Assembly (NCBI GenBank): GCA_026396015.1 | Contig: JAPLXP010000003.1 | Coordinates: 176,974 to 240,973, forward strand | Length of the DNA stretch: 64,000 nucleotides | Reading direction: 5' to 3' | Source of the DNA: Candidatus Nomurabacteria bacterium | Lineage (GTDB): Bacteria; Patescibacteriota; Minisyncoccia; Phycocordibacterales; UBA9973 | Shown here: positions 1 to 64,000 of the stretch, piece by piece | Layout: each line of letters opens with the position of its first letter | Numbering within the stretch: position 1 is the stretch's first letter | Made by a program: the position numbers and the translations under genes | The notes under the pieces: model-generated | The model's database searches: none | What the model saw: the letters and a program-made list of their open reading frames with translations, nothing else | What the model was told of the DNA's origin: nothing

Positions 1-75
1 AATACAAAATCCCAAAGTTTAGACTTTGGGATTTTGTATTTTTATGGATACCGATATGTATGGTAAACTGAATAT

Positions 76-507
76 ATGAATACAGAATACTCCGCAGGAG
101 TCATACTAATACTAAAAAAACAAGGCCAAGAAAATAGATTCTTATTGGTAAAGCAACTATCTAATAATTGGAGTTTTCCCAAGGGGCATATAGAAGCGGG
201 GGAAGATTCCAAGGCAGCATCTATCCGTGAACTCCAAGAAGAGACTGGTATTACTGATATAGAATTTTTAGATTTTCCTCCTTTGTTTGAAGAATATGAT
301 TTCAATCGCAGTGGTGACGTTCATCACAAGGTAAATGAATATTTTATCGCATATTCAAATCAAGAAGACGTAAAAATTCAAGAGGGAGAGATTGTCGAAT
401 ACAAATGGGCCACATATACTGAAGCTTTTGGAACATTTACTTTTGATGATCAGAGAGTTGCATTAAAAAAAGCAAAAGAATACTTAGATAGTTTAGATAA
501 AAAATAA
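76..507 (+). CDS. NUDIX hydrolase
   Basis: Nudix box GHIEAGEDSKAASIRELQEETGI (GX5EX7REUXEEXGU) in a 143-aa ORF. Confidence 0.8.
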   Translation: MNTEYSAGVILILKKQGQENRFLLVKQLSNNWSFPKGHIEAGEDSKAASIRELQEETGITDIEFLDFPPLFEEYDFNRSGDVHHKVNEYFIAYSNQEDVKIQEGEIVEYKWATYTEAFGTFTFDDQRVALKKAKEYLDSLDKK

Positions 508-512
508 AATTT

Positions 513-1157
513 ATGAAGATAAAAAAACTTGGACATTGTTGTTTTGTGGCAGAACCGCGCACGGGGGTACGGATTATGACTGATCCTGGTCATCCAGATT
601 TTAGTGGGGATTATTTAACGGAGTCAAATCTCTCAGCTATTTTGATTACCCATGAACACGCAGATCATCTGCATGTAGAATCACTTAAAAAAGTTCTGGA
701 AAATAATCCCGATGCAATTGTGATCACAAATACATCTGTTGGAAAAATATTGGACGCAGAAAATATTCCACATACTATCGTAGAGCAAAGACAAAAATTT
801 GATTTGCATGGTGTAACGATTACAGGCTTTGGAGACCTTCACGCAGAGATATATCTGCTCTTTGGTCGTGTGCAGAACACTGGTTATACTATAGATAATC
901 TATGTTTCCCTGGTGATGCGTTTCACTACCCAGATGTCGAGGTAGATATTCTCGCATTACCTGTTTCAGGTCCCTGGATGGTTATGAAAGATGCTATTGA
1001 GTATACAAAGAAAATGAAGCCACGTATTGTATTCCCAGTTCATGATGGAATGATAAAGGATTTTGCTGCTTTTATCTGGAAAATACCAGAGGCACTACTA
1101 ACTCCAAATGAGATTATGTTTAAAAAATTAGAAATTGGAGTAGAAGAGGATATATAA
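513..1157 (+). CDS. MBL-fold metallo-hydrolase
   Basis: HEHADH metal-binding motif and beta-lactamase-fold spacing of His/Asp residues. Confidence 0.65.
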   Translation: MKIKKLGHCCFVAEPRTGVRIMTDPGHPDFSGDYLTESNLSAILITHEHADHLHVESLKKVLENNPDAIVITNTSVGKILDAENIPHTIVEQRQKFDLHGVTITGFGDLHAEIYLLFGRVQNTGYTIDNLCFPGDAFHYPDVEVDILALPVSGPWMVMKDAIEYTKKMKPRIVFPVHDGMIKDFAAFIWKIPEALLTPNEIMFKKLEIGVEEDI

Positions 1158-1748
1158 ATGGCACATCATCACATACATCACACACATGGATTCATCATCT
1201 CGTCTCGTGCATCCGGCGAGGCGAATAAGATGCTAACTGTTTATACTCGCGAGCTGGGTCTGGTGCATGCGATGGCGCAGGGTATTAGACTTTCTAAATC
1301 AAAACTGAGATTTACTCTACAGGATTTTTCTTATGCTAAAGTTGATCTGGTAAAAGGGCGTGATATTTGGCGGGTCACATCAGCTACAAATATATCTTCT
1401 TTTCCGTTAGCTCGCGCAAATAGAGATTCGGTTGTATTCATGTCTCGGATGTCGGCACTTGTTGATAGGCTCTGTCGAGGTGAGGAAGGTAATGAGACAG
1501 TGTTTGATTCACTAATCCAAGCTTTTACTTTTTTGGATGATGAGAATTTTAGTGCAGAGTCTCGGTCTGCATTGGAACTACATACAGTATTGTCTGTTGT
1601 ACATGCACTCGGATATGTAGGTGAATCAGATGATATTGTATATTACCTTGGTGGAGATTTTGATCATGATAAAACTAATAAATTATTAAAAGAAAAAAAA
1701 TCTATAATCTCGCATATCAATCGTGCTTTGCGTGAAAGTGGATTATAA
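1158..1748 (+). CDS. recO: DNA repair protein RecO
   Basis: N-terminal OB-fold pattern (ISSRASGEANKMLTVYTRELGLV..AKG.R.SKSKL) typical of RecO; ~196 aa. Confidence 0.6.
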   Translation: MAHHHIHHTHGFIISSRASGEANKMLTVYTRELGLVHAMAQGIRLSKSKLRFTLQDFSYAKVDLVKGRDIWRVTSATNISSFPLARANRDSVVFMSRMSALVDRLCRGEEGNETVFDSLIQAFTFLDDENFSAESRSALELHTVLSVVHALGYVGESDDIVYYLGGDFDHDKTNKLLKEKKSIISHINRALRESGL

Positions 1749-1767
1749 AAGTGTTATAATATTTCTT

Positions 1768-3657
1768 ATGCAAGAAAATGAAAAATTAAACAAGATAGAA
1801 GAAGTAAAAAGGAAGCTTTATGATAGGAATACAGTTATTTCTAATCATGATCGTCAAGGTGTTTTACATCAGATTCCTCATCAAAATATATCTGGTAATT
1901 GGCAAAATAACGATGGTAATATTATGAAAAAACCTCCACAATCTAAATTTTTTAAATATTTTTTTATAACAACAATTGTATTTTTTATATTTGCTATTTT
2001 TTTTGCTGTTTATATGTTTATGCAGGGTTCAACTTCAGTATCAAATGATAATATAGATATCTCTGTATTAGGTAATTCATTTACAGAAGGCGGCAAGGAA
2101 CTACAACTACAAGTTGAAGTAGTAAATAAGAATAAGTCTGATTTAGAGCTTTCAAATCTGATTGTAGAGTATCCGCGTGGTGCAAGTGATGATGCTACGG
2201 ATGTAATGCGATTACCTCGCGAGAATATAGGCACTATTCCTGCAGGTGGCAGAGCTACAAAAATATTTAAGGTTACATTATACGGAGACCAGGGGTCTGT
2301 ACGTAATGTAAATATTAAGCTAGAATATCACCCAGCAGGATCTAATGCTATTTTTACAAAAGATCAGTCATATCCAGTGACGATAAATTCCTCACCAATC
2401 TCATTGCTTGTAGATGCACCAGCTAGTACTAGCGCCAATCAATCCATAACCTTCAAAGTCACAGCTACATTAAACACTACAATACCTCAAGAAGGGGCTG
2501 TGTTGACTGTCAGCTATCCCCAAGGCTTTATTTTTGAGAATGCTACACCATCACCTGACAGTTCCAATTATGTTTGGGACCTCTCTGGTTTGACTCAATC
2601 TAATCCAATCACTATAGCTATCACAGGTCATATGGTAGGACAGGATGGTGACGAACAAGCATTCCATGTATATGCCGGTACAAAAAAGCCTGGTCAGCAA
2701 GCTATTGATGTTGTTTATAATTCATTCCTCCATATTGTAAATATTGTAAAACCATTCCTTGATACAAAAGTCGTTGTGAATGGTAATGATGTAGATGCAC
2801 CTAGCGTATCTGGTGGTGAAAAAGTTAATGCAGAAATTTTTTGGTCAAATAATTTAAAAACAACAATATCTGATCCTCAGTTAGTTGTAAAATTTTCTGG
2901 TAATGCATTAGATAAAAATAAAATTGGATCTGATCAGGGGTTTTATGATTCATTAAATAATCAAATTATTTGGAACAAGAATAGTGCTCAAAATTTCTCT
3001 AGTATTTCTCCCGGACAAAGTGGTAGCTTTAGTTTTAACTTTACTCCAATATCTGTTTTAAATTCTGAAGTTAAGATAAGTGATCCTCAAATTGTTATTG
3101 AGGTTAGTATTCGTGGGCAGCAAGTAGAATCAGGTAATATTTTTACTAATGTTGATAATTTTTCCAAAAAAGTTGTAAAAATTTCTTCTAATTTTCAGCT
3201 TGCAGGTAGTGCAAACTATTTTTCAGGTGAATTACCTCCAAGAGCTGAGAATGAGACTAAATATAAAATAAATTGGATTCTTTCAAATTCATCTAATCCT
3301 GTAAAAAATGCCGAAGCAAGAGCTGTGTTACCTGTGTATGTAAAATGGTTAGGGCGCCTGTCTGGTAATGCTGAAAATATTTCTTACAATGAATCTACTC
3401 GTGAAGTTATTTGGAAAATAGGAAATGTGAATCCCGATACAGGTTTTGATTCTAATAATCGTGAAGCTGATTTCGTAATTTCCTTAAATCCTTCTGTTTC
3501 TCAAATAGGTACAGTCCCTGTATTAACAAAAGACGTGTATTTGATTGGTGATGATAGTTTTACTAAAGAAAAATTAAAATTTATTAGAAAATCTTTGAAT
3601 ACATTTCTTTACAATGATCCAAACTTTAAATCTGGCGATGAACGTGTTATAAAGTAA
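1768..3657 (+). CDS. hypothetical large membrane-anchored extracytoplasmic protein
   Basis: ORF track 1723..3657; start moved to ATG 1768, 8 nt after a TATAAT at 1755-1760 (leaderless). Single N-terminal TM (FFITTIVFFIFAIFFAVYMF) followed by ~560 aa of beta-rich Ser/Thr/Asn-rich sequence. Confidence 0.5.
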   Translation: MQENEKLNKIEEVKRKLYDRNTVISNHDRQGVLHQIPHQNISGNWQNNDGNIMKKPPQSKFFKYFFITTIVFFIFAIFFAVYMFMQGSTSVSNDNIDISVLGNSFTEGGKELQLQVEVVNKNKSDLELSNLIVEYPRGASDDATDVMRLPRENIGTIPAGGRATKIFKVTLYGDQGSVRNVNIKLEYHPAGSNAIFTKDQSYPVTINSSPISLLVDAPASTSANQSITFKVTATLNTTIPQEGAVLTVSYPQGFIFENATPSPDSSNYVWDLSGLTQSNPITIAITGHMVGQDGDEQAFHVYAGTKKPGQQAIDVVYNSFLHIVNIVKPFLDTKVVVNGNDVDAPSVSGGEKVNAEIFWSNNLKTTISDPQLVVKFSGNALDKNKIGSDQGFYDSLNNQIIWNKNSAQNFSSISPGQSGSFSFNFTPISVLNSEVKISDPQIVIEVSIRGQQVESGNIFTNVDNFSKKVVKISSNFQLAGSANYFSGELPPRAENETKYKINWILSNSSNPVKNAEARAVLPVYVKWLGRLSGNAENISYNESTREVIWKIGNVNPDTGFDSNNREADFVISLNPSVSQIGTVPVLTKDVYLIGDDSFTKEKLKFIRKSLNTFLYNDPNFKSGDERVIK

Positions 3658-3660
3658 TAT

Positions 3661-4959
3661 ATGGATACAAACGATGCTAAATTAATGGAGAAGATAATCT
3701 CCCTCTGCAAGCGCCGAGGCTTTATTTATCAAGGGTCAGAGGTCTATGGAGGATTGGCTGGTACTTTTGACTACGGCCCACTAGGTGTAATGCTCAAGAA
3801 CAATATCAAGGATTCTTGGCGCAAGAAATTCGTATCGTCTCGACATGATATGTACGAGGTAGATGCTGCGATACTGATGAACTCTGCAGTCTGGCAGGCC
3901 TCTGGTCATGTAGATACTTTTACAGACCCACTAGTAGAATGTACAAAATGTAAAAAAAGATTCCGTGAAGATCAACTAGCAAAAAAAGGTGAGTGCGATG
4001 ATTGCGGAGGAGCTACTGGCGAGGCTCGTAATTTCAATATGATGTTCGCTACAAAAATCGGTGCTGTCGAGGATAGCGCTGCTACTGTATATCTACGCCC
4101 AGAGACAGCCCAGGGTATGTTTGTAAACTTCAAAAATATTGTAGATTCATTCCATCCAAAGCTACCATTTGGATTAGCACAAATAGGAAAGGCTTTCCGC
4201 AATGAGATAACTCCTCGTGATTTTATTTTCCGTGTTCGTGAATTCGAGCAGATGGAAATAGAGTATTTTGTACGACCTGATGATTGGGAAAAGTATTTCA
4301 ATTATTTTAAAGATGAGATGATTGAATGGATGGAGAGTATCGGTATCGATATGGCACGTCTGCATGAGCTAGAGGTAGAGAAGGGGGATCTGGCTCACTA
4401 CTCATCTCGCACAGTGGACTTTGAGTTTGATTTTGCATTTGGAAAGAAAGAGCTCTATGGACTAGCTTATCGTACAGATTTCGATCTGAAGAATCACAAG
4501 CTGGAATATATAGATGAGGAGGCAAAGGAGAAAATGACACCACATGTGATCGAGCCTACTTTTGGTGTAGATCGTACAGTGCTCGCACTGCTAACATCTG
4601 CATATATGGAGGATGAAAAGGAAGGTGAGGTTCGTAGTTATTTGAAATTCGCTCCGCATATGGCACCTGTAGTATGTGCAGTGTCTCCACTATTGAAGAA
4701 CAAGCCAGAACTCATTGAAAAAGCTCGCATAGTATATGGCACATTAAAGAATGAATTCGGACGAGTAATGTGGGATGACAATGGAAATATTGGAAAGAGA
4801 TATAGAAGACAAGATGAGATTGGTACACCATGGTGTATAGTCATAGACTTTGATACTCTGACTGATGATACAGTGACTATTCGTGATCGTGATACAGGTA
4901 CTCAAGAACGATTGCCGATATTAGAACTCGTAGAACATATTAAAGAAAAATTAGGATAA
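3661..4959 (+). CDS. glyQS: glycine--tRNA ligase (alpha2 type)
   Basis: Class II aaRS motifs; N-terminus FIYQGSEVYGGLAGTFDYGPLG and C-terminal anticodon-binding domain characteristic of GlyRS. Confidence 0.9.
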   Translation: MDTNDAKLMEKIISLCKRRGFIYQGSEVYGGLAGTFDYGPLGVMLKNNIKDSWRKKFVSSRHDMYEVDAAILMNSAVWQASGHVDTFTDPLVECTKCKKRFREDQLAKKGECDDCGGATGEARNFNMMFATKIGAVEDSAATVYLRPETAQGMFVNFKNIVDSFHPKLPFGLAQIGKAFRNEITPRDFIFRVREFEQMEIEYFVRPDDWEKYFNYFKDEMIEWMESIGIDMARLHELEVEKGDLAHYSSRTVDFEFDFAFGKKELYGLAYRTDFDLKNHKLEYIDEEAKEKMTPHVIEPTFGVDRTVLALLTSAYMEDEKEGEVRSYLKFAPHMAPVVCAVSPLLKNKPELIEKARIVYGTLKNEFGRVMWDDNGNIGKRYRRQDEIGTPWCIVIDFDTLTDDTVTIRDRDTGTQERLPILELVEHIKEKLG

Positions 4960-4967
4960 AATTTAAA

Positions 4968-4996
4968 CAAAACCGGCATTAGCCGGTTTTGTTGTT
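4968..4996. terminator. rho-independent terminator hairpin (aaaccggcATTAgccggttt + T-run)
   Basis: GC stem with T-tract directly after the glyQS stop. Confidence 0.6.
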
Positions 4997-5026
4997 TGTA
5001 TGTGTTTTTATGATATATTGAATTAT

Positions 5027-6298
5027 ATGATGAAAGCAAAAAAGAAAACACTAAAGAATGGATTGAGAGTCGTTACAGTACCAATGAAGGACAATCCGAC
5101 TGTTACAGTGCTCGTATTGGTAGGTACAGGAAGTGATTATGAATCAAAAGATATAAATGGTATTTCACATTTCCTTGAACATATGTGTTTTAAAGGGACT
5201 ACAAAACGCCCTACAGCACAGAGTATCTCGTATGAGCTTGATGCCCTAGGATCACAGTACAATGCTTTTACTGACCACGAGATGACTGGGTACTATGCCA
5301 AGGCAGATGCAAAGAAATTCAAACAAATTTTTGATGTAGTATCTGATGTTTATTTAAATTCTACATTTCCAGAAACTGAGATAGAAAAAGAGAAAGGTGT
5401 GATAATAGAGGAGATAAATATGTATGAGGATATGCCTCAGCGTCATGTTCAGGAACTCTTTGATAAGGCTCTTTATGGAGATCAGCCAGCAGGATGGGGA
5501 ATCGCTGGTCCAAAAGAAAACATAACAAAAATGAATCGTGATGATTTTGTTAAATACAAAAATGCACATTATGTAGCAGGAAGTACTGTGATAGTTGTTG
5601 CAGGAAATATTACTACAGAGCAAGTAGACGCCGAAGTTAAAAAATATTTTGGTGATGTATCTACTGGGGTAAAAGGTAAAAAGAAAAAAACTGTCGATAA
5701 ACAAAATCAACCAAACGCACTGTTGAAGTACAAAGAGACGGATCAGACTCATTTTGTTTTGGGCGTTCGTACATTTGATATGTTTGATGTACGCAATCCT
5801 ATATTGTCTGTGCTTTCTAGTATCCTTGGTATCGGTATGAGCTCTAGATTATTTATAAAGCTTCGCGAGGAAATGGGTGTTGCATATTATGTACGCTCTC
5901 ATAATGATGCCTCATTAGATCGTGGGGTATTCCAGATCTCTGCCGGTGTAAATAATGCTCGCACAAAAGAAGTAATCACTGAGATATTGAAAGAATGCAC
6001 AAAACTAAAAACTGAATTAGTAAGTGATATAGAATTGAAAAAAGTAAAATCATTCCTTTCTGGAAATATGAAGATGTCGCTAGAAGCCACGGATGATATT
6101 GCCAATTATTATGGTACACAAGAATTGCTGAGGGGGGAGATGAAGACTATCGATGAAAAGATAAAAGCTATAGAAAAAGTCACAGCAGCAGATATCAAGA
6201 AAATGGCTCAAAAGATTTTTGTGGACAAGAATCTGACTTTAGCTATGATTGGCCCAGATAAAGATGCTAAATCTTTTATTGATTTACTAAAATTTTAA
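5027..6298 (+). CDS. M16 family zinc peptidase (insulinase-like)
   Basis: Inverted zinc motif HFLEHMCFKG (HxxEH). Start moved to MMKAKKK (track 5000). Confidence 0.8.
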   Translation: MMKAKKKTLKNGLRVVTVPMKDNPTVTVLVLVGTGSDYESKDINGISHFLEHMCFKGTTKRPTAQSISYELDALGSQYNAFTDHEMTGYYAKADAKKFKQIFDVVSDVYLNSTFPETEIEKEKGVIIEEINMYEDMPQRHVQELFDKALYGDQPAGWGIAGPKENITKMNRDDFVKYKNAHYVAGSTVIVVAGNITTEQVDAEVKKYFGDVSTGVKGKKKKTVDKQNQPNALLKYKETDQTHFVLGVRTFDMFDVRNPILSVLSSILGIGMSSRLFIKLREEMGVAYYVRSHNDASLDRGVFQISAGVNNARTKEVITEILKECTKLKTELVSDIELKKVKSFLSGNMKMSLEATDDIANYYGTQELLRGEMKTIDEKIKAIEKVTAADIKKMAQKIFVDKNLTLAMIGPDKDAKSFIDLLKF

Positions 6299-6429
6299 AA
6301 ACTAAGAAATACACTATAGGATAAAACGGCTTCTATGAAATAGAACTTGCCCTTCCAGGCCAGAATGCGAATGTCTGGTAGTGTATTTCTTTGTTTTTAT
6401 AGGCATACTTATTGTGGTATAATTAAATA

Positions 6430-7497
6430 ATGTCAGAACATATTACAAAACATGAGATTAGTATCTCGACAAGTACTTTTATACGTATTTGCGTTTTCGG
6501 CTTGCTATTATTGGCAGCCTCAAAATTAACAGACTTAATATTGGTTGTTCTTACTTCTATTGTTATCGCATCGTTTATTGAATTCTCTGTAGATAAATTA
6601 AAGCCATATATCAAAAATCGCACTCTTGTAGTATTTCTAATATATTCAATCTCTATCGCATTTCTAGTATATCTATTCTCTGTATTCGTACCTGTATTTG
6701 TCAGTGAGATGTCTGCACTCGTTACACAGTTGGGTCAATATATTCCTGACAATAGTATTTTGAATACTTTTCAGACTGACACCATCTCTGGTGCTCATAA
6801 TGTTGTTAATAATATTTCAAAGAATGCCTCACTATCAGACATCATAAAGAGTACTCAGGGCCTGATTGGTACTTTCTCTGGTGGATTCTTTGATGTTGCT
6901 GGTTTTGCTTTTGGTAGTGCATTTAATCTTGCATTGATTATGGTCATATCTTTTTATCTTTCTGTAAAAGAAAAAGGAATAGAGAATTTCTTGCGCATTG
7001 TGATCCCCGATAGTCATGAGGAATATGCTATATCTCTTTGGTCTCGCACCGAACGTAAGATCGGTCTATGGCTACAGGGGCAGATGCTGCTCGGTCTAAT
7101 AATCGGAATGCTCGCATATTTGAGTCTGACTATTCTAGGAGTGAACTATTCTCTTGTTCTTGCTATCCTGACTGCTTTGCTTGAACTTATACCACTTGGT
7201 ATTTATATCGCTATGATTCCTGCTGTCATGTTCGGATTCCTTTCTGGTGGAGTGTCTATGGCTGCTATGAGTTTTATTATTTACTTTATTCTGCATCAAT
7301 TCGAAACATATCTGATTGCCCCATTGATCATTAAAAAGGTGGTTGGTATTTCTCCTCTAGTTGTGATATTGTCTGTATTAATCGGGTTCACACTAGCAGG
7401 ATTCTGGGGAGTGATATTGGCTATACCTTGTGCTGTATGTATTCTTGAATTCCTAGATGATTTAGAAAAGAAAAAGATTCTTTCCCGTACGAATTAA
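6430..7497 (+). CDS. AI-2E family transporter (PerM-like permease)
   Basis: ~8 predicted TM segments; length and topology typical of UPF0118/AI-2E. Confidence 0.55.
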   Translation: MSEHITKHEISISTSTFIRICVFGLLLLAASKLTDLILVVLTSIVIASFIEFSVDKLKPYIKNRTLVVFLIYSISIAFLVYLFSVFVPVFVSEMSALVTQLGQYIPDNSILNTFQTDTISGAHNVVNNISKNASLSDIIKSTQGLIGTFSGGFFDVAGFAFGSAFNLALIMVISFYLSVKEKGIENFLRIVIPDSHEEYAISLWSRTERKIGLWLQGQMLLGLIIGMLAYLSLTILGVNYSLVLAILTALLELIPLGIYIAMIPAVMFGFLSGGVSMAAMSFIIYFILHQFETYLIAPLIIKKVVGISPLVVILSVLIGFTLAGFWGVILAIPCAVCILEFLDDLEKKKILSRTN

Positions 7498-7498
7498 T

Positions 7499-8968
7499 AT
7501 GAACAAAAAACCATTTTATCTGACAACTACATTACCATACGTCAATGCAAACCTTCACATGGGGCATGCATTGGAATTTGTGCGTGCTGATGCGATAGTT
7601 CGATATAAGAAATTAAATAATTTTGATGTGTACTTCAATACCGGCACAGATGAGCACGGCATGAAGATTTATGAAAAAGCACAATCCCAAAACCTGACTG
7701 CGCAAGAATTTGTAGATCAGAGTTTTAAAAATTTCCGTGAATCTGTGAATATATTTGGATTAGTTGATGATATAAATTTTATCCGTACCACAGACAAAAA
7801 GCATGAGAAAATCGCGCAAAGCTTTTGGATGAAGTGTAAAGAAAATGGTTATATCTATAAAAAGAATTATCAGACTAGATACTGCGTAGGATGTGAATCA
7901 GAAAAGTCTGATAGTGAACTTGTAAATGGGGAATGTCCAGATCACCCTGGTCGCGCACTCGAGGTTATCGAGGAAGAAAATTACTTTTTCAAGTATAGTG
8001 AATTTACTGAAAAGCTTACAGATTTTTATAATTCAAATCCAAATTTTGTAATACCTGATTTTCGCTTTAACGAGATCAAGGCATTCGTATCAAGAGGTCT
8101 ACAAGACTTCTCTATATCACGTCTTGCTACCAAGATGCCATGGGGAATACCTGTGCCAGATGATAGTGAACATGTGATGTATGTATGGTTCGATGCACTG
8201 ACTAACTATATCTCGACTCTTGCAGAGGATGGAATAGAGACACTAGACCAATTAGTATCAAATGAAAAGTTCCAAAAATACTGGGTCAATGGTAATCCAA
8301 CACAATACTGCGGCAAAGATAATCTGCGTTTTCAGAGTGCTATGTGGCAATCAATGCTCATGGCTGCAGGAGTGCCGAATTCAAAACAAATAGTGATCAA
8401 TGGATTCATCACAGCTGAAGGTGGGTTAAAGATGTCCAAGACATTGGGTAATGTAGTGGACCCGCAGGATATAGTGGCACAATATGGCACTGATGCACTA
8501 CGCTACTTCCTACTACGTGAAGTGTCTTCATTTGAAGATTCACCTTTTACTATTGAACGATTCAAGGATTCCTATAATAGTGGATTGGCAAATGGACTTG
8601 GAAATTTGACGAGTCGTATTATGACATTATCTGAAAGATATATTAAAGATCCTGTTGAAATTTTAAATAAAGATTGGGTTGCTCCTGATTATATTGAGAA
8701 TATGGAAAAGTTTGATATTCAAAGAGCTTCTCAGATTGTTTGGCATTACATAGCAGAATCTGATAAAAAAATTCAGCAAGATGAACCTTTTAAGGTTGTT
8801 AAGATTGACGAAGCGAGAGGAGTTGAAATTATAAAATTTTTAGTTTCTGAGCTATGGAAAATAGCTAATATGCTAAAACCATTTTTACCTGAAACATCTC
8901 AAAAAATTAAAGACATTATTTTAGTAAATAAAAAACCAGAGGCTCCACTATTTTTGAGGAAGGATTAA
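7499..8968 (+). CDS. metG: methionine--tRNA ligase
   Basis: Class I HIGH (HMGH) and KMSKT motifs plus Zn-knuckle CVGCESE...CPDH. Confidence 0.9.
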   Translation: MNKKPFYLTTTLPYVNANLHMGHALEFVRADAIVRYKKLNNFDVYFNTGTDEHGMKIYEKAQSQNLTAQEFVDQSFKNFRESVNIFGLVDDINFIRTTDKKHEKIAQSFWMKCKENGYIYKKNYQTRYCVGCESEKSDSELVNGECPDHPGRALEVIEEENYFFKYSEFTEKLTDFYNSNPNFVIPDFRFNEIKAFVSRGLQDFSISRLATKMPWGIPVPDDSEHVMYVWFDALTNYISTLAEDGIETLDQLVSNEKFQKYWVNGNPTQYCGKDNLRFQSAMWQSMLMAAGVPNSKQIVINGFITAEGGLKMSKTLGNVVDPQDIVAQYGTDALRYFLLREVSSFEDSPFTIERFKDSYNSGLANGLGNLTSRIMTLSERYIKDPVEILNKDWVAPDYIENMEKFDIQRASQIVWHYIAESDKKIQQDEPFKVVKIDEARGVEIIKFLVSELWKIANMLKPFLPETSQKIKDIILVNKKPEAPLFLRKD

Positions 8969-8970
8969 GT

Positions 8971-9963
8971 ATGGAAAAATTTTTTAATAAAACACAAAAA
9001 TCTCCAGAAAAACTTCAAGCTCAAACAGAAGTTTTTGCAGAGCATGGCATACACCCTCGTATTGAAAGTATAAAAGAGATTAATGAAATGGGGGAAAGGC
9101 AGAAGGAGTTTAAAGATAAAAATCCAAACATCGATATTTTGGATTATCCAGAAAATACTCTACCTTTTGCTCGTTATTATAGAGAATTAAACGAACAAGC
9201 AACCATGTTAAAACATAGTGATATGTTGGCTGCTATCACTGATATAAATAATTTACCAAAAGATATTCCTAAAGAGCTTGTTTCTCTTATCAAAAATCAA
9301 TATCCCCAATACCTTACATTTTTACGCAAAGAAAAATCAACCTTAAACAAATTGGTAGAAAAGAATATTGAAACCTATAATAAAAAGTTTAAAGAAATAG
9401 TTTCTTCTATAAAAGAACAAATTAAAAATACCGAAGCACAAGATATCTCTTCTTATTTATCAGAAGGAACACAAAATTTTGCCTTTAAAGTAAGCGTTGA
9501 TGGCTCTGATTTTGTAATTAAGATTCCAAAGGGAGATTTTGCCGTGGAAATGACGGTAGTTAATAAGGAGATTAAAGCCATGATGAGGGGGGCTGATTTA
9601 TCCAACCTTTCCCATTTACAAGCGTATTCATATCCAGATAATGTTACAGTTTTTAATTATATAGATGGTGTAAATTTTGAGCACCTAAAAAAAGAGGAAA
9701 GAAATAAAATAAGTAATCAAACAATACAATTTTTTATAAAAACTATTAAAGAAATGAAAAAAAGAGGAATAAGACCTGATGTTGGAGCTGAAGGAAATTT
9801 TATTTTCAATGAAAAAGAAGAAATTATATATATAATTGATTATACTCTTAATGACGGAACAGATACTAATTACAAAAAAAGTAAAAAATTCTGTATTGAT
9901 TTTTTCGGCGAAGAAAAGAAAAAAATTATTGACAAGTCATTCTCACTATTTTCATGGATTTAA
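8971..9963 (+). CDS. hypothetical protein, kinase-like fold in C-terminal half
   Basis: VIKIPKG (beta3 Lys-like), RPDVGAEGN (HxDxxxxN-like) and IIDY (DFG-like) spacing resembling APH/choline-kinase-like proteins. Overlaps tatD by 10 nt. Confidence 0.35.
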   Translation: MEKFFNKTQKSPEKLQAQTEVFAEHGIHPRIESIKEINEMGERQKEFKDKNPNIDILDYPENTLPFARYYRELNEQATMLKHSDMLAAITDINNLPKDIPKELVSLIKNQYPQYLTFLRKEKSTLNKLVEKNIETYNKKFKEIVSSIKEQIKNTEAQDISSYLSEGTQNFAFKVSVDGSDFVIKIPKGDFAVEMTVVNKEIKAMMRGADLSNLSHLQAYSYPDNVTVFNYIDGVNFEHLKKEERNKISNQTIQFFIKTIKEMKKRGIRPDVGAEGNFIFNEKEEIIYIIDYTLNDGTDTNYKKSKKFCIDFFGEEKKKIIDKSFSLFSWI

Positions 9964-10832
9964 AATACATAGACATACATTCACATGTGAATTTCAAAGC
10001 ATTCGACGAAGATCGTGATGCTGTTATTCGTCGGGCACTAGATGCGGATACATGGGTGATAAATGTTGGCACTCAGATAGATACTAGTAGGAAGGCGGTA
10101 GAGATGGCTCATGAATATGAAGAGGGTGTATATGCCATCATCGGATTGCATCCAATACATACAGGCGCATCATATCATGACGAAAAAGAATTGGGTGAGG
10201 GTGGGGTAGAATTCACTTCTCGTGGGGAAATTTTTGATAAGGAAAAATATCTAGAATTACTCCGTGATCCAAAAGTCGTAGCAGTAGGAGAATGTGGACT
10301 CGACTACTATCGCTGCACTCCAGAGACTATTCAAAAACAAAAAGAAGCATTCATCGGACAGATCGAGATTGCAAATGAGGTGGGTAAGCCACTGATGCTG
10401 CATATAAGAAATAATCCAAACTCAGTCCACCCCGGCTTAGTAGCCACCCCTCAAGAGGGGAATAATCCAGATGCATACATGGACGCACTTGAGATTTTAA
10501 AACAATATGCCAAAGTAAAAGGCGACGTGCATTTTTTTGCTGGGTCACCAGATGTAGCCCGTGACTTTGTAGAATTTGGCTTTACTCTATCATTCACAGG
10601 AGTGGTCACATTCACTCACGACTACGATGAGGTGATAAGGCAGACTCCGATCGAGATGATCATGACTGAAACGGATTCACCATACGTGAGCCCAAAGCCC
10701 TACAGGGGTCGCAGGAATGAGCCTGTATATGTACAGGAAATAACTAAGAAAATTGCCGAGATAAAGGGTCTAGATCCAGAGGTTGTGGCTCAAACTGTCA
10801 TATCTAACGCTAAAAGAGTATTCAAAATATAG
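9954..10832 (+). CDS. tatD: TatD family deoxyribonuclease
   Basis: N-terminal IDIHSHVNF metal site and TIM-barrel hydrolase spacing. Confidence 0.85.
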   Translation: MDLKYIDIHSHVNFKAFDEDRDAVIRRALDADTWVINVGTQIDTSRKAVEMAHEYEEGVYAIIGLHPIHTGASYHDEKELGEGGVEFTSRGEIFDKEKYLELLRDPKVVAVGECGLDYYRCTPETIQKQKEAFIGQIEIANEVGKPLMLHIRNNPNSVHPGLVATPQEGNNPDAYMDALEILKQYAKVKGDVHFFAGSPDVARDFVEFGFTLSFTGVVTFTHDYDEVIRQTPIEMIMTETDSPYVSPKPYRGRRNEPVYVQEITKKIAEIKGLDPEVVAQTVISNAKRVFKI

Positions 10833-10965
10833 CCTTGCCAAAATAGGGTTTTTCTGCTAATATATGAGGACTGTTTATTTATCCCTGTCCTGAAACGGGG
10901 ATACAAAGGTCCATAATAGACAGATTTTAAAAGTAGTAATTATAAGCGTATTTTACGCAAAGAAT

Positions 10966-11439
10966 ATGGAAAACGAAACAAAAGCTCGCACAGAAGTGTA
11001 CGAGATAGGTTATCTTATGGTTCCTTCTATCGCAGAAGAGAATCTAGGTGCAGAAGTTACAGCATTCAAGGATTTGTTGACTTCACACGGTGTGACATTT
11101 ATTTCAGATGAGTACCCTCGTATGATGGAACTAGCATATGAAATGAGTCGCAGTATTATGAACAAGAAGCAAAAATTCTCATACGGATATTTCGGATGGG
11201 TAAAATTTGAAGTAAGTACAGATCACACTGTAGCTATCAAAGAGATGATGGATAAGAATGAAATTTTTATCCGTTACCTTATGGTCAAGACTGTTCGTGA
11301 GAATACTATGTCACAAAAGCGTGCATACAAAGCTGATGGCCCACGCCGCAAGCCTGCACACACAAAGACAGACGCAGAACAAGCTCCAATCGATGAAGAA
11401 GCTGTTGATAAAGAAATCGACGCTCTCGTGTTAGAATAG
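10966..11439 (+). CDS. rpsF: 30S ribosomal protein S6 (with C-terminal extension)
   Basis: VYEIGYLMVPS aligns with the S6 N-terminus (YEIVFMVHP). Sits in the conserved rpsF-ssb-rpsR order. Confidence 0.6.
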   Translation: MENETKARTEVYEIGYLMVPSIAEENLGAEVTAFKDLLTSHGVTFISDEYPRMMELAYEMSRSIMNKKQKFSYGYFGWVKFEVSTDHTVAIKEMMDKNEIFIRYLMVKTVRENTMSQKRAYKADGPRRKPAHTKTDAEQAPIDEEAVDKEIDALVLE

Positions 11440-11447
11440 AGGTATTA

Positions 11448-11521
11448 GTAACTAGTTGCGAGTTTCTAATGACTAGAGTCTAGAAATTTCTAGAACCTAG
11501 AACCTAGAAACTATGCCCTAA
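11448..11521. repeat. CTAG-rich hairpin repeat, copy A (ssb leader)
   Basis: tctagaaatttctaga perfect palindrome plus ctagaacctagaacctagaaa. Shares ctagaacctag / ccctaa motifs with copies B, C and D. Confidence 0.6.
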
Positions 11522-11526
11522 TTTAT

Positions 11527-11979
11527 ATGTATTTAAACAAAGCATTTGTTATCGGAAATTTGACTCGCGATCCAGAGATAAAGGCATTGCCTTCTGGTAT
11601 CAAAGTATGTAGTTTCTCTGTCGCTACCAATCGTGTCTGGAAAGATGCAAATGGTGCAAAACAAGAAGCTGCTGATTATCACAATATCGTAGTATTCGGA
11701 CGCCAAGCAGAGACAGTGGCTCAGTACATGAAAAAGGGTAGTCAGGTTATGATTGAAGGAAGAATGCAGACACGAAGCTGGGATGACGCAGGTACTGGTA
11801 CAAAGAAGTACCGTACAGAAATCATCGCTGATCGAGTGCAATTCGGTTCATCTGGATCACCAGCGAGTGGTACTCCAAGACCATCTACATCAGGGGCATC
11901 AGCACCAAAAGATGATTCATCTATGGACAGTATCGAATACCCAGATGATGCAATCAATGTAGAAGATATACCATTTTAA
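11527..11979 (+). CDS. ssb: single-stranded DNA-binding protein
   Basis: OB-fold SSB N-terminus, Gly/Ser/Pro-rich linker and acidic C-terminal tail ending DIPF. Confidence 0.9.
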   Translation: MYLNKAFVIGNLTRDPEIKALPSGIKVCSFSVATNRVWKDANGAKQEAADYHNIVVFGRQAETVAQYMKKGSQVMIEGRMQTRSWDDAGTGTKKYRTEIIADRVQFGSSGSPASGTPRPSTSGASAPKDDSSMDSIEYPDDAINVEDIPF

Positions 11980-11989
11980 TTAACAACTA

Positions 11990-12062
11990 ATTAGTTTCTA
12001 GTTTCTAGTTTCTAGTGATAAATAAAATTTCCTAGAACCTAGTCCCTAGAACCTAGTCCCTA
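11990..12062. repeat. CTAG-rich hairpin repeat, copy B (rpsR leader)
   Basis: (tagtttc)x3 ... (ctagaacctagtcc)x2 ... ccctaa. 18-nt identity with the 16S insert (ctagaacctagtccctag). Confidence 0.6.
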
Positions 12063-12067
12063 ATTTT

Positions 12068-12268
12068 ATGAAACAAGACTATTTTAGTTCAAACAACATA
12101 AAGCATATCGACTATAAAGATATCGAATTGCTAAAACGTTTTTTGTCTCCAGCTGCAAAGATGATGGCTCGCCGACGCACAAGTGTCACAGCTAAGAATC
12201 AACGCAAAGTTGCAGAAGCAGTAAAGCGCGCACGCTTCATGGGCCTACTCCCATACGTTGCAAAGTAA
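12068..12268 (+). CDS. rpsR: 30S ribosomal protein S18
   Basis: IDYKDIELLKRFLS...RRRTSVTAKNQRKVAEAVKRARFMGLLPY matches the S18 consensus. Confidence 0.85.
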   Translation: MKQDYFSSNNIKHIDYKDIELLKRFLSPAAKMMARRRTSVTAKNQRKVAEAVKRARFMGLLPYVAK

Positions 12269-12278
12269 TACTCTTACA

Positions 12279-12312
12279 CAAAAAAAACACCCCAGAAATG
12301 GGGTGTTTTTTG
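12279..12312. terminator. bidirectional rho-independent terminator (acaccccagaaatggggtgt)
   Basis: Perfect stem with A-run and T-run flanks, between convergent rpsR and the pseudouridine synthase gene. Confidence 0.7.
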
Positions 12313-12320
12313 TATATAAA

Positions 12321-13046
12321 TTATTTCTCTATACCAAGTAATCCGAGGAAGTCTTTTAGTTCTGCTCCTTCTATCTTGCGGTAGTCAGAGTCAGCTATTT
12401 TGCCTAACTGGATGTTCATGATACGTGTACGGAATAGGTCCAATACATCGTGGTGTAGAGCCTCACACATGCGTCGTATCTGGCGTTTCTTGCCTTCTGT
12501 GAGGATTATCTTGAATGTATCACTTGAGGGCTTGCTGGCCTTTGTATTGCGCCATACCTTACACTTCTTTGTAGTAAATCCATCAATACGTATACCGTTT
12601 GCCATCATACCTAAGAATACATCACCAAAGTCCAATCCAAGTTTCACTACGTATTCCTTTTCGTGAATGTATTTAGGGGATAGTAATCTGTCTGTGATGC
12701 GTCCATCGTTTGTCATGATTATCAATCCATGAGAATCTTTATCAAGACGTCCGACAGGGAATACTTTGACGGGGAACTTTGTGACTTTTAATATGTCTTT
12801 GCATCCACGCTCTGGGTTTGTAGATACTCCACGAGCCTTGTTGTATGCATAGTATACATAATCATTTTTGATGGCGCTCTCACGTACTTCTACCTCGTCG
12901 CCTTCGTATACTAGATCGCCTAGCACAGCAGGACGACCATTGATGAGTACGTGGCCTTTCTCGACAAGTGTATCTGCACCCTTACGTGTGGCGTAGTTGT
13001 TCAATGCGAGATATCTGTTTATTCTAATGGGATAAGTGAAGTTCAT
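12321..13046 (-). CDS. rRNA pseudouridine synthase (RsuA/RluB family)
   Basis: N-terminal S4 domain (RINRYLA...GADTLV..G.V.ING) and catalytic GRLDKDSHGLIIMTNDG motif. Confidence 0.8.
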   Translation of the reverse strand: MNFTYPIRINRYLALNNYATRKGADTLVEKGHVLINGRPAVLGDLVYEGDEVEVRESAIKNDYVYYAYNKARGVSTNPERGCKDILKVTKFPVKVFPVGRLDKDSHGLIIMTNDGRITDRLLSPKYIHEKEYVVKLGLDFGDVFLGMMANGIRIDGFTTKKCKVWRNTKASKPSSDTFKIILTEGKKRQIRRMCEALHHDVLDLFRTRIMNIQLGKIADSDYRKIEGAELKDFLGLLGIEK

Positions 13047-14202
13047 TTTTTGCGTGTTTTAATCTTGGTACATAGTATAGTATCGACAATACAAACAAAC
13101 CTAGAATTATGAATAAATATTTAAATGGAAAAAATAAAAGTACGGCTGTGCCTAGTAGTGGTGCGATCAGATAGGATAGTGGTGACATGTCTCTGAATAT
13201 TGATAGCAGATGTGCATCCTCCTCTCTGACATGAGTAAAGAAATACATTTCTGATACTGTCTCTACCATAGCTGCTCCGACTCTAGTCATGCACAATATG
13301 AATGCCCAGAATGCGATACTCTTTGTATCTATAAATGTAATAGCTATAGTGGATAGACTCATTATTATCGTACCTACCACTATTGCTGTTCTTTTATGTA
13401 TTTTATACTTATCAATGATCATTCCTAGTGTCAGTGGTATCACTACGAATGGTGCTAGCATCCATGTGAACATTATTCCGATATTCTCCCATGTGAATCC
13501 TAAGTGCTCCACTAGATATATCGGTGTGTAGATGACCATCCATACAAAGAAAAATTGTAATATAAAATTGATTAAATTTATCGATGCTAGGTGATGCTTT
13601 TCACGGATGAATTTATATGCCTGGAAAAATGGAACTTTTGAATAACTAGCATCATGAAAAGATGGAACCCAAGATATGAATCCTATCATAGTGATGAGTG
13701 CTGTGATAAAAGCAAAAGTATACACAGGTACATATCCATGACCATCACTAGCAAGACGCCCTGTGATAAAAGGTGATATCATCCATGCGATATTGTATAC
13801 AGTCAGGTATACACCGTGAACTCTGCCGATACTTTTCTTGTCACTAAAGTGCTCGACAAATATATCAATACAAAAGAAAAATAATGTATTAGTGATATTG
13901 AACAATACAAAAGCTGTGCCTACTATGTATGGGTTGCTAGAGAATATCATACCAGAAAGACCCAAGACATTCATGAATATGAATGCTAGGGTCAATTTTC
14001 TGTTGCCAAAAGATTTTAGGAAGGATGAACTCTGTGATAAGAATACCAACGATATAATAGATGAGACTACGAAGATAAGTCCGACATATTTTTCCGAGAT
14101 TATTTTAGTTAGAAAACTAGAATTCACATATGCAGAAAGTGCCACATGTAATGAGAATAAAAACGAGAGTATATATGTCTTGTGTATCTTTTTAAGTTTC
14201 AT
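13024..14202 (-). CDS. MFS transporter
   Basis: 12 predicted TM helices in 6+6 arrangement. Confidence 0.6.
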   Translation of the reverse strand: MKLKKIHKTYILSFLFSLHVALSAYVNSSFLTKIISEKYVGLIFVVSSIISLVFLSQSSSFLKSFGNRKLTLAFIFMNVLGLSGMIFSSNPYIVGTAFVLFNITNTLFFFCIDIFVEHFSDKKSIGRVHGVYLTVYNIAWMISPFITGRLASDGHGYVPVYTFAFITALITMIGFISWVPSFHDASYSKVPFFQAYKFIREKHHLASINLINFILQFFFVWMVIYTPIYLVEHLGFTWENIGIMFTWMLAPFVVIPLTLGMIIDKYKIHKRTAIVVGTIIMSLSTIAITFIDTKSIAFWAFILCMTRVGAAMVETVSEMYFFTHVREEDAHLLSIFRDMSPLSYLIAPLLGTAVLLFFPFKYLFIILGLFVLSILYYVPRLKHAKNELHLSH

Positions 14203-14213
14203 AATTTATATTT

Positions 14214-16256
14214 TTATACAGATAGTAATACTGGTATCACTAGTGGGCGCTTTGCTGTATTCTGGAATAGGAATTTAGAGATATTGTCTCCTAGATTTGT
14301 CTTGATCATGTCAAAATTTGCTGGGTGCATACCACGTGTACCATCTTCGATTGTCTTTTTTATTATAAGACGTACTTGATGTAGTAGGTCCTGGTTTTCT
14401 TTTAGATAAATGAATCCACGAGAAATGATGTCAGGGGACTTGCGTAGCTTGCCAGTAGTAGCATCGATCGTCGCGATCAATACGAACATACCATCCTGAG
14501 CTAGCATCACGCGATCGCGTATCACTACTTCTTGCTCGTCACCTACAGAGAATCCATCTACCATCATTGGTGCTGATGGAGCCTTTTCTTTTCGAACCCC
14601 GATCTTTGTACCATTGTCTGTGATTTCAATTAGAGATCCGTTGTCAGGAACTATGATATTTTCTTCTGGCATACCGAGTTCCATAGCTACTTCTCTATGC
14701 TTTACTAGCATAGAGTGGTGTCCATGAATTGGGATAAAGAATTTTGGGTGAGTTTTTCTGTGTAGCCATTTTACATCTTCTTGGTTTCCGTGACCTGTGG
14801 CATGGATTGTCTCCTCTGAAGTTCTGTAACTGATTATCTTTACACCTTGGCGAGTTAGATTGTCTTTTAGTTTTTGTACGGCAATCTCATTTCCTGGAAC
14901 AACAGATGATGACAATATGATAGTATCACCTGGCTTGATGCTGAATTTCTTGTGAGTCTTTGTAGCAATACGTCCTAGTGATGCGAATTCTTCACCTTGA
15001 GCACCAGTCATCAATACGATGACTTTGTTTGGAGGATAGCTGTCTACTTCTTCGATAGGGATGATAGTACCTTTCTTTGGTTGGAATATTCCGGCCTGTT
15101 CACATATCTCTATGTTTGCCTTCATTGATCTTCCATCGAATACTACTTTTTTATCTAGCTCTTCTGCTGTCTCTACAATCTTCATAAGACGAGTGAGGTG
15201 TGAAGAAAAGGCTGCGATGATTATTCGTCCAGTACCTTTTTTGATAAGCTTCTTTAGTCCATCGTTCACCCTTGATTCTGGTTGAGAGAATCCTTCGTTT
15301 TCAATGTTTGTAGAATCAGTTAGCAGACATAGTACATTTTCTTTATCAAAAAATGCATATTCTTTTTCTTCTTCATCAGATACTACTCCATCTATTTGGT
15401 CTAGTTTGTAGTCTCCTGGAGTCACTATTGATCCATATGGAGTCTCAATCACTACTCCCATAGAATCTGGGACTGTGTGAGTCACACCAAAGAATCTGAT
15501 ACGCATTTCTCCTGCGTAGATAACTGTGTCTTTTTCTACTACCTCAGGCTTCAATGCTGGTAGATGGGGGAATTCTTCCTGACGCTTTCTCATCATCAAT
15601 ATTGAGAGATTTCGAGAGTATAGAGTCGGATTGCCGATACGACTCATCACGAGGGGAATACCTCCGATGTGATCAAGGTGACCGTGTGTCACGATCATCG
15701 CACGGATTTTATCTTTGCGTTCTTCTAGATATGTAGTGTTTGGAATAATGTAATCGATACCTGGTGTATCTTCTGTCTTGAATTGCATACCAGCATCGAT
15801 GACGATTATATCGTTACCTATTTCAATTGCTGTCATGTTCTTTCCGATCTCTTCTACTCCTCCGAGTGGAATGATACGTATCACACCTGGTGCTGGTGGA
15901 GGAATTATTGTCTGTTTCTTGCCAGTATTTGTTCGTGGAGATTGAGTGTGTGCTGGGGGTGCTGTACGAGGACGGCGACCACCACCATTCTTGTTCCCAT
16001 ATTGATAACTACCACGATTTATTTTCTTGGCATTTGGGTTTGAATTTGTATTTGTATTTGGGTTTGTGTGTGTTGCTGTCTTTTGTGTGTGTTGTGTATG
16101 GGGCTTTGCATGGGGAGTACTTGTTGTACTCTTTTGGACTGGAAGATTTGATACCGGCTTATGCGCAGTTCGGATATGCTGTCCTATCTGTCTCATCGGT
16201 CGTCCACCTCCTACTGTCTTCCTTGCTCCTTCATACGGCTTTTTCATTTCGTTCAT
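14214..16256 (-). CDS. rnj: ribonuclease J with low-complexity N-terminal extension
   Basis: MBL motif HGHLDHIGG, beta-CASP and RNase J C-terminal domain. ~110-aa Thr/Asn/Pro-rich N-terminal tail. Confidence 0.85.
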   Translation of the reverse strand: MNEMKKPYEGARKTVGGGRPMRQIGQHIRTAHKPVSNLPVQKSTTSTPHAKPHTQHTQKTATHTNPNTNTNSNPNAKKINRGSYQYGNKNGGGRRPRTAPPAHTQSPRTNTGKKQTIIPPPAPGVIRIIPLGGVEEIGKNMTAIEIGNDIIVIDAGMQFKTEDTPGIDYIIPNTTYLEERKDKIRAMIVTHGHLDHIGGIPLVMSRIGNPTLYSRNLSILMMRKRQEEFPHLPALKPEVVEKDTVIYAGEMRIRFFGVTHTVPDSMGVVIETPYGSIVTPGDYKLDQIDGVVSDEEEKEYAFFDKENVLCLLTDSTNIENEGFSQPESRVNDGLKKLIKKGTGRIIIAAFSSHLTRLMKIVETAEELDKKVVFDGRSMKANIEICEQAGIFQPKKGTIIPIEEVDSYPPNKVIVLMTGAQGEEFASLGRIATKTHKKFSIKPGDTIILSSSVVPGNEIAVQKLKDNLTRQGVKIISYRTSEETIHATGHGNQEDVKWLHRKTHPKFFIPIHGHHSMLVKHREVAMELGMPEENIIVPDNGSLIEITDNGTKIGVRKEKAPSAPMMVDGFSVGDEQEVVIRDRVMLAQDGMFVLIATIDATTGKLRKSPDIISRGFIYLKENQDLLHQVRLIIKKTIEDGTRGMHPANFDMIKTNLGDNISKFLFQNTAKRPLVIPVLLSV

Positions 16257-16287
16257 AAAATTTTATACACGTTTGTGTATTTGTTAG

Positions 16288-18105
16288 TTAATTGTTAATT
16301 TTGTTTTTAGTAAATATTTTCCATACATGGTCATTCTTTGCGTACCATGTGTAGATAGACACAAAACGAGTTTGTGACATTGTTAATGTTGGTATTACCA
16401 TATTTGTGATTTCTGATTTTGTAGCGTAAATATATTGTGGTGAATATATAAATATTGCTGGCATATCACTATTGAATTCTTTTATAAATGATTTATAAAT
16501 ATTTTCTTTGTCACTTGCATCTAGAGTCTTGCTAGCCTTTTCTAATAATGCGTCCACTCTTGGGTTGGAATACATTGCTATATTTAGTCCTGGATCTGTA
16601 CGCTGTGATGAATGCCAGAATGCATATAGATCAGATTCATGACTCACAACTTGGCCAAAGAATAGGCCTTCGTATTTACGAGCACGGATAAGATTGTTCA
16701 GTGCACCCATCTCGTAATTTTTGATTTCTACTCTGATTCCAACTTTTTGCAATTGCTCGGCTATGATATGTGCAGAGCGATCTAGCTCTGTATCATCTCC
16801 TGTTGTGATAGAGAATGACAAATTTGATTTTGGTCCTGCCGGGATAGTAGTTGTCTTTTTTACTGTCTTACCTTTTACTTTTGTAGTCGTTGTTACAGTC
16901 TTTGCTACTCCACCCTTTGTTCTGTATCCATCATCACCTTTTACCCAGCCTGCATTGTCGAGTATCTTGTTTGCTTCATCGATATCAACACTCGCTATCT
17001 CAGTATTTGAATCAGCTAGTATTGTGTCTGGTACAGGATTGTCGATGGTTTTGCCATGGCTGTATAGTACTGTGTCGACTAGTGCTTGTCTGTCTAGTGC
17101 TTCGTTTATAGCATTGATTACATTCTGATCTGCAAAAATTTTATTCTCATTTTGATTGAAGAATAATCCAAACATACGAGGTAGGGTAGATGTGTGTATC
17201 GCATATCCTGCCTTTACTACCTTCTCTGTATTTTCTGGACTGATTCCACCAGCCTGGTCTATGTCACCAGATATTAGTGCATCTACTAATTCTTTTTCAT
17301 TTGCAAAAGATACAATATTTATATTTTTAATATGAGGCAATCCGAGTGCAAATTTTTTGAATCTAGATAGTGAATATGATTCTGGCGTACCGTCACTATT
17401 CTTTTGAATACTGTCGATCATATATGGACCTGAGCCTACAGCCTTGGTATTGAATCCTGAAAGAGAAAATTCAGTAGAATTTATATTCTTCCAGATATGT
17501 AATGGTAGTATTCCTACAGTTGTATTATTTAGGAATGATGCGTAAGGTTGCTTTAATTTAAATGCGATAGTTTTGTCGTCTATCTTTACTGCATCTACAC
17601 TATCCCATTGAGCTTTGCGTGGGCTCTTGATCAATGGATCCTTTATCTTATCTATAGTGAATATAATATCGTCTACTGTGATTGGTGTTTTGTCATGAAA
17701 AATCAATTTACTTTTCAATTTAAAAGTATAAGTCAATCCATCGTCTGATATAGTAGGCATAGATTCTGCAAGATCTGGTATTATACTGCCATCTGGCATT
17801 TTTCTCATGAGACCTGAGTATACTAGCGTAGTCATATCTTTATCAGCATTGGATACTGATAGTACTGGATTCACAAGAGCTGGAATACCGATGATACCTT
17901 CAGTGATACTACCACCATCTTCTGGTACAGATACCATAAAGTAATTATTTATATGCACAAGTATTATCACTATCGAGATAATAGTGATAACAACTGCAGA
18001 CACAAAAATACCTAGTTGATTTGGGGTGAGGGTGTTGTACGCGTTTTTAAGTTCTAATCTTTTAGGAATACGAAAAGCTTTTATAAATGAGAAAAATGAT
18101 TGCAT
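16288..18105 (-). CDS. ABC transporter substrate-binding protein (family 5, peptide/nickel type), membrane-anchored
   Basis: Family-5 SBP architecture with N-terminal TM anchor; contains a Lys/Thr-rich insert (KTVTTTTKVKGKTVKKTTT). Confidence 0.7.
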   Translation of the reverse strand: MQSFFSFIKAFRIPKRLELKNAYNTLTPNQLGIFVSAVVITIISIVIILVHINNYFMVSVPEDGGSITEGIIGIPALVNPVLSVSNADKDMTTLVYSGLMRKMPDGSIIPDLAESMPTISDDGLTYTFKLKSKLIFHDKTPITVDDIIFTIDKIKDPLIKSPRKAQWDSVDAVKIDDKTIAFKLKQPYASFLNNTTVGILPLHIWKNINSTEFSLSGFNTKAVGSGPYMIDSIQKNSDGTPESYSLSRFKKFALGLPHIKNINIVSFANEKELVDALISGDIDQAGGISPENTEKVVKAGYAIHTSTLPRMFGLFFNQNENKIFADQNVINAINEALDRQALVDTVLYSHGKTIDNPVPDTILADSNTEIASVDIDEANKILDNAGWVKGDDGYRTKGGVAKTVTTTTKVKGKTVKKTTTIPAGPKSNLSFSITTGDDTELDRSAHIIAEQLQKVGIRVEIKNYEMGALNNLIRARKYEGLFFGQVVSHESDLYAFWHSSQRTDPGLNIAMYSNPRVDALLEKASKTLDASDKENIYKSFIKEFNSDMPAIFIYSPQYIYATKSEITNMVIPTLTMSQTRFVSIYTWYAKNDHVWKIFTKNKINN

Positions 18106-18167
18106 TGTAAAATAGAATAGAAGGGAATATACCCCTACTATATGAGTTTAATAATTAAGTAAACGAT

Positions 18168-18401
18168 TTACTTAACGAGTATTGCAACAAAAGCTGAAGC
18201 AGCGAATAGTACGCCTACTATGATGGTAGTTATAAAAAGGAATTTATCGAAACCCCTACGAGTGTGGTATAGAGCACCACTGTCTCCACCTCCAAAAGCA
18301 CCACCAGACCCTGCGTCTGATTGTTGGAGTAATATAGCAACGACCAAAATAACAGACAGAATAATCTGTATATACGGTAATAGTTTAGCAATAATCGTCA
18401 T
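18168..18401 (-). CDS. secG: preprotein translocase subunit SecG
   Basis: 77 aa, two TM helices flanking a Gly-rich loop (DAGSGGAFGGGDSGA). Confidence 0.7.
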   Translation of the reverse strand: MTIIAKLLPYIQIILSVILVVAILLQQSDAGSGGAFGGGDSGALYHTRRGFDKFLFITTIIVGVLFAASAFVAILVK

Positions 18402-18480
18402 ACAGATATACTACCTTATTTGGGGGTAAAATGCAAGAAAAAGAGGGGAAAAGTAGATAAATAAAGGCTGGGTATCCATA

Positions 18481-18509
18481 TTGACAAAATGGTGTTTTGG
18501 GTGTATAAT
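18481..18509 (+). promoter_or_regulatory. sigma70-type promoter TTGACA-N17-TATAAT
   Basis: Consensus hexamers with 17-nt spacer upstream of ORF 18532. Confidence 0.5.
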
Positions 18510-18531
18510 ATGATTAATAAATTGAGAAAAT

Positions 18532-18810
18532 ATGAATAAATTAATCAAAGCGACCTTACTAGGTTGCATTAAAACCCTTAGGGTTATTGCTTTCGTTATT
18601 ATCGGGTTAGGTTGTGCTGCGTTTATTGTGGCGACCTGCTATGTGGGGTTCCAGATATGGAATCACATGAATGGAGTATTACTTGTAATGAGTGACTCAA
18701 TGCGCGGAAACTTAATGATTGCCTTGGTATTAACCTCAGCTCCAGTTGCAATCGGAGCAATGGGAGTCATGAGTACCGATGCTATGCTTAAAAAGCTTAA
18801 AATAGCTTAA
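18532..18810 (+). CDS. hypothetical small membrane protein
   Basis: 92-aa ORF with two hydrophobic segments, downstream of a consensus promoter. Confidence 0.3.
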   Translation: MNKLIKATLLGCIKTLRVIAFVIIGLGCAAFIVATCYVGFQIWNHMNGVLLVMSDSMRGNLMIALVLTSAPVAIGAMGVMSTDAMLKKLKIA

Positions 18811-18862
18811 AGCTGAAATTTAAATTAAAAAACGACTATTGAAAATAGCCGTTTTTTTATTG

Positions 18863-18946
18863 TGCCGGGGAGAAGACTTGAACTTCCATGAGTGTAACCT
18901 CGCTTGCTCCTAAGGCAAGTGCGTCTACCAATTTCGCCACCCCGGC
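18863..18946 (-). tRNA. tRNA-Leu (anticodon TAG)
   Basis: Cloverleaf folded by hand: acceptor gccgggg/ccccggc, anticodon arm cttgc-cuUAGga-gcaag, long variable arm (type II), T-loop ttcaagt. Confidence 0.8.
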
Positions 18947-19123
18947 ATATTTAAATACAAGAATACAATAGCACAAAAAACTAAAATTAAAAACTACGGT
19001 CGGATATCTCGGCTTACTGCCGCTGGTATTTTTCAATCTCGTTCCTCAATAATGAAAAATCTTTCGATTCCGCCACAGACGCAAAGTAGTTTGCGTCTTC
19101 TAGCGAAAAACTTCGTTTTTCTG

Positions 19124-19195
19124 AGGCCTAGGGCGGAATCGAACCGCCGTATAAAGATTTTGCAGATCTTTGCCTTACCACTTGGCCACTAGGCC
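19124..19195 (-). tRNA. tRNA-Cys (anticodon GCA)
   Basis: Acceptor ggcctag/ctaggcc, anticodon arm aagat-ctGCAaa-atctt, T-arm ggcggttcgattccgcc, discriminator U. Confidence 0.8.
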
Positions 19196-19222
19196 TTCAT
19201 TACATCATTGTGCCTTTACATA

Positions 19223-19549
19223 CTAACCGTTTTGGAGTAATTCGTCAATTTTTTGACGATTCTTTTCTCCGAGGTCTATCGCTACATCTAGATATGGGAT
19301 AGGGTGTATCTTGAGTTGCTTCATGATGAATGTACGCATTTCTCCAAGATTTCTCTTTACGAATCCATATGCAGCTTGCTCTTTGTCTACTGGTAGGGCT
19401 GTGATTAGGATCTTTGCATTTCTGCCATCAGATGACATCTCTACTCCGGTTACAGTTATCAATGATGAAATACCACCTTCTTTTTCTATGAAGGTTGCTG
19501 CTAGTTCACGTATTCGTGATGTTATTTTTTCGTCTCTATGATTTGCCAT
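19223..19549 (-). CDS. rbfA: ribosome-binding factor A
   Basis: 108-aa KH-like RbfA sequence immediately downstream of infB (conserved order). Confidence 0.75.
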   Translation of the reverse strand: MANHRDEKITSRIRELAATFIEKEGGISSLITVTGVEMSSDGRNAKILITALPVDKEQAAYGFVKRNLGEMRTFIMKQLKIHPIPYLDVAIDLGEKNRQKIDELLQNG

Positions 19550-19552
19550 ATA

Positions 19553-21052
19553 TTATTTGATTACTGTTGTGAATGCTTCTAGTACATCTCCACCAGATAT
19601 CTCTATCTTGGATTCAACTTGCATTCCACATTCGTTACCTTCTAGAACTTCTTTTGATTTTATTTTACCAGCTTGTAGCTCTACTATCTTGCCACGGCCG
19701 ATCTCGTTCTCACGACGCATGATACGTACTACACCACCGAGGGTGATGCGTCCTTCTGTGACTCTACCACCGATGACTTGCTTGTCCTTTGTAGCACTAA
19801 AAGTCTTCAATATCATAACTTTCCCTGTGACTTCTTGACTCTCTGATCTTGGTCGGCGCTCTTCAACGAGTTCTTTTAGCCAGTCTGTGAGTTTGTAGAT
19901 GATGTCGAATGTCTGCACATTTACCTTTAGTGTCTCATTCAAATCGCGGGCCCCAGCGTCTAACTTAACTGTGAATCCTACGACAACACTCTCTTTGTCG
20001 GAGCTCGCCATCTTCAAATCAGTCTCAGATATTGCACCTACTCCACAAGAAATAATTTTGAATGAAATCTCAGAAGTATTTAGTTTTGACATCTCTTTTT
20101 CTAGAGCCTCTGCAGTTCCTGCTACATCTGTCTTTACGATTATCGGAATTACTTTTCCTTCAAATCTTTCTGTTCTTACGTTTGTTTTTTTATTTACCAA
20201 TTCACGCATTTCAACTTGGAATTTTTCTGCCTCTTTTTTACTTTCAAAAGTATCAAATGTACTGCCAACTTCAGGCATAATATCAAAACCAACAAGACGG
20301 ATAGGGGATGAAAATGTGGCTTCTTTTATAGGTTTGCCTAGGAAGTTTTCCATGATGCGAGTAGCTACCATAGCATTGCCAGCTACTACGAACATACCGT
20401 TTTTAACAGTACCATTCTTGATCAGACAGGTAGCTGTGATTCCACGCTTTGGATCACGATTCGCCTCGATGATGACACCTGATGCACCTAGCTTCTTGTC
20501 TCCATTGTATGCGTTCATATCTGCGACGAGGAGGATCATATCTAGGAGTTCTGGGATACCAGTTCCAGCTTTTGCAGAAATTGGCACAAATGGAATATCT
20601 CCACCCATACCTTCTAGGTATATACCTTTTTCCACTAGGTCCATCTTTGTCTTTTCGATATTTGCATTTGGCTTGTCCATCTTGTTTATCGCTACGATAT
20701 ATGGGACCTTGCTCTCGATGATTGTATTGTATGCTTCTATTGTCTGAGCTTTTACAGAATCCTCTGCAGACACTACTAGAATAGCGATATCAGCAGCAGA
20801 TGCTCCACGTGCACGCATTTTAGAAAAAGCCTCGTGACCTGGTGTATCTAGGAATGTGATCTTTTGATCTATACCCAACTCACCCTTGTGTGTGACCTCG
20901 TATGCAGATATATGCTGAGTGATTCCTCCAGCTTCTCCATCTACGATGTTTGATTTTCGGATATAGTCAAGAAGAGTCGACTTTCCGTGGTCGACGTGTC
21001 CCATGACCACTACTACTGGTGGTCTATTTGTTTGTGTTTTGTTTTCTTGCAT
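19553..21052 (-). CDS. infB: translation initiation factor IF-2 (short form lacking N-terminal domains)
   Basis: G domain GHVDHGKSTLLD, DTPGH, NKMD; starts directly at the G domain (499 aa). Confidence 0.9.
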   Translation of the reverse strand: MQENKTQTNRPPVVVVMGHVDHGKSTLLDYIRKSNIVDGEAGGITQHISAYEVTHKGELGIDQKITFLDTPGHEAFSKMRARGASAADIAILVVSAEDSVKAQTIEAYNTIIESKVPYIVAINKMDKPNANIEKTKMDLVEKGIYLEGMGGDIPFVPISAKAGTGIPELLDMILLVADMNAYNGDKKLGASGVIIEANRDPKRGITATCLIKNGTVKNGMFVVAGNAMVATRIMENFLGKPIKEATFSSPIRLVGFDIMPEVGSTFDTFESKKEAEKFQVEMRELVNKKTNVRTERFEGKVIPIIVKTDVAGTAEALEKEMSKLNTSEISFKIISCGVGAISETDLKMASSDKESVVVGFTVKLDAGARDLNETLKVNVQTFDIIYKLTDWLKELVEERRPRSESQEVTGKVMILKTFSATKDKQVIGGRVTEGRITLGGVVRIMRRENEIGRGKIVELQAGKIKSKEVLEGNECGMQVESKIEISGGDVLEAFTTVIK

Positions 21053-21053
21053 A

Positions 21054-21497
21054 TTATTTTGTCTTCTTTAAAACTTCTTTCTCTTCGTCAGAAAGCTCAT
21101 AATCTGATTTACCATCTTTGATTGGTTTTGCGAATATACTCATACGATCACGAGCATAAAGGCTAGACATTATCACACCGTCTCCCTCATCATTTATAAA
21201 TGAGATTGCGAACGATTGATTGCTGCCGTGGTCAGGGAATGGATTGAATCGTATTGTCTCTACACCGCGGATAGTCTTCTTCATCTTTTCATCTAGGTGT
21301 TCGAGGTGCTTGTTTATCTCTCTCTGGGTGATCTCTAGATTCTCTGTGTGTTTTCCGAGTGTGTACATCACATCCTCGAGGTCTTTTGCTTTTGTTCCCA
21401 TAAATAACCTCTTTAATCTAATATGCAAGTACGTAATCCATCCGAGGAGGATGACAATAAAAAATGCAAGTATATAGATAAGGATAGTAATACTCAT
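21054..21497 (-). CDS. DUF4446-like membrane protein
   Basis: Start trimmed to MSITILIYILAFFIVILLGW (TM). C-terminal GDGVIMSSLYARDR-type motif. Confidence 0.45.
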   Translation of the reverse strand: MSITILIYILAFFIVILLGWITYLHIRLKRLFMGTKAKDLEDVMYTLGKHTENLEITQREINKHLEHLDEKMKKTIRGVETIRFNPFPDHGSNQSFAISFINDEGDGVIMSSLYARDRMSIFAKPIKDGKSDYELSDEEKEVLKKTK

Positions 21498-21601
21498 AGA
21501 TGCTTTGCAGTATACAACAAATAATGATTTTTTACAATGAGAACTTCCTCCCCTGCCAAGGGGAGGACTGAGGTGGGGTTTTGTGCTATAGTGTATGCAT
21601 A

Positions 21602-22945
21602 ATGTTTCGAAAGAGGAAAATCTATCTAGATTATGCATCTATGACACCTGTAGATAAAAAGGTGGTAAATCTCGTACACGAGGTGAGTAAAAAGGCTACC
21701 GACAATCCTAATGCCATCCACTCTGGTGGTGTTTTTGCTCGTAGTATTGTAGAAGATGCACGCAAATCGGTGGCAAAGTCTATCAATGCCCAGAGTGATG
21801 AGATATTCTTTTTAGGTTCAGGAACCGAGTCTGATGCATTAGCGATTTTAGGAGTAGTCAGAAATTTAAATAAAAAAGATTTCCTTCCTCATATCGTCAC
21901 TACAAATATAGAGCACAGTGCAGTACTTGAAAATTGTCGCTTACTTGAAGAACGCAGCGAAGCAGAAGTCACATATGTGAATGTAGAGGAGAATGGAATA
22001 GTAGATCCAAAAAAAATCCGTGAGGCGATAAAGGGGAACACTGTCCTCGTATCTGTGATGTATGCCAACAATGAGATAGGTACAATACAGCCTATTCGTG
22101 AAATTGCAAAAGAAATCAGACATTATAAGAAACACAACGGGAATATGCACGAATTATTCGCGCTTTACCCGCAAGCGGGCTCCGACGCGACTCATAATTC
22201 GTGCATATTCCCGTTGCTACATACCGATGCCGCACAAGCTATGAATTATCTAGACACTGACAACGTAGATAGACTAGGTGTAGATATGATGTCTTTTAAT
22301 AGTACAAAGATTTACGGACCCAAAGGTGTAGCTGTGCTCTATAAAAAAAGAGGGATAGAGTTATCGCCACTCTATGCTGGCGGTGGTCAGGAAGGTGGAC
22401 TACGCTCTGGCACAGAGAATGTGGCTGCGATAGCAGGCATGGCGTTAGCATTAAAAAATACAAACAGAATTAAAGATATAGAATATTCTCGTCTGACAAA
22501 ATTGCGCGATTATGCTATCGGTGAGATTCTCCGACTTTCTGAAAAATCAGGATACAAAATAATTTTAAATGGTGATATCGAGAATAGATTGCCGAATAAT
22601 ATAAATATCACAGTAGAAGGTATTTCTAGTGAACTCCTTGTGATAGAGCTCGATGCGAAAGGGGTAGCAGTATCGGAGCGCTCTGCATGTAGTGCAGATA
22701 GCGATGATGGCTCACATGTGATACGAGCCATCCGAAATGTTGATGAAAAAAATCTTCAAAATTCTTTAAAAATTTCGCCCGCTTTACCCGCGAGCGGGCT
22801 CCGACACGGATCAAAATTTTCAAATAATTTTTCCGATTTAGATTCCGTACGCATTACCCTCGGCAGAGAGACAAAAAAGTCTGATTTAGACTATCTAATT
22901 TCAACTCTTGAAAATATTTTAAATAAATATAAAAGTTGGAAATAA
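21602..22945 (+). CDS. cysteine desulfurase (class V aminotransferase, IscS/NifS-like) carrying two in-frame insertions
   Basis: IYLDYASMTPV N-terminus, PLP-lysine motif SFNSTKIYGPKG, active-site loop SERSACSAD. Start moved to MFRKRK. Confidence 0.85.
   Translation: MFRKRKIYLDYASMTPVDKKVVNLVHEVSKKATDNPNAIHSGGVFARSIVEDARKSVAKSINAQSDEIFFLGSGTESDALAILGVVRNLNKKDFLPHIVTTNIEHSAVLENCRLLEERSEAEVTYVNVEENGIVDPKKIREAIKGNTVLVSVMYANNEIGTIQPIREIAKEIRHYKKHNGNMHELFALYPQAGSDATHNSCIFPLLHTDAAQAMNYLDTDNVDRLGVDMMSFNSTKIYGPKGVAVLYKKRGIELSPLYAGGGQEGGLRSGTENVAAIAGMALALKNTNRIKDIEYSRLTKLRDYAIGEILRLSEKSGYKIILNGDIENRLPNNINITVEGISSELLVIELDAKGVAVSERSACSADSDDGSHVIRAIRNVDEKNLQNSLKISPALPASGLRHGSKFSNNFSDLDSVRITLGRETKKSDLDYLISTLENILNKYKSWK
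22141..22210. repeat. intragenic GC-rich palindromic element, copy 1
   Basis: 19-bp inverted repeat gaatatgcacgaattattc / gaataattcgtgcatattc flanking a GC-rich core cgctttacccgcaagcgggctccgac; lies within the CDS in frame. Confidence 0.6.
22772..22815. repeat. intragenic GC-rich palindromic element, copy 2
   Basis: Core cgctttacccgcgagcgggctccgac (1 mismatch to copy 1) flanked by aaaattt/aaaatttt; in frame near the C-terminus of the same CDS. Confidence 0.55.
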
Positions 22946-22973
22946 GCTTGACCGCTATGTTATACTGTATAGT

Positions 22974-23537
22974 ATGGATATTAAAGATTTAAACAAAACA
23001 CAGCTTATATTACTCACATTACTCATTACGTTTGTAGTGTCTATTGCTACTGGTATCGTGACTGTATCTTTGATGCAAAAAATGCCAACCAATGCCACAG
23101 CGACTATCAACAATGTGATTCAGAGAACTATCGAGAAAGTTACTACTTCTGCTCCTGCACCTACTACTCAAACTGGAAATAGTAATATCAATTTATCTGA
23201 TAATGCTGTATTGGTACCGATCTATAATAAAGATTTTGTCCAAGTTGATACTAAAAATGTTCCAGCTGGTGTAGTAGTAGATCCGATGAAGCCTACTACA
23301 GAAGGTGTTATCATTTCTGATTCAGGACTCATCCTTGTAGATTCTGCAAATTTGGATAAAGAAGAAAATATTTATAAAGTTGTTCTTGGTAAAGAATTAT
23401 TTGATACTCAGATTATAAAGAGATTTTCAAATGGATTTGTAATAATGCAAATTAAATCAAAAACAAAAGTAATAGATACTACAGCTGACACAAAAAAAAT
23501 AGATCAAAATCCAGTAGATAATTCAGTAAAACAATAG
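22974..23537 (+). CDS. hypothetical membrane-anchored protein
   Basis: N-terminal TM (LILLTLLITFVVSIATGIVTV) then Thr/Asn-rich extracytoplasmic region. Confidence 0.35.
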   Translation: MDIKDLNKTQLILLTLLITFVVSIATGIVTVSLMQKMPTNATATINNVIQRTIEKVTTSAPAPTTQTGNSNINLSDNAVLVPIYNKDFVQVDTKNVPAGVVVDPMKPTTEGVIISDSGLILVDSANLDKEENIYKVVLGKELFDTQIIKRFSNGFVIMQIKSKTKVIDTTADTKKIDQNPVDNSVKQ

Positions 23538-23628
23538 AATTTTATTTGCCCGGTCTGTAATATTAAATTTAAAAATAATTAATGCGCAGCGCATATTTAT
23601 ATATGTGTGATGTGATTCATAAAAACCA

Positions 23629-26328
23629 ATGCCCCCATTCAATCATTTTACAACAAAAGCAAAAGAGGCGATTCGTAAAGCTCATGAGCTAGCTATCGAG
23701 AGAGGTCAGAATCATGTGAATGGTCTGCATCTACTCACTGCACTGCTCGTGCAAGAGGATTCACTTATCATATCTATCTTGGAAAAGATGGATATTGATA
23801 CATTGCTACTCATCGATACAGTAGCAGAGATTATCGAGAATCCAGAAGCTCGCAATACTGTGTCTCCGTCTTATCAAATATATCTGACTCCAGATCTCGC
23901 ATCAGCAATAGAGAATTCTAGTAAGGTCGCTGTCACACTCAAGGATGAATTCGTATCTACAGAGCATCTATTTATATCACTATTGGAAACTGCAGGTGAG
24001 GCCCGCGAGATGCTAGGCCGATTCAAAATAGAAAAGGATAAAGTTATAAATATCTTAGAGATGTTCCGCAAGGAAAATATCACAGATACTGGATCTTCAA
24101 AAAAGCCAAAGCTTCTCACAAAATTCACTCGCAGCCTGACCCGGCTCGCACGTGAGGATAAACTCGATCCAGTCATCGGTCGTGATACAGAGATCATGCG
24201 CCTTATGCAGATATTATCTCGTCGTACAAAAAACAATCCGATACTAATAGGTGAAGCTGGTACTGGCAAGACTGCAGTAGCAGAGGCTCTAGCACTACGT
24301 ATCGCCAAGGGTGATGTACCCGAGAGTCTTCGCGATAAAGAAGTCGTATCTCTTGATCTAGGATTGCTACTCGCTGGTACAAAATATCGCGGTGAATTCG
24401 AAGAGCGCCTACGCGGAATCATGAAGGAGATAGAAAAGACTGATGGGAAAATAATTTTATTTATCGATGAGATTCATACTATCGTCGGGGCAGGTAGCTC
24501 CGAGGGGTCACTGGATGCTTCGAATATGCTAAAGCCTGCACTGGCTCGTGGAGAGCTGCATGCGATCGGTGCGACGACTTTGAAGGAGTATCAAAAGCAT
24601 ATCGAAAAAGATCCAGCACTCGCACGTAGATTCCAGCCGATCTTTATCGACGAGCCATCTACTGATGATGCGATAGCAATACTTCGAGGACTAAAAGAAA
24701 AATATGAATTATTCCATGGTGTACGTATTACAGACGAGGCGATCATCGCTGCTGTGAATTTCTCTACACGATATATCACAGGTAGATATCTACCAGACAA
24801 AGCTGTCGACCTTATCGACGAGGCTTCTTCTGCATTGAAGATATCACTGGAGAACAAGCCACAAGCCTTAGAAGAATCACATCGCAAGATTATGCGTCTC
24901 GAGATTGAAAAGGAAGCTCTCTCAAAAGATATCGGATTGGAATCACATACTACAAAAGAAGACAAGGACGCAAAAGCTCGTATCAAGGAGATCGATGGCG
25001 AGATAGCGAACCTAAAAGAAAAAACAAAAGAGCTAGAACTGAAATGGAAAAATGAAAAGGATACAGTCGTAGAGATTCGTGCAATCAAAAAAGAATTGGA
25101 GACTTTGCGTTTTGAAGCGGACAATGCCGAGATGCGTGGAGACTTAGCTCGTGTAGCAGAGATCCGATACGGACAGATTCCTGATTTCCAAAAAGATCTA
25201 GATGCTAAATTAGCAAGATTAAAGAAGCTTCAAAAATCTCGCCGAATATTGAAGGAGGAGATCACGACAGAAGATATAGCAGAAGTTGTATCACGATGGA
25301 CAGGTGTGCCACTATCTAGGATGCTCGAGGAGGAGCGTAGCAAGCTTGCCCATATGGAGGACCAGATAAAGAAGAGAGTCGTCGGTCAAGATGAAGCAAT
25401 CAAAAAGATTTCAGATGTCGTTCGTCGCAGTCGTGCTGGAATATCTGATCCAAACAAGCCAATCGGTTCATTTATCTTCCTAGGACCTACTGGTGTAGGT
25501 AAGACTGAGCTGACAAAGGCATTAGCGCAATTTATGTTCGACGATGAGAAGTCACTCATACGTGTGGACATGTCTGAATACATGGAGCGTCACAGTGTAT
25601 CCAAGCTCGTAGGTTCACCGCCAGGATATGTAGGCTACGATGAATCAGGACAGCTCACAGAGCAGGTCCGCCATCGTCCATACTCTGTAGTACTCTTTGA
25701 TGAGATTGAAAAAGCTCATCCTGAGGTATTCAATATCTTGCTCCAGGTCCTAGACGAGGGCAAGCTCACTGATTCCAAGGGACGCACAGTGAATTTCAAA
25801 AATACAATCATCATCATGACTTCAAATATTGGTTCTCATTTGATTGAAAAGATGGAGAGTATCGGATTCAATACGAATACAGTAAAAGAGGATTATCAAA
25901 ATACAAAAGACAAAGTACTCGCAAGTTTGAAGGATCACTTCCGTCCTGAATTCCTAAATCGTCTCGATGATATTGTAGTCTTTGATGTATTGTCTCAAGA
26001 AGTCATCCGCAATATTGTATCTATCAAGATCGATGTCATCCGTGTACGACTACTGGCAAAGGGGATAGATCTCGAGATATCAGACGATGCGATGGATTAT
26101 CTATCACGCGAGGGATACAATCCGCACTATGGTGCACGACCGCTCGGCCGCCTGATACAGAACAAGATTCTCAACCATGTCGCATCATTCATTATTGAAA
26201 AAGGTGTGAACAAGGGTGACACAGTCTATGTGACACTCCGAGATTCAGAGCTAGTGATCGATATGAAAAAGAAAAAGATTAAATCCAATCTAAAAGTCTC
26301 AAAGCCAAGCCCGTATACAGCGAAATAA
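23629..26328 (+). CDS. clpB: ATP-dependent chaperone ClpB
   Basis: Clp N domain, two AAA+ modules (GEAGTGKT; GPTGVGKT), coiled-coil middle domain, 899 aa. Confidence 0.85.
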
Positions 26329-26330
26329 AT

Positions 26331-26364
26331 AAAAACCCACGAATTGATTCGTGGGTTTTTATTT
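26331..26364 (+). terminator. rho-independent terminator (aacccacgaattgattcgtgggtt + T-run)
   Basis: Perfect hairpin after the clpB stop. Confidence 0.7.
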
Positions 26365-26440
26365 TGTTGACTCTTTTTTAAAAAGGAGTATTGTTAGATA
26401 TAAATTTCTTATTTTCAAAATTTTTAAACAATTTAAAGTT

Positions 26441-26635
26441 ATGTCAGACACTACTAAAAAAGATGCTTTGAATAAAAAAGCTCGAAAGAACAAATTTTCA
26501 TCAATAATTGTAAAAGATATTCCTACGGGAATTGAAGATCTAAAACATGAACAGCATTCAGCTGTTGATGGAAACACTAAAATCAAAGGGTGTAAAGAAC
26601 CTGTGCAAATAATTGTTAAACCAAAGAAAAAATAA
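26441..26635 (+). CDS. hypothetical small basic protein
   Basis: 64-aa Lys-rich ORF (internal Met of track ORF 26351..26635); no recognisable motif. Confidence 0.25.
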   Translation: MSDTTKKDALNKKARKNKFSSIIVKDIPTGIEDLKHEQHSAVDGNTKIKGCKEPVQIIVKPKKK

Positions 26636-26919
26636 AAAGTAGTACATTATGAAAAAAATAGCAGCATATTTAGCTAGTGTGTTTTCTTTTGGGAAAAGTT
26701 TTATTTTTCAACCCAATATACTGAGTAGAAATGTTTATTTTCAACAAAGTAAATCCAGGAGAATTATTTCAAAAGATCACAAGCAAGTGGTCCTAAAAAG
26801 AAAACAAGGAGACATAGGTAAATAGGAATATTTACAAAATTGTATTAAAAATCGTAGTATTTTACTACGATTTTTTTGTTGTTGAAAAATTATAATAAAA
26901 AGTGTATAGTACCCTGTAT

Positions 26920-27002
26920 GCGTCGGTGGTGGAGTGGTCTATCACAACAGACTGTAAATCTGTCGGCTTCGGCCTTCGTTGGTTCGAATCCAACCCGGCG
27001 CA
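26920..27002 (+). tRNA. tRNA-Tyr (anticodon GTA)
   Basis: Acceptor gcgtcgg/ccggcgc, anticodon arm acaga-cuGUAaa-tctgt, long variable arm, T-arm gttggttcgaatccaac. Confidence 0.85.
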
Positions 27003-27004
27003 CA

Positions 27005-27032
27005 ATAAAAAACGGCTTAGGCCGTTTTTTTT
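27005..27032 (+). terminator. rho-independent terminator (aaacggcttaggccgttt + T8)
   Basis: Hairpin plus T-run directly after tRNA-Tyr. Confidence 0.7.
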
Positions 27033-27062
27033 GTTTTTGTATTTTTATGTTAAAATACACGC

Positions 27063-28097
27063 ATGTCACAACTATACAGCAATTCAATATTTTGGGTGGA
27101 TGTTGATAAGATAAAACCCAACCCATTTCAGCCTCGTCGTGAATTCGAAGAGGCAAGATTAAAGGACTTAGCAGACTCTATCCGCCAATATGGCATACTC
27201 CAGCCGCTCACAGTATCCCGTGTGGAGGTAGTAAAAGAGGATGGTGGTATTGCTGTAGAATACGAGCTTATCGCTGGTGAGCGCCGTCTCCGAGCTTCAA
27301 AGCTAGCAGGTGTCGCCCAGGTACCTGTGGTCATCCGTATTGGAGATGACAACATGGCAAAGCTTGAATTGGCTATCATTGAAAATCTTCAACGTGAAGA
27401 TCTAAACGCAGTAGAGCGTGCACGAGCATTCTTCCGATTAGTAGAAGAGTTTAAATTCACTCATGGTCAGGTTGGTACAAAGGTAGGCAAGAGTCGTGAA
27501 TATGTGTCCAACACTCTGCGCCTCCTATCATTGCCACAAGAAGTCCTAGACGCATTATCTGCACGCAGAATTACCGAAGGTCATACTAGACCTATCATGA
27601 TGCTCGCAGACAAGCCTGAGGAGCAGATGGTTCTGTTCAAAGAGATAATATTTAAAAAGATGAATGTGCGTGATGCAGAAAAATATGCACGCCGTATAGC
27701 TGTAGATCGTGTACGTAACAAGGAATATATTCTTGATCCAGAATTACTAGAGATGGAGGTACACCTAGCTGAGGCATTAGGTACACGTGTCCATGTAGAA
27801 AAGAGTCAGAATGGCGGACAGATCACAATTGATTTCTTTACAAATGAAGATTTGAGAAATATTCTTGAGGTGATGAAAGGAGTAGAGTCAAAAGGTAAGA
27901 GTCCTACTGAGATGCTGGATCGTCACATCGAATCTGTCGGCGGAATAGAGACTTTGATACCAAGCGTCAACAATCCTGCTGTTCTTGCTGTCAGTGATAT
28001 AGAGGCAGAGCAGATCGAGATGCTAGACGATAGAGATGAAAAAGAAAAGCAGGTTGTAGAAGAAGAATTGTATAACATAAAAAATTTCTCACTATAA
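27063..28097 (+). CDS. ParB/Spo0J-like nuclease-fold DNA-binding protein (orphan, no parA adjacent)
   Basis: ParB N-terminal box II GERRLRAS and HTH region; 344 aa with extended acidic C-terminus. Confidence 0.7.
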   Translation: MSQLYSNSIFWVDVDKIKPNPFQPRREFEEARLKDLADSIRQYGILQPLTVSRVEVVKEDGGIAVEYELIAGERRLRASKLAGVAQVPVVIRIGDDNMAKLELAIIENLQREDLNAVERARAFFRLVEEFKFTHGQVGTKVGKSREYVSNTLRLLSLPQEVLDALSARRITEGHTRPIMMLADKPEEQMVLFKEIIFKKMNVRDAEKYARRIAVDRVRNKEYILDPELLEMEVHLAEALGTRVHVEKSQNGGQITIDFFTNEDLRNILEVMKGVESKGKSPTEMLDRHIESVGGIETLIPSVNNPAVLAVSDIEAEQIEMLDDRDEKEKQVVEEELYNIKNFSL

Positions 28098-28103
28098 AAA
28101 TAA

Positions 28104-28150
28104 AAATCCCCGCCACAACTTTGTAAATGTTGGCGGGGATTTTTATTTTT
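28104..28150. terminator. bidirectional terminator (atccccgccaaca...tgttggcggggat)
   Basis: GC-rich inverted repeat with A/T runs between convergent parB-like and rel. Confidence 0.65.
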
Positions 28151-29624
28151 AGAATTTTGCAAACGATCTGAATTTTGATAGGAGACTATTTTGTCTTAAA
28201 TATGTATTGATATGTTTCTTTGCCATACTAGTCTTGGCATATTCTAGCCATTTTGACGATGGATTAGTATTTGGATTCACAGTGATCTCTACTATATCGC
28301 GACTTGCGAGCTTTGTACCTAGACTAGCATTTTTATTATTTATCAGTCCATTCTGCGCATGATTGCCAATGTCTGAGTGAATAGCATATGCAAAGTCTAT
28401 GACAGTAGCACCCTCTGGTAGGTCTACTACATCACCTCTGGGTGTGAACACGAATATTCTATCTTTGAACAGATCCATCTGCAGGTGCTGAAGGAATTTT
28501 TCTGGATCATCTACTGTCTTGTGTAGCTCTTGGAGTTGGGATAGCCATTCAAATTTCCTATCCTTACTACCTTTGATTGTAAAATTCTTGCCACCTGTCT
28601 CTTTGTAAATAAAGTGTGCAGCGATACCATATACAGCTTCGGCATGCATCTCTGGTGTTCGTATCTGTACCTCTACTACTCCACCAGTCCCAGTGAATAT
28701 TGTAGTATGTAGTGATCTGTATCCATTTGGCTTTGGTGTAGCTATATAGTCCTTGATGCGTCCTGGAAGAGGATTCCATATACTATGAACTATTCCTAGT
28801 GTTCGGTAGCAGTCCTCGATATTGTCCACGATCACACGTAGTGCGACTACATCGTAAATCTTTTCAATATCTAGATTATATTTTACTAGTTTATTCCAAA
28901 GACTGTATTTATACTTTTCACGACGACTGATTTCTACTATATGAATTTTTTGATTTTTTAATTCGTCTGTCAGTTTATCTGTAACAAGATCCAAATCTTT
29001 TGTATTGTCGAATTTTGTATTAGCGAGAATTTCCTGAAGCTTTTTGTATTCCTCTGGGTATGCATAGGGGAATGCAGCATCTTCGAGGTTACCCTTTAGA
29101 TTGTTCATACCTATGCGGTCCGCAAGTCGTGCGTGAATCTCGATAGTCTCCAATGCGATTCTCTTTCTCTTATCTATCCGTACGTGTTCGAGAGTCTGTA
29201 CATTGTGCAGTCTGTCTGCTAATTTGATGATTAATATTCGCAAGTCATCCGCCATCGCCATAAAGAATTTGCGTAGGGATTCTACGTGTCGTGCGTGACC
29301 TTGGTATTTTACTTTTCCAAGCTTGGTCACACCATTTACGAGCTTTACTATCTCTTCACCAAATTCTTCGACTAACTTTTCCTCCGGAGTATCTGTGTCT
29401 TCTAGTACGTCATGCAGGAATCCTGCAGCTATAGTCTTGGCATCCATACCAAAATGAGCCAGATTCTTTGCAGTAGCGAATACGTGAATAAAGTATGGCT
29501 CACCACTTTTTCGGAGTTGGTCTTTATGGGCCTCATGTGCTACATCATAGGCTTTTTGGATTAAAGCCTTATCTTTTGCATCCAATTTAGATGTCTGATT
29601 GTAGATTTCATTGATGTCTAACAT
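28149..29624 (-). CDS. bifunctional (p)ppGpp synthetase/hydrolase, RelA/SpoT family (HD-SYNTH-TGS, no ACT)
   Basis: HD motif (FLHDVLEDT), synthetase motifs (GRIKDY...GYRSLHTT), TGS domain at C-terminus. Confidence 0.8.
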   Translation of the reverse strand: MLDINEIYNQTSKLDAKDKALIQKAYDVAHEAHKDQLRKSGEPYFIHVFATAKNLAHFGMDAKTIAAGFLHDVLEDTDTPEEKLVEEFGEEIVKLVNGVTKLGKVKYQGHARHVESLRKFFMAMADDLRILIIKLADRLHNVQTLEHVRIDKRKRIALETIEIHARLADRIGMNNLKGNLEDAAFPYAYPEEYKKLQEILANTKFDNTKDLDLVTDKLTDELKNQKIHIVEISRREKYKYSLWNKLVKYNLDIEKIYDVVALRVIVDNIEDCYRTLGIVHSIWNPLPGRIKDYIATPKPNGYRSLHTTIFTGTGGVVEVQIRTPEMHAEAVYGIAAHFIYKETGGKNFTIKGSKDRKFEWLSQLQELHKTVDDPEKFLQHLQMDLFKDRIFVFTPRGDVVDLPEGATVIDFAYAIHSDIGNHAQNGLINNKNASLGTKLASRDIVEITVNPNTNPSSKWLEYAKTSMAKKHINTYLRQNSLLSKFRSFAKF

Positions 29625-29688
29625 ATATATAGAGTATATATGAATAAATAAAAAATAAAAGAGCCCGACATGGGGCCGGACTTTTTTA

Positions 29689-31911
29689 CTATTTTTTATT
29701 TGATTTTATATCTTCTCCCAATTTGTGTGGATTGTGATTCTTGCACATCTTGTTGCTACATCGCTCTGGTATTGTCTTTGTGCCTTCCATCATCAGACTG
29801 TCGCACATAGGGCATATGTTGCCAGTAGGTTTTGTTTTTATCGCATTTTTACATGTTGGATAATTTGAACATGAGTAAAATATTCCAAATCGTCCTCGAC
29901 GCTCCATCATCTCACCATCTTTACACATAGGACATTTTACTCCAGACATCTTCTTTTTCTTTTCTTCTTCGTCTTCCTTTATGAATTTACATTTAGGATA
30001 ACGTGAACAAGATACGAATGCTCCAAATTTTCCTTGGCGGATTACCAATTTGCCACCGCCACTCTTGCCTTTCTTCTCTCCGCAGAGGGGACATAGTTCA
30101 CCAGTTTCTTTTGGGCCTTCTAGTTCATTGCCTTCCAGTGTTCTAGCTCCATCACAATCTGGATAATTTGCACAAGAGTAAAATTTGCCATTACGAGCGA
30201 GCTTTACGATCATAGCTCCATCACATTTTGGACATTTCATTTCTGCAGGTGCCTCACCCATATTTGTAGCTTTGGCTAGTTTGTCTTTTTCCTTTACATC
30301 TTTTTGGAATGGTATATAGAAATCTTTTAGAGTTTTTACGTATTCACGATTGCCATTTGAGATATCATCTAGTTGATCCTCCATATCTGCTGTGAATGTA
30401 TCACTGATGTACTCTGCAAAATTTGTCTCAAGGAATGACGATACTACATCACCAGTATCTGTAGGATATAGTGTGCGTCCTTCTTTATTTACATAGCCAC
30501 GCTCTTCGAGTGTACGCATAATAGCTGCATATGTAGATGGGCGACCGATACCTCGAGCCTCGAGCTCCTTTACCAATCCAGCTTCACTGTATCTGTTTGG
30601 TGGCTCTGTGAATTTCTCTGTATTTTTAAGTTCAAGAAGTTTTAGTTCTTCACCTACTTCTACCTCTGGTAGCTCTACGTCTTCACCGCGAGCATCTGTA
30701 TCACAAGCGAGCCATCCAGGGAATAGTACCCGTGAACCATTTGCAGTAAAATCTGGAATCTCTCCATTCTTAATGTTTGCAATAATCTTTGTCTTCATCA
30801 ATTTTGCATCAGTCATCTGTGAAGAAATAGCACGCTCCCAGATGAGGCGGTACAATTTCTTTTGTTCTTCATTTGAACCCTCGCTCATATTTTCGACATG
30901 AGTAGGGCGGATAGCTTCGTGGGCCTCCTGAGCATTTTTGGACTTTGTCTTGTATGTGTGAGCCTCAGCATATTCAGGGCCATATTTTTTCTCTACGACT
31001 TTCAATATTTGAGCCTGGGCCACAGCGGATACATTTGTACTATCTGTACGCATGTATGTGATATAACCTTGCTCGTAGAGCTTCTGAGCTACCTGCATAG
31101 TACGTGAAGGTGCAAATCCTAGGCGAGTAGATGCTACCTGCTGGAGTGTAGATGTAGTGAATGGTGCACGAGCACTTCTCTTTTGTTCGCTTGCTTTTAG
31201 ATCTGTGACGTACCATTTTTCTTTTTGACCTAGTGCCATGATATTTTTCACGATCTTTTCATCACGAGGTTCATCGACACACGATAGTGTCATTTGTACT
31301 TTTTTCTTTGATTCGAATAGTCCTTCTAGCGTCCAATATTTTTCTGGTACGAATGCACGGATCTCGCGCTCACGCTCCATGATGATGCGTAGTGCGGGGG
31401 ATTGTACACGACCAGCGGAAAGACCATAGCGGACCTTTTTCCAGATCACTCCTGATAGATCGTATCCTACAAGACGGTCTAGGACTCGGCGAGCCTCTTG
31501 AGCCTTGCGCAAATTTGTATCTATTTGTCTAGGTTTAGCGAGGGCCTCCTCTACAGCTTCTTTTGTGATTTCATGAAAAGTCGCACGATTAATAGGAGCC
31601 TTTATTTTTTTATCAGCTTTGAGTAATTCCTCTATGTGCCATGCTATAGCTTCTCCTTCGCGGTCCGGGTCAGTCGCGAGTGTGATGTCTGTAGCTTTTT
31701 TTGCTAGCTCTTGGAGTTCATGGACAACTTTTTCTTTCCCCTTGGATATCTCATAGTGAGGCACAAATCCAGCCTCTATATCTATAGCTTGTTTGTTCGA
31801 CTTTGGAAGATCACGAATATGTCCGACAGATGCACGGACTGTGTATTTGCCATCTAAATATTTTTCAATTGTCTTTGCTTTTGAAGGTGATTCTACGATA
31901 AGTAATTTCAT
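29689..31911 (-). CDS. topA: DNA topoisomerase I
   Basis: TOPRIM N-terminus MKLLIVESPSKAKTIEKYL; catalytic Tyr in the YITYMRTDS motif (residues 283-291); three C4 zinc ribbons at the C-terminus. Confidence 0.9.
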   Translation of the reverse strand: MKLLIVESPSKAKTIEKYLDGKYTVRASVGHIRDLPKSNKQAIDIEAGFVPHYEISKGKEKVVHELQELAKKATDITLATDPDREGEAIAWHIEELLKADKKIKAPINRATFHEITKEAVEEALAKPRQIDTNLRKAQEARRVLDRLVGYDLSGVIWKKVRYGLSAGRVQSPALRIIMEREREIRAFVPEKYWTLEGLFESKKKVQMTLSCVDEPRDEKIVKNIMALGQKEKWYVTDLKASEQKRSARAPFTTSTLQQVASTRLGFAPSRTMQVAQKLYEQGYITYMRTDSTNVSAVAQAQILKVVEKKYGPEYAEAHTYKTKSKNAQEAHEAIRPTHVENMSEGSNEEQKKLYRLIWERAISSQMTDAKLMKTKIIANIKNGEIPDFTANGSRVLFPGWLACDTDARGEDVELPEVEVGEELKLLELKNTEKFTEPPNRYSEAGLVKELEARGIGRPSTYAAIMRTLEERGYVNKEGRTLYPTDTGDVVSSFLETNFAEYISDTFTADMEDQLDDISNGNREYVKTLKDFYIPFQKDVKEKDKLAKATNMGEAPAEMKCPKCDGAMIVKLARNGKFYSCANYPDCDGARTLEGNELEGPKETGELCPLCGEKKGKSGGGKLVIRQGKFGAFVSCSRYPKCKFIKEDEEEKKKKMSGVKCPMCKDGEMMERRGRFGIFYSCSNYPTCKNAIKTKPTGNICPMCDSLMMEGTKTIPERCSNKMCKNHNPHKLGEDIKSNKK

Positions 31912-31926
31912 TTTAGTTTATTTTTT

Positions 31927-31990
31927 TAGTTCCTAGGTTTTAGTAAATTTACTAGAAACTAGAACCTAGTTACTAGTACCTAACCTAGAG
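31927..31990. repeat. CTAG-rich hairpin repeat, copy C
   Basis: cctaggttt TAGTAAATTTACTA gaaactagaacctagttactagtacctaacctaga; palindromic core; between topA start and dprA end. Confidence 0.55.
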
Positions 31991-32039
31991 TATTACACGA
32001 AAGAATATTTTTTTGCAAATGGTGTATTGAAAAATAAAA

Positions 32040-32903
32040 TTATATTTTTCTAATTTCACCAAGTTCTTCACATATCAATTCCTTTATCTCCATAATTGAA
32101 AGGAGGGCGTTTGCAGAGGCGATATTCATACCAGAGGCACGGACTAGGTCGTCACGCTCCATGGGTTCTTCTAGTAATTCTATAATTTTTAATTCATCAG
32201 GTCCGCAGTCTGCGTATTTATCTTTTTCGCACATGCTCTTGTCTACCTCAAATCCAAGTGCCTCGAGGAGTTCTGCACTGTTTGTGATCGGTGTCGCACC
32301 TTGTCTGATGAGTCTATTTGTACCACTAGATGTATTTGAGAATACGGATCCAGGTATTACTAGCACGTCACGATTGTAGTCTAGCGCCATACGCGCAGTG
32401 ATCAGTGTGCCGGATTTTTCTGCGGCCTCTATGACGAGTGTCGCTCGAGATATGCCAGCCATTAATCTATTGCGCTGGGGGAAGGTATATAATTCGGCTT
32501 TCATCATCGGCGGGAATTCTGCCATCACGCATCCACCATTATCCACAATCTCTTCTGCGAGATTTATATTATTTTTGGGATATAGGACTTTTGGATCGAC
32601 TCCTGATCCTGGCATCGCCATAGTGATGAGACCAGCCTTCATAGCACTACGATGAGCTATAGCATCGATACCCATAGCGAGTCCCGATACGATTACGACA
32701 GGATACCCGCGAAGACCTGCGATTAATTTCTCGCAAATGTCGCGACCATAGTTCGTATGATTGCGTGATCCTACGACAGCGAGGAATACGTATTCATTTT
32801 CTTTTGGTAGTACTCCACGTATATAGAGCTCTTTGGGTGGCTGGGGAATTTCAAGTAGTGCTTTGGGGAATTGCTCAGGTTTTAATTTAATAATACTTTG
32901 CAT
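32040..32903 (-). CDS. dprA: DNA-processing protein DprA (Smf)
   Basis: Rossmann-like DprA core (VVGSRNHTNYG...GIDAIAHRSAM). Start placed at MQSIIKL; the track start 32954 would overlap the repeat element. Confidence 0.8.
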   Translation of the reverse strand: MQSIIKLKPEQFPKALLEIPQPPKELYIRGVLPKENEYVFLAVVGSRNHTNYGRDICEKLIAGLRGYPVVIVSGLAMGIDAIAHRSAMKAGLITMAMPGSGVDPKVLYPKNNINLAEEIVDNGGCVMAEFPPMMKAELYTFPQRNRLMAGISRATLVIEAAEKSGTLITARMALDYNRDVLVIPGSVFSNTSSGTNRLIRQGATPITNSAELLEALGFEVDKSMCEKDKYADCGPDELKIIELLEEPMERDDLVRASGMNIASANALLSIMEIKELICEELGEIRKI

Positions 32904-32929
32904 AGTTTTATTTATTAATATTCTTTCGT

Positions 32930-33027
32930 GAAATAAGCTCTTCTCTAAACACACGCATATTTTTCTGTTGAAAAATTGCTCTGCTCGGCTACCCGCCTGC
33001 GCAAGTTGTTTTTCGAAGACTTATTTT
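32930..33027. mobile_element. MITE-like dispersed repeat, copy i (short variant)
   Basis: TIRs gaaataagctcttctc / gaagacttatttt; shares gagcagag...aatttttcaacagaaaaata / ttgcgcagg modules with copies ii-iv. Confidence 0.6.
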
Positions 33028-33079
33028 CACTACAGAAGATTCATTTGTATATTCTACCATTTTTTACTATACTTGAAAG

Positions 33080-34345
33080 ATGTTAGACATTAAATTCATA
33101 AAAGAGAATAAAGAACTCATAGCTATGGCCGCTACTAAAAAGCGTATGAAGTTCGATGTTGAAGAACTAATAAAGGCTGATGATAAAAGGCTGGAAATGC
33201 TCCTATCTGTAGAAGCTCTACGTGGCGAGCAGAATAAAGTCAGCTCTACTATATCTATGGAGAGGGACGAGGCAGCTCGAGCTCAGATGATCGAGGAGAT
33301 GCGTGTCGTCAAAGATGAATTAAAGCAAAAAGAAGATGAACTCCGTGAATTGATGGTAGCTTGGCAGAGTCTTATGCTACAAGTTCCGAATATTCCAGAT
33401 ATGTCTGTACCCGATGGCGAGAGTGATGAAGAGAATCAGGAGATAAAAGTTTGGGGTGAAAAACCGCAATTTGATTTTGAGCCCAAGGATCACGTAGAAT
33501 TGATGACCAATCTAAAAATGGTGGACTTTGAGCGTGGTGCAAAAGTGCACGGATTTCGCGGATACTTTCTACTCGGTGATGGGGCACTCCTTTCATTTGC
33601 TATCTGGCAGTATGCGATGGAATTTTTTCGAAATAAAGGATTCACACCTATCATCCCACCAGTAATAGTCCGCAAGCAGAATCTGTATGGTACAGGTCAT
33701 CTTCCTGGCGACACAGAGGACTACTATATGACTCAAGATGGTGATGCACTCGCTGGTACAGCCGAGGTGCCTTTGATGGGATTCCATGCAGATGAGATTC
33801 TCGATGCAAAAGAATTCCCAATTAAATATCTTGGATTTTCTCCATGCTTCCGTCGTGAAGCTGGTAGTCATTCAAAAGATGTAAAGGGCCTGATTCGCGT
33901 TCATGAATTTTACAAATTCGAGCAAGTCATACTATGTGAGGCTAGTCATGCTACATCTGTGGCATACCATGATGAGATAAATCGCAACACAGAAGAATTC
34001 ATCGAATCTCTAGGAATCCCATATCATACTGTGATCAACTGCGGAGGGGATCTAGGTCAGGGTCAAGTAAAGAAATACGACATCGAACTCTGGGTGCCAA
34101 AGGAGAATAAATATCGTGAGATTTCTAGTGCCTCATACTTCCATGATTTCCAGACACGAAGATGCAATATTCGCTACCGTGATGAAGAAGGCAAGATGAA
34201 GTATGCCCACTCTCTGAATTGTACTGCGATACCGACTCCACGTATTCTCGTATCAATGATTGAAAATTTCCAACAAGCTGATGGTACTATCCGTGTACCA
34301 GCTGTATTGCAAAAATATTTAGGTAAAGAAATAATCTCAAGATAA
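33080..34345 (+). CDS. serS: serine--tRNA ligase
   Basis: N-terminal coiled-coil arm and class II motifs (FRRE, GSHSKDVKGLIRVHEF). Confidence 0.9.
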   Translation: MLDIKFIKENKELIAMAATKKRMKFDVEELIKADDKRLEMLLSVEALRGEQNKVSSTISMERDEAARAQMIEEMRVVKDELKQKEDELRELMVAWQSLMLQVPNIPDMSVPDGESDEENQEIKVWGEKPQFDFEPKDHVELMTNLKMVDFERGAKVHGFRGYFLLGDGALLSFAIWQYAMEFFRNKGFTPIIPPVIVRKQNLYGTGHLPGDTEDYYMTQDGDALAGTAEVPLMGFHADEILDAKEFPIKYLGFSPCFRREAGSHSKDVKGLIRVHEFYKFEQVILCEASHATSVAYHDEINRNTEEFIESLGIPYHTVINCGGDLGQGQVKKYDIELWVPKENKYREISSASYFHDFQTRRCNIRYRDEEGKMKYAHSLNCTAIPTPRILVSMIENFQQADGTIRVPAVLQKYLGKEIISR

Positions 34346-34346
34346 T

Positions 34347-35216
34347 ATGTCCAAGACGCGTGACATACTAACATCACCGCGCGTAGAGGAGATAAAGCGC
34401 ACAAAAAGAAAGGCGAATATTCGTCTTTCTGTTTTGTTTTTTGTATTGTTCATCGTACTGGTCGCCGGTCTTTCTTTTTTGTCTAATTACAAAAAGATGA
34501 CGATCAATATTATCGTTGTGAATGGCACTAGGATAATAAATCAGAGTGATGTTCAGGATTTTGTCGAAGGTAAGATGTCTGGAAAATATCTGTATATGTT
34601 CAATCGCCATAATGCCTTTATCTATCCTCACGATACTATATATGATGGACTACTGAAAAAGTTTACTCGTATAGAAAAATTATCTTTAAATGTAAAGAAT
34701 GTAAATACTCTAGAGATTTATATTAAAGAAAGATCAGGGTCATATATGTGGTGTGGGGACAAAGTTCCAGTAAATGAAGAAGAGAAAGGGGAGAATTGTT
34801 ATTTTATTAATGACGATGGATACATTTTTGATAATGCACCATACGTGTCTGGTAATTTGTATTTTAAATATTATTTACCTCTAGCAAATGCTGAAAATAT
34901 TTTAGGTAGTCAGATGCTATCTCCTGAAATATTCCATAATACTATTCGATTATCAGATACCATCAGAGAATCCGGACTAGATCCGATAATGATCACCGAA
35001 GATGCTGACTATTGGTATGTGCATTTGAATCACAGAGAGTCAGCTACATCTCCGTACATTATATTCAGAAAAGATTCTGATTTAGATAAGGTAGGAGAAG
35101 ATATAAAACTATCCATGAATCAAAAAGAATTCAGAGATGAAATAAATGGAAAATATGATACACTCCTGTACATCGATATGAGATTCAAAAATAAGGTTTT
35201 TTATAAGTTCCAGTAA
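34347..35216 (+). CDS. hypothetical bitopic membrane protein (possible FtsQ/DivIB-like POTRA protein)
   Basis: Cytoplasmic basic N-terminus, one TM, then IVVNGTRIINQSDVQDFVEG resembling a POTRA start; weak. Confidence 0.35.
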   Translation: MSKTRDILTSPRVEEIKRTKRKANIRLSVLFFVLFIVLVAGLSFLSNYKKMTINIIVVNGTRIINQSDVQDFVEGKMSGKYLYMFNRHNAFIYPHDTIYDGLLKKFTRIEKLSLNVKNVNTLEIYIKERSGSYMWCGDKVPVNEEEKGENCYFINDDGYIFDNAPYVSGNLYFKYYLPLANAENILGSQMLSPEIFHNTIRLSDTIRESGLDPIMITEDADYWYVHLNHRESATSPYIIFRKDSDLDKVGEDIKLSMNQKEFRDEINGKYDTLLYIDMRFKNKVFYKFQ

Positions 35217-35221
35217 AATTT

Positions 35222-35356
35222 AAAATAAGCTCTTCTCGAAAAGCACGAATATTTTTCTGGTGAAAAATTTCTCTGCTCGTCGCTCAAGAAAATAACATTC
35301 GTAAACTCATTTATTTTCTAAGCTCCTGCGCAAGACTTTTCTCGAAGACTTATTTT
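35222..35356. mobile_element. MITE-like dispersed repeat, copy ii
   Basis: Reverse complement is ~90% identical to copy iii; TIRs aaaataagctcttctcg / cgaagacttatttt. Confidence 0.65.
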
Positions 35357-35378
35357 AAATTTTACTTAACAATATATT

Positions 35379-36509
35379 ATGAACAATTTCTGGGAAAAAT
35401 TAAATAAACCATTCTTTGTATTGGCTCCGATGGCAGATGTCACTGATCCAGCTTTTCGTCGCATCATAGCAAAGTATGGCAAGCCCGATGTGACTTGGAC
35501 AGAATTCGTATCTGCTGATGGCCTTGCTCATCCTGTCGCTCGTGAGAAATTAATTCGCGATTTAGCATATACGGAAACAGAGCGTCCAATAGTGGCTCAA
35601 CTATTTTCTAGTCATCCAGAACAAATGCGTACTGCAGCTCGTATCGTGGCGGAGCTCGGCTATGATGGTATCGACATCAATATGGGATGCCCTGATAGAT
35701 CTATAGAAAAGCAGGGTGCAGGTGCTGCGATGATGAAGACTCCAGATATAGCAGGTGTAATAATTCAAGCAGCCAAGGATGGGATACGAGATGCAGGCAA
35801 GGATATTCCATTGTCTGTAAAAACTCGCGTAGGATACAACCAAGTTCAGATAGATGAGTGGATACCATTCCTACTTTCTCAAGATATCGCCACTCTGACT
35901 GTGCATGCGAGAACTCGAAAAGAATTGTCCTCTGTGCCTGCAAACTGGTCATATGTAAAAAAAGTTGTAGAGATACGAAATAAAATGGGAGTAAAAACCA
36001 GGATCATTGGCAATGGTGATGTGCACAATGTGGCTCATGGTAGGCAGCTTGCTCTTGAAACGGGCTGCGATGGCATCATGATCGGCCGCGCGATATTCGG
36101 CAATCCGTGGATGTTCGCTAATACTGTGGATGATACGAGCAAAAAAAATGTATCCGAAAAAAGTCTTGCGCAGCGCGACTGGCGCGAGCAGAGCAAATTT
36201 TTAGCAAAAAATTATGTGTGCTTTTTGAGGAAATATTTTTTGGGCGAGTCTAAAAAAGATAAAGATAGATATTGGCTAGAGAATAAGATAGATATACCAG
36301 TATCTGAGAGACTACGAGTACTAGTAGAGCATACAAAACTATACGAAGAACTACTGGGTGACATTAAAAGTTTCTCAATAATGAAAAAGCACTACAAGGC
36401 ATACTGCAATGGATTCACCGGTGCAAAGGAGCTGCGTATGCAATTGATGGATTCTAATAGTGCAGAGGAGGTAGAAAATATAATAGATACTTTTTTAAAA
36501 ACACTTTAA
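35379..36509 (+). CDS. tRNA-dihydrouridine synthase
   Basis: Dus TIM-barrel N-terminus FVLAPMADVTDPAFRRI and catalytic Cys region GIDINMGCP. Confidence 0.85.
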   Translation: MNNFWEKLNKPFFVLAPMADVTDPAFRRIIAKYGKPDVTWTEFVSADGLAHPVAREKLIRDLAYTETERPIVAQLFSSHPEQMRTAARIVAELGYDGIDINMGCPDRSIEKQGAGAAMMKTPDIAGVIIQAAKDGIRDAGKDIPLSVKTRVGYNQVQIDEWIPFLLSQDIATLTVHARTRKELSSVPANWSYVKKVVEIRNKMGVKTRIIGNGDVHNVAHGRQLALETGCDGIMIGRAIFGNPWMFANTVDDTSKKNVSEKSLAQRDWREQSKFLAKNYVCFLRKYFLGESKKDKDRYWLENKIDIPVSERLRVLVEHTKLYEELLGDIKSFSIMKKHYKAYCNGFTGAKELRMQLMDSNSAEEVENIIDTFLKTL

Positions 36510-36578
36510 TTTGACCCTAAAGGACTAAATTTTCTACAAATTGGTTACAATTTAAGAAAATTCGAGTATAATATCCAC

Positions 36579-37625
36579 ATGTCTAAAAAAGAAGAATCAA
36601 ATATCGCTCTATATACAAAGTACCGCCCCGAGAATTTTGACGAGGTGATAGGCCAGGATCATATCGTGAATGCTATTCGTGGATCTATATCTGCTGGTAA
36701 AGTTGCGCACGCATATCTACTATCTGGCCCACGTGGTACTGGTAAGACTACTATCGCACGTATCATCGCCCGAGAACTAGGTACAAGTGTCAATGATATA
36801 TATGAGATGGATGCAGCATCTAATCGCAAGATTGAAGATGCCCGTGATATCCGCGAGAGTGTGCGTACACTGCCATTTGATTCTAAATACAAAGTCTACA
36901 TCCTCGACGAGGTGCATATGCTGACAAAAGAGGCATGGAATGCACTGCTAAAGACCATCGAAGAGCCACCAGAATATGTGGTATTCATCCTCGCTACTAC
37001 AGAGCTCGCAAAAGTACCAGAGACAATAGTCTCTCGTTGTCAGACTTTTACTTTCAAAAAACCTACAGAAAAAATCTTGGCTGATATCGTGAATAATACT
37101 GCGAAGAAGGAAGGGTATACACTCGAGGCTGGTGGCGCAGAAGTCATCGCATTAATCTCTGATGGAGCTTTTCGTGATGCATTATCTACTCTGCAAAAAG
37201 TCATTTCATTCTCACAAAGTAAAAAAATAAGTCTGGAACAAATCCTCGAAGTGACTGGATCACCAGATATCACTCTTGTCGATGACTTCCTCCGAGCTAT
37301 TGCCCACAAAGATATCGAGCGGGGGTACATGGCTATCAATGCAGTATCCGCACAGAATAGTGATATGCGTCTATATATGAAGATGGTCCTAGTAAAGATG
37401 CGCGCTGCACTACTACTACGCTATGCACCAAAGATGGAAAATATCATACCACTCTCAGAAAAAGATAAAACATTCCTAGGGGAGCTTGTCCTTGAAAAGC
37501 CAGAGCATATTTCATCTCGTGCACTATCTATACTTCTCGAAGCATATCAAATGTCTAGTCACTCAAGCATCGCCGAGCTACCACTGGAATTGGCGCTCGT
37601 AAAAATCCTACAGGTTGAAAAATAA
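36579..37625 (+). CDS. dnaX: DNA polymerase III subunit gamma/tau (short form)
   Basis: YRPENFDEVIGQDHIV, Walker A GPRGTGKTT, DEVH box, sensor motifs; 348 aa. -10 TATAAT lies 17 nt upstream of the ATG. Confidence 0.75.
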   Translation: MSKKEESNIALYTKYRPENFDEVIGQDHIVNAIRGSISAGKVAHAYLLSGPRGTGKTTIARIIARELGTSVNDIYEMDAASNRKIEDARDIRESVRTLPFDSKYKVYILDEVHMLTKEAWNALLKTIEEPPEYVVFILATTELAKVPETIVSRCQTFTFKKPTEKILADIVNNTAKKEGYTLEAGGAEVIALISDGAFRDALSTLQKVISFSQSKKISLEQILEVTGSPDITLVDDFLRAIAHKDIERGYMAINAVSAQNSDMRLYMKMVLVKMRAALLLRYAPKMENIIPLSEKDKTFLGELVLEKPEHISSRALSILLEAYQMSSHSSIAELPLELALVKILQVEK

Positions 37626-37656
37626 TCGATTTTAAGGTATCCTATAGGAGTTTTAT

Positions 37657-37727
37657 TAGGGGATCGTCTAACGGTAGGACAGAAGCCTTTGAAGCTTTTA
37701 ATCTAGGTTCGATTCCTAGTCCCCTAG
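37657..37727 (+). tRNA. tRNA-Gln (anticodon TTG)
   Basis: U1:A72 with G73 discriminator, D-stem gtct/ggac, anticodon arm gaagc-cuUUGaa-gcttt, T-arm ctaggttcgattcctag. Confidence 0.8.
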
Positions 37728-37735
37728 CAATATTT

Positions 37736-38059
37736 ATGAAAACTCTAAAGTTTGTACAAAATTTAGTCCCACTAGTTTTGTCTGAAGAAAAGACTTCTAC
37801 TTGGAGGCTCTTTGATGATAAAGATTTAAAGGTAGGAGATAAATTGAATCTGATAAATAAGGATAATGGAGAAGAATTTGCAAAGGCTATAATTATTGGA
37901 GTTAAAGAAAAAAAGCTAGGTGATATAAACAATGATGATTATGTTGGTCATGAAAAATTCAAGGGAAAGGAAATAATGATGAATACGTATAAAATGTATT
38001 ATGGAGACAATGTGGACAAAGATACTTTAATAAAAATGATTAATTTTAAAATGTTATAA
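37736..38059 (+). CDS. ASCH domain protein (PUA-like RNA-binding fold)
   Basis: LVLSEEKTSTWRLFDDKDLKVGDKL matches the ASCH signature (ILSGKKTIEIR...kvGD). Confidence 0.5.
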   Translation: MKTLKFVQNLVPLVLSEEKTSTWRLFDDKDLKVGDKLNLINKDNGEEFAKAIIIGVKEKKLGDINNDDYVGHEKFKGKEIMMNTYKMYYGDNVDKDTLIKMINFKML

Positions 38060-38067
38060 TATTTTGT

Positions 38068-38433
38068 ATGAAAAATTTAGAAAATTTATATTCAAAATTA
38101 GATAATTCCAAAAATAGAATTGATGGAGTTTTACAGGATTATGCAAATGATTTTTTTGCCCTGCATATTCAATTAATGAGTGGAATAAAAAATGTGAGAG
38201 ATTTATTTAAAAATGGATATAAAATTAAAACTGTACAGGAATATTTGTTTCAACATAGAAATGAAATTCATTCCATAAAAAATATTACACCAGAAGATGA
38301 GCAGGATCCAGTTTTCGTTGAAAAATCTGAAAAATTAAATAACCTTGCAAATACATTAAATATACTTGGTGAACATATCAATGAAGTTGAAATTAAAAAA
38401 ACATTAGAAGAAGTTAAAAAAATAATATATTAA
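38068..38433 (+). CDS. hypothetical protein
   Basis: 121-aa helical ORF; no motif recognised. Confidence 0.3.
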   Translation: MKNLENLYSKLDNSKNRIDGVLQDYANDFFALHIQLMSGIKNVRDLFKNGYKIKTVQEYLFQHRNEIHSIKNITPEDEQDPVFVEKSEKLNNLANTLNILGEHINEVEIKKTLEEVKKIIY

Positions 38434-38506
38434 TTCTCAATAAAAACAGTATGTAATGTACTGTTTTTGTTTATAAAATAAGGGTATTTTGACTACTTGT
38501 GGGGTA

Positions 38507-38535
38507 TTGACAAAATAAGCCAAAGGGTGTATAAT
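38507..38535 (+). promoter_or_regulatory. sigma70-type promoter TTGACA-N17-TATAAT
   Basis: Consensus hexamers 10 nt upstream of ATG 38545. Confidence 0.5.
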
Positions 38536-38544
38536 AGGAACATT

Positions 38545-39003
38545 ATGAAAAAAGCAATTATATTTTTATCTGTTGGCTTTATGGCTCTGGGAATGGCATT
38601 TTTCACTCTTCCTGCAAAGTCTGAAGCTTTTACAGTATCTTTTGGTAATCTCGGAAATTACGGATCTAGTTATGGAGCAGGTTATGGTATAGGATATGGC
38701 AATACTTATGGTGGATACGGAGGTTATGGCTATGGCTATGGCCAAGGCGGCGCTGTGACATCTGGATACACTAGTGGTACTGGATACCCTTCAGCAAATT
38801 ATAATAATTATGGTATGGGTGGATACGGAATGAATACAGGATATGGTATGAATACAGGATATGGTATGGGATATGCCTCAAGCTACGGCATGGGTTATGG
38901 TTCAAGCTATGGAAGGGGCTACGGTTCAGGATACGGTATGGGATACACATCAGGTTATGGAGGATACGGAGGAGGATACGGATGTTTTATATTTTGTTTT
39001 TAA
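38545..39003 (+). CDS. secreted Gly/Tyr-rich low-complexity protein
   Basis: Signal peptide MKKAIIFLSVGFMALGMAFFTLPAKSEA then ~120 aa of GYG/YGMG repeats ending CFIFCF. Track start 38497 lies upstream of the -10 element. Confidence 0.5.
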   Translation: MKKAIIFLSVGFMALGMAFFTLPAKSEAFTVSFGNLGNYGSSYGAGYGIGYGNTYGGYGGYGYGYGQGGAVTSGYTSGTGYPSANYNNYGMGGYGMNTGYGMNTGYGMGYASSYGMGYGSSYGRGYGSGYGMGYTSGYGGYGGGYGCFIFCF

Positions 39004-39011
39004 AAGAATAA

Positions 39012-39052
39012 ATAAAAAGAGCCGCGACATTTGTCGCGGCTCTTTTTATTTA
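39012..39052. terminator. bidirectional terminator (aaagagccgcgacatttgtcgcggctcttt)
   Basis: Perfect 13-bp stem with flanking A/T runs between convergent genes. Confidence 0.75.
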
Positions 39053-40105
39053 TTCTTCGTCTTGTGGTTTCTCTATTGTGAGTGTCTCTACTTTTAAAGC
39101 TTCACCTGTGATACGCATCACGTCCTTGTCTACTTTTCGGAATTCATGATTAGACTTGTTGAAGTGGTTCACTGTGGTCTCTAATGCCGCACCCATCTTC
39201 TTGTGATACTCTTCGTACTTTTGTAGGTGTGTACCTAGTTCACCGACGCGCTTGATGATATCTTTTGCACCTTCCTCGATCTGCATAGCTTTTAGGCCCT
39301 GTAGGACTGTCTGTAGATAAGCTAGGAATGAAGTCGGCGATACGATGATGACTTTGTACTTACTAGCAGCTCTCTGTATTAGATTCTCTGTATCTTCACC
39401 GACGAGTGCACCGATTTTATTTACGAGTAAATCATAATAGATTGCCTCGTGAGGGATGAACATAAATGCGAATTCCATCGTACCATTCTCGGGTTGGATA
39501 TATTTTGAAGTTTCAGTAATACGATTCTTCAAATCATTTACAAAGACTTTTTCTAATCTGTCTTTCTCAGCCTTGTCACTCGTTTCGCTTATTCTGTTGT
39601 AATTTTCAAGCGAGAATTTTGAATCAATCGGGATTATTTTATCTTTTACAAATACCGCTGCATCCACTATCGTGCCGTCTGGAAAAGGGAATTGCATCTG
39701 ATATGAACCCGGTGGCATGATATTTTTCAAGAGTGTCTCGAGATAATATTCACCCAATATTCCACGCTGCTTTGGATTCTTCAATATGTCTTGGAGGCTC
39801 TGGAGCTGATCTGTGAATCCTACTACCTGCTTGTTAGTCTCGTCTAGTCTTGTGATCTTTTCTGTGATGTCTGAGATAATTCTTGAAGTCTCTGAAGATT
39901 GGTATCGCATAGACTGAGTCATCTCTTTTTGACTCTCGGTCAATTTATTATCAATAGTCCGAGTGAGCTCATTCATCTGAGAGAGGAGTAGCTGTAGTCC
40001 TGTGTCATCCTTTTTCTCTTCAGGTTTTGTATTTTTCTTTAGCAAAAGAAAAGCGATAATAATGCCCAATATAATTCCCAAAATAATTGTAATAGCTGTT
40101 GTCAT
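39050..40105 (-). CDS. rmuC: DNA recombination protein RmuC
   Basis: N-terminal TM plus coiled coil, conserved IPIDSKFSLENY and EFAFMFIPHEAIYYDLL motifs of the RmuC family. Confidence 0.75.
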   Translation of the reverse strand: MTTAITIILGIILGIIIAFLLLKKNTKPEEKKDDTGLQLLLSQMNELTRTIDNKLTESQKEMTQSMRYQSSETSRIISDITEKITRLDETNKQVVGFTDQLQSLQDILKNPKQRGILGEYYLETLLKNIMPPGSYQMQFPFPDGTIVDAAVFVKDKIIPIDSKFSLENYNRISETSDKAEKDRLEKVFVNDLKNRITETSKYIQPENGTMEFAFMFIPHEAIYYDLLVNKIGALVGEDTENLIQRAASKYKVIIVSPTSFLAYLQTVLQGLKAMQIEEGAKDIIKRVGELGTHLQKYEEYHKKMGAALETTVNHFNKSNHEFRKVDKDVMRITGEALKVETLTIEKPQDEE

Positions 40106-40154
40106 TCACATATTTTAGCATAAAAAGGTTATTTTTAGACCTTAAAATTACCCT

Positions 40155-40182
40155 TTACAAAATCAATCAAATATGATATAAT
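40155..40182 (+). promoter_or_regulatory. sigma70-type promoter TTTACA-N16-TATAAT
   Basis: Shares an atgatataatac -10 region with the helicase B promoter. Confidence 0.45.
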
Positions 40183-40202
40183 ACAAAAAAATTATTTGAA
40201 AA

Positions 40203-42212
40203 ATGAAAGTCAAAAAACTTAATCAGTTACCAGCCTGGAAGGCTAGTGCGATCCGTAACTTAAGAAAATACTTAAGATTACATGAAAACCCCCCTGTCCT
40301 TCGCGGGTTACAAATTCCACTTTTCAGTGATGTTATTGACTTTGTGCAAAGTGGTAAGAATGCTGGATATGTCAGTGCTCCTATGGGGACTGGTAAAACA
40401 GTTATTTTTACCGAATTCGCAAATGCACTAAAACAAAGAGTAATTGTTGTCGTTCCATCCATTCTTCTTATTCATCAGACCAGAGAAGAAATTGCTTCAT
40501 TTGCTCCATCGTTACGTGTCGGTCTTCTTTATTCAAAGAAGAAACAATATGATACTGACGTTGTTATTACTACTTATACCTCGTTAGGTATTGGTATCAA
40601 AAATGGAACACTTAAAGTAAAAGACTTTAATTGGCTGATTTTAGATGAAGCTCATGAGAGCTTGTCTGTAAGTCGCCAAAAGGTAGTCAATCGTTTCAAA
40701 CACGCAATCCGTTTAGGTTTTACTGCTTCTGAAAAATATGATGAGGAAAAACAATTGTCAAAATTATTGCCAAATGAAATTCATCGCATCACTATTCTTG
40801 AAGCCGTAGAAAGTGGTTTGCTGTGTCCTTTTTCTGTTGTCATTGCTCAAACTACAACGGATTTATCTAAAGTTGGTTCTGTTAATGGAGATTATGATAA
40901 AAAACAGCTTGAAAAAGCTGTAAACAAGGAGGGGCGAAATCGTTCGGCTGTAGCACTTTATGAGACAACTCCTTTTTATAAGGGTAAATCTTTGATGTGT
41001 CATTGTGTATCTATTGAGCACGCGGAAGCTGTAGCAAGAAAATTTCGTGCCAATGGGTGGCGAGCCGAAGCCGTGCATAGTCAGATTGAAGATGATACTA
41101 GAGGTAAAAGACTTCAAGATTTCTGTTCGGGGAAATTAACGGTACTTTGCAATGTTGATATTCTTACACGAGGATTCAATGCACCTATCGTGAGTATTTG
41201 TTTCAATCTTCGTCCTACTCGTTCGCTTGTAGTCGCTACTCAGAGAGCTCGTAATTTGCGCATAGACAGAAACAATTCAGACAAGTTTGCTGTTGTCGTT
41301 GATTTTGTTGATGCAAATTTTAATCGCTCTAATCCGCCTCTAACTTTTGATAAAGTTGTAGATGGGTCTGCTTTAGTTGTTCCTTCTTTCTGGAAAGATA
41401 ATAAAATTTTTTCAGAAATTTCAAAACAATTGCAACCTGCTATTCCTATAGATGATTTAAAGGTTTATGTTGAAACTAGTGAAGTACTAAGAATTACTGG
41501 AAGTATGCAAAAATGGGAAGAATCAAAGTGGGTTTCCGAAAAAGATATTAAAGATTTGTTCAATCAAAAAGGATGGAAAAACCAAAGAGAATATGATTCT
41601 CAAAGAACTAATTTTGTTGGTTTTCCTCATTCGGTTAATTTTCCTGATGTGTACAAGAAAACATTTGGTGAAGTTGTTTTTGGAAAAAAAGGGCTTAAGG
41701 ATGTCGAATGGCTTTTTGCAGAAGAAATCAAAAAATTATTTTTCGAAAATGATTGGAAAAATCAAAAAGGATACGAAAAAAACAAACCTTCCAATTGCCC
41801 TTCACCTTCAAATTTTCCAAGAATTTATAATACAACATTTAGTGAAATGATGTACGGAAGAAAAAAAGAAGTTAACGGTGTATGGTTGTCAGAAGAACAA
41901 GTTCGTGAACTTTTTTTAAAGGAAAAATGGAAAAATCAAGCTGAATATGACAAAAAAAGACCATCAGGATGTCCAAGCTTTAGTAATTTTAGGAAGTTTT
42001 ATGGAAAACCGTTTAAGGAGGTTATGTATCCTAATGGTAAATGGCCTTCAGAAGTGGATGTAAAAAAACTATTTATCGAAAATAAATGGAAAGATTACAA
42101 AGAATATAATAAAAATAAACCAAAAAATTATCCTTATTCTTTTCATTTCCCTGATATTTACAAAAAAACCTTCAATCAACTTGTTGGAGGAGAGTATAGA
42201 AAACATCTTTAA
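40203..42212 (+). CDS. SF2 (DEAH/ResIII-type) helicase A with four C-terminal ~55-aa repeats
   Basis: Walker A APMGTGKT, DEAH box LILDEAHES, motif VI TQRARNLR. C-terminus has 4 repeats of W.SE..IK.LF...WKNQ.EYDKK.P...PS.SNFP.IY.KTF. Confidence 0.8.
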   Translation: MKVKKLNQLPAWKASAIRNLRKYLRLHENPPVLRGLQIPLFSDVIDFVQSGKNAGYVSAPMGTGKTVIFTEFANALKQRVIVVVPSILLIHQTREEIASFAPSLRVGLLYSKKKQYDTDVVITTYTSLGIGIKNGTLKVKDFNWLILDEAHESLSVSRQKVVNRFKHAIRLGFTASEKYDEEKQLSKLLPNEIHRITILEAVESGLLCPFSVVIAQTTTDLSKVGSVNGDYDKKQLEKAVNKEGRNRSAVALYETTPFYKGKSLMCHCVSIEHAEAVARKFRANGWRAEAVHSQIEDDTRGKRLQDFCSGKLTVLCNVDILTRGFNAPIVSICFNLRPTRSLVVATQRARNLRIDRNNSDKFAVVVDFVDANFNRSNPPLTFDKVVDGSALVVPSFWKDNKIFSEISKQLQPAIPIDDLKVYVETSEVLRITGSMQKWEESKWVSEKDIKDLFNQKGWKNQREYDSQRTNFVGFPHSVNFPDVYKKTFGEVVFGKKGLKDVEWLFAEEIKKLFFENDWKNQKGYEKNKPSNCPSPSNFPRIYNTTFSEMMYGRKKEVNGVWLSEEQVRELFLKEKWKNQAEYDKKRPSGCPSFSNFRKFYGKPFKEVMYPNGKWPSEVDVKKLFIENKWKDYKEYNKNKPKNYPYSFHFPDIYKKTFNQLVGGEYRKHL

Positions 42213-42261
42213 AATTTTCACCTTCCACAAACACAGAGCGATAAAATGCTTTTGTGAATCA

Positions 42262-42305
42262 CAAAAGAGCAGAATCAACGAAGTTGATTCTGCTCTTTCT
42301 TTTTG
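42262..42305 (+). terminator. rho-independent terminator (agagcagaatcaacgaagttgattctgctct)
   Basis: Perfect 13-bp stem plus T-run, preceded by conserved palindrome ttttgtgaatcacaaaa. Confidence 0.7.
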
Positions 42306-42306
42306 C

Positions 42307-42336
42307 TTGACAATGTGTGTATTTTTATGATATAAT
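42307..42336 (+). promoter_or_regulatory. sigma70-type promoter TTGACA-N18-TATAAT
   Basis: Consensus hexamers upstream of helicase B. Confidence 0.55.
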
Positions 42337-42362
42337 ACTTAAAAATTAACAACTAAATATAA

Positions 42363-44261
42363 ATGAAAATAAAACTTTATGATTATCAAGAAATTGCCTA
42401 TCAGAAGGTAATACAGGCACTCAATAGTGCGGGTATCGCTCTGATGGTTATGGCAACTGGATTAGGTAAGACAATCGTATCAGCTCTGATAGCTCGATTC
42501 TTTTTGTCTTCTGGATCTGGTAAGCGCATTCTCTTTCTTTCCCATGATAATGGCATTCTAGAACAATCTTATCTGAAATATAAATTAATTTTAGGTAACG
42601 AATATTCTTATGCTCGTTTTTTTGGTAAAAAGAAAAATTGGAATGCAGATAAACATGATATTGTTTTTGCTACATTCCAATCCAAGCCGCATAAATTTTT
42701 TAAAGCGGACCACTTCGACTTTATTATTGTTGATGAGAGTCACCACAGTAAGGCTGATACTTATTTCTCTACATTAAATTATTTTACTCCTGTATGGAAG
42801 CTCGGTATGACTGCGACTCCTGATCGTGAAGATGAACGAGATATTCGTTCTATCTTTGGAAAAGAAGTTGTTACTTATGATCTTTCTGAGGCCATGGCAA
42901 ATGGTTGGCTGACACCTGTTGAATACAAGATTCTCAGTGATGGTATGGATTTAGCGATGCTTGAAGAAATTTGCCAAGAGGTATTAGTCGAAAATGTGCG
43001 TATATCTGAAAGTCAGCTCAATGAACGAATATTTATTCGTACGAGGAGTGATGAGCAGTGTAAACAGATTTTAGATTATACTAAAAATGGTTTAAAGGCT
43101 ATCGTGTTTTGTGCAAACATTACACACCTAGAACACATTATGGAGCTATTACCGAATAGTGTTGCCGTTCATTCTGGACGTACTGATGACGAGAATGATG
43201 AAGCAGAAATAATGTACCGTACTGGAAAAGCCTCCCATATACTCGTTGTAGATAAATACAATGAAGGGAAGGATTTACCTGATACTGATGTCCTTGTTTT
43301 TCTTCGTACTACTGATTCATACCGTATCTGGGTTCAACAGCTTGGACGCGGGCTACGCCTATTTCCTGGAAAAGATAAAGTTATTATTCTGGATTTTGTT
43401 GCAAACATTGAACGTGTAAAAAATGTTCATAGTTTTGCAATGCAGGTAAAAGAATATGGAGGAGGTGGAATAAATCAGGAATTCAAACTTGATACACCTC
43501 TTCATCTTGAAGGAAAAAACTTTAGCTTTGATTTCAGTTCAGAATTGGTAAATCTTATGTCTGTGTTTGAAAAGGTTAGTTTGAATTGTTATGCAAATTG
43601 GAAAGAAGCATCGAATGCTGCGATCAATCTTGGTATCACAAAACAAGAAGAATATCGTGCTTATTATAAGCAAGATATTAGACTACCCAGTGCTCCTGAA
43701 CAAGTCTACTCTGATTTTCCAGGATATAAAGTATTCTTAGGTGGAGTTTCTAAGGACTATTATCTAACTTGGCAAGAAGCCTCAATTGCTTCGATTAAAC
43801 TTGGTATTAAAACACAAGATCAATACCATAAGGATTATATGAATGATCCTAGATTGCCTTCACAAATAAATACTTTTTATCCTAATTTCCCAGGTTCAAA
43901 AGTTTTTTTTGGGGGAGTTGAAAAAGATTATTATTTAACCTTAAAAGAAGCACAAGAAGCAGCTAAAAAGTTGGGTATAAAAACCTACAAAGAGTATTCA
44001 AAAAGATACAAAGAGGATCCTAAGTTGCCATCTGTTCCAGGAAGATTTTATTCAGACTATGTAAGTTTTGATTTATTTATCGGCTCAGATTATTATTCAA
44101 CATGGCAAGAAGCTTCCGATTCTGTTAAAAAATTGAATATTTGTACTAGGGCAGATTACCAAAGAAAACAATTTTATAAAAAAGATTTAAGACTCCATTC
44201 AAATCCAGATATGTATTACAAAGATTTTCCAGACTGGCAAAATTTTTTAGGAAAAGAGTAA
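42363..44261 (+). CDS. SF2 (DESH/ResIII-type) helicase B with four C-terminal ~56-aa repeats
   Basis: Walker A ATGLGKT, DESH box IVDESHHS, motif VI QQLGRGLR. C-terminus has 4 repeats of YYLTW.EAS.A.KKLGIKT..EY.K.YK.DPRLPS.P...YS.FPG...FLGG. Confidence 0.8.
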   Translation: MKIKLYDYQEIAYQKVIQALNSAGIALMVMATGLGKTIVSALIARFFLSSGSGKRILFLSHDNGILEQSYLKYKLILGNEYSYARFFGKKKNWNADKHDIVFATFQSKPHKFFKADHFDFIIVDESHHSKADTYFSTLNYFTPVWKLGMTATPDREDERDIRSIFGKEVVTYDLSEAMANGWLTPVEYKILSDGMDLAMLEEICQEVLVENVRISESQLNERIFIRTRSDEQCKQILDYTKNGLKAIVFCANITHLEHIMELLPNSVAVHSGRTDDENDEAEIMYRTGKASHILVVDKYNEGKDLPDTDVLVFLRTTDSYRIWVQQLGRGLRLFPGKDKVIILDFVANIERVKNVHSFAMQVKEYGGGGINQEFKLDTPLHLEGKNFSFDFSSELVNLMSVFEKVSLNCYANWKEASNAAINLGITKQEEYRAYYKQDIRLPSAPEQVYSDFPGYKVFLGGVSKDYYLTWQEASIASIKLGIKTQDQYHKDYMNDPRLPSQINTFYPNFPGSKVFFGGVEKDYYLTLKEAQEAAKKLGIKTYKEYSKRYKEDPKLPSVPGRFYSDYVSFDLFIGSDYYSTWQEASDSVKKLNICTRADYQRKQFYKKDLRLHSNPDMYYKDFPDWQNFLGKE

Positions 44262-44316
44262 AATTTTCATTTGTACTTTCTAAAACACAGAGCAATAAAT
44301 TGCTTTTGTGATTCAC

Positions 44317-44362
44317 AAAAAAGCATAATCAACTTCGTTGATTATGCTTTTTCTTTTTTTTA
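44317..44362 (+). terminator. rho-independent terminator (gcataatcaacttcgttgattatgc + T-run)
   Basis: Paralogous to the helicase A terminator; preceded by ttttgtgattcacaaaa palindrome. Confidence 0.7.
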
Positions 44363-44435
44363 AAATTTTATACCTATTTACAAAAATATTTAGATATTGT
44401 AATGTAAAAAGAAACTAAAGAAAGGAAAATTAAAT

Positions 44436-45179
44436 ATGAAAAAATCATTAATTATTAAAACAGAAAGCAATTTCGTAAGAGAGTTGTTATTGCTACTCAA
44501 GTATTATGATTGCTTAACAGAAGCAGATGAAATTCTTTCTCAAATAGGAGGGGTTGGAAGGAGAGAGGAATATCTTGATGCTGGAGACGAAAAACCTTCT
44601 TTGTTCCGTAGTAATGTAGATATGGACTTAGAGCCATTTGTGCTTGAAGCTATTTTGCTAAATCAAATTAAAAAATCAGATTTTTTTTCTGTAGAAATTA
44701 AGTTCAACTACAAGAATTCTAATAAAATTTTAAATGAACTTGATTCTAAGACTGAATTTACTGGAATTGGGGACGTAGAAGATTTTCTTGGTATTAATAA
44801 TTTTTCATTAGAAATTGAAACTAAGGAGGTATTTTTTATTCCTATAATAAGGACAAAAAATATTAAGGATATTAAAAAATTTATTTCAGATAAAGGCTTC
44901 GAGCCTCTTGGTACATTTGAATTACTTTCTTATCTTGGTTATGTTCATTCACTTAGGAAAAAATCAAATTGGGAAAAATCTCAAAAACTCCTACCTAAAG
45001 CTTTCCATGGAAAGGGTGTACCTATAATTGCTATACGTGATATTTTACTTAGAAGTCATAAGCAATCATATCAAAAATCAGTATTACTTTCTGCTCAGAA
45101 TCTTTATCACATCAGAGTAAGAAGTTCTGCTGGAGGATTCAATAAAATCGTTTATGTTATCTGTGAGAAAAAGAAATAA
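44436..45179 (+). CDS. hypothetical protein
   Basis: 247-aa ORF, no motif recognised; sits between helicase B and the exonuclease. Confidence 0.4.
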   Translation: MKKSLIIKTESNFVRELLLLLKYYDCLTEADEILSQIGGVGRREEYLDAGDEKPSLFRSNVDMDLEPFVLEAILLNQIKKSDFFSVEIKFNYKNSNKILNELDSKTEFTGIGDVEDFLGINNFSLEIETKEVFFIPIIRTKNIKDIKKFISDKGFEPLGTFELLSYLGYVHSLRKKSNWEKSQKLLPKAFHGKGVPIIAIRDILLRSHKQSYQKSVLLSAQNLYHIRVRSSAGGFNKIVYVICEKKK

Positions 45180-45223
45180 AATAAAGCCACTATTATTAAT
45201 TAATGGTGGCTTATTTTTTCTAT

Positions 45224-45946
45224 TTAAACTAATTTTCCTAAATGATATCTTAAAGTATATATCCAATCTTCGTCGTCTGGATCGCTGGTTTCTTTTTGAT
45301 TGAGGAACCATTCGAGGTATCCACGGTCGATGCGGGCTACGTCGGCTACAGATTTGCCAGAGTGTTTTCCAAAAGAGAACATACTCATGAGTGATGGCTT
45401 TGATGATATCTCGATCATCTCAGCGTAGGCACCCTCGTCGTCTGTATTTTTTTCTTTCTTTATCTTTTCTACTAGTCTCTCAAAAAGTTTTTCCAGTACG
45501 AGTACATCACCGAGTGCATCGTGGGCCTGAGCCTCGATGTCGATATCTAAAAAGTATCGTAGATATTGGAGCTTGTGCTGGGGGATCTTGCCATCTTTAT
45601 CGAGTGCTCGCACTACGCGGAGTGTGCAGATAGTATGCGCAGGTACGATGCCTTCTTTCTTGATCATTCCTATATCAAATTTTGCATTGTGGGCTACCAT
45701 GATAGTATCGCCGTCCTCGAGCATTGATTTGATATTTTTATAATCATTACTTTCCTTGAATGATGGCTTGTCCGCCACCATCTTGTTTGATATATGCGTT
45801 ACAGCAGACGCTTCGGGTGGGATCTTCATCCCTGGATTATAAAGTTCGCAGAATATCTCGTCACCAGTTTTATAAGCTAGCTGACACAGAAGGTCTGTCG
45901 CATTTATACCTGTAGTCTCAGTATCTAAAAATACAATTTTTTTCAT
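45224..45946 (-). CDS. DEDDh 3'-5' exonuclease (DnaQ/epsilon-like) with C-terminal extension
   Basis: Exo I FLDTETTG, Exo II MVAHNAKFDIGM, Exo III HDALGDVLV. Confidence 0.75.
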   Translation of the reverse strand: MKKIVFLDTETTGINATDLLCQLAYKTGDEIFCELYNPGMKIPPEASAVTHISNKMVADKPSFKESNDYKNIKSMLEDGDTIMVAHNAKFDIGMIKKEGIVPAHTICTLRVVRALDKDGKIPQHKLQYLRYFLDIDIEAQAHDALGDVLVLEKLFERLVEKIKKEKNTDDEGAYAEMIEISSKPSLMSMFSFGKHSGKSVADVARIDRGYLEWFLNQKETSDPDDEDWIYTLRYHLGKLV

Positions 45947-46002
45947 GCATTTATTTTATCACAATATGCGCCATCAAAATAGCTTCCATTAAAGTGTAAT
46001 TA

Positions 46003-46135
46003 AAATAGTCCTTGAAAAAAGTCTTGCGCAGGAACTTAGAAAATAAATGAGTTTACGAGTATTATTTTCTTGAGTGACGAGCAGAGAAATTTTCTACCAA
46101 GAAAATATTCGTGCTTTTTGAGAGGAGCTATTTTA
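46003..46135. mobile_element. MITE-like dispersed repeat, copy iii
   Basis: Full-length copy with modules aagtcttgcgcaggaacttagaaaataaatgagtttacgag...gagcagagaaattttctaccaagaaaatattcgtgctttttgagaggagctatttt. Confidence 0.65.
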
Positions 46136-46190
46136 ATGGAACTCACAATCCTCATTTCACTTTGAGGCTCGTTTTTGCTATACTTTATTT

Positions 46191-46640
46191 ATGTTACACG
46201 AAGAAATAAAAGGGGAAATAAAGAATGCCATGATGGCAAAGGATACTGTTAAATTAAACGTAGTACGTGGTCTAGTGACTGCTTTTATGAATGATGCAGT
46301 TTCAAAAGGCAAGACTCCACAAGATTTTTTGTCTGATGAAGATGCTCTCGCAGTCATCACTCGTACAGCAAAGCAACGTAAAGATGCTATCGAGCAATTC
46401 ATAGCTGGTGGCCGCCAAGACCTAGCAGACGAGGATCGTGCGCAGCTTGCAATTCTAGAAAAATATTTACCAACATTGATGAGCGAGGAAGAGGTTTCAA
46501 AAGTCGCTATCGCTAAAAAAGAAGAACTAGCGATAACTGATCCTACAAAAAAAGGAATGCTAATGGCTGCAATCATGAAGGATCTAAAAGGTAAGGCTGA
46601 TGGTACTGTGGTGAAAAATGTCGTTGATCGTTTGTTTTAA
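46191..46640 (+). CDS. GatB/YqeY domain protein
   Basis: Signature EEIKGEIKNAMMAKD...LNVVRGLVTAF typical of YqeY. Confidence 0.8.
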   Translation: MLHEEIKGEIKNAMMAKDTVKLNVVRGLVTAFMNDAVSKGKTPQDFLSDEDALAVITRTAKQRKDAIEQFIAGGRQDLADEDRAQLAILEKYLPTLMSEEEVSKVAIAKKEELAITDPTKKGMLMAAIMKDLKGKADGTVVKNVVDRLF

Positions 46641-46662
46641 AAATTAATTTAAAAATATATTT

Positions 46663-47007
46663 ATGCGAATTATTGCACATTGGATTATCCTATCTATAGC
46701 AGTCTGGGCTACGACTCGTTTTGTTGATGGTGTTACTATTGACCCTGTATGGGTTGCTGCTGTTGTGGGTGCCTGTCTCACATTGTTCAACATGTTCCTA
46801 CGCCCTGTTATAAACATCCTGACATTGCCGTTGAATTTTGCTACTCTTGGTTTCTTTGCTCTTGTAATAAATGGTTTGATCTTCTGGTACCTAGGTACTA
46901 TCATCAAAGGTTTTCATGTAGAGGGGTTCTATGCTGCATTTGCTGGGGCTCTAGTTGTCTCAGTCCTCAACTGGCTAATCACAAAGGTCCTACGTACAGA
47001 TATGTAA
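46663..47007 (+). CDS. YvlD/DUF360 (phage holin family 4-like) membrane protein
   Basis: 4 TM; close resemblance to B. subtilis YvlD (GFHVEGFY..A..GALV.S..NW pattern). Confidence 0.65.
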   Translation: MRIIAHWIILSIAVWATTRFVDGVTIDPVWVAAVVGACLTLFNMFLRPVINILTLPLNFATLGFFALVINGLIFWYLGTIIKGFHVEGFYAAFAGALVVSVLNWLITKVLRTDM

Positions 47008-47010
47008 TAT

Positions 47011-47631
47011 ATGTTGTCTATTCGACTTATCGAGCACTTTGTAGAAACACACGCATTTTATGCTTATATTTTTGTGTTCCTGGGTGTACTAATAGAGGGG
47101 GAAGTTGCCGTCATTCTGGCAGGTATCTTTGCTCATCTTGGATCGATAAATCCTTTTATTGGTTTATTCTGTATTATTTTGGGTGGTGGGTTGCGTTCTG
47201 TGTTGGGATACGCTGTTGGAGATTATTTGAATCGCAAACATTCACATCGTCCTATTCTTTTAAAAATTGAACGCAAAATATCATATTTCCTCCCGCGTTT
47301 TACAGAGCGTCCTTTTTGGTCCATTTTTGTTTCTCGTTTTTTTATCCTAGGACTTCACTGGTTCACTATCGTATATTCTGGATATAAGAGTATAAATAAA
47401 AAACTTTATATGAAAGCAGAATTATCTTCTCTAATTATCTGGTCTGTTGGAGTTATGTCTTTGGGATATTTCTTTTCATTAGCGGCACTTTCTGTTAGTC
47501 ACGATCTGCGTAAATTCCTGGGTATTATACTCCTTTGTTTTATTGGATTCTTTTTGATTGAAAAAGCTATTGCTCTGGCTATTGAAATTATCGGTGATAT
47601 ATACGATACTGAAGGTAATCATAAAATATAA
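47011..47631 (+). CDS. DedA family membrane protein
   Basis: Signature FLGVLIEGEVAVILAGIFA with typical DedA topology. Confidence 0.6.
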   Translation: MLSIRLIEHFVETHAFYAYIFVFLGVLIEGEVAVILAGIFAHLGSINPFIGLFCIILGGGLRSVLGYAVGDYLNRKHSHRPILLKIERKISYFLPRFTERPFWSIFVSRFFILGLHWFTIVYSGYKSINKKLYMKAELSSLIIWSVGVMSLGYFFSLAALSVSHDLRKFLGIILLCFIGFFLIEKAIALAIEIIGDIYDTEGNHKI

Positions 47632-47636
47632 ACTAT

Positions 47637-48548
47637 ATGCTAAATTTTTTAAACATCTTTAATAAAAAGAAAACAATAATCGTCACACACAATGCTACTT
47701 TTCATGCTGATGATATTTTTTCTTGCGCGACACTATCTATCATGCTCGAGAGCGAGGGCAAGTCTGTTCGTATAATCCGTACTCGTGATCAGAATAAGAT
47801 TGATTTTGCAGATTACGTAGTAGATGTAGGCGGAATACATGACCCATCAAAGAATCGCTTTGATCATCATCAAAAGGGTGGTGCTGGAATGCGTGATAAT
47901 GAAGTTCCTTATGCTGCATTTGGATTGGTCTGGAAAGCTTATGGGGAAAAAGTCTGTGGAGATAAAATAGTAGCTCAAAGAATAGAAGAAAAATTAGTAC
48001 AGGGTATAGATGCCAATGATAATGGTATCGATACTTTTGAATTGAAAGGTGAGGCTATGCCTTATACTATTCAGGACTTGTTCTACTCATTCCGTCCAAG
48101 CTACACAGAAGAATTGGATTACGATGTCAGATTTTTAAAATTGGTAGACTTAGCAAAAGAAGTTCTACTAAGAGAAATAAAAAAGAATAGCGATCTGTTG
48201 AAAGCTTCAGATATCGTGAAGCGCGCTTATGCGAATTCTGAAGACAAGAGATTTGTAATACTCGATGGTTTTTATCCATGGGGTGAGACATTGATCGAAT
48301 ACCCGAGTGTGTTGTATGTAGTATTTCCAAAGCTTGATACTTGGCGAGTGGAGTGCATGAGAAAAGATAAATTCTCTTTCGAAAACAAGAAGCCATTACC
48401 AGCCTCTTGGGCAGGAAAGCGTGACCTAGAATTGGCAGCAGCTACTGGTGTAAAAGATGTGACTTTCTGTCACAATGGACGTTTTATGATTGTCGCTCGT
48501 ACAAAGGTGGCAGCACTAGAATTAGTTCAAAAAGCATTGGCGGAATAA
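47637..48548 (+). CDS. MYG1/UPF0160 family metal-dependent hydrolase
   Basis: N-terminal IVTHNATFHADDIFSCA matching the UPF0160 signature (THxGxFHADE). Confidence 0.7.
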   Translation: MLNFLNIFNKKKTIIVTHNATFHADDIFSCATLSIMLESEGKSVRIIRTRDQNKIDFADYVVDVGGIHDPSKNRFDHHQKGGAGMRDNEVPYAAFGLVWKAYGEKVCGDKIVAQRIEEKLVQGIDANDNGIDTFELKGEAMPYTIQDLFYSFRPSYTEELDYDVRFLKLVDLAKEVLLREIKKNSDLLKASDIVKRAYANSEDKRFVILDGFYPWGETLIEYPSVLYVVFPKLDTWRVECMRKDKFSFENKKPLPASWAGKRDLELAAATGVKDVTFCHNGRFMIVARTKVAALELVQKALAE

Positions 48549-48609
48549 TCATCCGTGACAAATTCAAAAAATCGTGCTATATTAACGAAGCTATACAAAA
48601 TAGACTATT

Positions 48610-49581
48610 ATGTTCATAGATGAAATTACAATTGAAGCAAAGGCAGGCCGCGGTGGAGACGGGGTTGTTCGCTGGCGTCGTGAAAAATACATCGACAAAG
48701 GAGGTCCAAATGGTGGCGACGGAGGACGCGGTGCTGATATATTTGCTATTGCTGTTCAGGATATTCATCTTCTATCTAAATACAAGAATAAGAGAAAGTT
48801 TGAATCCGATCGTGGTGATGATGGAGAGGGCGGAAGTCGTCAAGGTTCAAGTGGAGAAACTCTCTATATAGAATTCCCTGTTGGATCAATCATAACAAAT
48901 GTCGAGAGTGGTGCATCTGTATCACTCGAGACTGTAGGTCAAAAGGAACTCCTGTTGAAGGGTGGCCCTGGTGGTTATGGTAATGAACAATTCAAGAGTA
49001 GTATTAATGTCACTCCGACTACAGCTACAAAAGGTAAGCCCGGAGAAGAAGGGCATTTTCATATTGAGCTCGAACTATTCGCAGACATTGGTCTAGTGGG
49101 TCTTCCTAATGCAGGTAAGTCTTCAATGCTCAATGCAATGACAAATGCCAAGGCAAAGATCGGTTCATACCAATTCACAACACTCGATCCAAACCTCGGA
49201 GATTTTTATGGATACATCATTGCTGATATTCCAGGTCTTATCGAAGGTGCTTCAGAGGGGAAGGGGTTGGGTGTAAAATTCCTAAAGCATATCAAACGTA
49301 CAAAGATGCTCGCGCATCTTGTGTCTTTTGAAAATGAAGACATGATGAAGACATACAATGAGATCCGTAATGAGCTCGCTTCATATGATGAAGAATTGAT
49401 CAATAAAGATGAAGTGATAATCCTGACCAAAACTGACGCAGTAGAAGATCAGAAAGTTATCGAGAAGATGAAGAAGCAATTCGAGAAGCTCGGCAAGCCA
49501 GTATTCACAATGTCCCTATACGATGATGCTTCGGTGAAGCATGTCAGTGATGAGTTGGTAAAAATTTTAAATAAGAAATAG
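48610..49581 (+). CDS. obg: GTPase Obg
   Basis: Gly-rich Obg fold N-terminus (GRGGDGVVRWRREKYIDKGGPNGGDGGRG) plus G domain GLPNAGKSS. Confidence 0.9.
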   Translation: MFIDEITIEAKAGRGGDGVVRWRREKYIDKGGPNGGDGGRGADIFAIAVQDIHLLSKYKNKRKFESDRGDDGEGGSRQGSSGETLYIEFPVGSIITNVESGASVSLETVGQKELLLKGGPGGYGNEQFKSSINVTPTTATKGKPGEEGHFHIELELFADIGLVGLPNAGKSSMLNAMTNAKAKIGSYQFTTLDPNLGDFYGYIIADIPGLIEGASEGKGLGVKFLKHIKRTKMLAHLVSFENEDMMKTYNEIRNELASYDEELINKDEVIILTKTDAVEDQKVIEKMKKQFEKLGKPVFTMSLYDDASVKHVSDELVKILNKK

Positions 49582-49686
49582 TAGGAGGGAATCTCTCCTT
49601 ACAGGAGCCGTACATCTTTTCCATTCGCAAGCTCATACGGAAAATATTTTCGCTCCCTCCACACAAGCAAAGCAGTTTGCTTGCTA

Positions 49687-49736
49687 TGGGGCACATATTA
49701 AAAAAACCGCATAAAGCGGTTTTTTTAATATGTGCC
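49687..49736. terminator. perfect 25-bp-arm inverted repeat / bidirectional terminator that includes the 3' end of tRNA-Lys
   Basis: atggggcacatattaaaaaaaccgc ATAA gcggtttttttaatatgtgccccat; right arm overlaps the tRNA-Lys acceptor 3' strand. Confidence 0.7.
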
Positions 49737-49805
49737 CCATGGAGGGATCGAACCTCCGACCGTCTCCTTAAGAGGGAGCTGCTCTACCAGCTGAGCTAAC
49801 AGGGC
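49733..49805 (-). tRNA. tRNA-Lys (anticodon CTT)
   Basis: Acceptor gccctgt/atggggc (two GU pairs), D-arm gctc-agctggta-gagc, anticodon loop cuCUUaa, T-arm ggaggttcgatccctcc. One mismatch at the base of the anticodon stem. Confidence 0.7.
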
Positions 49806-49814
49806 ATAACGAAT

Positions 49815-50030
49815 TTAAAACATTAAACTAAACTATTTACCATGTATTCTGTTATTTACCAAAACAGCGTAACAAGGCTTATCTAAACTTAAAACATTAA
49901 ACTAAACTATTTACCATGTATTCTGTTATTTACCAAAACAGCGTAACAAGGCTTATCTAAACTTAAAACATTAAACTAAACTATTTACCATGTATTCTGT
50001 TATTTACCAAAACAGCTAACAGGGCGTAAA
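49815..50030. repeat. tandem direct repeat, 74-bp unit x ~3
   Basis: Unit ttaaaacattaaactaaactatttaccatgtattctgttatttaccaaaacagcgtaacaaggcttatctaaac at 49815, 49889, 49963. Last copy diverges to cagctaacagggc, which is identical to the tRNA-Lys 5' end. Confidence 0.8.
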
Positions 50031-50122
50031 AGTTAAAAAATATTTAACTCTGTCATTATTGCAGAAAAAGCTATTTTTGTAAATAGTGTTTGCTTTTCTT
50101 TGTAAAGGAGTATAATTAGTGT

Positions 50123-50470
50123 ATGGTAAATAATTTTGAAAAAGTAGCTTCTTCGGAGGGTAAAAAAACCGAAAATATTAAAGTAGGTATTCCAGATCAA
50201 AATTTTCATAAATATCATGAGTCAAGAAAACTTGATGCTGTAAATGAAAAACTTTTCGGTGTGGAAAATAAGATAAAAGAAGAATATCTTGAGATTATAG
50301 AAAAAATTAATAAGGTATATGAAGATTGTGGTGATGAACTTGTTAAAAAAATATCTAAAGAAAAACGGGCTGAACTAACTGAATTAAGAAAACAAAAAGA
50401 GGAAAAAGTAAAGCTCTTAGAAGATATACAAAGACAAGGGGGTATAGCTGAAAATAAGGGTGATTGTTAA
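50123..50470 (+). CDS. hypothetical coiled-coil protein
   Basis: 115-aa Lys/Glu-rich ORF; no motif. Confidence 0.3.
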   Translation: MVNNFEKVASSEGKKTENIKVGIPDQNFHKYHESRKLDAVNEKLFGVENKIKEEYLEIIEKINKVYEDCGDELVKKISKEKRAELTELRKQKEEKVKLLEDIQRQGGIAENKGDC

Positions 50471-50597
50471 TTTATCTAAGGATATTTTATGCAGTAGGCC
50501 TGAATTAAAAGTCGCAAGAAATGATGAACATAATGATGGTCATTATTAACCCAAAATAAGCCTATTTATAGGCTTATTTTAGTCTATAGATAAATGC

Positions 50598-50625
50598 TTG
50601 ACTTTATTTTCTGGATGTATATAAT
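50598..50625 (+). promoter_or_regulatory. candidate rRNA promoter TTGACT-N16-TATAAT
   Basis: Consensus hexamers ~255 nt upstream of the 16S 5' end. Confidence 0.45.
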
Positions 50626-50881
50626 AGGGTTCACAGTCTGGTAAGTTATCCGGCTGTTTTAATTTCTTTGAAAAGTTAATAGGTTGGCTCAATCATCATT
50701 TCAATGATTGGGCAAAAAATGCAAATAATCAAAGCAAGCAAGTTAACCGTAAATCACTCGATAGTGATAGGTTAAGAAATGTCCGCATTATTCTTTCCGG
50801 AGTAATAGCGAGACAATAGTAAGTCAGTTTGGAAGAAATAAAATACTGTAAAGTATTCTTTATTTTGTTCCGTTCTATTTT

Positions 50882-52482
<1,601 letters not shown>

Positions 52483-52737
52483 ATTTGAAATTAATCGATG
52501 TATTCTATTTATAGATGCAAAGATCTTATTGAGTCGATATTGTATAGCTCAATTGACTATACAATTGCTGCGTACTACAGCATAGCGAAGTACTGACATC
52601 TGGGAAAGACCAGAATCAAAAAATACGAACGGAACAAAATAAAGAATATTTTCAAAACTTCTATTTGTTTGATTGATTAAAGCATTTATACTCTGTCTAT
52701 ATGACATGGTGCAACCTATTAATTCTAAATGAAACAA

Positions 52738-52772
52738 TAAAAAAAATCCCAACAAATGTTGGGATTTTTTTT
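52738..52772 (+). terminator. rho-independent terminator (atcccaacaaatgttgggat + T8)
   Basis: Follows the 16S 3' processing stem; no 23S follows. Confidence 0.75.
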
Positions 52773-52831
52773 ATTGTTGATTTATTTTAAAATGATATAA
52801 TTAAAACAATTATTTAATTATTATTTTATTC

Positions 52832-54481
52832 ATGAAAAAATTTTATTCAGCTTTATTGATTTTGCTTTTAGTTATTGTTCTTGTTCCCACTAAATCTTTT
52901 GCTAGTTCTACTTGGGTTGATGTGTCTTCAGCAGGATCTGGTGCTTGGCAGGCTGTGGCGTCTTCATCTAATGGTACAAAATTAGTCGCAATTGTTTATG
53001 GCGGTGGAATATATACCTCTTCAGATAGTGGTGTGACTTGGGCGCCTCAATCTTCTGCTGGAAATAGAAATTGGAAGAACGTAGCATCTTCATCAGATGG
53101 TACAAAATTGGTCGCCACTGCTTATGGTGGTGATATTTATACCTCTACAAATAGTGGTGTAACTTGGGTAGATCAAACTACATCTGGTGCTCGTAACTGG
53201 AATGGGTTAGCTGTGTCTTCTGATGGATCAAAAATTGTCGCTGCTGTTTATGGTGGTGATATTTATACTTCTACTAATGGTGGTGTTGACTGGACTGATA
53301 GAGTTTCTGCTGGAGTGTCAAATTGGAATACTATAGCTGCCTCTTCTGATGGTGTTAATATTGTTGCTGGTATTTTTGGTGGTTATTTATCTACTTCAAA
53401 TGATGGAGGTGCTACTTGGTCTATACAAAATTCTTCTGGTTCAAGAAATTGGTTTTCATTAGCTTCTTCATCTGATGGTACAAAATTAGCTGCAGTTGAA
53501 TATGGTGGTGGAATTTATACCTCTACTGATAGTGGTGTAACTTGGGTAAATAAAACTTCCGCTGGTAATCATAATTGGAAAAGTATTGCTATTTCGGATG
53601 ATTTATCAAGATTAATTGCTGTTGCATATAGTGTGGATTATGTTTATCTTTCTATAGATGGTGGTTTAACATGGATACGTCAAGACTCTGCAGGTGCTAG
53701 TTACTGGCAATATGTAACAGCATCTTCTGATTTTACTAATGTGGTTTCTCTTGTTTATGGTGGTGATATTTATCATGGATTATTTACTTTTCTTCCTGTT
53801 GTGTCAACTGGATCTTCCTCAAGTACAACATTAGATTCTACTGTTCTATCTGGATCAATAAATTTTTCTGGAGGTGAGAATAATACTGTCAGAGGTATAA
53901 ATTATGGTCTTACTTCTAGTTATGGTTCTGTTGTTTCTGAAATTGGCTCATACGGAGCAGGGACTTTTAACTTGAATGTTACAGGTCTTACTTGTGCTAC
54001 TACATACCACTATTCAGCTTTTTCTACAAATGGTGTAGGTACTAGTACGGGTTCTGATTCTACTTTTGATACATTACCTTGCCCAGTTCATCATTCTGGT
54101 GGTCATCCACCAATAATTACTTCTTCTGGAGGAGGTGGTGCACCAGTTGTGACAGATATTATAGTTCCTACAGTTGTGATCCCTCCTGCGCCAGTTGAAA
54201 ATAAGATTATTTTAAATAATGTTGTTACTAGTTCTTCTTCATCATCAAATAAACTCTCAAAGCATTTAAATATAAATATGAAGGATCCAGAGGTTAAAAT
54301 ACTACAACAATTTTTAATCGATCAAAATAAAGGGTCAAAATCTAAATTGATTTACTTGAGTAATTCTTTCGGACCAAAAACAAAATCTGCACTTGTTGAA
54401 TGGCAAAAATCTGCAGGATTGGAATCTGACGGAGTATTGGGACCCGAGACTAGATCAAAGATAAACGATATTTTAAAATAA
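52832..54481 (+). CDS. secreted BNR/Asp-box beta-propeller protein with FN3-like module and C-terminal peptidoglycan-binding domain
   Basis: Signal peptide. ~7 repeats SAG..NW...A.SSDGTKLVA..YGG.IYTS..SGVTW (Asp-box S.D.G.TW). C-terminal PG_binding_1-like LVEWQKSAGLESDGVLGPET. Confidence 0.6.
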   Translation: MKKFYSALLILLLVIVLVPTKSFASSTWVDVSSAGSGAWQAVASSSNGTKLVAIVYGGGIYTSSDSGVTWAPQSSAGNRNWKNVASSSDGTKLVATAYGGDIYTSTNSGVTWVDQTTSGARNWNGLAVSSDGSKIVAAVYGGDIYTSTNGGVDWTDRVSAGVSNWNTIAASSDGVNIVAGIFGGYLSTSNDGGATWSIQNSSGSRNWFSLASSSDGTKLAAVEYGGGIYTSTDSGVTWVNKTSAGNHNWKSIAISDDLSRLIAVAYSVDYVYLSIDGGLTWIRQDSAGASYWQYVTASSDFTNVVSLVYGGDIYHGLFTFLPVVSTGSSSSTTLDSTVLSGSINFSGGENNTVRGINYGLTSSYGSVVSEIGSYGAGTFNLNVTGLTCATTYHYSAFSTNGVGTSTGSDSTFDTLPCPVHHSGGHPPIITSSGGGGAPVVTDIIVPTVVIPPAPVENKIILNNVVTSSSSSSNKLSKHLNINMKDPEVKILQQFLIDQNKGSKSKLIYLSNSFGPKTKSALVEWQKSAGLESDGVLGPETRSKINDILK

Positions 54482-54490
54482 TAATGAATT

Positions 54491-54529
54491 AAAAAGAGCG
54501 CAACCGTAGGTTGCGCTCTTTGCCTTTTT
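54491..54529. terminator. bidirectional terminator (aagagcgcaaccgtaggttgcgctctt)
   Basis: Perfect 12-bp stem between convergent genes. Confidence 0.7.
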
Positions 54530-54538
54530 ATATAAAGG

Positions 54539-56095
54539 CTATTTTTTTTGTAACTTCATAATATTGTCTCCAATCTTTATAAAGTAAAATCCTGTTGGAT
54601 AATTACTCATATCGATTTGATTATTATTACTATTACCAATTAAAACTGATTTTCCTTGAGAATTAAAAATCTCATAGTTTAAATCAGAGGAAATGTGTAA
54701 AATGTCATTAACTGGATTTGGGTATATTCCAAATTCTTTAGAATTAGAATTCTCTAATATTCCTGTGGTCCAGCTGCCTAATTGAATTGTCATTACATTT
54801 GAAGTAAATTGAGTACCCCTACTATCAGTACCTTTTATTCTTGTATACACAATTCCGTTCTGCCTGAAATCAGTATTAATACTGATTTCACCACTCACAT
54901 TGGTGATTTGGATATTTGGTGGTGTTCCTTGGGAAATATTAAAATTTTGATCAGAAGACCATTCTTGCCATACTACAGCTGTAGTATTCGGCATTAAGGT
55001 GTAATCAAGTATTGTTTCCCCAGTAGTGTAGTTGCTGTTGATACATTTCTTTATGGTTAAAGTAAATGCATTAGGTGTAACCTTTGAAGTTTTCTTGCTT
55101 AATTTTACACCCCAGTTTCCTCCCTTGGAATTCGCTGTGTAAGGTTGGAACCAATACAATGTATTGGTGTCCAATCCTAGAATCACTTTTGTGCTCTTTT
55201 GAATAGAATCTCCAGTGAATGAAACAGTATCAGTATATTTATAGTTTGTAGTTCCGTCCTTCCAGTATTTTATGTACTGATAAGATTGAAGACTAAAACC
55301 TACAATATTAGTCTCAACTGTAATTTTATCTGATTGCTCAGAAAGGTTGGTAATTTCACCGGTCGCAGGTTGAGATACTACATAGTATCCAGACCGCATA
55401 GGTGTGATTGAGTCACGGCCTCCAAGGCTCGATGTTTTAATACCACAGGCTATAGTAGTCTGTGAGGGTATTGTACCAAAGCTAACAGTGAATGGCTTAT
55501 TGTCTAATACCGTGTAAGTGTTCTTTTTGAAAAGTTCACTTCCATTGAAAGTATTATAAACTTTAGTACTATCACTAGTGCCAAAAGTCGATACTATGGT
55601 ACTTAACCCACCAGTCTCTACTTTTATTGTAGCAGTTACTCTGCCAGCAGAGTCAATACTCGGGTTTGTTACCCAAGAAATTCTTGGCTTCATAAGTGAA
55701 TCAGCAATTAGAATGTTACAAATCGAATTTGATTTGTATGTTATATTCTGAATTTTGATTCTTGCTTGAATGCATATCAGCCCTCTCGGAAGTCCACCTA
55801 AACTCTTGGCTTCAATGATGGAATCATTGATGCTTTGAACGGTGTCGTTACCGATGCGTGTGTACCCATAAATAGGGTAGAAGGCGGATGTGTCCTGTGT
55901 AGGAAAATATCCAACCATAATTTCAACAGTGGAGTCAGTTTTACTTGACTTCCAGTTGATTGAGTAACTAACTTTCTTTATTCCACCATTTGCAGAAAAA
56001 AGAGTTACGTTTTGGGCGTTAGCCGATGCTCCAGCCATGATTATTCCAATCACAGCGAGCAAAAAGATACTGATTTTATTTTTCATTGTTTTCAA
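54539..56095 (-). CDS. secreted beta-rich protein with T9SS-type (Por_Secre_tail-like) C-terminal sorting domain
   Basis: Signal peptide. C-terminal ~70 aa GIYPNPVNDILHISSDLNYEIFNSQGKSVLIG....IDMSNYPTGFYFIKIGDNIMKLQKK matches the hallmark YPNP...GK.V....L..G.Y....K pattern. Confidence 0.55.
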   Translation of the reverse strand: MKTMKNKISIFLLAVIGIIMAGASANAQNVTLFSANGGIKKVSYSINWKSSKTDSTVEIMVGYFPTQDTSAFYPIYGYTRIGNDTVQSINDSIIEAKSLGGLPRGLICIQARIKIQNITYKSNSICNILIADSLMKPRISWVTNPSIDSAGRVTATIKVETGGLSTIVSTFGTSDSTKVYNTFNGSELFKKNTYTVLDNKPFTVSFGTIPSQTTIACGIKTSSLGGRDSITPMRSGYYVVSQPATGEITNLSEQSDKITVETNIVGFSLQSYQYIKYWKDGTTNYKYTDTVSFTGDSIQKSTKVILGLDTNTLYWFQPYTANSKGGNWGVKLSKKTSKVTPNAFTLTIKKCINSNYTTGETILDYTLMPNTTAVVWQEWSSDQNFNISQGTPPNIQITNVSGEISINTDFRQNGIVYTRIKGTDSRGTQFTSNVMTIQLGSWTTGILENSNSKEFGIYPNPVNDILHISSDLNYEIFNSQGKSVLIGNSNNNQIDMSNYPTGFYFIKIGDNIMKLQKK

Positions 56096-56145
56096 ATATT
56101 TAGTACTATTATAGCAGATTAATTCTTATTTGTCAATATATATAC

Positions 56146-56175
56146 TTGACAAAATGGTATTGATTGTGATATAAT
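56146..56175 (+). promoter_or_regulatory. sigma70-type promoter TTGACA-N18-TATAAT
   Basis: Consensus hexamers upstream of ORF 56224. Confidence 0.5.
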
Positions 56176-56223
56176 ACAAGTGTAATTAAAAAGGCCGAAA
56201 TTAAAGGTTTTTTATCAAAATAT

Positions 56224-57702
56224 ATGAAAAATACAATGAACAAAACAATAGTATCAATATTTGCTATTTTAGCATTTGTTTTTATGGCACCTAATATATA
56301 CGCAGCTTCTGTATCTACTGCTGGGGTATCAAATATAACTCAGACTTCTGCTACAGTTAGTGGTACCTACTCTCTAGGTTCAAATTATGCCGAGGTATAT
56401 TTTGAATATGCTGATAACTCAGGATTCTACGGATCAAAGAGTACTACTCATTCTGTATATACTTCATCTGCATCAACATTTGCAAACATAACAGGTCTAA
56501 ATCCAAATACTACTTATTACTATCGATTAATCTCAGAAGGTAGTATGTATGAATCAGGTGGGACTCTATATTTCAAAACACTATCAAGTAATATTGACTT
56601 GCCATTATCTGCTATGACTGCCGGCGCGAAAGACATCAGTACGAATTCTGCAACTATCTCAGGAGTAATTTCAAATGCTCCATCTAGTGTATGGTTTGAG
56701 TATGGAAAGACAACATCACTAGGTAATACTCTGCCTGCTTCAACTACTACATTGGGTAACTCAACAACAGCTACTGCCAATCTTTCAAACCTAGAAGCAA
56801 ATACTACATATTATTACCGTGTGGGAGCTTTGAATTCAGTCGGTCAATCAAATGGAAGTATTTTATATTTCACAACTTTGAAAAATGGAGGTAGTACAGG
56901 TCCATGTGTGATTACTTCATTTACATCAAATACAAATTCTGTTTATGCTGGGTCACCTGTAACATTGTCATGGGTGACTACTGGTTGTACATATTTAAAC
57001 TTTGGTCAATCTGGTGGAGCATCATTCCCAATGTCAGGATCTGCTACCGTGACACTCAGCACTACTTCGACTTATACACTCTATGCATACGGTACGAATA
57101 ATAATGATACAAAATCTGTGACTATCACTGTCGTAAATAACGGAGAGGGAAACAATGGTGGATGGAATGGTGGTTGTGGAAATTATAACTGTAATCCACC
57201 ATGTAGTTATAGTTGCAACACTTGTAATTACAATTGTGGTGGAACCAACAATGATTGTTCTTGGTATGATTATTCCTGCAATAGAAATTTAAATAATTAT
57301 GAACAAATTAGAGGTATGGTTACTTGCTCGGTCTGTTCTTCTTCATATTATCCAGTAAATTATTTACCATCAAATAGTTACAATGGTTACGTGAATAGTT
57401 CTGCAAATCAAAACAATAATTTAAATTCAGGTGGTAAAAATGGTATATATGATGTGTCTGCCAATAGTAAATCACTATTAGGGAATAATGCTAGTGCATC
57501 AGATGTTTCAAATGTTGATTCACAAAATTCAAATATAGATTCTAGTAATCTTGCAGCTGGTGCTGGCTTTGGTCTAGTTTCATTTTTACCTAGTACTCTC
57601 GTAGGATGGTTACTCTTTATTATATTTATTTTGTTTATAATCTTTATCGCAAGAAAACTTACTGCAAAGAAAAACAATAATGCACACGGTCACGCACACT
57701 AA
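56224..57702 (+). CDS. surface protein with FN3-like repeats, Cys-rich module and C-terminal TM anchor with basic tail
   Basis: Signal peptide, repeated TATVSG...L.PNTTYYYR FN3-like units, Cys-rich CGNYNCNPPCSYSCNTCNYNCGG, C-terminal LPSTLVGWLLFIIFILFIIFIARKLTAKK. Confidence 0.5.
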   Translation: MKNTMNKTIVSIFAILAFVFMAPNIYAASVSTAGVSNITQTSATVSGTYSLGSNYAEVYFEYADNSGFYGSKSTTHSVYTSSASTFANITGLNPNTTYYYRLISEGSMYESGGTLYFKTLSSNIDLPLSAMTAGAKDISTNSATISGVISNAPSSVWFEYGKTTSLGNTLPASTTTLGNSTTATANLSNLEANTTYYYRVGALNSVGQSNGSILYFTTLKNGGSTGPCVITSFTSNTNSVYAGSPVTLSWVTTGCTYLNFGQSGGASFPMSGSATVTLSTTSTYTLYAYGTNNNDTKSVTITVVNNGEGNNGGWNGGCGNYNCNPPCSYSCNTCNYNCGGTNNDCSWYDYSCNRNLNNYEQIRGMVTCSVCSSSYYPVNYLPSNSYNGYVNSSANQNNNLNSGGKNGIYDVSANSKSLLGNNASASDVSNVDSQNSNIDSSNLAAGAGFGLVSFLPSTLVGWLLFIIFILFIIFIARKLTAKKNNNAHGHAH

Positions 57703-57706
57703 ACAC

Positions 57707-57734
57707 TTGACAAATAATATAGATTTGCTATACT
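57707..57734 (+). promoter_or_regulatory. sigma70-type promoter TTGACA-N16-TATACT
   Basis: Drives a ~70-nt unit ending at terminator 57791-57812. Confidence 0.5.
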
Positions 57735-57740
57735 AGCATT

Positions 57741-57812
57741 GTGAGTGAAAGGGTTCCGATAATTTATAAAAACAAATGACTAGCAAAAAGCCACCGCAAG
57801 GTGGTTTTTTGT
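57741..57812 (+). ncRNA. candidate small transcript (promoter-to-terminator unit, ~70 nt)
   Basis: Bounded by a consensus promoter and the ccaccgcaaggtgg+T6 terminator. Could alternatively encode a 15-aa peptide MTSKKPPQGGFLFAV. Confidence 0.25.
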
Positions 57813-57874
57813 TTGCCGTGTAGTGTTTTATTTATATTTATATTATAATAGTATTCGTAGTCGCTTGTGTGTTC

Positions 57875-57976
57875 TAGTCAGCGGCTGCACTCACATAGTC
57901 ATTTGTGTTGGAGTCTAGCACCCGCTGACTTGAGCACAGAATATAAAATCACCACGATGAAAATCGTGGTGATTTT
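57875..57976 (+). ncRNA. candidate structured small RNA
   Basis: TATAAT at 57865-57870; tcagcgg...ccgctga long-range pairing; ends in terminator aaaatcaccacgatgaaaatcgtggtgatttt. Confidence 0.25.
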
Positions 57977-57999
57977 ATATTTAGTTTGTAGTCTGTATC

Positions 58000-58209
58000 G
58001 AAATAAAATAATTATTGAAAAAGTCTTGCGCAGGAGATTAGAAAATAAATGAGTTTACGAATATTATTTTCTTGATTGAGGGGATTAAATAAAAACTGCT
58101 TTTTATTTAATCCGGTTCGCGAAGCGAAATTGCCGATGCGAAGCAGGCAATAGGGAGAGATATTTTTCAACAGAAAAATATTCGTGCTTTTTGAAATAAG
58201 TTATTTTAT
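58000..58209. mobile_element. MITE-like dispersed repeat, copy iv (with ~75-nt nested insertion)
   Basis: Same modules as copy iii, interrupted at cttgattgag | gagagatat by gggattaaataaaaactgctttttatttaatccggttcgcgaagcgaaattgccgatgcgaagcaggcaatagg. Confidence 0.6.
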
Positions 58210-58491
58210 GTAGATAATTATTTGTTTATCTTGAAGATAATTATTTTATTTCGATGTAATTTTATTTTAATTAAAATATTTATTAAAAAAATAAAAAATA
58301 TTTTTTCTAAAAAAATTTAAAAATAAAAAGTTATCCACAGTTTTATTTAAAAAAGTATTGCACATATTTTTTATATATACGATAATGTAATTGTGAGTGT
58401 GATAAATTTTTTTATAAATTTATTTTATTTTAAAATTTTTTATAAGGTCGTATATCACACATCCTTTAAAAATTAATTTTTTTTTAAATAT

Positions 58492-58599
58492 ATGGCAGCA
58501 AAAAAGAAGGTAGTAAAAAAAGCAGTTAAAAAAGTTGTAAAGAAAGTTGCAAAGAAAGCAGTTAAGAAGGCTGTGAAGAAAGTTGCAAAGAAGAAGTAA
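58492..58599 (+). CDS. 35-aa lysine-rich basic peptide (histone H1-tail-like KKAVKK repeats)
   Basis: ATG 58492 to TAA 58597: MAAKKKVVKKAVKKVVKKVAKKAVKKAVKKVAKKK. Followed by terminator. Below the ORF-track size cutoff. Confidence 0.4.
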   Translation: MAAKKKVVKKAVKKVVKKVAKKAVKKAVKKVAKKK

Positions 58600-58620
58600 T
58601 TAACTTCTTTCAAAACCAAG

Positions 58621-58653
58621 AAAACCCCCTCTCTATCGGGGGTTTTCTTTTTG
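58621..58653 (+). terminator. rho-independent terminator (aaaaccccc-tctctatc-gggggtttt)
   Basis: Hairpin plus T-run after the lysine-rich ORF. Confidence 0.65.
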
Positions 58654-58703
58654 CTTCATATCATATTTTTTTAAATTTCAAATATTTTAAAAAAGGTCTA
58701 TAT

Positions 58704-61193
58704 GTGTTAAAATGGGTTCCTATGAGTATTATACAGAGTATATTTGGGGATGAGAGTAGCGCCTTTGTAAAGAAGGCTAAAAAGACTGTTTCTGTTATCA
58801 ACTCCCTAGAAGAAAAAATCAAAAATTTAAAAGATGAAGAATTCAAAGATAAGACTATTGAGTTGAGAAGTCGCCTCCAGAAGGGTGAATCACTTGATGA
58901 TGTATTACCCGAAGCTTTTGCAGTGGTTCGTGAGGTTGCCTACCGTACAAAAGGTGAGCGTCACTATGATGTGCAGATGATCGGTGGATGTGCATTGCAA
59001 GCTGGAAATATTGCCGAGATGCGTACAGGTGAAGGTAAAACTTTGACTGCTACAACTCCCGCATATCTGAATGCACTTTCAAGTGAAGGTGTACATATCA
59101 TAACAGTGAATGATTATCTTTCTCGTCGTGATGCTGTGTGGATGGGTCCAATATTTTCTATGCTCGGCATGACTGTGGGTGTTGTGAATTCTCAGAACAC
59201 ATCATACATATACGATTCATCCCATATCGATAAAGTATCTGATTCAGAGAGTGATGCAGGATCATTTAAAGTTGAGTACGAATGTCTTCGTCCTTGCAGT
59301 AGAAAGGAAGCCTACGCCGCTGATATCACATACGGTACGAACAATGAATTCGGTTTCGATTTCCTTCGCGACAATTTAGCTCAACATGTAGACAATCTAG
59401 TTCAAAGGGGTCATCACTATGCTATCGTCGATGAGGTGGACTCTATCTTGATAGATGAATCACGTACTCCACTGATCATATCATCACCAGCAGAAGATTC
59501 AGAAGATCTTTATTATACTTTTGCTGATATTTCAAAACAATTAAAAAAAGAAGATGATTATACTGTGGACGAAAAACTCCGCGCGATATCTCTGACTGAT
59601 GCAGGTATTACTAATGCAGAAAATCTTTTAGGTATTTCTGATATTTATACAGAGAAGGGTATCAAGTATGTTCATCATCTAGAGACTGCAGTACGTGCAC
59701 GTGCATTATTTGAGAACAATAAAGACTACGTAGTAAAAGAAGGTGAGGTAATCATCGTTGATGCATTTACTGGACGTCTGCAGCCGGGCCGCCGATGGAG
59801 TGAAGGGTTGCATCAGGCTATCGAGGCAAAGGAAGGTGTAAAAATAGAAAAGGAGACTCGAGCAGTCGCTTCTATTACATTCCAAAACTATTTCCGTTTT
59901 TACAAGAAACTATCAGGTATGACTGGTACTGCTGATACATCAAAAGAAGAATTCCAAAAAGTTTACGGTATCGATGTTATTGTTGTACCTACACATAGAG
60001 ATGTAGCTCGTCTTGATAAACAAGATCTGATATATCAGACTGAAGAGGGTAAATATAAAGCTATTGTATCTAAAGTAAAAGAACTTCAGATCAAGGGTCA
60101 GCCAGTATTGATTGGTACTGTGTCTATCGAAAAGAACGAAGTACTATCTGCTTATCTAAAACAAGCCGGAGTGATTCATACAATCCTAAATGCCAAGAAC
60201 CATGAACACGAAGGTGAGATCATCGCCAACGCCGGTAGATATGGTGCGGTTACTGTAGCCACAAACATGGCAGGACGTGGAGTTGATATCAAGCTAGGAG
60301 GTGTACCTTACTCAAAAGAATCTTATGACAAGGTCCGTGATCTAGGTGGACTATTCGTTTTAGGTACTGAAAGACATGAAGCTCGTCGCATCGACAACCA
60401 GCTACGTGGACGATCTGGTCGTCAGGGTGACCCAGGTGAGACTCAATTCTACGTATCACTCGAAGACGACCTAATGCGTATCTTCGGTGGGGATCGCGTA
60501 AAGGCTATGATGGGAAGACTAGGAGTAGAGGAAGATCAGCCTATTCAGAACAGTATCATATCAAAAACACTTGAGAATGCTCAGGCTAAAATTGAAGGTT
60601 TCCATTTTGACTCTCGAAAACATACTCTAGAATACGATGATCTGATGAACCACCAGAGAAGTGTCGTATATGGACGCCGCAGAACTATGCTCACTGGTAA
60701 GACTGAAGATATTCAGATTTTCCTTGATGGAATAGTAGCTGAATACCCAGAATTGGCTGATGTTATAGTAGAAAAGAAGGCCAAGTCAGGTGAAGGTCCA
60801 TTTTATGAGACTATCCGCCGAATCGCATTATATACTACAGACAATCTATGGGTTGAACATCTAGAATCTATGGATCATACTCGATCTTCAGTAAACCTAC
60901 GTGCCTATGGCCAGAGAGATCCACTCATTGAATACAAGAAAGAGGGTCTGCGAATGTTTAAAGAAATGGAGGCAATGTTCAAAGAGCAAATTGCATCATT
61001 TGTCCGCACATTGAACATCACTGAGAACAATGGTGGTATCCAAGAAGTACCATCAACACCGACAATCATACTCTCAACTGACGATCAGAGTGGTTCTGTA
61101 CCGTCTATATCAGGGGATAAAGTAGGCCGCAATGATCTATGTCCATGTGGCTCTGGCAAGAAATATAAGAAGTGTCATGGTCAAGAAAAATAG
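58704..61193 (+). CDS. secA: preprotein translocase ATPase SecA
   Basis: DEAD-like motor (GEGKTL, DEVD), PPXD, C-terminal zinc finger CPCGSGKKYKKCHG. Confidence 0.9.
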   Translation: MLKWVPMSIIQSIFGDESSAFVKKAKKTVSVINSLEEKIKNLKDEEFKDKTIELRSRLQKGESLDDVLPEAFAVVREVAYRTKGERHYDVQMIGGCALQAGNIAEMRTGEGKTLTATTPAYLNALSSEGVHIITVNDYLSRRDAVWMGPIFSMLGMTVGVVNSQNTSYIYDSSHIDKVSDSESDAGSFKVEYECLRPCSRKEAYAADITYGTNNEFGFDFLRDNLAQHVDNLVQRGHHYAIVDEVDSILIDESRTPLIISSPAEDSEDLYYTFADISKQLKKEDDYTVDEKLRAISLTDAGITNAENLLGISDIYTEKGIKYVHHLETAVRARALFENNKDYVVKEGEVIIVDAFTGRLQPGRRWSEGLHQAIEAKEGVKIEKETRAVASITFQNYFRFYKKLSGMTGTADTSKEEFQKVYGIDVIVVPTHRDVARLDKQDLIYQTEEGKYKAIVSKVKELQIKGQPVLIGTVSIEKNEVLSAYLKQAGVIHTILNAKNHEHEGEIIANAGRYGAVTVATNMAGRGVDIKLGGVPYSKESYDKVRDLGGLFVLGTERHEARRIDNQLRGRSGRQGDPGETQFYVSLEDDLMRIFGGDRVKAMMGRLGVEEDQPIQNSIISKTLENAQAKIEGFHFDSRKHTLEYDDLMNHQRSVVYGRRRTMLTGKTEDIQIFLDGIVAEYPELADVIVEKKAKSGEGPFYETIRRIALYTTDNLWVEHLESMDHTRSSVNLRAYGQRDPLIEYKKEGLRMFKEMEAMFKEQIASFVRTLNITENNGGIQEVPSTPTIILSTDDQSGSVPSISGDKVGRNDLCPCGSGKKYKKCHGQEK

Positions 61194-61526
61194 CTAATTT
61201 CGTTGGTAAATAAGGGTTTTTATAGGACAAAGTCGTAAATGTGTCAAAAAACGGCTAAAACCTTTACAAAATAGGCATTATTTCACAATTAAATACCCTA
61301 GTATGTCAAGTACTATTGAACAAAAAACCCTTATTTTATAAGGGTTTTTTGTATTTGACACATAGAAAAACAGTGGCATAACCATTGACTTTTGTAGCTC
61401 AATATGCTATTATATATCAAGTCCCAAGTATGTTATGTTCAATCGTAATATATATGGGTTTTTTATTTTGAGCTACGGTTCAAGATATACACAGACACAT
61501 GTTTGGCGGAGCACAACCGCTACATT

Positions 61527-62114
61527 ATGAAAAACAAAAAAATTATACAGTTTCTACAGTCTTTTGTGGCTATACCATTGTTTGCCACAACACTCCCATT
61601 TGCTGGAGTGACTGCTATTCAAAGCCAGGCTGTAGCGATTAGTCAAGAACCAACACAAATCACAAGCTCACTGTTAACCCCAGAAGAAGCCAAGATTCGT
61701 GCAGAGCATATCAAAGACGTCAATGACTTCTTTGAATCAAGAAATGCTCCGCTTGCTGGATACGGAGAAAAGTTCGTAGACGAGGCAGCTAAAAATGATA
61801 TTGATTGGAGACTTCTACCTGCTATTGCCACACGTGAATCAAACGCTGGTAAAGACGCTTGTAAGAGTTCAAAAGCCCCAAACAATAACTTCGGTTGGTT
61901 TTCATGTAAACGTGGCTTCTCTTCTGTTGATGAGTCTATCGAATATATCTCAAAGACACTAGGAGGAAACAATGAAAAGGCTCCGCACTATACGGACGAC
62001 ATGAATACTACTCAAATTTTAAAACGTTATAATCCAGATTCTATTGTTCCTGGATACTCAAAACAAGTCATCAGAATTATGAAAGTAATTAATTCGGATG
62101 AAGATATTATATAA
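61527..62114 (+). CDS. hypothetical secreted protein, possible glucosaminidase-like (GH73-like) fold
   Basis: Signal peptide (start moved to MKNKKIIQFL); ATRESNAGK...NNFGWFS resembles the glucosaminidase AILESGWGKS...NLFGIK core; weak. Confidence 0.4.
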   Translation: MKNKKIIQFLQSFVAIPLFATTLPFAGVTAIQSQAVAISQEPTQITSSLLTPEEAKIRAEHIKDVNDFFESRNAPLAGYGEKFVDEAAKNDIDWRLLPAIATRESNAGKDACKSSKAPNNNFGWFSCKRGFSSVDESIEYISKTLGGNNEKAPHYTDDMNTTQILKRYNPDSIVPGYSKQVIRIMKVINSDEDII

Positions 62115-62129
62115 GCTCTATCAGTTTTA

Positions 62130-62170
62130 AAATAACACCCACGACGGTATCGTGGGTGTTATTTTTTTAT
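62130..62170. terminator. bidirectional terminator (aataacacccacgacggtatcgtgggtgttatt)
   Basis: Perfect 14-bp stem between convergent genes. Confidence 0.7.
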
Positions 62171-64000
62171 ATTCTCTTCATTTTTTCAATAACTAGACTC
62201 TTTTCACCATTCCTCTCGCTGACTTTTGCATTGATGGCTATGATATTGTTTTCAATTAGTATATCTTTTGACCCTTCAAATAATTTCGGGAATACAACTG
62301 CCTCCATGGTGCCTGTATAGTCTGATATCGCGATGAATGCCATACGATCCCCCTTTTTAGTGTTGACTATTCTGATTGTGTCGATGATTGCCGCTACGAC
62401 TACTGGTTTTTCTTTTTCTACGTTTGCTCGTATCTCTGATATTACAGTTCCAAATTTTTCAATCTTTTCCTTATATATATCTAATGGATGACCCGAGATA
62501 TATAATCCGAGTAATTCTTTTTCCCAAGATAATTTTTCTGTTTGAGTTGCTTCTGTTTGAGATACTAATTTTAATTGTGCTTTGATTCCACCAATAGCTC
62601 CAAAGAGCGATTCTTGTGCTCCACTACCTTTGGATTCTTTATTAAATTCTATTAGTAATTCAAGATTGCCGATAATCATATTTCTTTCTGATAAATCATC
62701 CATAGCACCTGATTTAGTGAGGGCTTCTACTGATTTTTTATTAAGATTTTTATGGTTGATTCGCTCAAAGAAATTTTCTAGTGTTGTAAACTTTCCGCCA
62801 CGTTTTCTCTCTTCAATGATTGCATTGGCTATGTCCGTGCCTAGATTTTTAATTGTGTAGAGTCCGAATCGTATGGTACGATCTTTTTCATTGTTGCTAC
62901 CTACAATCACCGTGAACCCTCCGAAGCTTTCATTGACATTTGGTGGTAGGACTTTGATTCCCATCTTTTCACATTCACCGACTATTTCAGCAATTTTTTC
63001 TACATCTCCAGATTCAGCTGTCAGAATAGCTGTCATGTATTCAACGGGGTAGTTGGCTTTCATGTATGCAGTCTGGTAGGATACACGACCGTAGCTTGCA
63101 GCATGTGCCTTGTTGAATCCATAGGCGGCAAATGGCTCGATGAGTTCCCAGAGCTTCTTGGCTTTTTGAGGAGTGAGGCCATGCTCGATGAATCCTTCAT
63201 TGAGGTGCTTCTTTTGGGCCTCCATTTCTGCTGGAATTTTCTTGCCCATGGCCTTGCGGAGCTTGTCTGCCTCGAGCCACGAGTATCCTGCGAGCTTGAT
63301 CGCAATCATCATAACGTCATCTTGATATGTGATAACTCCAAAGGATTGGTCTAGGATTTCTTCCATTCTTGGATCGAGGTATTTGACCTTGGAATTGTCG
63401 TGTTTACGCTCAATGTATTCTGGTATCATTTCCATTGGTCCGGGGCGGTATAGGGCCACCATGGCGTTTATATCATGTATTGTAGACGGCATTAGCTCCT
63501 TCAAATACCTAGTCATTCCAGATCCATTTAATTGGAAAAGACCCATAGTCTCTCCACGGGTAAGCATAGCAAAAGTCTTCTTGTCTTCTAGGTCTATTTT
63601 GTCGATATTTATGTCTATATCATGGATTTGTTTTACGAGCCGGACCGCGTCTGCGAGTATGGCCAAATTGCGAATACCCAGGAAATCAAACTTTGGAAGA
63701 CCAGCATCTTCGATACTATACATGTCGTATTGAGTGATCACATCACCACCTTTTGGGTCGTATTGAACAGGAGTAAAGTCTGATAGTGGGCGAGGGGCGA
63801 TCACGACACCAGCAGCATGGACCGAGATATGTCGAACACAACCCTCCATCTTGCGAGCGAGGTCTATGATCTCTTTTGTTTCAGCTTCATTTTTATATGC
63901 GGCTGCTAGTTCTGGTACTATCTCCATGGCATGATCGATAGTCATAGCTGTGCCTTGGGATCCGAGAGGTATCATGCTGGATAATCGGTCTCCAATAGAG
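62167..64000 (-). CDS. dnaE: DNA polymerase III alpha subunit, C-terminal portion (runs off window)
   Basis: Fingers/thumb region with HISVHAAGVVIAP-type motif and OB-fold C-terminus; N-terminus lies beyond 64000. Confidence 0.85.
   Translation of the reverse strand, partial: SIGDRLSSMIPLGSQGTAMTIDHAMEIVPELAAAYKNEAETKEIIDLARKMEGCVRHISVHAAGVVIAPRPLSDFTPVQYDPKGGDVITQYDMYSIEDAGLPKFDFLGIRNLAILADAVRLVKQIHDIDINIDKIDLEDKKTFAMLTRGETMGLFQLNGSGMTRYLKELMPSTIHDINAMVALYRPGPMEMIPEYIERKHDNSKVKYLDPRMEEILDQSFGVITYQDDVMMIAIKLAGYSWLEADKLRKAMGKKIPAEMEAQKKHLNEGFIEHGLTPQKAKKLWELIEPFAAYGFNKAHAASYGRVSYQTAYMKANYPVEYMTAILTAESGDVEKIAEIVGECEKMGIKVLPPNVNESFGGFTVIVGSNNEKDRTIRFGLYTIKNLGTDIANAIIEERKRGGKFTTLENFFERINHKNLNKKSVEALTKSGAMDDLSERNMIIGNLELLIEFNKESKGSGAQESLFGAIGGIKAQLKLVSQTEATQTEKLSWEKELLGLYISGHPLDIYKEKIEKFGTVISEIRANVEKEKPVVVAAIIDTIRIVNTKKGDRMAFIAISDYTGTMEAVVFPKLFEGSKDILIENNIIAINAKVSERNGEKSLVIEKMKRI

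Follow-up and report, generated by a model that had tools for sequence, protein, structure and literature searches.

Optional G+C-rich clusters of yeast mitochondrial DNA are hairpins of ~30-50 nt that differ in presence between strains, spread to empty alleles and include in-frame copies in var1. The repeat described here resembles them as an optional GC-rich hairpin of ~30-50 nt that lies in an AT-rich genome and can interrupt a protein gene without loss of frame. Those of yeast are organellar, eukaryotic and unrelated in sequence, and their spread was demonstrated genetically in crosses, whereas in the Candidate Phyla Radiation (CPR) it is read from sequence identity. Rickettsia palindromic elements (PMC10969869, PMC3733652) are likewise palindromic repeats of a reduced, AT-rich genome. 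They lie within unrelated housekeeping genes without disturbing the frame, encode a conserved peptide, occupy sites that the protein fold can accommodate, and are present in some related genomes but absent from others. Their conserved part spans ~100-150 bp, compared with ~44-60 nt in the repeat of CPR Paceibacteria, in which only the apex is conserved and the basal stem is copy-specific and, where resolved, made from host flank. As the host is a CPR bacterium, membership in RPE-1 to RPE-10 is very unlikely; the likeness noted here is one of behaviour.

Intragenic REPs (GTAG- or CGTC-tagged; Di Nocera et al., 2013) were reported in uvrA, other excision-repair genes, DNA ligase and tRNA synthetase genes, and two REP inserts within one ORF are on record (PMC3733652). 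The CPR repeat shares with them short stem-loops both between genes (terminator-like) and inside genes, strikingly similar host genes and two inserts in one ORF, and in one subfamily the opposite strand has CGTC adjoining the stem-loop. It is a short (20-40 bp) imperfect repeated palindrome, as REPs are, but in the exact-core scan it was neither high-copy nor mostly extragenic; its main subfamily is untagged, no RAYT was seen among the inspected ORFs within 1.5 kb of ten copies, and REPs have not been described with long outer stems of host origin. Template switching at quasi-palindromes is a source of perfect hairpins and keeps them perfect; it also homogenises the arms of inverted repeats and inverts the spacer between them (PMC8794818, PMC8604942, PMC7202029). 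Such mutagenesis accounts for features that are all seen in the CPR repeat, namely stems that are perfect, 'compensatory' changes that arise simultaneously, arms that are homogenised and spacers that are inverted; it is known on existing inverted repeats, not as a route by which a repeat family multiplies or colonises. No report of in-frame palindromic repeats in CPR was found in the literature, and the present locus extends such repeats, known in Rickettsia and a few REP-rich bacteria, to essential enzymes of already minimal genomes.

Two repeat copies in a cysteine desulfurase gene

The window is a 64-kb stretch of one Candidatus Nomurabacteria MAG and was analyzed together with 8-kb pieces of other genomes. 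An exact search for the 26-nt core CGCTTTACCCGCRAGCGGGCTCCGAC placed it exactly twice in the window, both times on the forward strand and inside the cysteine desulfurase CDS with the frame kept (Table 1), in agreement with the two near-identical GC-rich cores and the preserved reading frame of the preliminary description. No third match was present in the 64 kb even with 3 mismatches (0 expected from shuffles), and nhmmer and a covariance model detected no additional or diverged copy in the window. Copies 1 and 2 are read in different frames, which identifies the shared unit as DNA, not peptide.

The translated CDS matched P0001, a Candidatus Nomurabacteria entry named cysteine desulfurase family protein, at 100% identity, and the gene order IF-2, DUF4446, cysteine desulfurase gene, 187-aa ORF, ClpB was kept in 7 orthologous loci. 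The PLP lysine and active-site cysteine, described earlier as intact, correspond to invariant alignment columns (K236 and C363). A whole-window Rfam scan at gathering thresholds returned the 16S rRNA and 5 tRNAs only; a permissive scan of 21400-23000 gave sub-threshold chance matches only (best mir-4536, 29.9 bits vs. a gathering score of 76), with no family, intron or ribozyme match for the hairpins, including the one upstream of the gene.

Table 1. Positions of the repeat copies and associated features, numbered from the first letter of the window.
Feature	Positions	Strand	Description	Basis
Upstream insertion	~21539..21581	+	43-nt GC-rich insertion in the divergent intergenic region; hairpin CCTCCCCTGCCAAGGGGAGG at 21547-21566	Orthologue comparison
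Cysteine desulfurase CDS	21602..22945	+	Class V aminotransferase (PF00266); hosts both inserts	ORF and translation
Left arm, copy 1	22135..22157	+	CAACGGGAATATGCACGAATTAT, left arm of perfect 23-bp stem; native coding sequence (…NGN[M]HE) plus 4 nt of insert	Folding, orthologue alignment
Insert 1	22154..22207	+	54 nt, 18 aa LFALYPQAGSDATHNSCI	Codon alignment with empty orthologues L043, L044, L046-L050, L062
Core copy 1	22161..22186	+	CGCTTTACCCGCAAGCGGGCTCCGAC; apical CCCG/CGGG mini-hairpin with conserved unpaired flanks; frame gives LYPQAGSD	Sequence search, folding
Right arm, copy 1	22194..22216	+	ATAATTCGTGCATATTCCCGTTG, right arm of perfect 23-bp stem; 22194-22207 new, 22208-22216 (TTC CCG TTG) at the native FPL codons	Orthologue alignment
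Insert 2 block	22736..22840	+	105 nt replacing 12 nt (GAAAATAATAAT) of empty orthologues; net +93 nt, 31 aa	Orthologue alignment
Hairpin, copy 2	22758..22831	+	Imperfect AT-rich hairpin around core copy 2	Folding (dG -19.7 kcal/mol, z = -3.7)
Core copy 2	22780..22805	+	CGCTTTACCCGCGAGCGGGCTCCGAC; major frame of the family, gives ALPASGLRHG	Sequence search

Both inserts were polymorphic for presence or absence among syntenic orthologues; in the orthologue comparison that had been proposed at the outset, close syntenic orthologues were empty at one or both sites. Closer relatives were sought in metagenomes, where no match exceeded 76% identity, and the exact pre-insertion allele was not recovered.

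Distribution and anatomy of the family

Across the other genomes, a scan restricted to the exact core yielded 43 copies at 42 loci in ~25 Paceibacteria (CPR) MAGs, which with the two in the window makes 45. Each MAG carried 1-6 exact copies, a low number. Most copies were intragenic: ~33 of the 45 lay in frame in housekeeping ORFs >700 nt that were open on both sides, the host genes including PheT, IleRS, LeuRS, UvrA, UvrB, UvrC, LigA, PurH, MnmA, BipA and the CCA enzyme. One orientation and one frame predominated, encoding ..KNSAALPASGLRHGQNFS.. (..AALPASGLRHG.. in most), and over all its loci the core 24-mer was read in three reading frames. A replication-strand test by GC skew was confounded by gene orientation, and the intergenic copies split 4 to 5. 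Decayed copies were recognised in P0007, P0122, P0123, P0131, P0133 and P0136, and those with indels stay in frame.

Every exact copy sat in a hairpin, with 11-42 pairs enclosing the core, and the conserved stem-loop core and inner arms were present in 45 of 45. The apical part consists of an invariant 4-bp CCCG/CGGG mini-hairpin between unpaired CTTTA and CTCCGAC; outside this apex lie semi-conserved inner arms and then a long basal stem specific to each copy. The 24-nt core was invariant in all copies, including its unpaired bases and an asymmetric bulge (CTC or A). Two subfamilies were distinguished on the reverse strand, one with CGTCGGAGCCCGC in a ..CCGACGC.. context (window copy 1, L009, L025, L034, L036 and L041), the main one with TGTCGG (including window copy 2).

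The occurrence of the core beyond this gene, dispersed in many genes of many related genomes, together with the empty orthologues, supports the reading first proposed, in which a small palindromic repeat was inserted in frame into the gene and is tolerated there; neither ancient shared loops nor a core missing elsewhere with conserved codon usage, the two observations named as contrary to it, was encountered. The element is very probably a dispersed inserted repeat that is tolerated in frame.

Insert 1 and the origin of the basal stems

Insert length had been put at ~44 nt. By orthologue alignment the two inserts measure 54 nt and net +93 nt, and 44 nt is retained as the length of the shared module within insert 1 (TTATTCGCG, core and GCGACTCATAA), to which 10 nt (TTCGTGCATA) are added. 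These 10 nt repeat the native left flank in reverse complement, and the limit of insert 1 is ambiguous by 2 nt (TT). The only other orthologue filled at this site was L045, with a decayed copy; among the proteins of eight syntenic orthologues, only P0001 and P0007 (decayed) were filled.

Empty site 1 reads CAC AAC GGG AAT ACG CAC GAA up to the insertion point and TTC CCA CTG beyond it, and the filled form has the module and TTCGTGCATA between them, followed by TTC CCG TTG. This last stretch (22208-22216) is an exact reverse complement of the left arm, and the empty orthologues carry TTY CCN YTN there. The empty site is a natural quasi-palindrome, with 6-8 of 10 pairs, and in other lineages it is a hotspot of unrelated hairpin inserts. 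The junction shows microhomology (CGAATT/TT); the 2-nt direct repeat (TT) that flanks the site reads equally well as a target-site duplication or as microhomology. Around copy 1 the stem is a perfect one of 23 bp (fold dG -49.5 kcal/mol, z = -9.8), where a 19-bp inverted repeat had been described whose second string is not literally present.

A second site with an empty orthologue, site 0, was available in another clade. The empty locus L076 reads GCT before the insertion point and GGC TCG GAA TCC AAA CAA TTT AAG C after it, and the filled loci L025 and L077 each contain 19-20 bp that exactly reverse-complement the right flank of the same locus. For this one filled pair compared by DNA, L025 and L077 differ at ~5 mirrored positions, the mirror arm tracking the native arm of each lineage. 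Microhomology was again present at the junction (GGCT, and native GGCTC vs. element GACTC); a 4-nt direct repeat (GGCT) flanks the site and can equally be read as a target-site duplication or as microhomology. At both sites with empty orthologues (sites 1 and 0, the two at which the native arm was resolved), the comparison showed the basal stem to be, at the level of sequence, the native coding flank plus its exact inverted copy. Native arm and mirror, tracked over evolution, would offer an unusually clean natural record of template switching making protein sequence.

Across the stems of the copies, 88% of cells were paired, whereas shuffles gave 60% and slid controls 29-50%. Changes on both sides were counted in 381 cells (109 expected), and 23 of 23 basal pairs covaried while the apical helix was invariant. 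In vertically inherited orthologous copies (the PheT, IleRS, MnmA and UvrA groups and site 0) the stems stayed complementary. At the LeuRS site the core was flipped between L027 and L032, the inserts being of equal length (28 aa). L078 carried two copies at different sites with nearly identical long arms, which indicates that whole hairpins can move with their arms and is not predicted by flank mirroring alone.

The flanking inverted repeat had been called MITE-like, and MITEs are indeed small, non-coding and hairpin-forming, with short flanking direct repeats. The CPR copies, unlike MITEs, have no common terminal inverted repeats and no known parent IS, and the inverted repeat is partly host sequence, the left arm of copy 1 being native and the right arm its inverted copy. 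MITE identity was rejected on the grounds that the outer stems differ in every copy, that all 23 basal pairs covary and that a native arm is present at two sites.

Insert 2

Insert 2 is not private to its source genome; it was common to three of eight syntenic orthologues (P0001, P0002 and P0004) and was filled in these only. The P0002 and P0004 versions are 95-98% identical to it, with sharp boundaries, and synonymous sites among the three orthologues are near saturation. Such identity despite near-saturated synonymous sites argues for recent lateral spread to the same site, and insert 2 looks like a recent lateral arrival, judged by identity, in three diverged lineages. It points to a still-active, site-specific, cross-species route. 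The hairpin of copy 2 is imperfect (~21 of 26 arm positions complementary by hand alignment), but is conserved in sequence.

Alignment at this AT-rich, low-complexity site did not single out a native arm.

Position in the protein and translation

Solved homologues have connectors of 6-8 residues where inserts 1 and 2 lie. PDB alignments break exactly at both inserts (best alignment, query 4-173 / 205-378 / 414-441 vs. chain 8-175 / 182-350 / 358-385), and in the AlphaFold model, of moderate confidence overall (AF2, mean pLDDT 67.8), residues 181-199 and 344-413 are low-confidence coil (pLDDT <50); the placement in surface loops assumed in the preliminary description was thereby borne out, as was the view that the inserts are too short for an intein (18 and 31 aa, without splicing motifs). 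All intragenic copies were stop-free and a multiple of 3 nt. Copies were shown to persist only where the frame is kept and in a surface loop (surface position being assessed for cysteine desulfurase only), where, to judge from the reading frames, they are translated as extra loop peptides.

That the inserts are translated rather than removed is likely on the evidence of the reading frames. They explain part of the length variation of CPR housekeeping proteins, and should be masked in alignments, phylogenies and structure predictions. Peptides that span LFALYPQAGSDATH or ALPASGLRHG would mark translated inserts.

Proposed explanation and alternatives

On balance, the family is best explained as a selfish hairpin repeat of REP/RPE type, translated and accommodated in loops, which may spread by template switching. 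The element would encode no enzyme. Replication template switching is put forward tentatively as the copying route: a nascent strand would jump to an existing copy where the two have a few bases of microhomology, and would copy the module, would then fold back on the inner stem of the module and copy its own just-made flank, and would return to the original template where the natural quasi-palindrome allows re-annealing. Later template switching could homogenise the arms, flip the core and keep the stem perfect.

Some observations fit this route less well. The identity over 24 nt, unpaired bases included, despite 20-30% divergence of the housekeeping genes, is unexplained by a polymerase alone and suggests recognition by a trans-acting protein; and template switching within one genome does not predict a sharply bounded insert 2 that is nearly identical in three lineages. 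The bias in frame and orientation could come from something besides peptide tolerance. It is conceivable, though we consider it unlikely, that the repeat represents a novel class of selfish DNA: a hairpin without a protein of its own, which multiplies through template switching, builds its stem from host flank, keeps that stem perfect by copying one arm from the other, flips its core and can home to the same site in diverged species. Equally, it could be one half, the visible one, of a hairpin-specific recombination system of CPR that awaits description.

A non-autonomous transposon of REP/MITE type, whose apex is recognised by an enzyme acting in trans (a RAYT/IS200-like tyrosine HUH transposase or a hairpin-specific nuclease) and whose stems arose later by palindrome correction, is a doubtful alternative that would make sense of several features: the invariant core with its unpaired bases and asymmetric bulge, typical of a protein recognition site; the short direct repeats (TT, GGCT) beside inserts; the sharply bounded insert 2, which reached one site in three lineages; the joint movement of each L078 copy and its arms; and, on the opposite strand of the subfamily that includes window copy 1, a CGTC-GGAGCCCGC.. 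reading like that of CGTC-tagged REPs. The main subfamily has TGTC and lacks the tag, however, and no terminal inverted repeats are common to the copies. Exact copies numbered 1-6 per MAG vs. hundreds for REPs, no core copy was found on viral contigs, and by inspection no ORF in the 1.5 kb around the ten copies examined (nine intergenic, one at a contig end) looked transposase-like.

Selection for a host function, whether in RNA (processing, stability or ribosome pausing) or in DNA (a protein-binding or uptake signal), with stems maintained by compensatory evolution, is improbable. Strict conservation of the core, complementarity in vertically inherited copies and the enrichment of host genes in DNA repair and translation, a bias like the one that uptake sequences and intragenic REPs are reported to show, would fit such an element, and several intergenic copies (L015, L021, L022) lie in terminator-like hairpins followed by T runs. 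Coding copies are without a following T run, however; in many lineages the same essential genes carry a decayed copy or no copy at all, the decayed copies themselves arguing against a host function; no Rfam family matched, and the imperfect hairpin of insert 2 is nonetheless conserved in sequence. Stem mismatches on the sense strand were not enriched in G·U (14-16 G·T vs. 47-61 A·C), so that the complementarity is Watson-Crick, of DNA type. Selection on RNA structure had been considered, and the rarity of G·U relative to A·C spoke against it; a DNA-uptake signal was rejected, the copy number being far too low.

It is very improbable that the inserts are removed as hairpin mini-introns or skipped by translational bypass, as in T4 gene 60 or the mitochondrial 'byps'. 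Such a process would suit elements that are short, GC-rich and hairpin-forming amid AT-rich coding sequence, with stems stable enough (dG about -50 kcal/mol) to hinder ribosomes, but every copy within a long gene is in frame and stop-free through its AT-rich arms, which would be pointless if it were excised or bypassed, decayed copies with indels remain in frame, and the encoded peptide is conserved in one preferred frame. Ordinary lineage-specific loops formed by point mutation and small indels, with a coincidental or convergent core, can be dismissed almost entirely: both sites are naturally length-variable among cysteine desulfurases, but the 26-nt identity is expected 0 times by chance, the same 24-mer recurs at 42 loci in unrelated genes and in three frames, and closely related orthologues are empty.

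Upstream intergenic hairpin

The GC-rich hairpin noted earlier in the divergent intergenic region is real; it ends at 21566 rather than 21568 and lies within the 43-nt insertion (Table 1). It is of a different repeat family from the cysteine desulfurase inserts. The insertion was missing in 6 of 7 orthologues (L043, L044, L045, L047, L048 and L049), and a decayed homologue occupies the same place in L046.

Core copies in the cysteine desulfurase gene

The 26-nt core CGCTTTACCCGC(A/G)AGCGGGCTCCGAC was located twice on the + strand (22161-22186 and 22780-22805). Both copies lay in frame within ORF 21602-22945, whose product was 100% identical to a 'cysteine desulfurase family protein' from a Candidatus Nomurabacteria MAG, confirming the two near-identical in-frame copies of the preliminary description. 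No third match was found in the 64-kb window with ≤3 mismatches allowed (shuffles expect 0), and no weaker family copy was found there by profile HMM or covariance model. The PLP lysine and catalytic cysteine, reported earlier as intact, were invariant columns of the cysteine desulfurase family alignment. Folding put core copy 1 at the apex of a perfect 23-bp stem (22135-22157 / 22194-22216; dG -49.5 kcal/mol, z = -9.8); the inverted repeat first described around this copy is thus present, at 23 bp rather than 19, and one of the strings quoted for it is absent literally. The hairpin of core copy 2 was AT-rich, imperfect and weaker (z = -3.7).

Insertions and their position in the protein

Seven orthologous loci were compared by codon alignment, all with the gene order IF-2 / DUF4446 / cysteine desulfurase / 187-aa ORF / ClpB. 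Insert 1 was carried by the window gene only (product P0001), plus a decayed form in the P0007 orthologue; P0002 and P0003 are closer to the window gene (83-84% backbone nucleotide identity), yet lack it. Insert 2 was present in the window gene, P0002 and P0004, and absent from P0003 and P0005-P0008. Among metagenome relatives, locus L050 was empty at sites 1 and 2 (the positions of inserts 1 and 2) and L062 at site 1, site 2 lying outside its covered sequence. Empty alleles were therefore found at both sites, and the comparison shows the core elements to be inserted DNA. The main interpretation in the preliminary description, made from the sequence, is right.

The best PDB match aligned query residues 4-173, 205-378 and 414-441 with chain residues 8-175, 182-350 and 358-385. 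The alignment breaks at both inserts, which therefore replace connectors of 6-8 residues, in agreement with the short loops first suggested for homologues. In the AlphaFold2 model (mean pLDDT 67.8), residues 181-199, which separate helix 165-178 from strand 205-209, were modelled as coil at low confidence, and insert 2 lay within the low-confidence stretch 344-413, preceding strand 416-419.

Table. Insertions and other repeats in the window.
Feature	Position	Context	Description
Insert 1	22154-22207	Cysteine desulfurase gene	54 nt, 18 aa; codon alignment
Insert 2	22736-22840	Cysteine desulfurase gene	105-nt block in place of 12 nt, net +31 aa; codon alignment
43-nt GC-rich insertion	21539-21581	Between divergent DUF4446 and cysteine desulfurase genes	Hairpin CCTCCCCTGCCAAGGGGAGG, then ACTGAGGTGGGG
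~130-200-nt repeat	35223-35355 (-), 46002-46134, 58001-58208		AAAAAGTCTTGCGCAGG…TATTATTTTCTTGA…AGAGAAATTTTCTACCAAGAAAATATTCGTGCTTTTTGAG…; copies 81-96% identical
~130-200-nt repeat, partial copies	32931-32987, 36141-36242		
Three tandem 74-nt units	49812-50033	Abut tRNA 49733-49805 (-)	99% and 81% identical
Intergenic hairpins	39004-39057, 49686-49740, 52733-52778, 28095-28151, 26327-26364	Intergenic	Perfect 18-26-nt arms
Five tandem copies, 126-nt period	52956-53663	Just downstream of 16S gene region	66-75% identical

Dispersed family and its hosts

When one genome per species was scanned for exact matches, the 24-nt core turned up 43 times, in 42 loci. The roughly 25 MAGs concerned bear the labels Nomurabacteria, Paceibacterota or Parcubacteria, some being auto-labelled Saccharibacteria; viral contigs yielded no copy. 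About 33 of 45 copies (the window's two counted) lay in long ORFs, open for hundreds of bases on either side. Judged by sequence, the hosts are housekeeping genes: those identified were synthetases (PheT, IleRS, LeuRS), DNA-repair proteins (UvrA, UvrB, UvrC, NAD-ligase, a MutY-like glycosylase), PurH, MnmA, BipA, the CCA enzyme, a radical-SAM enzyme, XerC and, at a third site (site 0), another cysteine desulfurase. Copies outside ORFs were intergenic, some within terminator-like hairpins between convergent genes.

The core is open in 5 of 6 frames. It was read in the sense frame ..KNSAALPASGLRHGQNFS.. at roughly 19 independent sites, in a second sense frame (LYPQAGSD, window copy 1 included) at 4 or 5, in the third at 0 and in antisense at 2. 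All intragenic copies were stop-free and a multiple of three, AT-rich arms included, and decayed copies with indels were still in frame. Translatability is therefore a constraint on the inserts, from which we infer that they are probably translated; the same constraint speaks against bypass by the ribosome and against removal from the RNA.

Anatomy and stem pairing

All copies share an invariant apical part (CTTTA, CCCG-NNNG-CGGG and CTCCGAC, in order) and semi-conserved inner arms, ..AAAATTYNGCCG / ACGGAC..AATTTT.. in one subfamily and ..TCGCG(T) / (G)C(C)GACTC.. in the other, while the basal stem sequence was different in every copy. In a model-based alignment of 54 matches, standard pairs filled 88% of stem cells vs. 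60% in shuffles and 29-50% with slid partners, and cells changed on both sides numbered 381 vs. 109 expected. Covariation was seen in all 23 basal pairs, and the 4-bp apical helix never varied. Because the basal stems are copy-specific and covarying, they are not MITE-type terminal inverted repeats, and the MITE-like character first ascribed to the flanking repeat was not upheld. Complementarity was almost purely Watson-Crick (14-16 G·T and 47-61 A·C cells on the core's strand), the few G·T cells thus giving no indication that the sense RNA tolerates wobble pairs. Read on the opposite strand, the A·C/C·A excess among the 54 family members becomes a G·T excess; it could reflect a strand-specific mutation bias or an opposite-strand structure.

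Origin of the stems

Arm origin was resolved by empty orthologues at sites 1 and 0. Empty site 1 reads CAC AAC GGG AAT ACG CAC GAA/TTC CCA CTG. In the filled allele the left part still codes for NGN[M]HE; next come a 44-nt module (TTATTCGCG + core + GCGACTCATAA, with inner arms matching the L009 copy) and TTCGTGCATA, which is the left flank in reverse complement. TTC CCG TTG follows, the native FPL codons in exact complement to CAACGGGAA; this is the one synonymous FPL spelling complementary to it, empty orthologues having TTY CCN YTN. Site 0 was resolved in another clade. Its empty form, in locus L076, is GCT/GGC TCG GAA TCC AAA CAA TTT AAG C; in the filled loci L025 and L077, the 19-20 bp left of the module are in each case the exact reverse complement of that locus's right flank. 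The two right flanks show ~5 differences, each mirrored, and the native arm is on the opposite side of the core from site 1. Junction microhomology was CGAATT/TT at site 1 and GGCT at site 0, where native GGCTC stands at the position of the element's GACTC in other copies. Without the insert, site 1 itself forms a small quasi-palindrome (GGnAAT…ATTyCC), in which most orthologues make 6-8 of 10 pairs.

In groups of copies inherited vertically (PheT, IleRS, MnmA, UvrA), arm sequences have diverged, with most differences mirrored in the partner arm and a few mismatches persisting (L002, L028). At one LeuRS site, two orthologues carry equal 28-aa inserts with oppositely oriented cores.

Site 1 is a hotspot, with unrelated in-frame hairpin inserts lacking the core in L052, L053/L057, L056, L061 and L069; such inserts thus seem characteristic of these bacteria in general. 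In this loop, between ..IRHYKK and FHTDA, the stems of the unrelated inserts reach ~30 bp (L069, dG -62.6 kcal/mol). The distant homologue P0025 reads ..LCFPFFHTDSAG-FPLFHTDACQ.. at site 1; native FPLFHTDA appears to be directly duplicated beside its insert, a junction that would be of a type unlike inverted flank copies.

Proposed mechanism and spread

We infer that the element is propagated and maintained by replication template switching. A nascent strand would switch onto an existing copy through a few bases of microhomology, copy the module, snap back on the module's inner stem and copy its own newly made flank, before pairing again, at a quasi-palindromic site, with the template from which it started. 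Perfect stems and one-step apparent compensatory changes are documented for template switching, which also homogenises inverted-repeat arms and inverts spacers (PMC8794818, PMC8604942, PMC7202029); these products match the features of the core family. Decayed copies were found in P0007 and, at site 0, in P0122, P0123, P0131, P0133 and P0136, and decay in many lineages argues against a host function.

The template-switch proposal is weakest on three points: the unpaired bases of the core, whose strict conservation is suggestive of a protein partner; the L078 copies, with their shared long arms; and insert 2. In L078 (566-667 and 902-1003) a family variant whose core contains an additional nested hairpin (CTTTACCC-TTCCCCGAAGCGGGG-CGGGCTCCGAC) is present at both site 0 and site 1 of a single cysteine desulfurase gene. 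Its long arms were nearly identical, and the whole hairpin was therefore copied between sites ~340 nt apart. Other close core pairs (window copies, 620 nt apart; L006, 1.5 kb; L023, 2 kb) suggest local spread.

Among P0001, P0002 and P0004, insert 2 was 95-98% identical (third positions 96-100%) and the remainder of the gene 74-84% (third positions of conserved codons only 55-68%), the high identity beginning and ending at the insert boundaries. P0003 was the sister of P0001 and P0002 in the backbone tree, yet is without the insert. The most economical reading of these sequences would be that insert 2 reached the same site laterally, and recently, in each of three lineages, possibly by transformation with loop-sparing mismatch correction or by a site-specific enzyme.

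Comparison with known repeats

The closest kinds are Rickettsia palindromic elements (RPEs) and the intragenic REPs of Di Nocera et al. (PMC3733652), which are inserted in uvrA, other repair genes, DNA ligase and tRNA synthetases, with two inserts in one ORF. The REP host list is strikingly parallel to that of the core family. The CGTC tag occurs in one core subfamily only, core copy number is low, and no RAYT (REP-associated tyrosine transposase) was seen among the ORFs inspected beside nine intergenic copies and one contig-end copy. The core family resembles RPEs in behaviour, and it lacks the shared terminal repeats of MITEs. Assignment to a known family was not established. No description of such elements in CPR/Patescibacteria was found in the literature searched; new are the lineage, the core family and an architecture of mirrored flanks that is maintained over the long term.

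Other repeats in the window

The upstream GC-rich hairpin of the preliminary description is real (21547-21566). The 43-nt insertion there belongs to a repeat family different from the core; it was absent from 6 orthologues, with a decayed homologue at the same spot in L046 (the P0004 locus). Alternative pairings may form, CCTCCCC with GGGGAGG or with GAGGTGGGG.

The 16S rRNA gene (50880-52485) was ~70 nt longer than the Rfam model and held a hairpin of ~115 nt (52013-52127; 55-nt arms, 75% complementary) with CTAGAACCTAG-like motifs. These motifs also clustered at 11461-11524, 12023-12066 and 31927-31986, and so represent another hairpin repeat family, here within an rRNA gene. At 46136 the ~130-200-nt repeat stops right at an ATG, and so has the look of a mobile intergenic element or of a promoter/leader region that is shared. 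The tRNA-end-like sequence TACCAGCTGAGCTAACAGGGC recurs at 49785 and 50005. Arms of the intergenic hairpins include A and T runs, so that they look like bidirectional terminators; their perfection may come from the arm-homogenising process proposed for the coding inserts. The 126-nt tandem array is probably a gene for a repeat-containing protein.

Follow-up and report, generated by a model that had tools for sequence, protein, structure and literature searches.

Five copies of a palindromic element occur in the window, which is the whole 64,000-nucleotide (64-kb) stretch of Candidatus Nomurabacteria bacterium DNA analyzed here. They probably belong to a large family of non-autonomous, selfish palindromic elements that resemble the Rickettsia palindromic elements (RPE) and are recognized as a folded single strand. 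The RPE-like assignment is drawn from family membership, a covarying fold, strand asymmetry, the gain and loss of copies, the near identity of copies at unrelated loci, and residence in frame within host genes. The family of ~100-150-nt hairpin elements in Parcubacteria-group genomes is large and undescribed. The initial annotation of this DNA had recognized a dispersed, non-coding, palindromic insertion element present in both orientations with no transposase nearby, and this description holds.

The window contains five copies of the element

Covariance model R1 was built from four short-form copies and recovers the long forms as insertions; when long and short forms were mixed in one MAFFT alignment, the 5' half came out misaligned. 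The model identifies five copies in the window, not four, with E-values of 1e-18 to 1e-30. The core pattern CGAGCAGAGMAAWTT-N13-TATNNGTG occurs four times in the window compared to 0.00 expected from shuffles. The copies and their associated features are listed below.

Copy i, 32917..33046, minus strand: short form (short P2 hairpin); model match 32930-33028, 93.4 bits, E = 2.7e-25
Copy ii, 35212..35366, minus strand: long form (long AU-rich P2 hairpin); model match 35222-35356, 75.3 bits
dus (tRNA-dihydrouridine synthase), 35379..36509, plus strand: host gene of the in-frame copy v
Copy v, 36142..36242, plus strand: short form, new; 109.4 bits, E = 3e-30
Copy iii, 45999..46137, plus strand: long form; 71.7 bits
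Copy iv, 57999..58210, plus strand: long form broken by a nested insertion; only the 3' part (58126-58207) scores, 27.9 bits
Nested insertion in copy iv, about 58081..58155, plus strand: ~75 nt, GC-richer, with two extra hairpins

The window copies are 98-212 nt long and have no ORF of their own. No sixth copy was found in the window when the covariance model was run with its filters off. The weak matches in that run (e.g. 49687-49739 and 39005-39056) are simple symmetric hairpins whose scores do not differ between the strands and were rejected as members, and an exact CTTGCGCAG match at 7698 lies within a gene and is a chance occurrence.

The four copies of the initial annotation are present where it placed them and align over their whole length. 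Its view that there are four copies, always between genes, is replaced by the finding of a fifth at 36142-36242 that lies in frame inside dus. The terminal inverted repeats that it described are real and constitute the outer helix of a longer stem, and the palindromes reach further than the ends it proposed, to the outer limits listed above (about 32917-33046 for copy i). Copies ii and iii are reverse complements, as had been noted, with an identity of 87-87.6% over 133 nt compared to the ~90% originally given. Copy i lacks the long middle hairpin, and the 'short variant' and 'middle module' of the earlier description correspond to the short and long versions of P2.

The genes on either side of copy i, dprA (start 32903) and serS (start 33080), are divergent, and the outer helix P0 of this copy together with a G-U-A / G-A-A internal loop extends the model match to 32917-33046. 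The copy ii palindrome, AGTAAAATTTAAAATAAG.../...CTTATTTTAAATTTTACT, takes in the TAA stop codon of the ftsQ-like gene (35214-35216), and both of its neighbors are antisense to the folding strand. Logan contig L001 begins at window position 35299, within copy ii. Copy iii is flanked by a divergent exonuclease gene (start 45946, minus strand) and yqeY (start 46191). The placement of three copies in divergent or shared promoter regions is correct for dprA/serS and exonuclease/yqeY, which are divergent, and incorrect for the ftsQ-like/dus spacer, which separates genes on the same strand.

Copy v is read in frame within dus (35379-36509) as ...SEKSLAQRDWREQSKFLAKNYVCFLRKYF..., and the peptide falls in the segment that links the TIM barrel of Dus to its C-terminal helical domain. 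Its helices are P1 (36142-36155 / 36229-36242), P1b (36158-36164 / 36220-36226), P2 (36166-36191), and P3 (36193-36217). Copy iv lies between a PhoD/purple-acid-phosphatase-like gene (56224-57702) and secA (58704-61193). Its nested insertion, reported earlier at ~75 nt, is confirmed at about 58081-58155, where it replaces the conserved CGAGCAG segment and destroys the core. No second copy of this 75-nt insert was found anywhere, and it was rejected as a repeat and classed as unique sequence. At least two further palindrome families are present in the same window.

A branched fold is conserved on one strand

Every copy adopts a common fold in which P1 (14 bp) and P1b (7 bp) form a stem that closes a three-way junction with hairpins P2 and P3. 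The sequence of P1 and P1b varies from copy to copy with the pairing kept. P2 consists of a UUGC/GCAG base helix with a conserved U.G at its base, a GC(A)/GA internal loop, and a distal hairpin that is short (GNNC-GAC(U)G-GNNC), medium, or long and AU-rich. The long P2 module was considered as an independent nested element and rejected; it occurs only inside family members. P3 is CAAAUUUUC-AGCA-GAAAAUUAUG. The ~50 nt of junction and tip sequence are nearly invariant across genomes, and the almost invariant sequence in the 101-copy alignment is CUUGC-GC-AG...CGA-GCAG-AG-[P3]-GUG.

The positions just outside P1 are also biased, with A at -1 in 72% of copies and G at +1 in 54%, in contexts such as cGUA before and GAAg after P1 or gcGA before and GAgc after it. 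An outer helix P0 is found in many copies (4.77 of 8 positions paired compared to 4.07 in controls, ~8 sd), and many have a G(U/A)A / GAR internal loop beside it. This pairing beyond P1 brings the whole element to ~130-150 nt.

Covariation supports the fold. In the 101-copy alignment, 94.5% of the cells are paired compared to 66.6% in shuffles, 38 of the 39 pairs show changes on both sides, and the covariation score is 0.664 compared to at most 0.115 with the partners slid. Fitting the alignment to the model favors the structure, but the difference is very wide. All four Watson-Crick pair types are seen at most P1 positions. Loop-loop pairing between P2 and P3 was assessed by eye and shows no obvious covariation. 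The junction and loops were also compared by eye with the kink-turn and with known ribozyme cores (hammerhead, twister, others), and none fits.

The mismatches distinguish the two strands. Within P1 and P1b there are 156 G.U and 31 A.C mismatches (p = 3e-21), purine-purine mismatches outnumber pyrimidine-pyrimidine mismatches 162 to 47, and 92 of the 101 copies retain the U.G at the base of P2. This asymmetric spectrum is not that of a symmetric double-stranded site or a cruciform. The 'fwd' strand, AAAATAAGTCTTCGA...CTTGCGCAGG..., folds 2-11 kcal/mol better than its complement. The selected entity is the fold of the fwd single strand, either as RNA or as single-stranded DNA.

The family spans several candidate phyla

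The exact core pattern was scanned in 185,579 species genomes and returned at least 116 stretches. R1 matches 101 + 41 copies in the at least 116 loci fetched by this pattern. Together with the window and three relatives, the count is at least 151 copies in at least 89 Parcubacteria-group genomes, a sampling by exact pattern that under-represents GC-rich or diverged variants. Of these 151 copies, 130 are short and 21 long forms. One assembled genome holds at least nine copies and another at least seven, which are minimum values based on 8-kb pieces around the exact-pattern matches. Among the matches listed, all carry Patescibacteria-type names except for unclassified 'bacterium' records and one 3.4-kb contig labeled Bacteroidetes. 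The named lineages include Nomura-, Kaiser-, Yonath-, Zambryski-, Giovannoni-, and Vogelbacteria, Paceibacteria, and others, and Nomura- and Kaiserbacteria are separate candidate phyla in the NCBI ranking. The element is distributed on a scale well beyond the few copies first noted, in at least 89 genomes from several candidate phyla and with in-frame copies in essential genes.

Rfam gave no match at the gathering score for the window and 14 loci, and relaxing the threshold to E values up to 10 on 35150-36300 gave chance-level matches only. No family copy was found in viral contigs or in phage and plasmid collections, and no known RNA gene underlies the 'CGAG' subfamily, which has conserved flanks. 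Searches of the searchable literature on Patescibacteria, the candidate phyla radiation, and Parcubacteria yielded no relevant element, and prokaryotic MITEs were reviewed in 2024 without reference to these bacteria (PMC10969869).

Copies lie between genes and in frame within them

A simple ORF caller places 30 of the 151 copies inside ORFs, 15 in the sense and 15 in the antisense orientation; the locus ORFs are simple calls, and the host genes were verified for the 23 copies listed below. For the intergenic copies, both neighbors are antisense to the fwd strand in 49 cases and sense in 26, and the neighbors are convergent in 21 and divergent in 14. The 49:26 antisense/sense bias between co-directional genes has p = 0.011; this value and the copy counts in general ignore shared ancestry. 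The 96 genes on the 5' side contain 128 Pfam families with no recurrent gene association. No transposase, reverse transcriptase, or homing nuclease stands out among the 96 neighboring proteins, none of these proteins is a Y1 transposase, and no transposase was found near the window copies.

There are 23 in-frame copies in 11 housekeeping protein families, 12 sense and 11 antisense (assigned by Pfam, with L036 assigned by similarity).

LigA: 5 copies, 2 sense and 3 antisense, all in the zinc finger loop
Dus: 6 copies, 3 sense and 3 antisense, all in the same linker
MnmA: 3 copies, antisense
TsaD: 2 copies
MetK, ArgRS, class-V aminotransferase, FtsK, ComEC, PGM/PMM, and UvrD: 1 copy each

LigA, Dus, and ComEC have the element at the same site in both orientations, and the ComEC N-terminal region contains it in six genomes, again in both orientations. 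Insert-free Dus proteins have 318-320 residues. Many Patescibacteria have variable inserts at this one Dus site, among them diverged forms of the peptide that the element encodes. The Dus proteins of the closest relatives (84-86% identical) retain only a remnant from which the core is gone.

Copies are gained and lost between close relatives

The initial annotation had proposed a search for empty sites in relatives, and the outcome at the sites of copies i, ii, and iii favors insertion and loss. Relatives L003, L004, and L005 have dprA, serS, ftsQ-like, and dus in the same order as the window. Their dprA-serS spacers are 34-39 nt long compared to 176 nt in the window, and comparison with the closest of them, L005, which has a 38-nt spacer and ~86% DNA identity, shows copy i as a clean insertion of 143 nt (32904-33046). 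The ftsQ-like-dus site is empty in L003 and L004, and in L005 it contains a long-form copy that is inverted relative to copy ii and differs from it in the flanks.

The exonuclease-yqeY spacer has no element in relatives L122, L123, and L125. A relative with 95% protein identity has a small PF05635 gene in place of the element and relatives with 81% identity have an unrelated palindrome; the spacers of these relatives are too diverged to align with the window. The same spacer contains a short-form copy in L055 and a member of a different palindrome family in L068. A copy in L068 lies between two genes that are separated in the window by a 61-nt spacer with no element. The model also finds extra copies in the relatives, one of which supplies the topA stop codon in L004. 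Copies decay as well, as seen in the loss of the dus copy core in the closest relatives and in the disruption of copy iv. There is gain and loss of copies between close relatives, and some spacers collect different insertions.

Near-identical copies occur at unrelated loci. Within one genome, copies from different contigs reach 96% identity, stems included, and copy iii has 91% identity with a copy in another genome (L096) whose locus is not homologous. In near-identical pairs the similarity extends no further than the palindrome, which in some subfamilies takes in P0. No direct repeats were seen at the boundaries of near-identical copies, and no target motif was resolved at copy boundaries. 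The one alignable filled/empty junction (copy i compared to L005) contains only an ambiguous CAT.

The core is constrained at silent sites

Third-position identities were compared between the core of the in-frame copies and the flanking host gene.

dus, window and L003: flanks 0.39, core 0.905
dus, window and L004: flanks 0.38-0.49, core 0.76, with a peptide identity of only 0.38
MnmA, antisense copies: flanks 0.34-0.48, core 0.85-0.95
LigA, same-orientation pairs: flanks 0.37-0.50, core 0.79-1.0
TsaD: flanks 0.40-0.47, core 0.78
Dus, antisense pair: flanks 0.32-0.42, core 0.68

The silent sites of the compared host genes are near saturation, and the constraint is on the nucleic acid rather than on the peptide. 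A core identity of 0.68-1.0 next to flanks of 0.32-0.50 means that the core is either selected in place, regardless of how it is oriented to the mRNA, or much younger than the host gene. In-place purifying selection fits these data as well as recent re-insertion or gene conversion does. Through the palindromic arms, copies could recombine in either orientation, and the flips in orientation at a single site might also have arisen in this way.

Discussion

The RPE-like reading would have the element spread duplicatively and then be lost again. A putative enzyme acting in trans would mobilize it by recognizing the folded single strand, as single-stranded DNA or RNA, via the conserved tip. Selection would leave copies only where they do little harm, which is after stop codons, in spacers, and in in-frame surface linkers, in either orientation. 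We infer the actual movement of copies, the nature of the intermediate, and the trans-acting factor. Several observations stand against this explanation. The ~50-nt core is conserved across several candidate phyla, which is unusually deep for selfish DNA, and the orientation between co-directional genes is non-random (49 compared to 26). The conserved center and variable termini are unlike those of known transposase-driven elements, no target-site duplication is resolved, and there is no mobilizing enzyme among the neighbors.

The main rival, which we consider unlikely, is a host-functional structured nucleic-acid module, an RNA or single-stranded-DNA fold that is bound by a conserved Parcubacteria protein and has a role in, for example, RNA processing or stability or a DNA transaction. 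Such a module would have spread anciently and would now be held by purifying selection in place. The third-position identities in Dus, MnmA, LigA, and TsaD agree with this view, as does the retention of the core between the window and L004 in a peptide that is so little conserved. The window and L003 dus copies share P2/P3 variants that are absent from the other four window copies, and the conserved U.G, the G.A-type loops, and the strong covariation are typical of functional RNAs. The conservation is also very deep. However, the element has no fixed orientation to transcription and is antisense in ORFs as often as it is sense. Its presence differs between close relatives, and copies decay without visible consequence. 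There is also no gene association and no Rfam match, and the exonuclease-yqeY spacer holds different palindromes or a gene across lineages.

The initial annotation had called the element MITE-like. MITEs, including the Correia elements (CREE/NEMIS), are marked by conserved terminal repeats and a target-site duplication (TA in the Correia elements), and their parent IS can usually be identified. A classical MITE would be a deletion derivative of an IS that is moved by cut-and-paste through a transposase that binds the terminal repeats and leaves target-site duplications, and this origin is improbable here. The family shares with the Correia elements and other MITEs a small size, the lack of coding capacity, dispersal in many copies and both orientations, inverted-repeat ends, effects on neighboring genes, and insertion polymorphism. 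Its terminal repeats are not conserved, no clear target-site duplication was seen at the junctions that could be compared, and no parent IS was found among the 96 neighboring proteins, near the window copies, or on viral, phage, and plasmid DNA. The terminal helices are hypervariable around an invariant center, neither the alignable junction with its ambiguous CAT nor the boundaries between copies show a duplication, and no transposase is present among the 96 neighbors or near the window copies. The mismatches differ between the strands in a manner that indicates a single-stranded fold and not double-stranded terminal repeats. The strict label is not supported by these data.

Three of the window copies are upstream of genes, 72 of the 123 facing stop codons are within 20 nt of the element with several copies containing the neighbor's stop codon, and the AU-rich ends could resemble two-way terminators; start codons are further off (median 42-55 nt). 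A cis-regulatory cassette that acts as a shared promoter, operator, or terminator for the flanking genes is nevertheless very improbable, as copies lie inside ORFs in mixed orientation with neighbors from 128 Pfam families, promoter-like matches in the three scanned stretches are near the shuffle expectation (within 1.4 sd), the terminator scan called no copy, and the GC-rich subfamilies have no U tract. The promoter, regulatory, or small-RNA cassette offered as an alternative in the earlier description likewise fits poorly with copies inside ORFs in both orientations, no fixed orientation, and no gene association.

We hold it possible, if doubtful, that the tip is either a new functional nucleic-acid module or the working part of a new transposase-free, single-strand mobile element. 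Selection at the nucleotide level would then act on every resident copy in place, also on copies that are translated within essential genes in one orientation or the other. The module might serve as the structure that a conserved Parcubacteria protein recognizes, and the mobile element could move as a folded single strand using a housekeeping enzyme. Either alternative, if true, would define an element class without a described counterpart that spans several candidate phyla.

The RPE-like reading finds its closest precedent in Rickettsia itself. The Rickettsia palindromic elements are ~100-150 bp long, occur in a reduced genome with no known transposase, and are located both in spacers and, with unusual frequency, in frame in unrelated housekeeping genes, where the protein remains intact (PMC10969869). 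RPE-1 to RPE-10 and the family described here are alike in being palindromes of ~100-150 nt that lie in frame in unrelated housekeeping genes, with several families per genome. They differ in that the hosts here are Parcubacteria and the family spans several candidate phyla, compared to one genus for RPE. The family here also has a three-way-junction tip of ~50 nearly invariant nucleotides on hypervariable stems, in-frame copies in both orientations at one host site, and a strand-specific fold signature. With its Parcubacteria hosts, the element would be a behavioral analog of RPE and not a member.

Other repeat families share parts of this behavior. The ERIC/IRU elements of enterobacteria are imperfect palindromes of ~127 bp that occur in either orientation near gene ends, have size variants generated by internal insertion at fixed positions, and are thought to act as folded RNA when transcribed. 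ERIC/IRU elements are not known to have a transposase. The palindrome, the use of either orientation, the gene-end siting, and the size variants are common to ERIC and the present family, but ERIC is as a rule extragenic, is restricted to related gamma-proteobacterial families, and forms a simple long hairpin in place of the three-way junction. REPs are 20-40-nt hairpins with a conserved 5' tetranucleotide that are clustered and extragenic and have an accompanying RAYT gene. The REP/BIME-RAYT and IS200/IS605 systems are a plausible analog for a trans-acting enzyme that recognizes a folded single strand, with strand asymmetry and no target duplication. The element here differs from REP in being 100-150 nt long and branched, and there is no RAYT gene among the 96 neighboring proteins. 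Integron attC sites conserve stem structure over sequence and work as one particular folded single strand. Their conserved boxes are at the base and the tip is variable, which is the opposite of the arrangement here, and they occur in cassette arrays next to an integrase.

Bacteria of the candidate phyla radiation have some of the smallest and most streamlined genomes known, in which mobile DNA is usually said to be scarce. One family in at least 89 genomes and at least two more families in the window indicate that such genomes carry persistent palindromic insertion elements. They alter the spacers, provide stop codons, and lengthen essential enzymes (e.g. DNA ligase, Dus, MnmA, TsaD) by 30-40 residues, which accounts for part of the unexplained 'insertions' in the proteins of these bacteria. 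The nearly invariant branched tip, the covarying stems, and the strand-specific fold, with no associated gene, make the old question of RPE-type movement testable in a second, very large clade by phylogenetic profiling, metatranscriptomes, and binding experiments. The copies also explain breaks in assembly contigs, such as the L001 start inside copy ii, and they are usable as strain-typing markers.

A second palindromic family and the exonuclease-yqeY spacer

A second family of palindromic elements, distinct from the structured insertion element of the Parcubacteria group that forms the main family, has the core GCGCUUUACC-[hairpin]-GCUCCGACGCGA flanked by long perfect arms. Copies are located in the window and in two loci of other genomes (L068 and L048):

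Window 22135-22216, in frame in a class-V aminotransferase (ORF 21581-22945)
L068 4140-4225, filling the exonuclease-yqeY spacer
L048 1649-1682, in a ComEC ORF

The window copy splits the Pfam match of the aminotransferase, and the ComEC ORF of L048 carries a main-family copy together with the second-family copy. The exonuclease-yqeY spacer, which holds main-family copy iii in the window, is a site that gathers different insertions. In L122, a relative at 95% protein identity, the spacer contains the following gene in place of the main-family element:

L122 4554-4907, PF05635 gene of 117 residues

Proteins of PF05635, the '23S rRNA intervening sequence protein' family, are four-helix bundles. 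The same spacer in L123 (81% protein identity) contains yet another palindrome with arms CCCGTTAGAGAT and ATCTCTAACGGG.

Inserts in Dus and possible inserts in SecA

The linker between the TIM barrel and the C-terminal helical domain of Dus, which carries main-family copy v in the window, has an unrelated type of insert in other lineages. This insert is found in Dus homologues P0007 and P0029 (alignment A2), has the motif HPSN.E.PVSFF...ATQSR.SA.R.EC..., and is conserved between proteins sharing 70% identity. The Pfam matches of the SecA domains are broken into separate segments, a hint that SecA contains additional insertions. Upstream of the gene, 12-nt repeats (AAAGAAGGTAGTAAAAAAAGCAGTTAAAAAAGTTGT...) form a run that resembles lysine-rich coding sequence.

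Window 58490-58590, 12-nt repeats
Window 58704-61193, secA

Main-family extensions and assembly breaks

The repeated unit of the GC-richer 'CGAG' subfamily of the main family runs on 3' into CGGGACTTATCCACAG, which includes TTATCCACA, a perfect match to the DnaA-box consensus. Versions with one mismatch occur in several other members. The extension is located in three loci:

L051 ~6197-6215
L115 ~3821-3839
L086 ~5145-5162

The 5' arm of copy iv (57999-58016) is also perfectly complementary over 18 nt to a second segment at 58238-58255, ~30 nt past the copy's own 3' arm. This segment may be a duplicate of the arm or what is left of a neighboring copy. L001, a Logan contig of the same organism assembled independently from short reads, begins at window position 35299, where the assembly breaks inside copy ii. 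Main-family repeats seem to break up assemblies of genomes of this kind.

Other repeats in the window

A third dispersed repeat is built of CTAGAACCTAG-type units and includes a palindromic copy inside the 16S rRNA gene, whose length of 1606 nt exceeds the 1533 positions of the Rfam model. An 83-nt repeat containing a hairpin occurs as two copies that are 84% identical, one immediately after each of two neighboring helicase genes. Three tandem 74-nt units abut tRNA-Lys, and a segment similar to part of this tRNA recurs at 50005-50049. The arrangement resembles the repeated duplication of part of a tRNA that occurs at integration sites.

Window 11481-11524, 12023-12066 and 31943-31986, third repeat
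Window 52013-52127, 115-nt palindromic copy of the third repeat in the 16S rRNA gene (50880-52485)
Window 42222-42304 and 44276-44358, 83-nt repeat
Window 49732-49805, tRNA-Lys
Window 49812-50033, tandem 74-nt units

Follow-up and report, generated by a model that had tools for sequence, protein, structure and literature searches.

Two repeat-tailed SF2 helicase genes in a variable insert that divides a conserved exoX–rmuC pair in Candidatus Nomurabacteria

Patescibacterial helicases that join ResIII and Helicase_C domains to PF14882 repeats (INT_rpt, "integrase repeat") form an annotated, uncharacterised family, and searches of the literature full text on PF14882/INT_rpt returned nothing functional. 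Their ResIII/DExH translocase core is held in common with HsdR of the EcoAI family, RadD (YejH) and XPB/Rad25, and resembles the SF2 phage family phrog_16 ("DNA helicase"). SF1/SF2 helicases are also part of the Hachiman, Gabija and DISARM defence systems, and hotspots of defence or variable genes hold alternative, fast-evolving contents of lower GC within conserved flanks. Patescibacteria have tiny genomes with few recognised defence or repair systems, yet they encode thousands of repeat-tailed helicases, often several per genome. Here we analyzed a 64,000-nucleotide stretch of a Candidatus Nomurabacteria genome (contig JAPLXP010000003.1, positions 176,974 to 240,973; hereafter the window), which carries two helicases of this kind. 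Hel2 is a full-length member of the patescibacterial INT_rpt family; Hel1 shares the layout, but its repeat has no Pfam model.

The two self-contained helicase genes and an ORFan make up a 5.1-kb variable insert that divides a conserved exoX–rmuC pair. All ORFs listed in the original prediction, which had been made from the sequence alone, were found at their coordinates, and Pfam searches bore out the identities proposed for RmuC, the two SF2 helicases and the DEDDh exonuclease. The rmuC gene (39050..40105, minus strand, 351 aa) matches PF02646 with 177 bits against a gathering score of 26 and does not reach the NCBIfam equivalog for E. coli RmuC (24 vs 810 bits). The exoX-like gene (45224..45946, minus strand, 240 aa) encodes a DEDDh 3'-5' exonuclease of the ExoX/DnaQ-like type with RNase_T (61 bits vs 24) and ExoX-like_C (43.9 bits vs 26.5) domains, and lies below the NCBIfam equivalog cut-offs (118 vs 245; 93 vs 202). 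Between them, the insert (40106..45223) carries Hel1 (40203-42212, ResIII + Helicase_C), Hel2 (42363-44261, ResIII + Helicase_C + INT_rpt) and the 247-aa ORFan hyp247 (44436..45179), all on the plus strand and thus opposite to exoX and rmuC. A hairpin terminator (45184..45212) separates the convergent hyp247 and exoX.

The whole block from 39050 to 45946 had been described as a single accessory island. We compared it with 80 contigs retrieved by their RmuC, at 58-99% identity, and the accessory part shrinks to 40106-45223. More than 20 contigs with enough flank show the order Obg-MYG1-(VTT)-holin-YqeY-ExoX-RmuC with no helicase, and in them exoX and rmuC are same-strand neighbours, which makes both genes backbone. 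They are probably an operon; the gap between them is 4 bp in the closest helicase-free relative (L094). The insert is missing from L094-L107 and from other relatives while its flanks are syntenic, as in a genomic island, and the synteny break is sharp, so that the helicase segment is accessory as suspected; the full block is not core synteny, as most close relatives have no helicases. Filled slots fall in two non-sister clades of the RmuC tree. The expected deviation in composition was also found, with a GC3 of 0.20-0.24 in the three inserted genes vs 0.42 in rmuC and exoX, a modest difference within the window (z -0.8 to -1.4). Among mobility hallmarks, the window contains no serine recombinase and the insert no integrase, there is no tRNA target at the insert (tRNA-Gln, at 37657, is 2.4 kb away), and the insert borders have neither terminal inverted repeats nor flanking direct repeats. 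A MITE-like copy (45999-46135), which had been thought to flank the island, sits between exoX and yqeY rather than where the variable segment ends.

The insert carries two autonomous units, each leading from a promoter through an SF2 helicase ORF to a two-hairpin terminator. That each helicase has a promoter of its own had been proposed, and P1 and P2 are the two best sigma-70-like sites across 38.9-46.3 kb. P1 of Hel1 (40154..40182, plus strand; TTTACA-17-TATAAT with TG, 11/12) is located within the 97-bp divergent spacer between rmuC and Hel1, and P2 of Hel2 (42307..42336, plus strand; TTGACA-18-TATAAT with TG) scores 12/12. A TTTACAAA...TATGnTAnAAT promoter is also present ahead of Hel1-family genes in three other genomes (L086, L087 and L089) and ahead of the Hel2-type ORF in L253. 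The 3' ends are paralogous, as described earlier, with copies of ~95 nt that are 84-87% identical. Copy 1 (42213..42306, plus strand) contains a palindrome (42250-42267), an intrinsic terminator (42264-42298) and a T-tract; in copy 2 (44262..44358, plus strand), the palindrome is at 44303-44320 and the terminator at 44318-44352. In both, the palindrome TTTTGTGA(A/T)TCACAAAA is followed by a terminator with a 16-bp stem, and the two stems differ by one compensatory pair change (G-C to T-A). This 3' element occurs at only these two sites in the window, where 0 are expected by chance, and Rfam searches of 37.5-46.7 kb gave, apart from tRNA-Gln, only sub-threshold matches at chance level. We rejected an integron attC site as an identity for the element: by inspection, its stem top ATCAAC...GTTGAT misfits the RYYYAAC...GTTRRRY core, there is no integrase, and the structure is a plain 16-bp terminator.

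Both helicase cores have the ResIII/DExH and Helicase_C domains and intact motifs. The Hel1 core (40203..41528, plus strand, aa 1-442) is of DEAH type (ResIII 84 bits, Helicase_C 40 bits; GTGKT, DEAH, TAS, QRARNLR), and the Hel2 core (42363..43586, plus strand, aa 1-408) is of DESH type (ResIII 106 bits; GLGKT, DESH, TAT, QQLGRGLR). They are strongly diverged, as the original prediction held, with 24% identity, and judged by sequence they belong to two separate Patescibacteria-wide families whose nearest homologs elsewhere reach up to 51% (Hel1) and 89% (Hel2) identity. Their affinities run from phrog_16, the best-scoring family of both (Hel1 208 bits, Hel2 241 bits), to SauUSI, HsdR, RadD and XPB, all far under curated cut-offs. 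By sequence, the closest solved structure is PDB 7clg (Hel2 E 3e-36, Hel1 E 4e-19), which we take to be a SauUSI-type type IV restriction enzyme, and the helicase region of the PADLOC mREase_IV model scored 135 bits for Hel2 and 74 bits for Hel1. The likeness to SauUSI is confined to the ATPase core: Pfam finds neither PLDc_2 (PLD nuclease) nor DUF3427 in Hel1 or Hel2, nor any other nuclease or effector domain. HsdR (EcoAI) was rejected on similar grounds, with core-only matches of 40 (Hel1) and 132 (Hel2) bits vs 550, no nuclease domain, and no hsdM/hsdS neighbours in the block.

The tails follow directly on the cores, and this pairing of a phage-type ResIII/DExH ATPase core with a C-terminal array of small helical repeats unites both helicases in one Patescibacteria-wide superfamily. 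Four ~55-aa repeats had been proposed for each C-terminus, which stands for count and size, but the two arrays are different sequence families. The Hel1 tail (41529..42212, plus strand, aa 443-669) consists of four H1-type repeats, each matching the H1 HMM with E 1e-25 to 1e-27 and the INT_rpt HMM not at all; the Hel2 tail (43587..44261, plus strand, aa 409-632) consists of four INT_rpt repeats (E 1e-22 to 1e-26 each; Pfam INT_rpt 75 bits vs a cut-off of 26.5), which places Hel2, and not Hel1, among the PF14882-array proteins. The H1 and INT_rpt profiles show no HMM cross-match, and hhalign gives a probability of 19%. Repeat DNA periods are 180/174/159 in Hel1 and 171/171/162 in Hel2. An AF2 model of two INT_rpt units (pLDDT 94.9) has a confident helical fold with no significant match among solved structures. 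Both tails are basic (pI 8.7-9.5) with 18% aromatic residues, and relatives bear other tails, including HTH, dsRBD and sigma-70 domains. Taken together, the charge, the repeat architecture and these other tails suggest that the repeats could bind nucleic acids.

The rmuC/exoX slot is a hypervariable "helicase slot", which is filled by differing core/tail combinations in four related genomes. The window has Hel1 with four H1-type repeats, Hel2 with four INT_rpt repeats, and hyp247. L093, whose RmuC is 99% identical, has a Hel2 core (89% identity) with six H1-type repeats and a different ORFan; L087 has a single Hel1-type helicase; and in L253 a Hel2-type core is followed by one INT_rpt and by GW-type repeats. 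Tails of at least three types (INT_rpt, H1-type and GW-type) combine freely with either core type, and H1-type and INT_rpt tails were each found on both. Between L253 and L087, the flanks share 80-90% DNA identity, and homology is lost just before the helicase start and regained right after the stop. Hel1 and its positional counterpart in L087 are 41.5% identical, whereas flanking proteins are 59-81% identical; exoX identity is 81% in L087 and L253 and 95% in L093. Upstream of the L093 helicase, sequence of the window's P1 and sequence of the Hel2 5'UTR are fused into a hybrid with its junction at the -10 box, and the 3' element reappears after that helicase (E 2e-12). Both helicases in L003 are likewise trailed by related 3' elements. 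Whole ORFs or tails are thus swapped among close relatives, with the promoter/5'UTR and 3' terminator flanks kept. The slot resembles hotspots of defence or variable genes in its conserved flanks, its alternative non-homologous contents, its lower GC and its fast evolution. Hotspots hold mixed systems, but this slot always holds a helicase of one superfamily and, unlike in hotspots, single ORFs or even domains are replaced exactly, between a kept promoter and terminator. With at least four core/tail combinations between identical or near-identical flanks, it constitutes a clean natural experiment.

We favour, with some reserve, the reading that these genes encode mobile SF2 DNA translocases whose targeting tails can be exchanged, carried as cassettes in an accessory slot. 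Each helicase would act as an ATP-driven double-stranded-DNA translocase or helicase, and its basic, aromatic-rich repeat array would tether or target it to particular nucleic-acid sites. The promoter and terminator "bookends" could potentially be the homologous stretches through which cassettes are gained, lost and replaced. Least certain is an accessory role in conflicts over mobile or foreign DNA, which may be defence-like or a form of competition between elements. A defence role is plausible, and the case for it circumstantial, because the helicases have no nuclease or effector and no PADLOC system was matched. It would be a bolder proposal, and one that we hold to be doubtful, that the helicases are a previously unrecognised, Patescibacteria-wide, single-gene system of mobile-DNA conflict, in which the INT_rpt, H1-type and GW-type arrays are programmable specificity modules, ORFs and tails are swapped via the bookends, and nuclease partners might come from the rmuC/exoX slot. 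Should the tails prove to be specificity modules, the family would represent a new modular form of DNA targeting and a candidate mechanism of immunity or competition in a major uncultured radiation; if they are not, the locus still shows the movement of self-contained cassettes, even into a ribosomal protein operon.

We obtained more than 4200 family matches, almost all from Patescibacteria sources, and well over 100 proteins among the matches listed share 37-66% identity with Hel2 over 90-100% of the length, with the same Pfam architecture. Across about 15 loci, on which our context statistics are based, family members occupy mutually unrelated genomic contexts, and one cassette separates rplB from rpsS within the S10 ribosomal operon. 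The surroundings of family members are enriched in large serine recombinase genes, which directly adjoin helicases in L086 and L088: there are five in 247 kb around family members and none in the 922 kb made up of RmuC-centred loci and the window. In IMG/VR, hundreds of core-only relatives share 28-36% identity over residues 1-350. The recombinases, the S10 cassette and the viral relatives, together with the phrog_16 match, are consistent with phage-derived helicases that bring the host no benefit and are spread as selfish or mobile cargo by serine-recombinase elements or homologous recombination, an explanation that we consider rather improbable. The 64-kb window contains no recombinase or other phage gene, and its helicases lie outside any phage replication module or prophage; the viral relatives have no repeat tails, and INT_rpt was not found in cultured phage genomes. 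Intact motifs and conservation across thousands of patescibacterial proteins also suggest selection for function.

The original prediction had pointed instead to defence or foreign-DNA processing, and in its full form this would make the five genes one anti-phage module in which the helicases work with the RmuC and ExoX nucleases. Helicase cassettes do recur beside rmuC, always divergent and with a spacer of ~95-101 bp in the window, L093, L087 and L253, and in an Uhrbacteria genome (contig L009) an rmuC gene and a Hel2-like helicase are 0.8 kb apart; this recurrence could reflect a functional link. An RmuC domain is also part of a PADLOC DRT model (match E 3e-11). However, neither rmuC nor exoX is found near about 10 of the 15 helicase loci, the helicase-free exoX-rmuC arrangement of more than 20 relatives is the ancestral state in outgroups, and both genes show core-like rates and GC3. 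PADLOC gave generic helicase-core matches only and no system-level match. The earlier view that Hachiman, Gabija and DISARM layouts do not fit was upheld: core matches to HamB and DrmD are weak (E 1e-3 to 1e-8), no HamA, GajA or DrmA/B/C partner was found, and Hachiman itself was rejected with HamB at E 1.6e-3 and 5.6e-3 and no HamA (DUF1837)-like neighbour. The fifth gene, hyp247, has the lowest GC in the block (0.294) and, true to its description as a protein with no motif, has no match in Pfam, NCBIfam or PHROGs; two PADLOC matches are weak or marginal (E 8e-4 and 4e-3) and its AF2 model has a pLDDT of 31. A search of 5.8 billion proteins returned hyp247 alone, and one of 1.84 billion representatives yielded one real homolog (36% identical). 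We conclude that hyp247 is an ORFan unlinked to the helicases; the contig of its only homolog has no helicase. The five genes do not co-occur as a set, and a joint module is unlikely; rmuC and exoX border the slot and would at most be candidate partners of the helicases.

The two units had also been explained as copies of one helicase unit that was duplicated in tandem long ago and then diverged in the ordinary way. They are alike in layout, in the ~95-nt 3' element and in having four C-terminal repeats, and they share the -10 box TATGATATAATAC, although this motif is near the general consensus and not above chance in the window. The cores, at 24% identity, are each far closer to homologs in other genomes (Hel1 up to 51%, Hel2 up to 89%) than to one another and belong to two distinct wide families; the tails are of different repeat families, and relatives hold one gene only, or a chimera. 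Non-coding flanks that are 84-87% identical cannot match the age of coding regions at 24%, and this disparity (core 24% vs flank ~85%) therefore indicates recombination or cassette exchange, which leaves a duplication very unlikely.

We give similarly little credence to transcription-associated translocases acting with sigma factors or RNA polymerase, like RapA, HelD or XPB. Sigma-70-region fusions occur in homologs of both families (P0081, P0148, P0174 and P0214), a sigma-like gene is flanked by two INT_rpt helicases in L003, and the cores show weak XPB/Rad25 similarity, with ERCC3_RAD25_C matches in relatives. The fusions are rare, however (about 1-3% of listed homologs), the sigma domain may be just another DNA-targeting tail, and a general transcription role is hard to reconcile with the lack of helicases in most close relatives; XPB itself was rejected at 41 bits vs a cut-off of 610. 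A lineage-specific housekeeping repair role of the RadD or RecG type beside rmuC/exoX is less likely than mobile-DNA conflict and, in our view, scarcely credible: RadD is among the best NCBIfam matches (Hel1 77 bits, Hel2 104 bits) and the neighbours are recombination/repair genes, but the scores are far under the RadD cut-off of 720 bits, the RadD C-terminal domain is absent, and the helicases are missing from most close relatives, fast-evolving and exchanged between strains.

Everything outside the block had been described as core housekeeping, which does not extend to the left flank (37.7-39.0 kb), where there are three genes of unassigned role. Two of these, an ASCH gene and hyp121, have a lower GC (0.27 and 0.23) than any other ORF of the window; the third encodes a fast-evolving Gly/Tyr-rich secreted protein that shares 63% identity with its counterpart in the sister strain.

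The five genes of the locus are borne out at the coordinates at which the original prediction had placed them. The window is part of a Candidatus Nomurabacteria (Patescibacteria) genome that was assembled from a metagenome. NCBI proteins identical to the two helicases come from a 262-kb contig, and the same locus can be found in two Logan assemblies. On the minus strand, rmuC (39050-40105) matches PF02646 with 177 bits, and the last gene, exoX (45224-45946), encodes a DEDDh exonuclease with an RNase_T domain and an ExoX-like C-terminal motif. Between them, on the plus strand, lie the SF2 helicase genes Hel1 (40203-42212; ResIII, DEAD and Helicase_C domains) and Hel2 (42363-44261; ResIII, Helicase_C and INT_rpt/PF14882), followed by hyp247 (44436-45179), an ORF of 247 aa. 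Hel1 (GTGKT/DEAH/TAS/QRARNLR) and Hel2 (GLGKT/DESH/TAT/QQLGRGLR) both retain intact helicase motifs I, II, III and VI. Each helicase has its own predicted promoter (no sigma-70-like site in 38.9-46.3 kb is stronger than these two), ends in four C-terminal units of ~55 aa (H1-type in Hel1, INT_rpt in Hel2), and is followed by a predicted strong intrinsic terminator. The 3' ends, which had been described as paralogous, are 84-87% identical from stop codon to T-tract (42213-42306 and 44262-44358). The observation itself is therefore confirmed, since ORFs, motifs, promoters, 3' flanks and repeat units are all present.

The palindrome associated with the helicase cassettes is TTTTGTGA(A/T)TCACAAAA. 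The 3' flank sequence has no further copy in the 64-kb window, and the 3' element (palindrome plus terminator) matched no Rfam family. It is restricted to the strain group of the window, with a structural analogue in another helicase-bearing contig (L003). Five copies aligned poorly across genomes in RNAalifold, which gave support for the terminator stem only. An attC-like reading of the element was rejected by inspection.

The accessory unit at this locus is the helicase segment, while rmuC and exoX belong to the backbone. The original prediction had drawn the island from 39050 to 45946; its helicase part (40106-45223) is indeed accessory, but the two outer genes occur next to each other without a helicase in more than 20 relatives. 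These came from an RmuC metagenome scan of 80 contigs (RmuC 58-99% identical), onto which the window proteins were mapped by tblastn. With the exception of the sister strain (L093), all of the >20 contigs with enough flank carry the order Obg-MYG1-(VTT)-holin-YqeY-ExoX-RmuC, in which ExoX and RmuC are on the same strand and usually about 60-190 bp apart. In the nearest helicase-free relative in the RmuC tree (L094), the exoX stop is 4 bp from the rmuC start, and in more distant relatives RmuC is directly adjoined by YqeY. This adjacency indicates that exoX->rmuC is the ancestral pair. The pair is probably an operon, and such an exonuclease-RmuC operon, of which we know of no earlier description, may extend across many related Patescibacteria contigs (loci L094-L120).

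In the window, the pair is separated by a 5.1-kb insertion (40106-45223) on the opposite strand. The GC3 values of the inserted genes (Hel1 0.230, Hel2 0.243, hyp247 0.198) are low relative to those of rmuC (0.415) and exoX (0.423), against a window mean of 0.305 (SD 0.074); this deviation agrees with insertion. The edges of the insert showed neither terminal inverted repeats nor direct repeats. The MITE-like copy that had been said to flank the island is real (45999-46135), but it is located between exoX and yqeY, beyond the variable segment. To the left of rmuC the sequence varies as well, as suggested by an ASCH-domain gene and a 121-aa ORF within 37736-39003, whose GC is the lowest in the window (0.27 for the first and 0.23 for the second; z -2.2 and -3.1), and by a Gly/Tyr-rich secreted protein (38497-39003), which retains just 63% identity in the sister strain, compared with 99% for RmuC. 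Between this gene and rmuC is a bidirectional terminator (39009-39052) whose 20-bp stem is perfectly paired; several sub-threshold Rfam matches there were dismissed as chance.

The rmuC/exoX slot is filled differently in each of four related genomes. In the window it holds Hel1, Hel2 and hyp247. In L087, whose flanking proteins are 59-81% identical to those of the window, its single occupant is a gene of Hel1 type (41.5% identical). L253 was recovered from the sample that also gave L087, and the flanks of the two are 80-90% identical in DNA; its slot contains a core of Hel2 type, at 70% identity to Hel2, and behind it one INT_rpt and three repeats of a third, GW type. The homology between these two contigs spans the rmuC-helicase spacer including the promoter, ends ~10 nt short of the start codon, and returns just 3' of the helicase stop. 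In the sister strain (RmuC 99%, ExoX 95% identical), a single helicase of 749 aa combines a Hel2 core (89% identity) with six repeats of H1 type, and the ORFan is a different one. The region upstream of this helicase corresponds to the window's Hel1 promoter as far as the -10 box and thereafter to the Hel2 5'UTR, and the region 3' of it shows homology to the window 3' element (E 2e-12). The RmuC tree places the filled slots in two clades that are not sisters, with many empty slots between them, which points to repeated gain or to transfer via recombination within the conserved flanks. Helicase and rmuC are invariably divergent, across a spacer of ~95-101 bp, and a helicase also adjoins rmuC in an Uhrbacteria contig; this constant spacing and neighbourhood mean that a partnership between the two may exist, although helicase and rmuC usually occur without each other.

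The helicases are modular and exchange at the level of both ORFs and domains. An old tandem duplication of the whole transcription unit, as originally proposed, is ruled out as a common date for the two copies by non-coding flanks that are ~85% identical beside coding regions whose cores are 24% identical and belong to separate, widely distributed families. A shared -10 box does not bear on the matter, being no more frequent than chance in the window and equal to the general TGnTATAAT consensus of other loci. The Hel2 family returned >4200 matches, many of them called "integrase repeat-containing protein", and its named sources are nearly all Patescibacteria; fewer relatives were detected for Hel1, including Magasanikbacteria and Pacebacteria proteins. 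HMMs of the two tails gave no cross-match, four-sequence profiles of H1-type and INT_rpt repeats showed no significant homology, and a richer profile-profile comparison gave a weak match (E 1.2e-3, probability 19%).

Tails are freely exchanged between cores: some Hel2-type cores carry H1-type tails (P0002, P0074, P0086, P0103), some Hel1-family cores carry INT_rpt tails (P0125, P0132, P0139), and other relatives have HTH, dsRBD or sigma-70 domains in place of the repeats. Sigma-70 regions 2-4 are fused to some homologs of both families (P0081, P0148, P0174, P0214). In L003, two INT_rpt helicases that are 38% identical to each other are each followed by a nearly identical two-hairpin element, which has only the ATCAAC-NNN-GTTGAT stem top in common with the window elements; a sigma-like 447-aa gene (11905-13248) lies between them. 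Under cassette exchange, promoter/5'UTR and terminator would act as conserved bookends, homogenised within a genome and serving as substrates for recombination.

The helicase family is mobile in Patescibacteria genomes, where the contexts of its members are unrelated to each other. One lies between dnaJ and cysS, and another shares its locus with a sigma-like gene and a further helicase. In an island that also encodes GmrSD/HNH, an EcoRI-type methylase and an SNF2-methyltransferase, the helicase comes immediately after a large serine recombinase. Elsewhere the neighbours are mur genes on one side and mreB on the other, together with an adjacent serine recombinase, and further members have Fic, RelB, zeta-toxin and methylase genes in their vicinity. 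In L254 (8001-11306), a Hel2-type helicase with GW-type repeats and an HhH-GPD glycosylase lie between rplB and rpsS in the S10 ribosomal operon. Five serine recombinase genes occur in 247 kb around family members, but the RmuC-centred contigs and the window, which add up to 922 kb, contain none; the 64-kb window itself has none. In L091, a zeta-toxin-like gene lies directly downstream of an INT_rpt helicase, and five tandem 82-aa GIY-YIG genes (18519-20007) lie 6 kb from it.

For both cores the best family is the phage helicase phrog_16 (208 and 241 bits), and IMG/VR includes hundreds of relatives that have the core alone, at 28-36% identity. Their best solved-structure match is 7clg, which we take to be the SauUSI type IV restriction enzyme, followed by an HsdR, RadD and XPB. 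Both helicases missed all curated NCBIfam equivalogs by a wide margin, and PADLOC matched their helicase cores only. Among the matches listed in a contig profile scan with the Hel2 alignment, most were helicases of other phyla that match in the core only. With a pI of 8.7-9.5 the tails are basic, and 18% of their residues are aromatic. INT_rpt had no match in cultured phage genomes, and we found no functional study of PF14882 in the full-text literature. In Foldseek, the INT_rpt pair model had one match above noise (E 6e-4, probability 1.00), the tail of BFVD A0A2H4UVX6, a giant-virus SF2 (DEXDc) helicase of Bodo saltans virus; this modelled likeness suggests that the helicase-plus-repeat architecture may exist outside Patescibacteria.

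We infer that Hel1 and Hel2 translocate on DNA at the expense of ATP and that their repeat arrays provide the targeting. A role in conflict with mobile DNA, be it in defence of the host or in the service of mobile elements, is suggested by the patchy distribution of the family, its rapid divergence, the shuffling of its modules, its low GC, its restriction- and phage-type cores, and its neighbouring genes. The locus represents a variable hotspot occupied by an accessory SF2 helicase, from a family that is annotated but uncharacterised.

The third inserted gene, hyp247, is an ORFan. It has no Pfam, NCBIfam or PHROGs match and two weak PADLOC matches (E 8e-4 and 4e-3). A word-indexed search of 5.8 billion clustered proteins returned only hyp247 itself, and an exhaustive HMMER search of 1.84 billion representatives gave one real homolog (36% identical), on a 1.4-kb contig in which no helicase was found; TPR-like matches in the same search were spurious. 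The single-sequence AF2 model (pLDDT 31) was unusable.

Other repeats were also observed in the window. A 36-nt motif of CTAGAACCTAG-like units occurs at 11490, 12032, 31952 and 52074. Three tandem 74-nt units (49812-50033; 81-99% identical) abut tRNA-Lys (49732-49805, minus strand), and five tandem 126-nt repeats (52956-53663; 66-75% identical) lie within a 549-aa ORF (52832-54481) of very low GC3 (0.153). Further MITE-like copies are at 36141-36242 and 58001-58208 and, in reverse, at 32931-33027 and 35223-35356. The copy at 36141-36242 lies inside the dus ORF (35379-36509), at approximately residues 255-288, and leaves the frame unbroken; since the Dus proteins matched in relatives are shorter by 26-56 aa, this suggests an in-frame insertion of a MITE-like element into a coding gene.

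What the first reader, a model, noticed from the sequence alone, without database searches (positions are those of the whole stretch)
41500..44261. Unclassified ~55-aa C-terminal repeat module on both helicases (W..E(A)...L(G)....EY.....LPS.P...Y..F....G)
Helicase A ends with 4 repeats (e.g. WLSEEQVRELFLKEKWKNQAEYDKKRPSGCPSFSNFRKFYGKPFKEVMY). Helicase B ends with 4 repeats (e.g. YYLTWQEASIASIKLGIKTQDQYHKDYMNDPRLPSQINTFYPNFPGSKVFFGG). The two consensus sequences are different but alignable: a conserved Trp, an EY pair, two Pro and aromatic Y/F positions. The unit has no Cys or His, so it is not a zinc ribbon, and I did not recognise a named Pfam family; no database search was run. It could be a tandem helical DNA/RNA-binding module, loosely SAP- or HA-like. 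Arrays of four such units on helicases suggest recognition of repetitive nucleic acid. The genome itself carries several repeat families (CTAG hairpins, MITEs) that could be substrates.
Basis: seen in the sequence. Interest (0 to 1): 0.6.

Follow-up and report, generated by a model that had tools for sequence, protein, structure and literature searches.

The report
Helical repeat arrays on two helicases
Two neighbouring helicases of a Candidatus Nomurabacteria genome each end in four small helical repeats: one set is the known but uncharacterised Pfam 'integrase repeat' (PF14882), and the other is a rare, unnamed relative that also sits on phage homing-endonuclease-like nucleases, so both are most likely DNA-targeting modules.

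Summary
The repeats are real. Helicase A (40203-42212) and helicase B (42363-44261) each end in four ~53-59-aa units, with unit-to-unit z of 15-26 within each protein.

The B units are not unclassified. They match Pfam PF14882 INT_rpt in four stretches (74.9 bits, cutoff 26.5). That family is named but has no studied function; it also forms an 8-unit array on a GmtZ/VPA1269 integrase.

The A units match nothing in Pfam, NCBIfam or PHROGs. A profile of them finds only 31 clusters among 1.84 billion proteins. These are SF2 helicases of several core types, GIY-YIG and endonuclease VII proteins (four in IMG/VR viral contigs), and solo arrays.

A-type and INT_rpt are probably distant relatives:
- hhalign gives an in-register match, P=9e-5, score 21 against at most 13.9 for shuffled controls.
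- AlphaFold2 predicts the same four-helix unit for both (pLDDT 89-91).
- Both types start at the same point after the same linker in helicase-B-type cores. The closest relative of helicase B (64% identical core) carries A-type units.

pTM of 0.47-0.51 suggests flexibly linked units rather than a rigid solenoid. No HA, SAP or PDB fold match was found.

DNA binding is inferred from the partner enzymes and was not tested.

The parts
40203..42212 (+). Helicase A gene (669 aa; GenBank MCX6756045.1, 'DEAD/DEAH box helicase family protein', Candidatus Nomurabacteria MAG). The SF2 core is aa 1-441.
   Evidence: ORF. ResIII 1.6e-23 and Helicase_C 7e-10. Name and accession. Motifs GTGKT and DEAH read directly in the sequence. 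Closest solved chain is 7clg_A, core only.
41526..41702 (+). A-type unit 1 (aa 442-500)
   Evidence: Predicted as a four-helix unit.
41703..41879 (+). A-type unit 2 (aa 501-559)
41880..42038 (+). A-type unit 3 (aa 560-612)
42039..42209 (+). A-type unit 4 (aa 613-669)
42363..44261 (+). Helicase B gene (632 aa; GenBank MCX6756046.1). The SF2 core is aa 1-407.
   Evidence: ORF. ResIII 2.3e-30, SWI2_SNF2 and Helicase_C. Closest solved chain is 7clg_A at 3e-36, core only. Name.
43503..43580 (+). Linker motif (LHLEGKNFSFDFSSELVNLMSVFEKV) that comes directly before the array. It is conserved in B-type cores whichever repeat type follows.
   Evidence: Alignment of 11 proteins.
43584..43757 (+). INT_rpt unit 1 (aa 408-465)
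   Evidence: PF14882 hits. Units defined. Structure.
43758..43928 (+). INT_rpt unit 2 (aa 466-522)
43929..44090 (+). INT_rpt unit 3 (aa 523-576)
44091..44258 (+). INT_rpt unit 4 (aa 577-632)
39050..40105 (-). rmuC. It is the conserved left neighbour of the helicase slot in three related genomes.
45224..45946 (-). ExoX-like DEDDh exonuclease. It is the conserved right neighbour of the helicase slot.
42210..42305 (+). 3' flank of helicase A: a two-hairpin, terminator-like element. It is a paralogue of the element after helicase B.
   Evidence: 86% identity. Only two copies in the window. Fold z = -5.2.
44259..44355 (+). 3' flank of helicase B: the second copy of the same two-hairpin element.
   Evidence: Fold z = -6.3.

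Best explanation
Both helicases are intact SF2 motor proteins. After the second RecA-like domain, each carries a flexible chain of four small domains that are predicted to fold independently.

Each unit is about 52-59 aa. It has a short aromatic N-terminal strand-like segment, then helix 1 (10-11 aa) and a 4-5-residue turn. Helix 2 follows and carries a nearly invariant Tyr. A 7-residue loop with a nearly invariant Pro leads to two short helices and a Gly-rich linker.

Identity of the units:
- Helicase B's units are ordinary members of Pfam PF14882 (INT_rpt).
- Helicase A's units belong to a rare, unnamed sister family. Its consensus is W-a-s-E-e-e-v-R...G...Y-d..R...P....F-p.i-Y-G-K-T-F.E-v-R-D-G.
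- The sister family probably shares ancestry with INT_rpt and is functionally interchangeable with it.

Inferred mechanism (not shown): each unit is a weak DNA-contacting module, and the array supplies combined binding strength and targeting. It would tether or load the motor on its DNA substrate. It would play the same targeting role for the integrases, ParB proteins and homing-endonuclease-like nucleases that carry the same repeats.

The two helicases occupy a variable slot between rmuC and an exoX-like exonuclease gene. That setting suggests a role in DNA recombination or repair, or in defence against foreign DNA.
For: Shown here:
- The repeats are real.
- B units are PF14882. The B array has 86 homologues, all INT_rpt arrays, and several follow Helicase_C.
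- The A-unit profile finds 31 clusters among 1.84e9 proteins, and no Pfam family covers them in any of 28 members.

Relatedness of the two unit types:
- Deep unit profiles (116 A-type units against 332 INT_rpt units) align end to end in register. hhalign gives P = 8.9e-5, probability 60% and 43 columns.
- The hhalign score is 21.0, against 6.2-13.9 for 30 column-shuffled controls and 6.4 for the reversed profile.
- The A-unit HMM hits 20 of 87 INT_rpt proteins at E <= 0.1. It hits 0 reversed sequences and 0.7 shuffled on average.
- AlphaFold2 gives the same helix order and spacing for both (pLDDT 91.4 and 88.7).

Interchangeability:
- In B-type cores both repeat types begin at the same point, after motif VI and a conserved G-x-F-x-F-x-F-S linker.
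- P0088, the closest relative of helicase B (64% identical over aa 1-403), carries A-type units.

Basis for DNA targeting (inference):
- A-type units are the only non-catalytic part of the GIY-YIG proteins P0100 and P0101. They also sit on GIY-YIG protein P0110, on endonuclease VII proteins P0112 and P0114, and on SNF2+GIY-YIG protein P0091.
- They sit at the C-terminus of GIY-YIG proteins in four IMG/VR viral contigs of 83-407 kb.
- In established homing endonucleases such as I-TevI, the non-catalytic part is the DNA-binding domain (general knowledge).
- INT_rpt occurs eight times in front of the Integrase_2 and Phage_integrase domains of a GmtZ/VPA1269 protein. It also occurs on a ParB protein (P0079) and on a zinc-ribbon protein (P0054).
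- Units are mildly basic: mean net charge about +2, median pI 9.1-9.3, with conserved Arg/Lys positions.
- The nearest solved helicase cores are 7clg_A, a type I R subunit and RadD. From memory, and not checked here, 7clg is the type IV restriction enzyme SauUSI, which carries a DNA-recognition domain at its C-terminus.
- Synteny rmuC | helicase | exoX-like holds in three genomes.
Against: - No experiment or solved structure exists for either repeat type.
- No Foldseek match to any PDB or viral model reaches E < 0.2, and no PDB sequence match was found. The fold therefore cannot be tied to a known DNA-binding fold.
- The Pfam INT_rpt model does not hit helicase A at E <= 10. The hhalign probability is only 60%, and single-unit comparisons are at noise level. 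Common ancestry is likely but not proven.
- The positive charge is modest. Helicase B's array has pI 8.7 and net charge +4.
- Units show no position-specific orthology between related proteins. This argues against each unit reading a fixed DNA sub-site.
- Fusion to DNA enzymes is also compatible with a protein-recruitment role.
Confidence: 0.6

Rival explanations
1. The arrays are protein-protein adaptor modules, not DNA binders. They would recruit the helicase (or an integrase or nuclease) to a partner such as SSB, a replisome or recombination factor, the neighbouring RmuC or ExoX-like proteins, or a phage protein being sensed.
For: - No known DNA-binding fold was matched.
- The charge is only mildly positive.
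- Flexibly linked units (pTM 0.47-0.51) suit multivalent protein binding as well as DNA binding.
- Solo arrays without any enzyme domain exist (P0090, P0096, P0098 and many INT_rpt-only proteins).
- The conserved rmuC and exoX-like neighbours offer candidate partners.
Against: - The repeats accompany very different DNA enzymes in very different organisms: Patescibacteria (candidate phyla radiation), Gammaproteobacteria plasmids and large phage-like contigs. The one thing these enzymes have in common is DNA; a shared protein partner is unlikely.
- In the GIY-YIG proteins P0100 and P0101, the units are the only candidate for the DNA-recognition part that free-standing homing endonucleases need.
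Confidence: 0.2
2. The A-type and INT_rpt units are unrelated families that converged on a similar size, composition and helical pattern. Helicase A's repeat would then be an entirely separate new domain.
For: - Single-unit comparisons are at noise level (z = -1 to 2.1).
- The Pfam INT_rpt model gives no hit on the A array at E <= 10, and none of 28 A-type proteins lists PF14882.
- The hhalign probability is only 60%.
- Signature motifs differ: YGKTFxEvRDG against RLPSxPxxxYxDFPGWxxFLG.
Against: - The profile match runs end to end and in register. It clearly exceeds shuffled and reversed controls: 21.0 against at most 13.9, and 20 of 87 hits against 0-0.7.
- The nearly invariant Tyr, Pro, Tyr, Phe and Gly fall in the same order and in the same predicted structural elements.
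- Both types occupy the identical insertion point in one helicase family.
Confidence: 0.25
3. The arrays bind something other than DNA, such as RNA or a cell-envelope polymer, as aromatic-rich tandem repeats do in cell-wall-binding proteins.
For: - The arrays are rich in aromatic residues (18%).
- The best, non-significant viral Foldseek hit is a phage peptidoglycan hydrolase (E = 0.24).
- SF2 cores of this kind cannot be assigned to DNA or RNA from sequence alone.
Against: - Neither helicase has a signal peptide or membrane segment (sequences).
- All partner domains are cytoplasmic DNA enzymes: integrase, ParB, GIY-YIG, endonuclease VII and ResIII helicases.
- No RNA-metabolism domain was seen among the partners.
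Confidence: 0.07

Closest known systems
Pfam PF14882 INT_rpt ('Integrase repeat unit', formerly PHINT_rpt; NCBI product name 'integrase repeat-containing protein')
   Same: Helicase B's four units are members: 74.9 bits against a 26.5 cutoff. Helicase A's units share the unit length and the tandem arrangement. They also share the predicted four-helix layout, the order of the nearly invariant Tyr, Pro, Tyr, Phe and Gly, and the position on B-type helicase cores.
   Different: Helicase A's units are not detected by the Pfam model. They carry a different signature (YGKTFxEvRDG), and their helices 3 and 4 are longer. The family has no known function or structure. A 2021 survey lists it among repeat families without a solved structure (PMC8078820).
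GmtZ / VPA1269 integrase of Gamma-Mobile-Trio islands
   Same: The Marinobacter pMAQU02 GmtZ homologue carries eight INT_rpt units in front of its Integrase_2 and Phage_integrase domains. This is the same repeat as on helicase B, attached to a DNA enzyme that acts at specific sites.
   Different: The enzyme is a tyrosine recombinase, not a helicase, and the array is N-terminal. The paper on these islands shows that gmtZ is required for island mobility but does not discuss the repeats (bioRxiv 10.1101/2023.03.28.534373).
DNA-binding modules of free-standing homing endonucleases (NUMOD1/NUMOD3 and helix-turn-helix modules of I-TevI-like GIY-YIG enzymes)
   Same: A-type units hold the same architectural position: a C-terminal string of small modules after a GIY-YIG or endonuclease VII catalytic domain, in phage-like contigs.
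   Different: No NUMOD family hit was reported in any Pfam scan. The resemblance is in role only and is an analogy, not membership.
Helicase-associated (HA) domain, PF03457
   Same: It is a helical repeat found at the C-terminal ends of helicases.
   Different: Neither helicase hits it at E <= 1. They are not members.
SF2 helicases with a C-terminal substrate-recognition domain (7clg_A 'putative helicase', RadD, type I restriction R subunits)
   Same: These are the closest solved motor cores (also NCBIfam and PADLOC partial hits). They share the general plan of a motor followed by a C-terminal accessory domain.
   Different: Only the motor aligns (aa ~24-350). There is no nuclease domain, and the C-terminal domains are unrelated. 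All scores are far below family cutoffs, for example 132 bits against 550 for the EcoAI family.

Membership tests
Pfam PF14882 INT_rpt - helicase B array | Whole-protein score at or above the Pfam gathering cutoff (26.5 bits), with several repeat stretches | tested here: met
   74.9 bits, E = 5.9e-21, four stretches. Single units score 17.6-31.6 bits. The precomputed record also lists PF14882.
Pfam PF14882 INT_rpt - helicase B array | Signature Y-x-T-W-Q-E-A...L-G-I...Y...Y-K-x-D-x-R-L-P-S-x-P...Y-x-D-F-P-G-W..F-L-G in ~55-aa tandem units | tested here: met
   Unit alignment. Consensus of 332 family units. 86 homologues, nearly all annotated PF14882.
Pfam PF14882 INT_rpt - helicase A array | Score at or above the Pfam gathering cutoff | tested here: not met
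   No PF14882 hit at E <= 1 on the protein or at E <= 10 on the array. It is not listed among the families reported for the 28 A-type proteins.
Pfam PF14882 INT_rpt - helicase A array | Remote homology at profile level | tested here: inconclusive
   hhalign P = 8.9e-5, probability 60%, 43 in-register columns. Score 21.0 against at most 13.9 for shuffled controls. Cross-HMM enrichment of 20/87 against 0-0.7. The evidence is suggestive, but below the usual 90-95% probability standard.
Pfam PF14882 INT_rpt - helicase A array | Same fold | tested here: inconclusive
Helicase-associated domain HA (PF03457) | Pfam model hit | tested here: not met
   Absent from both proteins at E <= 1 and from the arrays at E <= 10.
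SAP / helix-extension-helix motifs | Pfam model hit or structural match to a solved SAP, LEM or Rho-N domain | tested here: not met
   No such Pfam hit. Foldseek against the PDB gives E >= 3.7 for both arrays. A whole-array query is insensitive for a 35-aa motif, so a remote resemblance is not excluded.
Zinc ribbon / zinc finger repeats | Conserved Cys/His ligand pattern in every unit | tested here: not met
   No Cys or His column is conserved.
NUMOD modules of homing endonucleases | Pfam NUMOD1/3/4 model hit | tested here: not met
   No NUMOD hit in A-type GIY-YIG or endonuclease VII proteins.
Type IV / type I restriction helicase subunits (closest cores) | Full-length family score plus the nuclease domain | tested here: not met
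   Only the motor region matches. Scores are 132 bits against a 550 cutoff for the EcoAI family and 104 against 720 for RadD. PADLOC hits cover the motor only. No nuclease domain appears in Pfam.

The most novel reading that the evidence does not exclude
INT_rpt and the A-type units together form one superfamily of modular DNA-reading repeats. Each ~55-aa unit would contact a few base pairs, and the order of units would set the target. Under this reading the arrays determine the insertion sites of Gamma-Mobile-Trio islands, the cleavage sites of a class of phage GIY-YIG and endonuclease VII homing endonucleases, and the loading sites of these Patescibacteria (candidate phyla radiation) helicases. 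The observed exchange of arrays between helicase cores would then be a way to retarget the motor.
Probability: 0.1. Interest if true: 0.8.

Novelty: new variant of a known kind. Interest (0 to 1): 0.38.

Why it matters
PF14882 is a named repeat with no known function or structure. It sits on the GmtZ integrase of Gamma-Mobile-Trio islands, and experiments have shown that gmtZ is needed for island mobility.

Three results here turn an anonymous repeat into a concrete, cheaply testable hypothesis that it is a DNA-targeting module:
- A rare sister family exists that Pfam does not detect.
- The two families replace each other at one position in a helicase family.
- The sister family is the only non-catalytic part of some phage homing-endonuclease-like nucleases.

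If the units bind DNA, this would help explain how these integrases, nucleases and helicases find their sites. It would also add a new small helical DNA-binding fold.

For this genome, the two 'DEAD/DEAH box helicase family protein' annotations gain a domain description. The slot between rmuC and the exoX-like gene is also shown to vary between related genomes.

Tried and rejected
Searches that found nothing or could not run:
- The word-indexed homologue search found nothing for the A array. With a 109-unit profile it returned only the 70-aa protein P0113. The exhaustive profile search was needed to find the family.
- PDB sequence-profile searches gave nothing usable. The 24-residue match to NONO-1 (E = 0.075) was judged chance.
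- tblastn of both arrays against 50,697 phage genomes gave no match.
- A genome-contig scan with helicase A gave no relative.
- The degenerate YGKTFxExRDG DNA pattern gave four true viral hits and one chance hit, in a Spirillospora FAD monooxygenase.

Leads recorded but not used as evidence:
- Weak HTH_AraC or HTH_18 hits on 4 of 28 A-type proteins (best E = 0.018).
- The JGI label 'HigA antitoxin' on P0113.

Ideas rejected:
- Zinc ribbon, HA domain and low-complexity artefact were rejected.
- A defined defence system was considered. Only partial motor-domain hits appeared in PADLOC, so none is claimed.
- Position-specific orthology of units was tested and not found.

Full report
**What is in the window.** Two SF2 helicase genes lie head to tail on the + strand: helicase A (40203-42212, 669 aa) and helicase B (42363-44261, 632 aa). 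Both have ResIII/DEAD and Helicase_C domains. Walker A and DExH motifs can be read in both sequences. Exact-sequence look-up places the window in a Candidatus Nomurabacteria metagenome-assembled genome. There the two proteins are MCX6756045.1 and MCX6756046.1, both named only 'DEAD/DEAH box helicase family protein'.

**Check of the observation.**
- Each protein ends in four tandem units. A units are aa 442-669 (nt 41526-42209). B units are aa 408-632 (nt 43584-44258).
- Within a protein the units align with z = 15-26 against shuffled sequences, at 35-53% identity.
- There is no DNA-level tandem repeat, so the duplications are old.
- A-versus-B unit pairs are at noise level (z = -1 to 2.1; 4-versus-4 hhalign E = 0.064).
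- Individual units do contain Cys and His, but none is conserved.

**Identity of the helicase B repeat.**
- It is Pfam PF14882 INT_rpt ('Integrase repeat unit'): four stretches, 74.9 bits against a 26.5 cutoff.
- The array has 86 homologues in the 5.8-billion-protein collection, and nearly all are annotated PF14882. Some are named 'integrase repeat-containing protein' in Patescibacteria.
- Several homologues are helicase C-terminal fragments followed by INT_rpt. One is a ParB protein and one is a zinc-ribbon protein.
- On plasmids the same repeat forms an eight-unit N-terminal array on a 1273-aa 'VPA1269 family protein'. That protein carries Integrase_2 and Phage_integrase domains and lies between gmtY and gmtX.
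- The paper on Gamma-Mobile-Trio islands shows gmtZ (vpa1269) is required for island circularisation and insertion, but does not mention the repeats (bioRxiv 10.1101/2023.03.28.534373).
- The only other literature trace is a table listing PF14882 among repeat families without a solved structure (PMC8078820).
- The family is therefore known by name, and its function is unknown.

**Identity of the helicase A repeat.**
- It has no hit in Pfam, NCBIfam or PHROGs.
- The word-indexed search found nothing.
- An exhaustive HMMER search with the four-unit profile against 1.84 billion cluster representatives found 31 proteins at E <= 0.001. I extracted 116 units from them.
- The family consensus is WasEeevR.fiqG.t..eYd..R......P.s..Fp.iYGKTF.EvRDG, with Tyr at 93%, Pro at 92%, Phe at 84% and Tyr at 89%.
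- No Pfam family covers the repeat in any of 28 members.

The A-type units occur in these architectures:
- On SF2 helicases of at least three core types: A-type core (P0087, P0089), B-type core (P0088, P0102), and a GC-rich ~800-aa type (P0093-95, P0099, P0103, P0116, P0117).
- After a GIY-YIG domain (P0100, P0101, P0110).
- Before an SNF2 helicase that ends in GIY-YIG (P0091).
- Before endonuclease VII (P0112, P0114).
- As solo arrays of up to eight units.

The contexts look phage-like. This is an inference from gene content:
- P0091 sits with a DNA methylase and a ribonucleotide reductase gene interrupted by an HNH gene.
- P0100 is one of three GIY-YIG genes interspersed in a 141-kb contig of unknown ORFs.
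- P0112 sits beside a DnaB-like gene.
- P0094 sits in a 140-kb contig of small unknown ORFs.
- A degenerate DNA pattern for YGKTFxExRDG found four IMG/VR viral contigs (83-407 kb). In each, HMM-verified A-type units lie at the C-terminus of GIY-YIG proteins. A fifth match, in Spirillospora, was a chance hit in a monooxygenase.

**Are the two repeat types related?**
- With deep unit profiles, hhalign aligns them end to end in register: 43 columns, P = 8.9e-5, probability 60%.
- The hhalign score is 21.0, against 6.2-13.9 for 30 column-shuffled controls and 6.4 for the reversed profile.
- The A-unit HMM hits 20 of 87 INT_rpt proteins at E <= 0.1, against 0 reversed and 0.7 shuffled on average. 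The reciprocal search gives 5 of 31 against 0 and 0.3.
- AlphaFold2 models of both arrays are locally confident (pLDDT 91.4 and 88.7) and give the same unit layout. That layout is four N-terminal residues with an aromatic, helix 1 of 10-11 residues and a 4-5-residue turn. Helix 2 follows with the invariant Tyr. A 7-residue loop with the invariant Pro leads to two short helices and a Gly-rich linker.
- In B-type helicase cores both repeat types begin at the same point, after motif VI (QQLGRGLR) and a conserved G-x-F-x-F-x-F-S...L linker.
- The two types are interspersed among related cores. The closest relative of helicase B (P0088, 64% identity over aa 1-403) carries A-type units, while more distant relatives carry either type.

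I conclude that the two are probably divergent branches of one superfamily (about 70-75% confidence) and that they are functionally interchangeable. The Pfam membership test fails for the A units, so I do not file them under PF14882.

**Arrangement of the units.** pTM is only 0.47-0.51, and pLDDT dips at each unit junction. This fits independently folded units on flexible linkers rather than a rigid solenoid. Units show no position-specific orthology between related proteins.

**Comparison with known folds and families.**
- Neither protein hits the HA domain (PF03457) or a SAP family. No NUMOD hit appears in the scans of A-type relatives.
- There is no PDB sequence match.
- Foldseek with whole arrays finds nothing below E = 3.7 in the PDB or below E = 0.24 in BFVD.
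- The fold is therefore unassigned.

**Genomic setting.**
- The helicases lie between rmuC (39050-40105, - strand) and an ExoX-like DEDDh exonuclease gene (45224-45946, - strand).
- The same flanking genes occur in two related metagenomic contigs, each with a single helicase. One has P0088 (B-type core with A-type units). The other has P0089 (A-type core, 42% identical to helicase A overall and 48% over the core, with A-type units).
- Only the window has both helicases plus an extra 247-aa ORF.
- The ~95 nt after each helicase stop codon are 86% identical. This two-hairpin, terminator-like element occurs only twice in the window.
- The two promoters share TATGATATAATAC...AAAAATTA.
- This looks like two alternative helicase cassettes with homologous flanks, placed in tandem (inference).

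**Most likely function.**
- Shown here: the repeat arrays, their family assignments, their distribution and their predicted fold.
- Inferred: the arrays are DNA-contacting targeting or tethering modules for the motor.
- The main argument is that every partner domain acts on DNA: tyrosine integrase, ParB, GIY-YIG, endonuclease VII and several SF2 cores.
- In the GIY-YIG proteins P0100 and P0101, the units are the only part left to supply the DNA recognition that free-standing homing endonucleases need (general knowledge of I-TevI-type enzymes).
- Supporting but weak: mean net charge of about +2 per unit and conserved Arg/Lys positions. The nearest solved cores are 7clg_A, RadD and a type I R subunit. 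From memory, and not checked here, 7clg is SauUSI, which has a C-terminal DNA-recognition domain.
- Against: there is no experimental data and no match to a known DNA-binding fold. Helicase B's array is only mildly basic (pI 8.7).
- A protein-adaptor role is the main rival (about 20%).

**Verdict.**
- The claim that the module is unclassified fails for helicase B, whose units are PF14882. It holds for helicase A, whose units belong to a rare sister family not detected by current models.
- The finding is a new variant of a known but uncharacterised repeat, with a testable DNA-targeting hypothesis.
- Interest is moderate.

Noticed in passing
window 42210-42305 and 44259-44355; promoters at 40172-40215 and 42326-42369: The 3' flanks of the two helicase genes are 86% identical. 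Each is a two-hairpin, terminator-like element with compensatory stem changes, and the element occurs only twice in the window. The promoters share TATGATATAATAC..AAAAATTA, although the two coding sequences are only ~22% identical. This suggests alternative helicase cassettes with homologous flanks placed in tandem. No Rfam family matches.
   Followed up: partly
window 39050-45946 compared with L002 2600-6727 and L003 6856-10865: The slot between rmuC and the exoX-like gene varies among related genomes. L003 has an A-type core only and L002 has a B-type core only. The window has both, plus a 247-aa ORF.
   Followed up: partly
window 44436-45179 (+): A 247-aa ORF (MCX6756047.1, hypothetical) is present only in the window's version of the locus. 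It has no PHROGs hit; Pfam was not run on it, and the record for the same contig lists no Pfam family. The only other signal is a weak PADLOC 'homing endonuclease' hit (E = 7.6e-4).
   Followed up: partly
window 35223-35355, 46002-46134, 58001-58208, 32931-32987 and 36141-36242: An intergenic family of MITE-like repeats (up to 133 nt, 87% identical, in both orientations). One copy lies just beyond the exoX-like gene, next to the helicase locus.
   Followed up: no
window 11490-11525, 12032-12067, 31952-31987 and 52013-52127: CTAG-rich short repeats (CTAGAACCTAG...), including a 55-nt-arm hairpin at 52013-52127.
   Followed up: no
window 49732-50033: tRNA-Lys(CTT) at 49732-49805 (- strand) is followed directly by three tandem 74-nt copies (49812-50033, 81-99% identical). 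A related 45-nt repeat (49785-49829) overlaps the tRNA gene. This may be a scar of an integration site or a set of duplicated tRNA fragments.
   Followed up: partly
window 38497-39003 (+): A 168-aa ORF with an N-terminal hydrophobic segment, followed by a very Gly/Tyr-rich low-complexity region (GYG, GMGY repeats).
   Followed up: no
window 52832-54481 (+): A 549-aa predicted secreted protein with five or more ~42-aa repeats (YGGxIYTSxDxGxTW; the DNA repeat has a 126-nt period at 52956-53663). Its C-terminus looks like a peptidoglycan-binding motif.
   Followed up: no
proteins P0108, P0090 and P0092 (N-terminal parts): Some A-type solo-array proteins begin with a different ~60-aa repeat (roughly ...TWPs....iEGDGRTW..l..wL.rnG.sl..lc.eLGr). 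It has no Pfam hit and may be another unnamed helical repeat.
   Followed up: no
L006 9340-11472; L007 4781-12288: In L006 a ribonucleotide reductase small-subunit gene is interrupted by an HNH_3 endonuclease gene. In L007 three GIY-YIG genes, two with A-type arrays, are interspersed on the opposite strand among unknown ORFs of a 141-kb contig. These are typical homing-endonuclease landscapes of large phages.
   Followed up: partly
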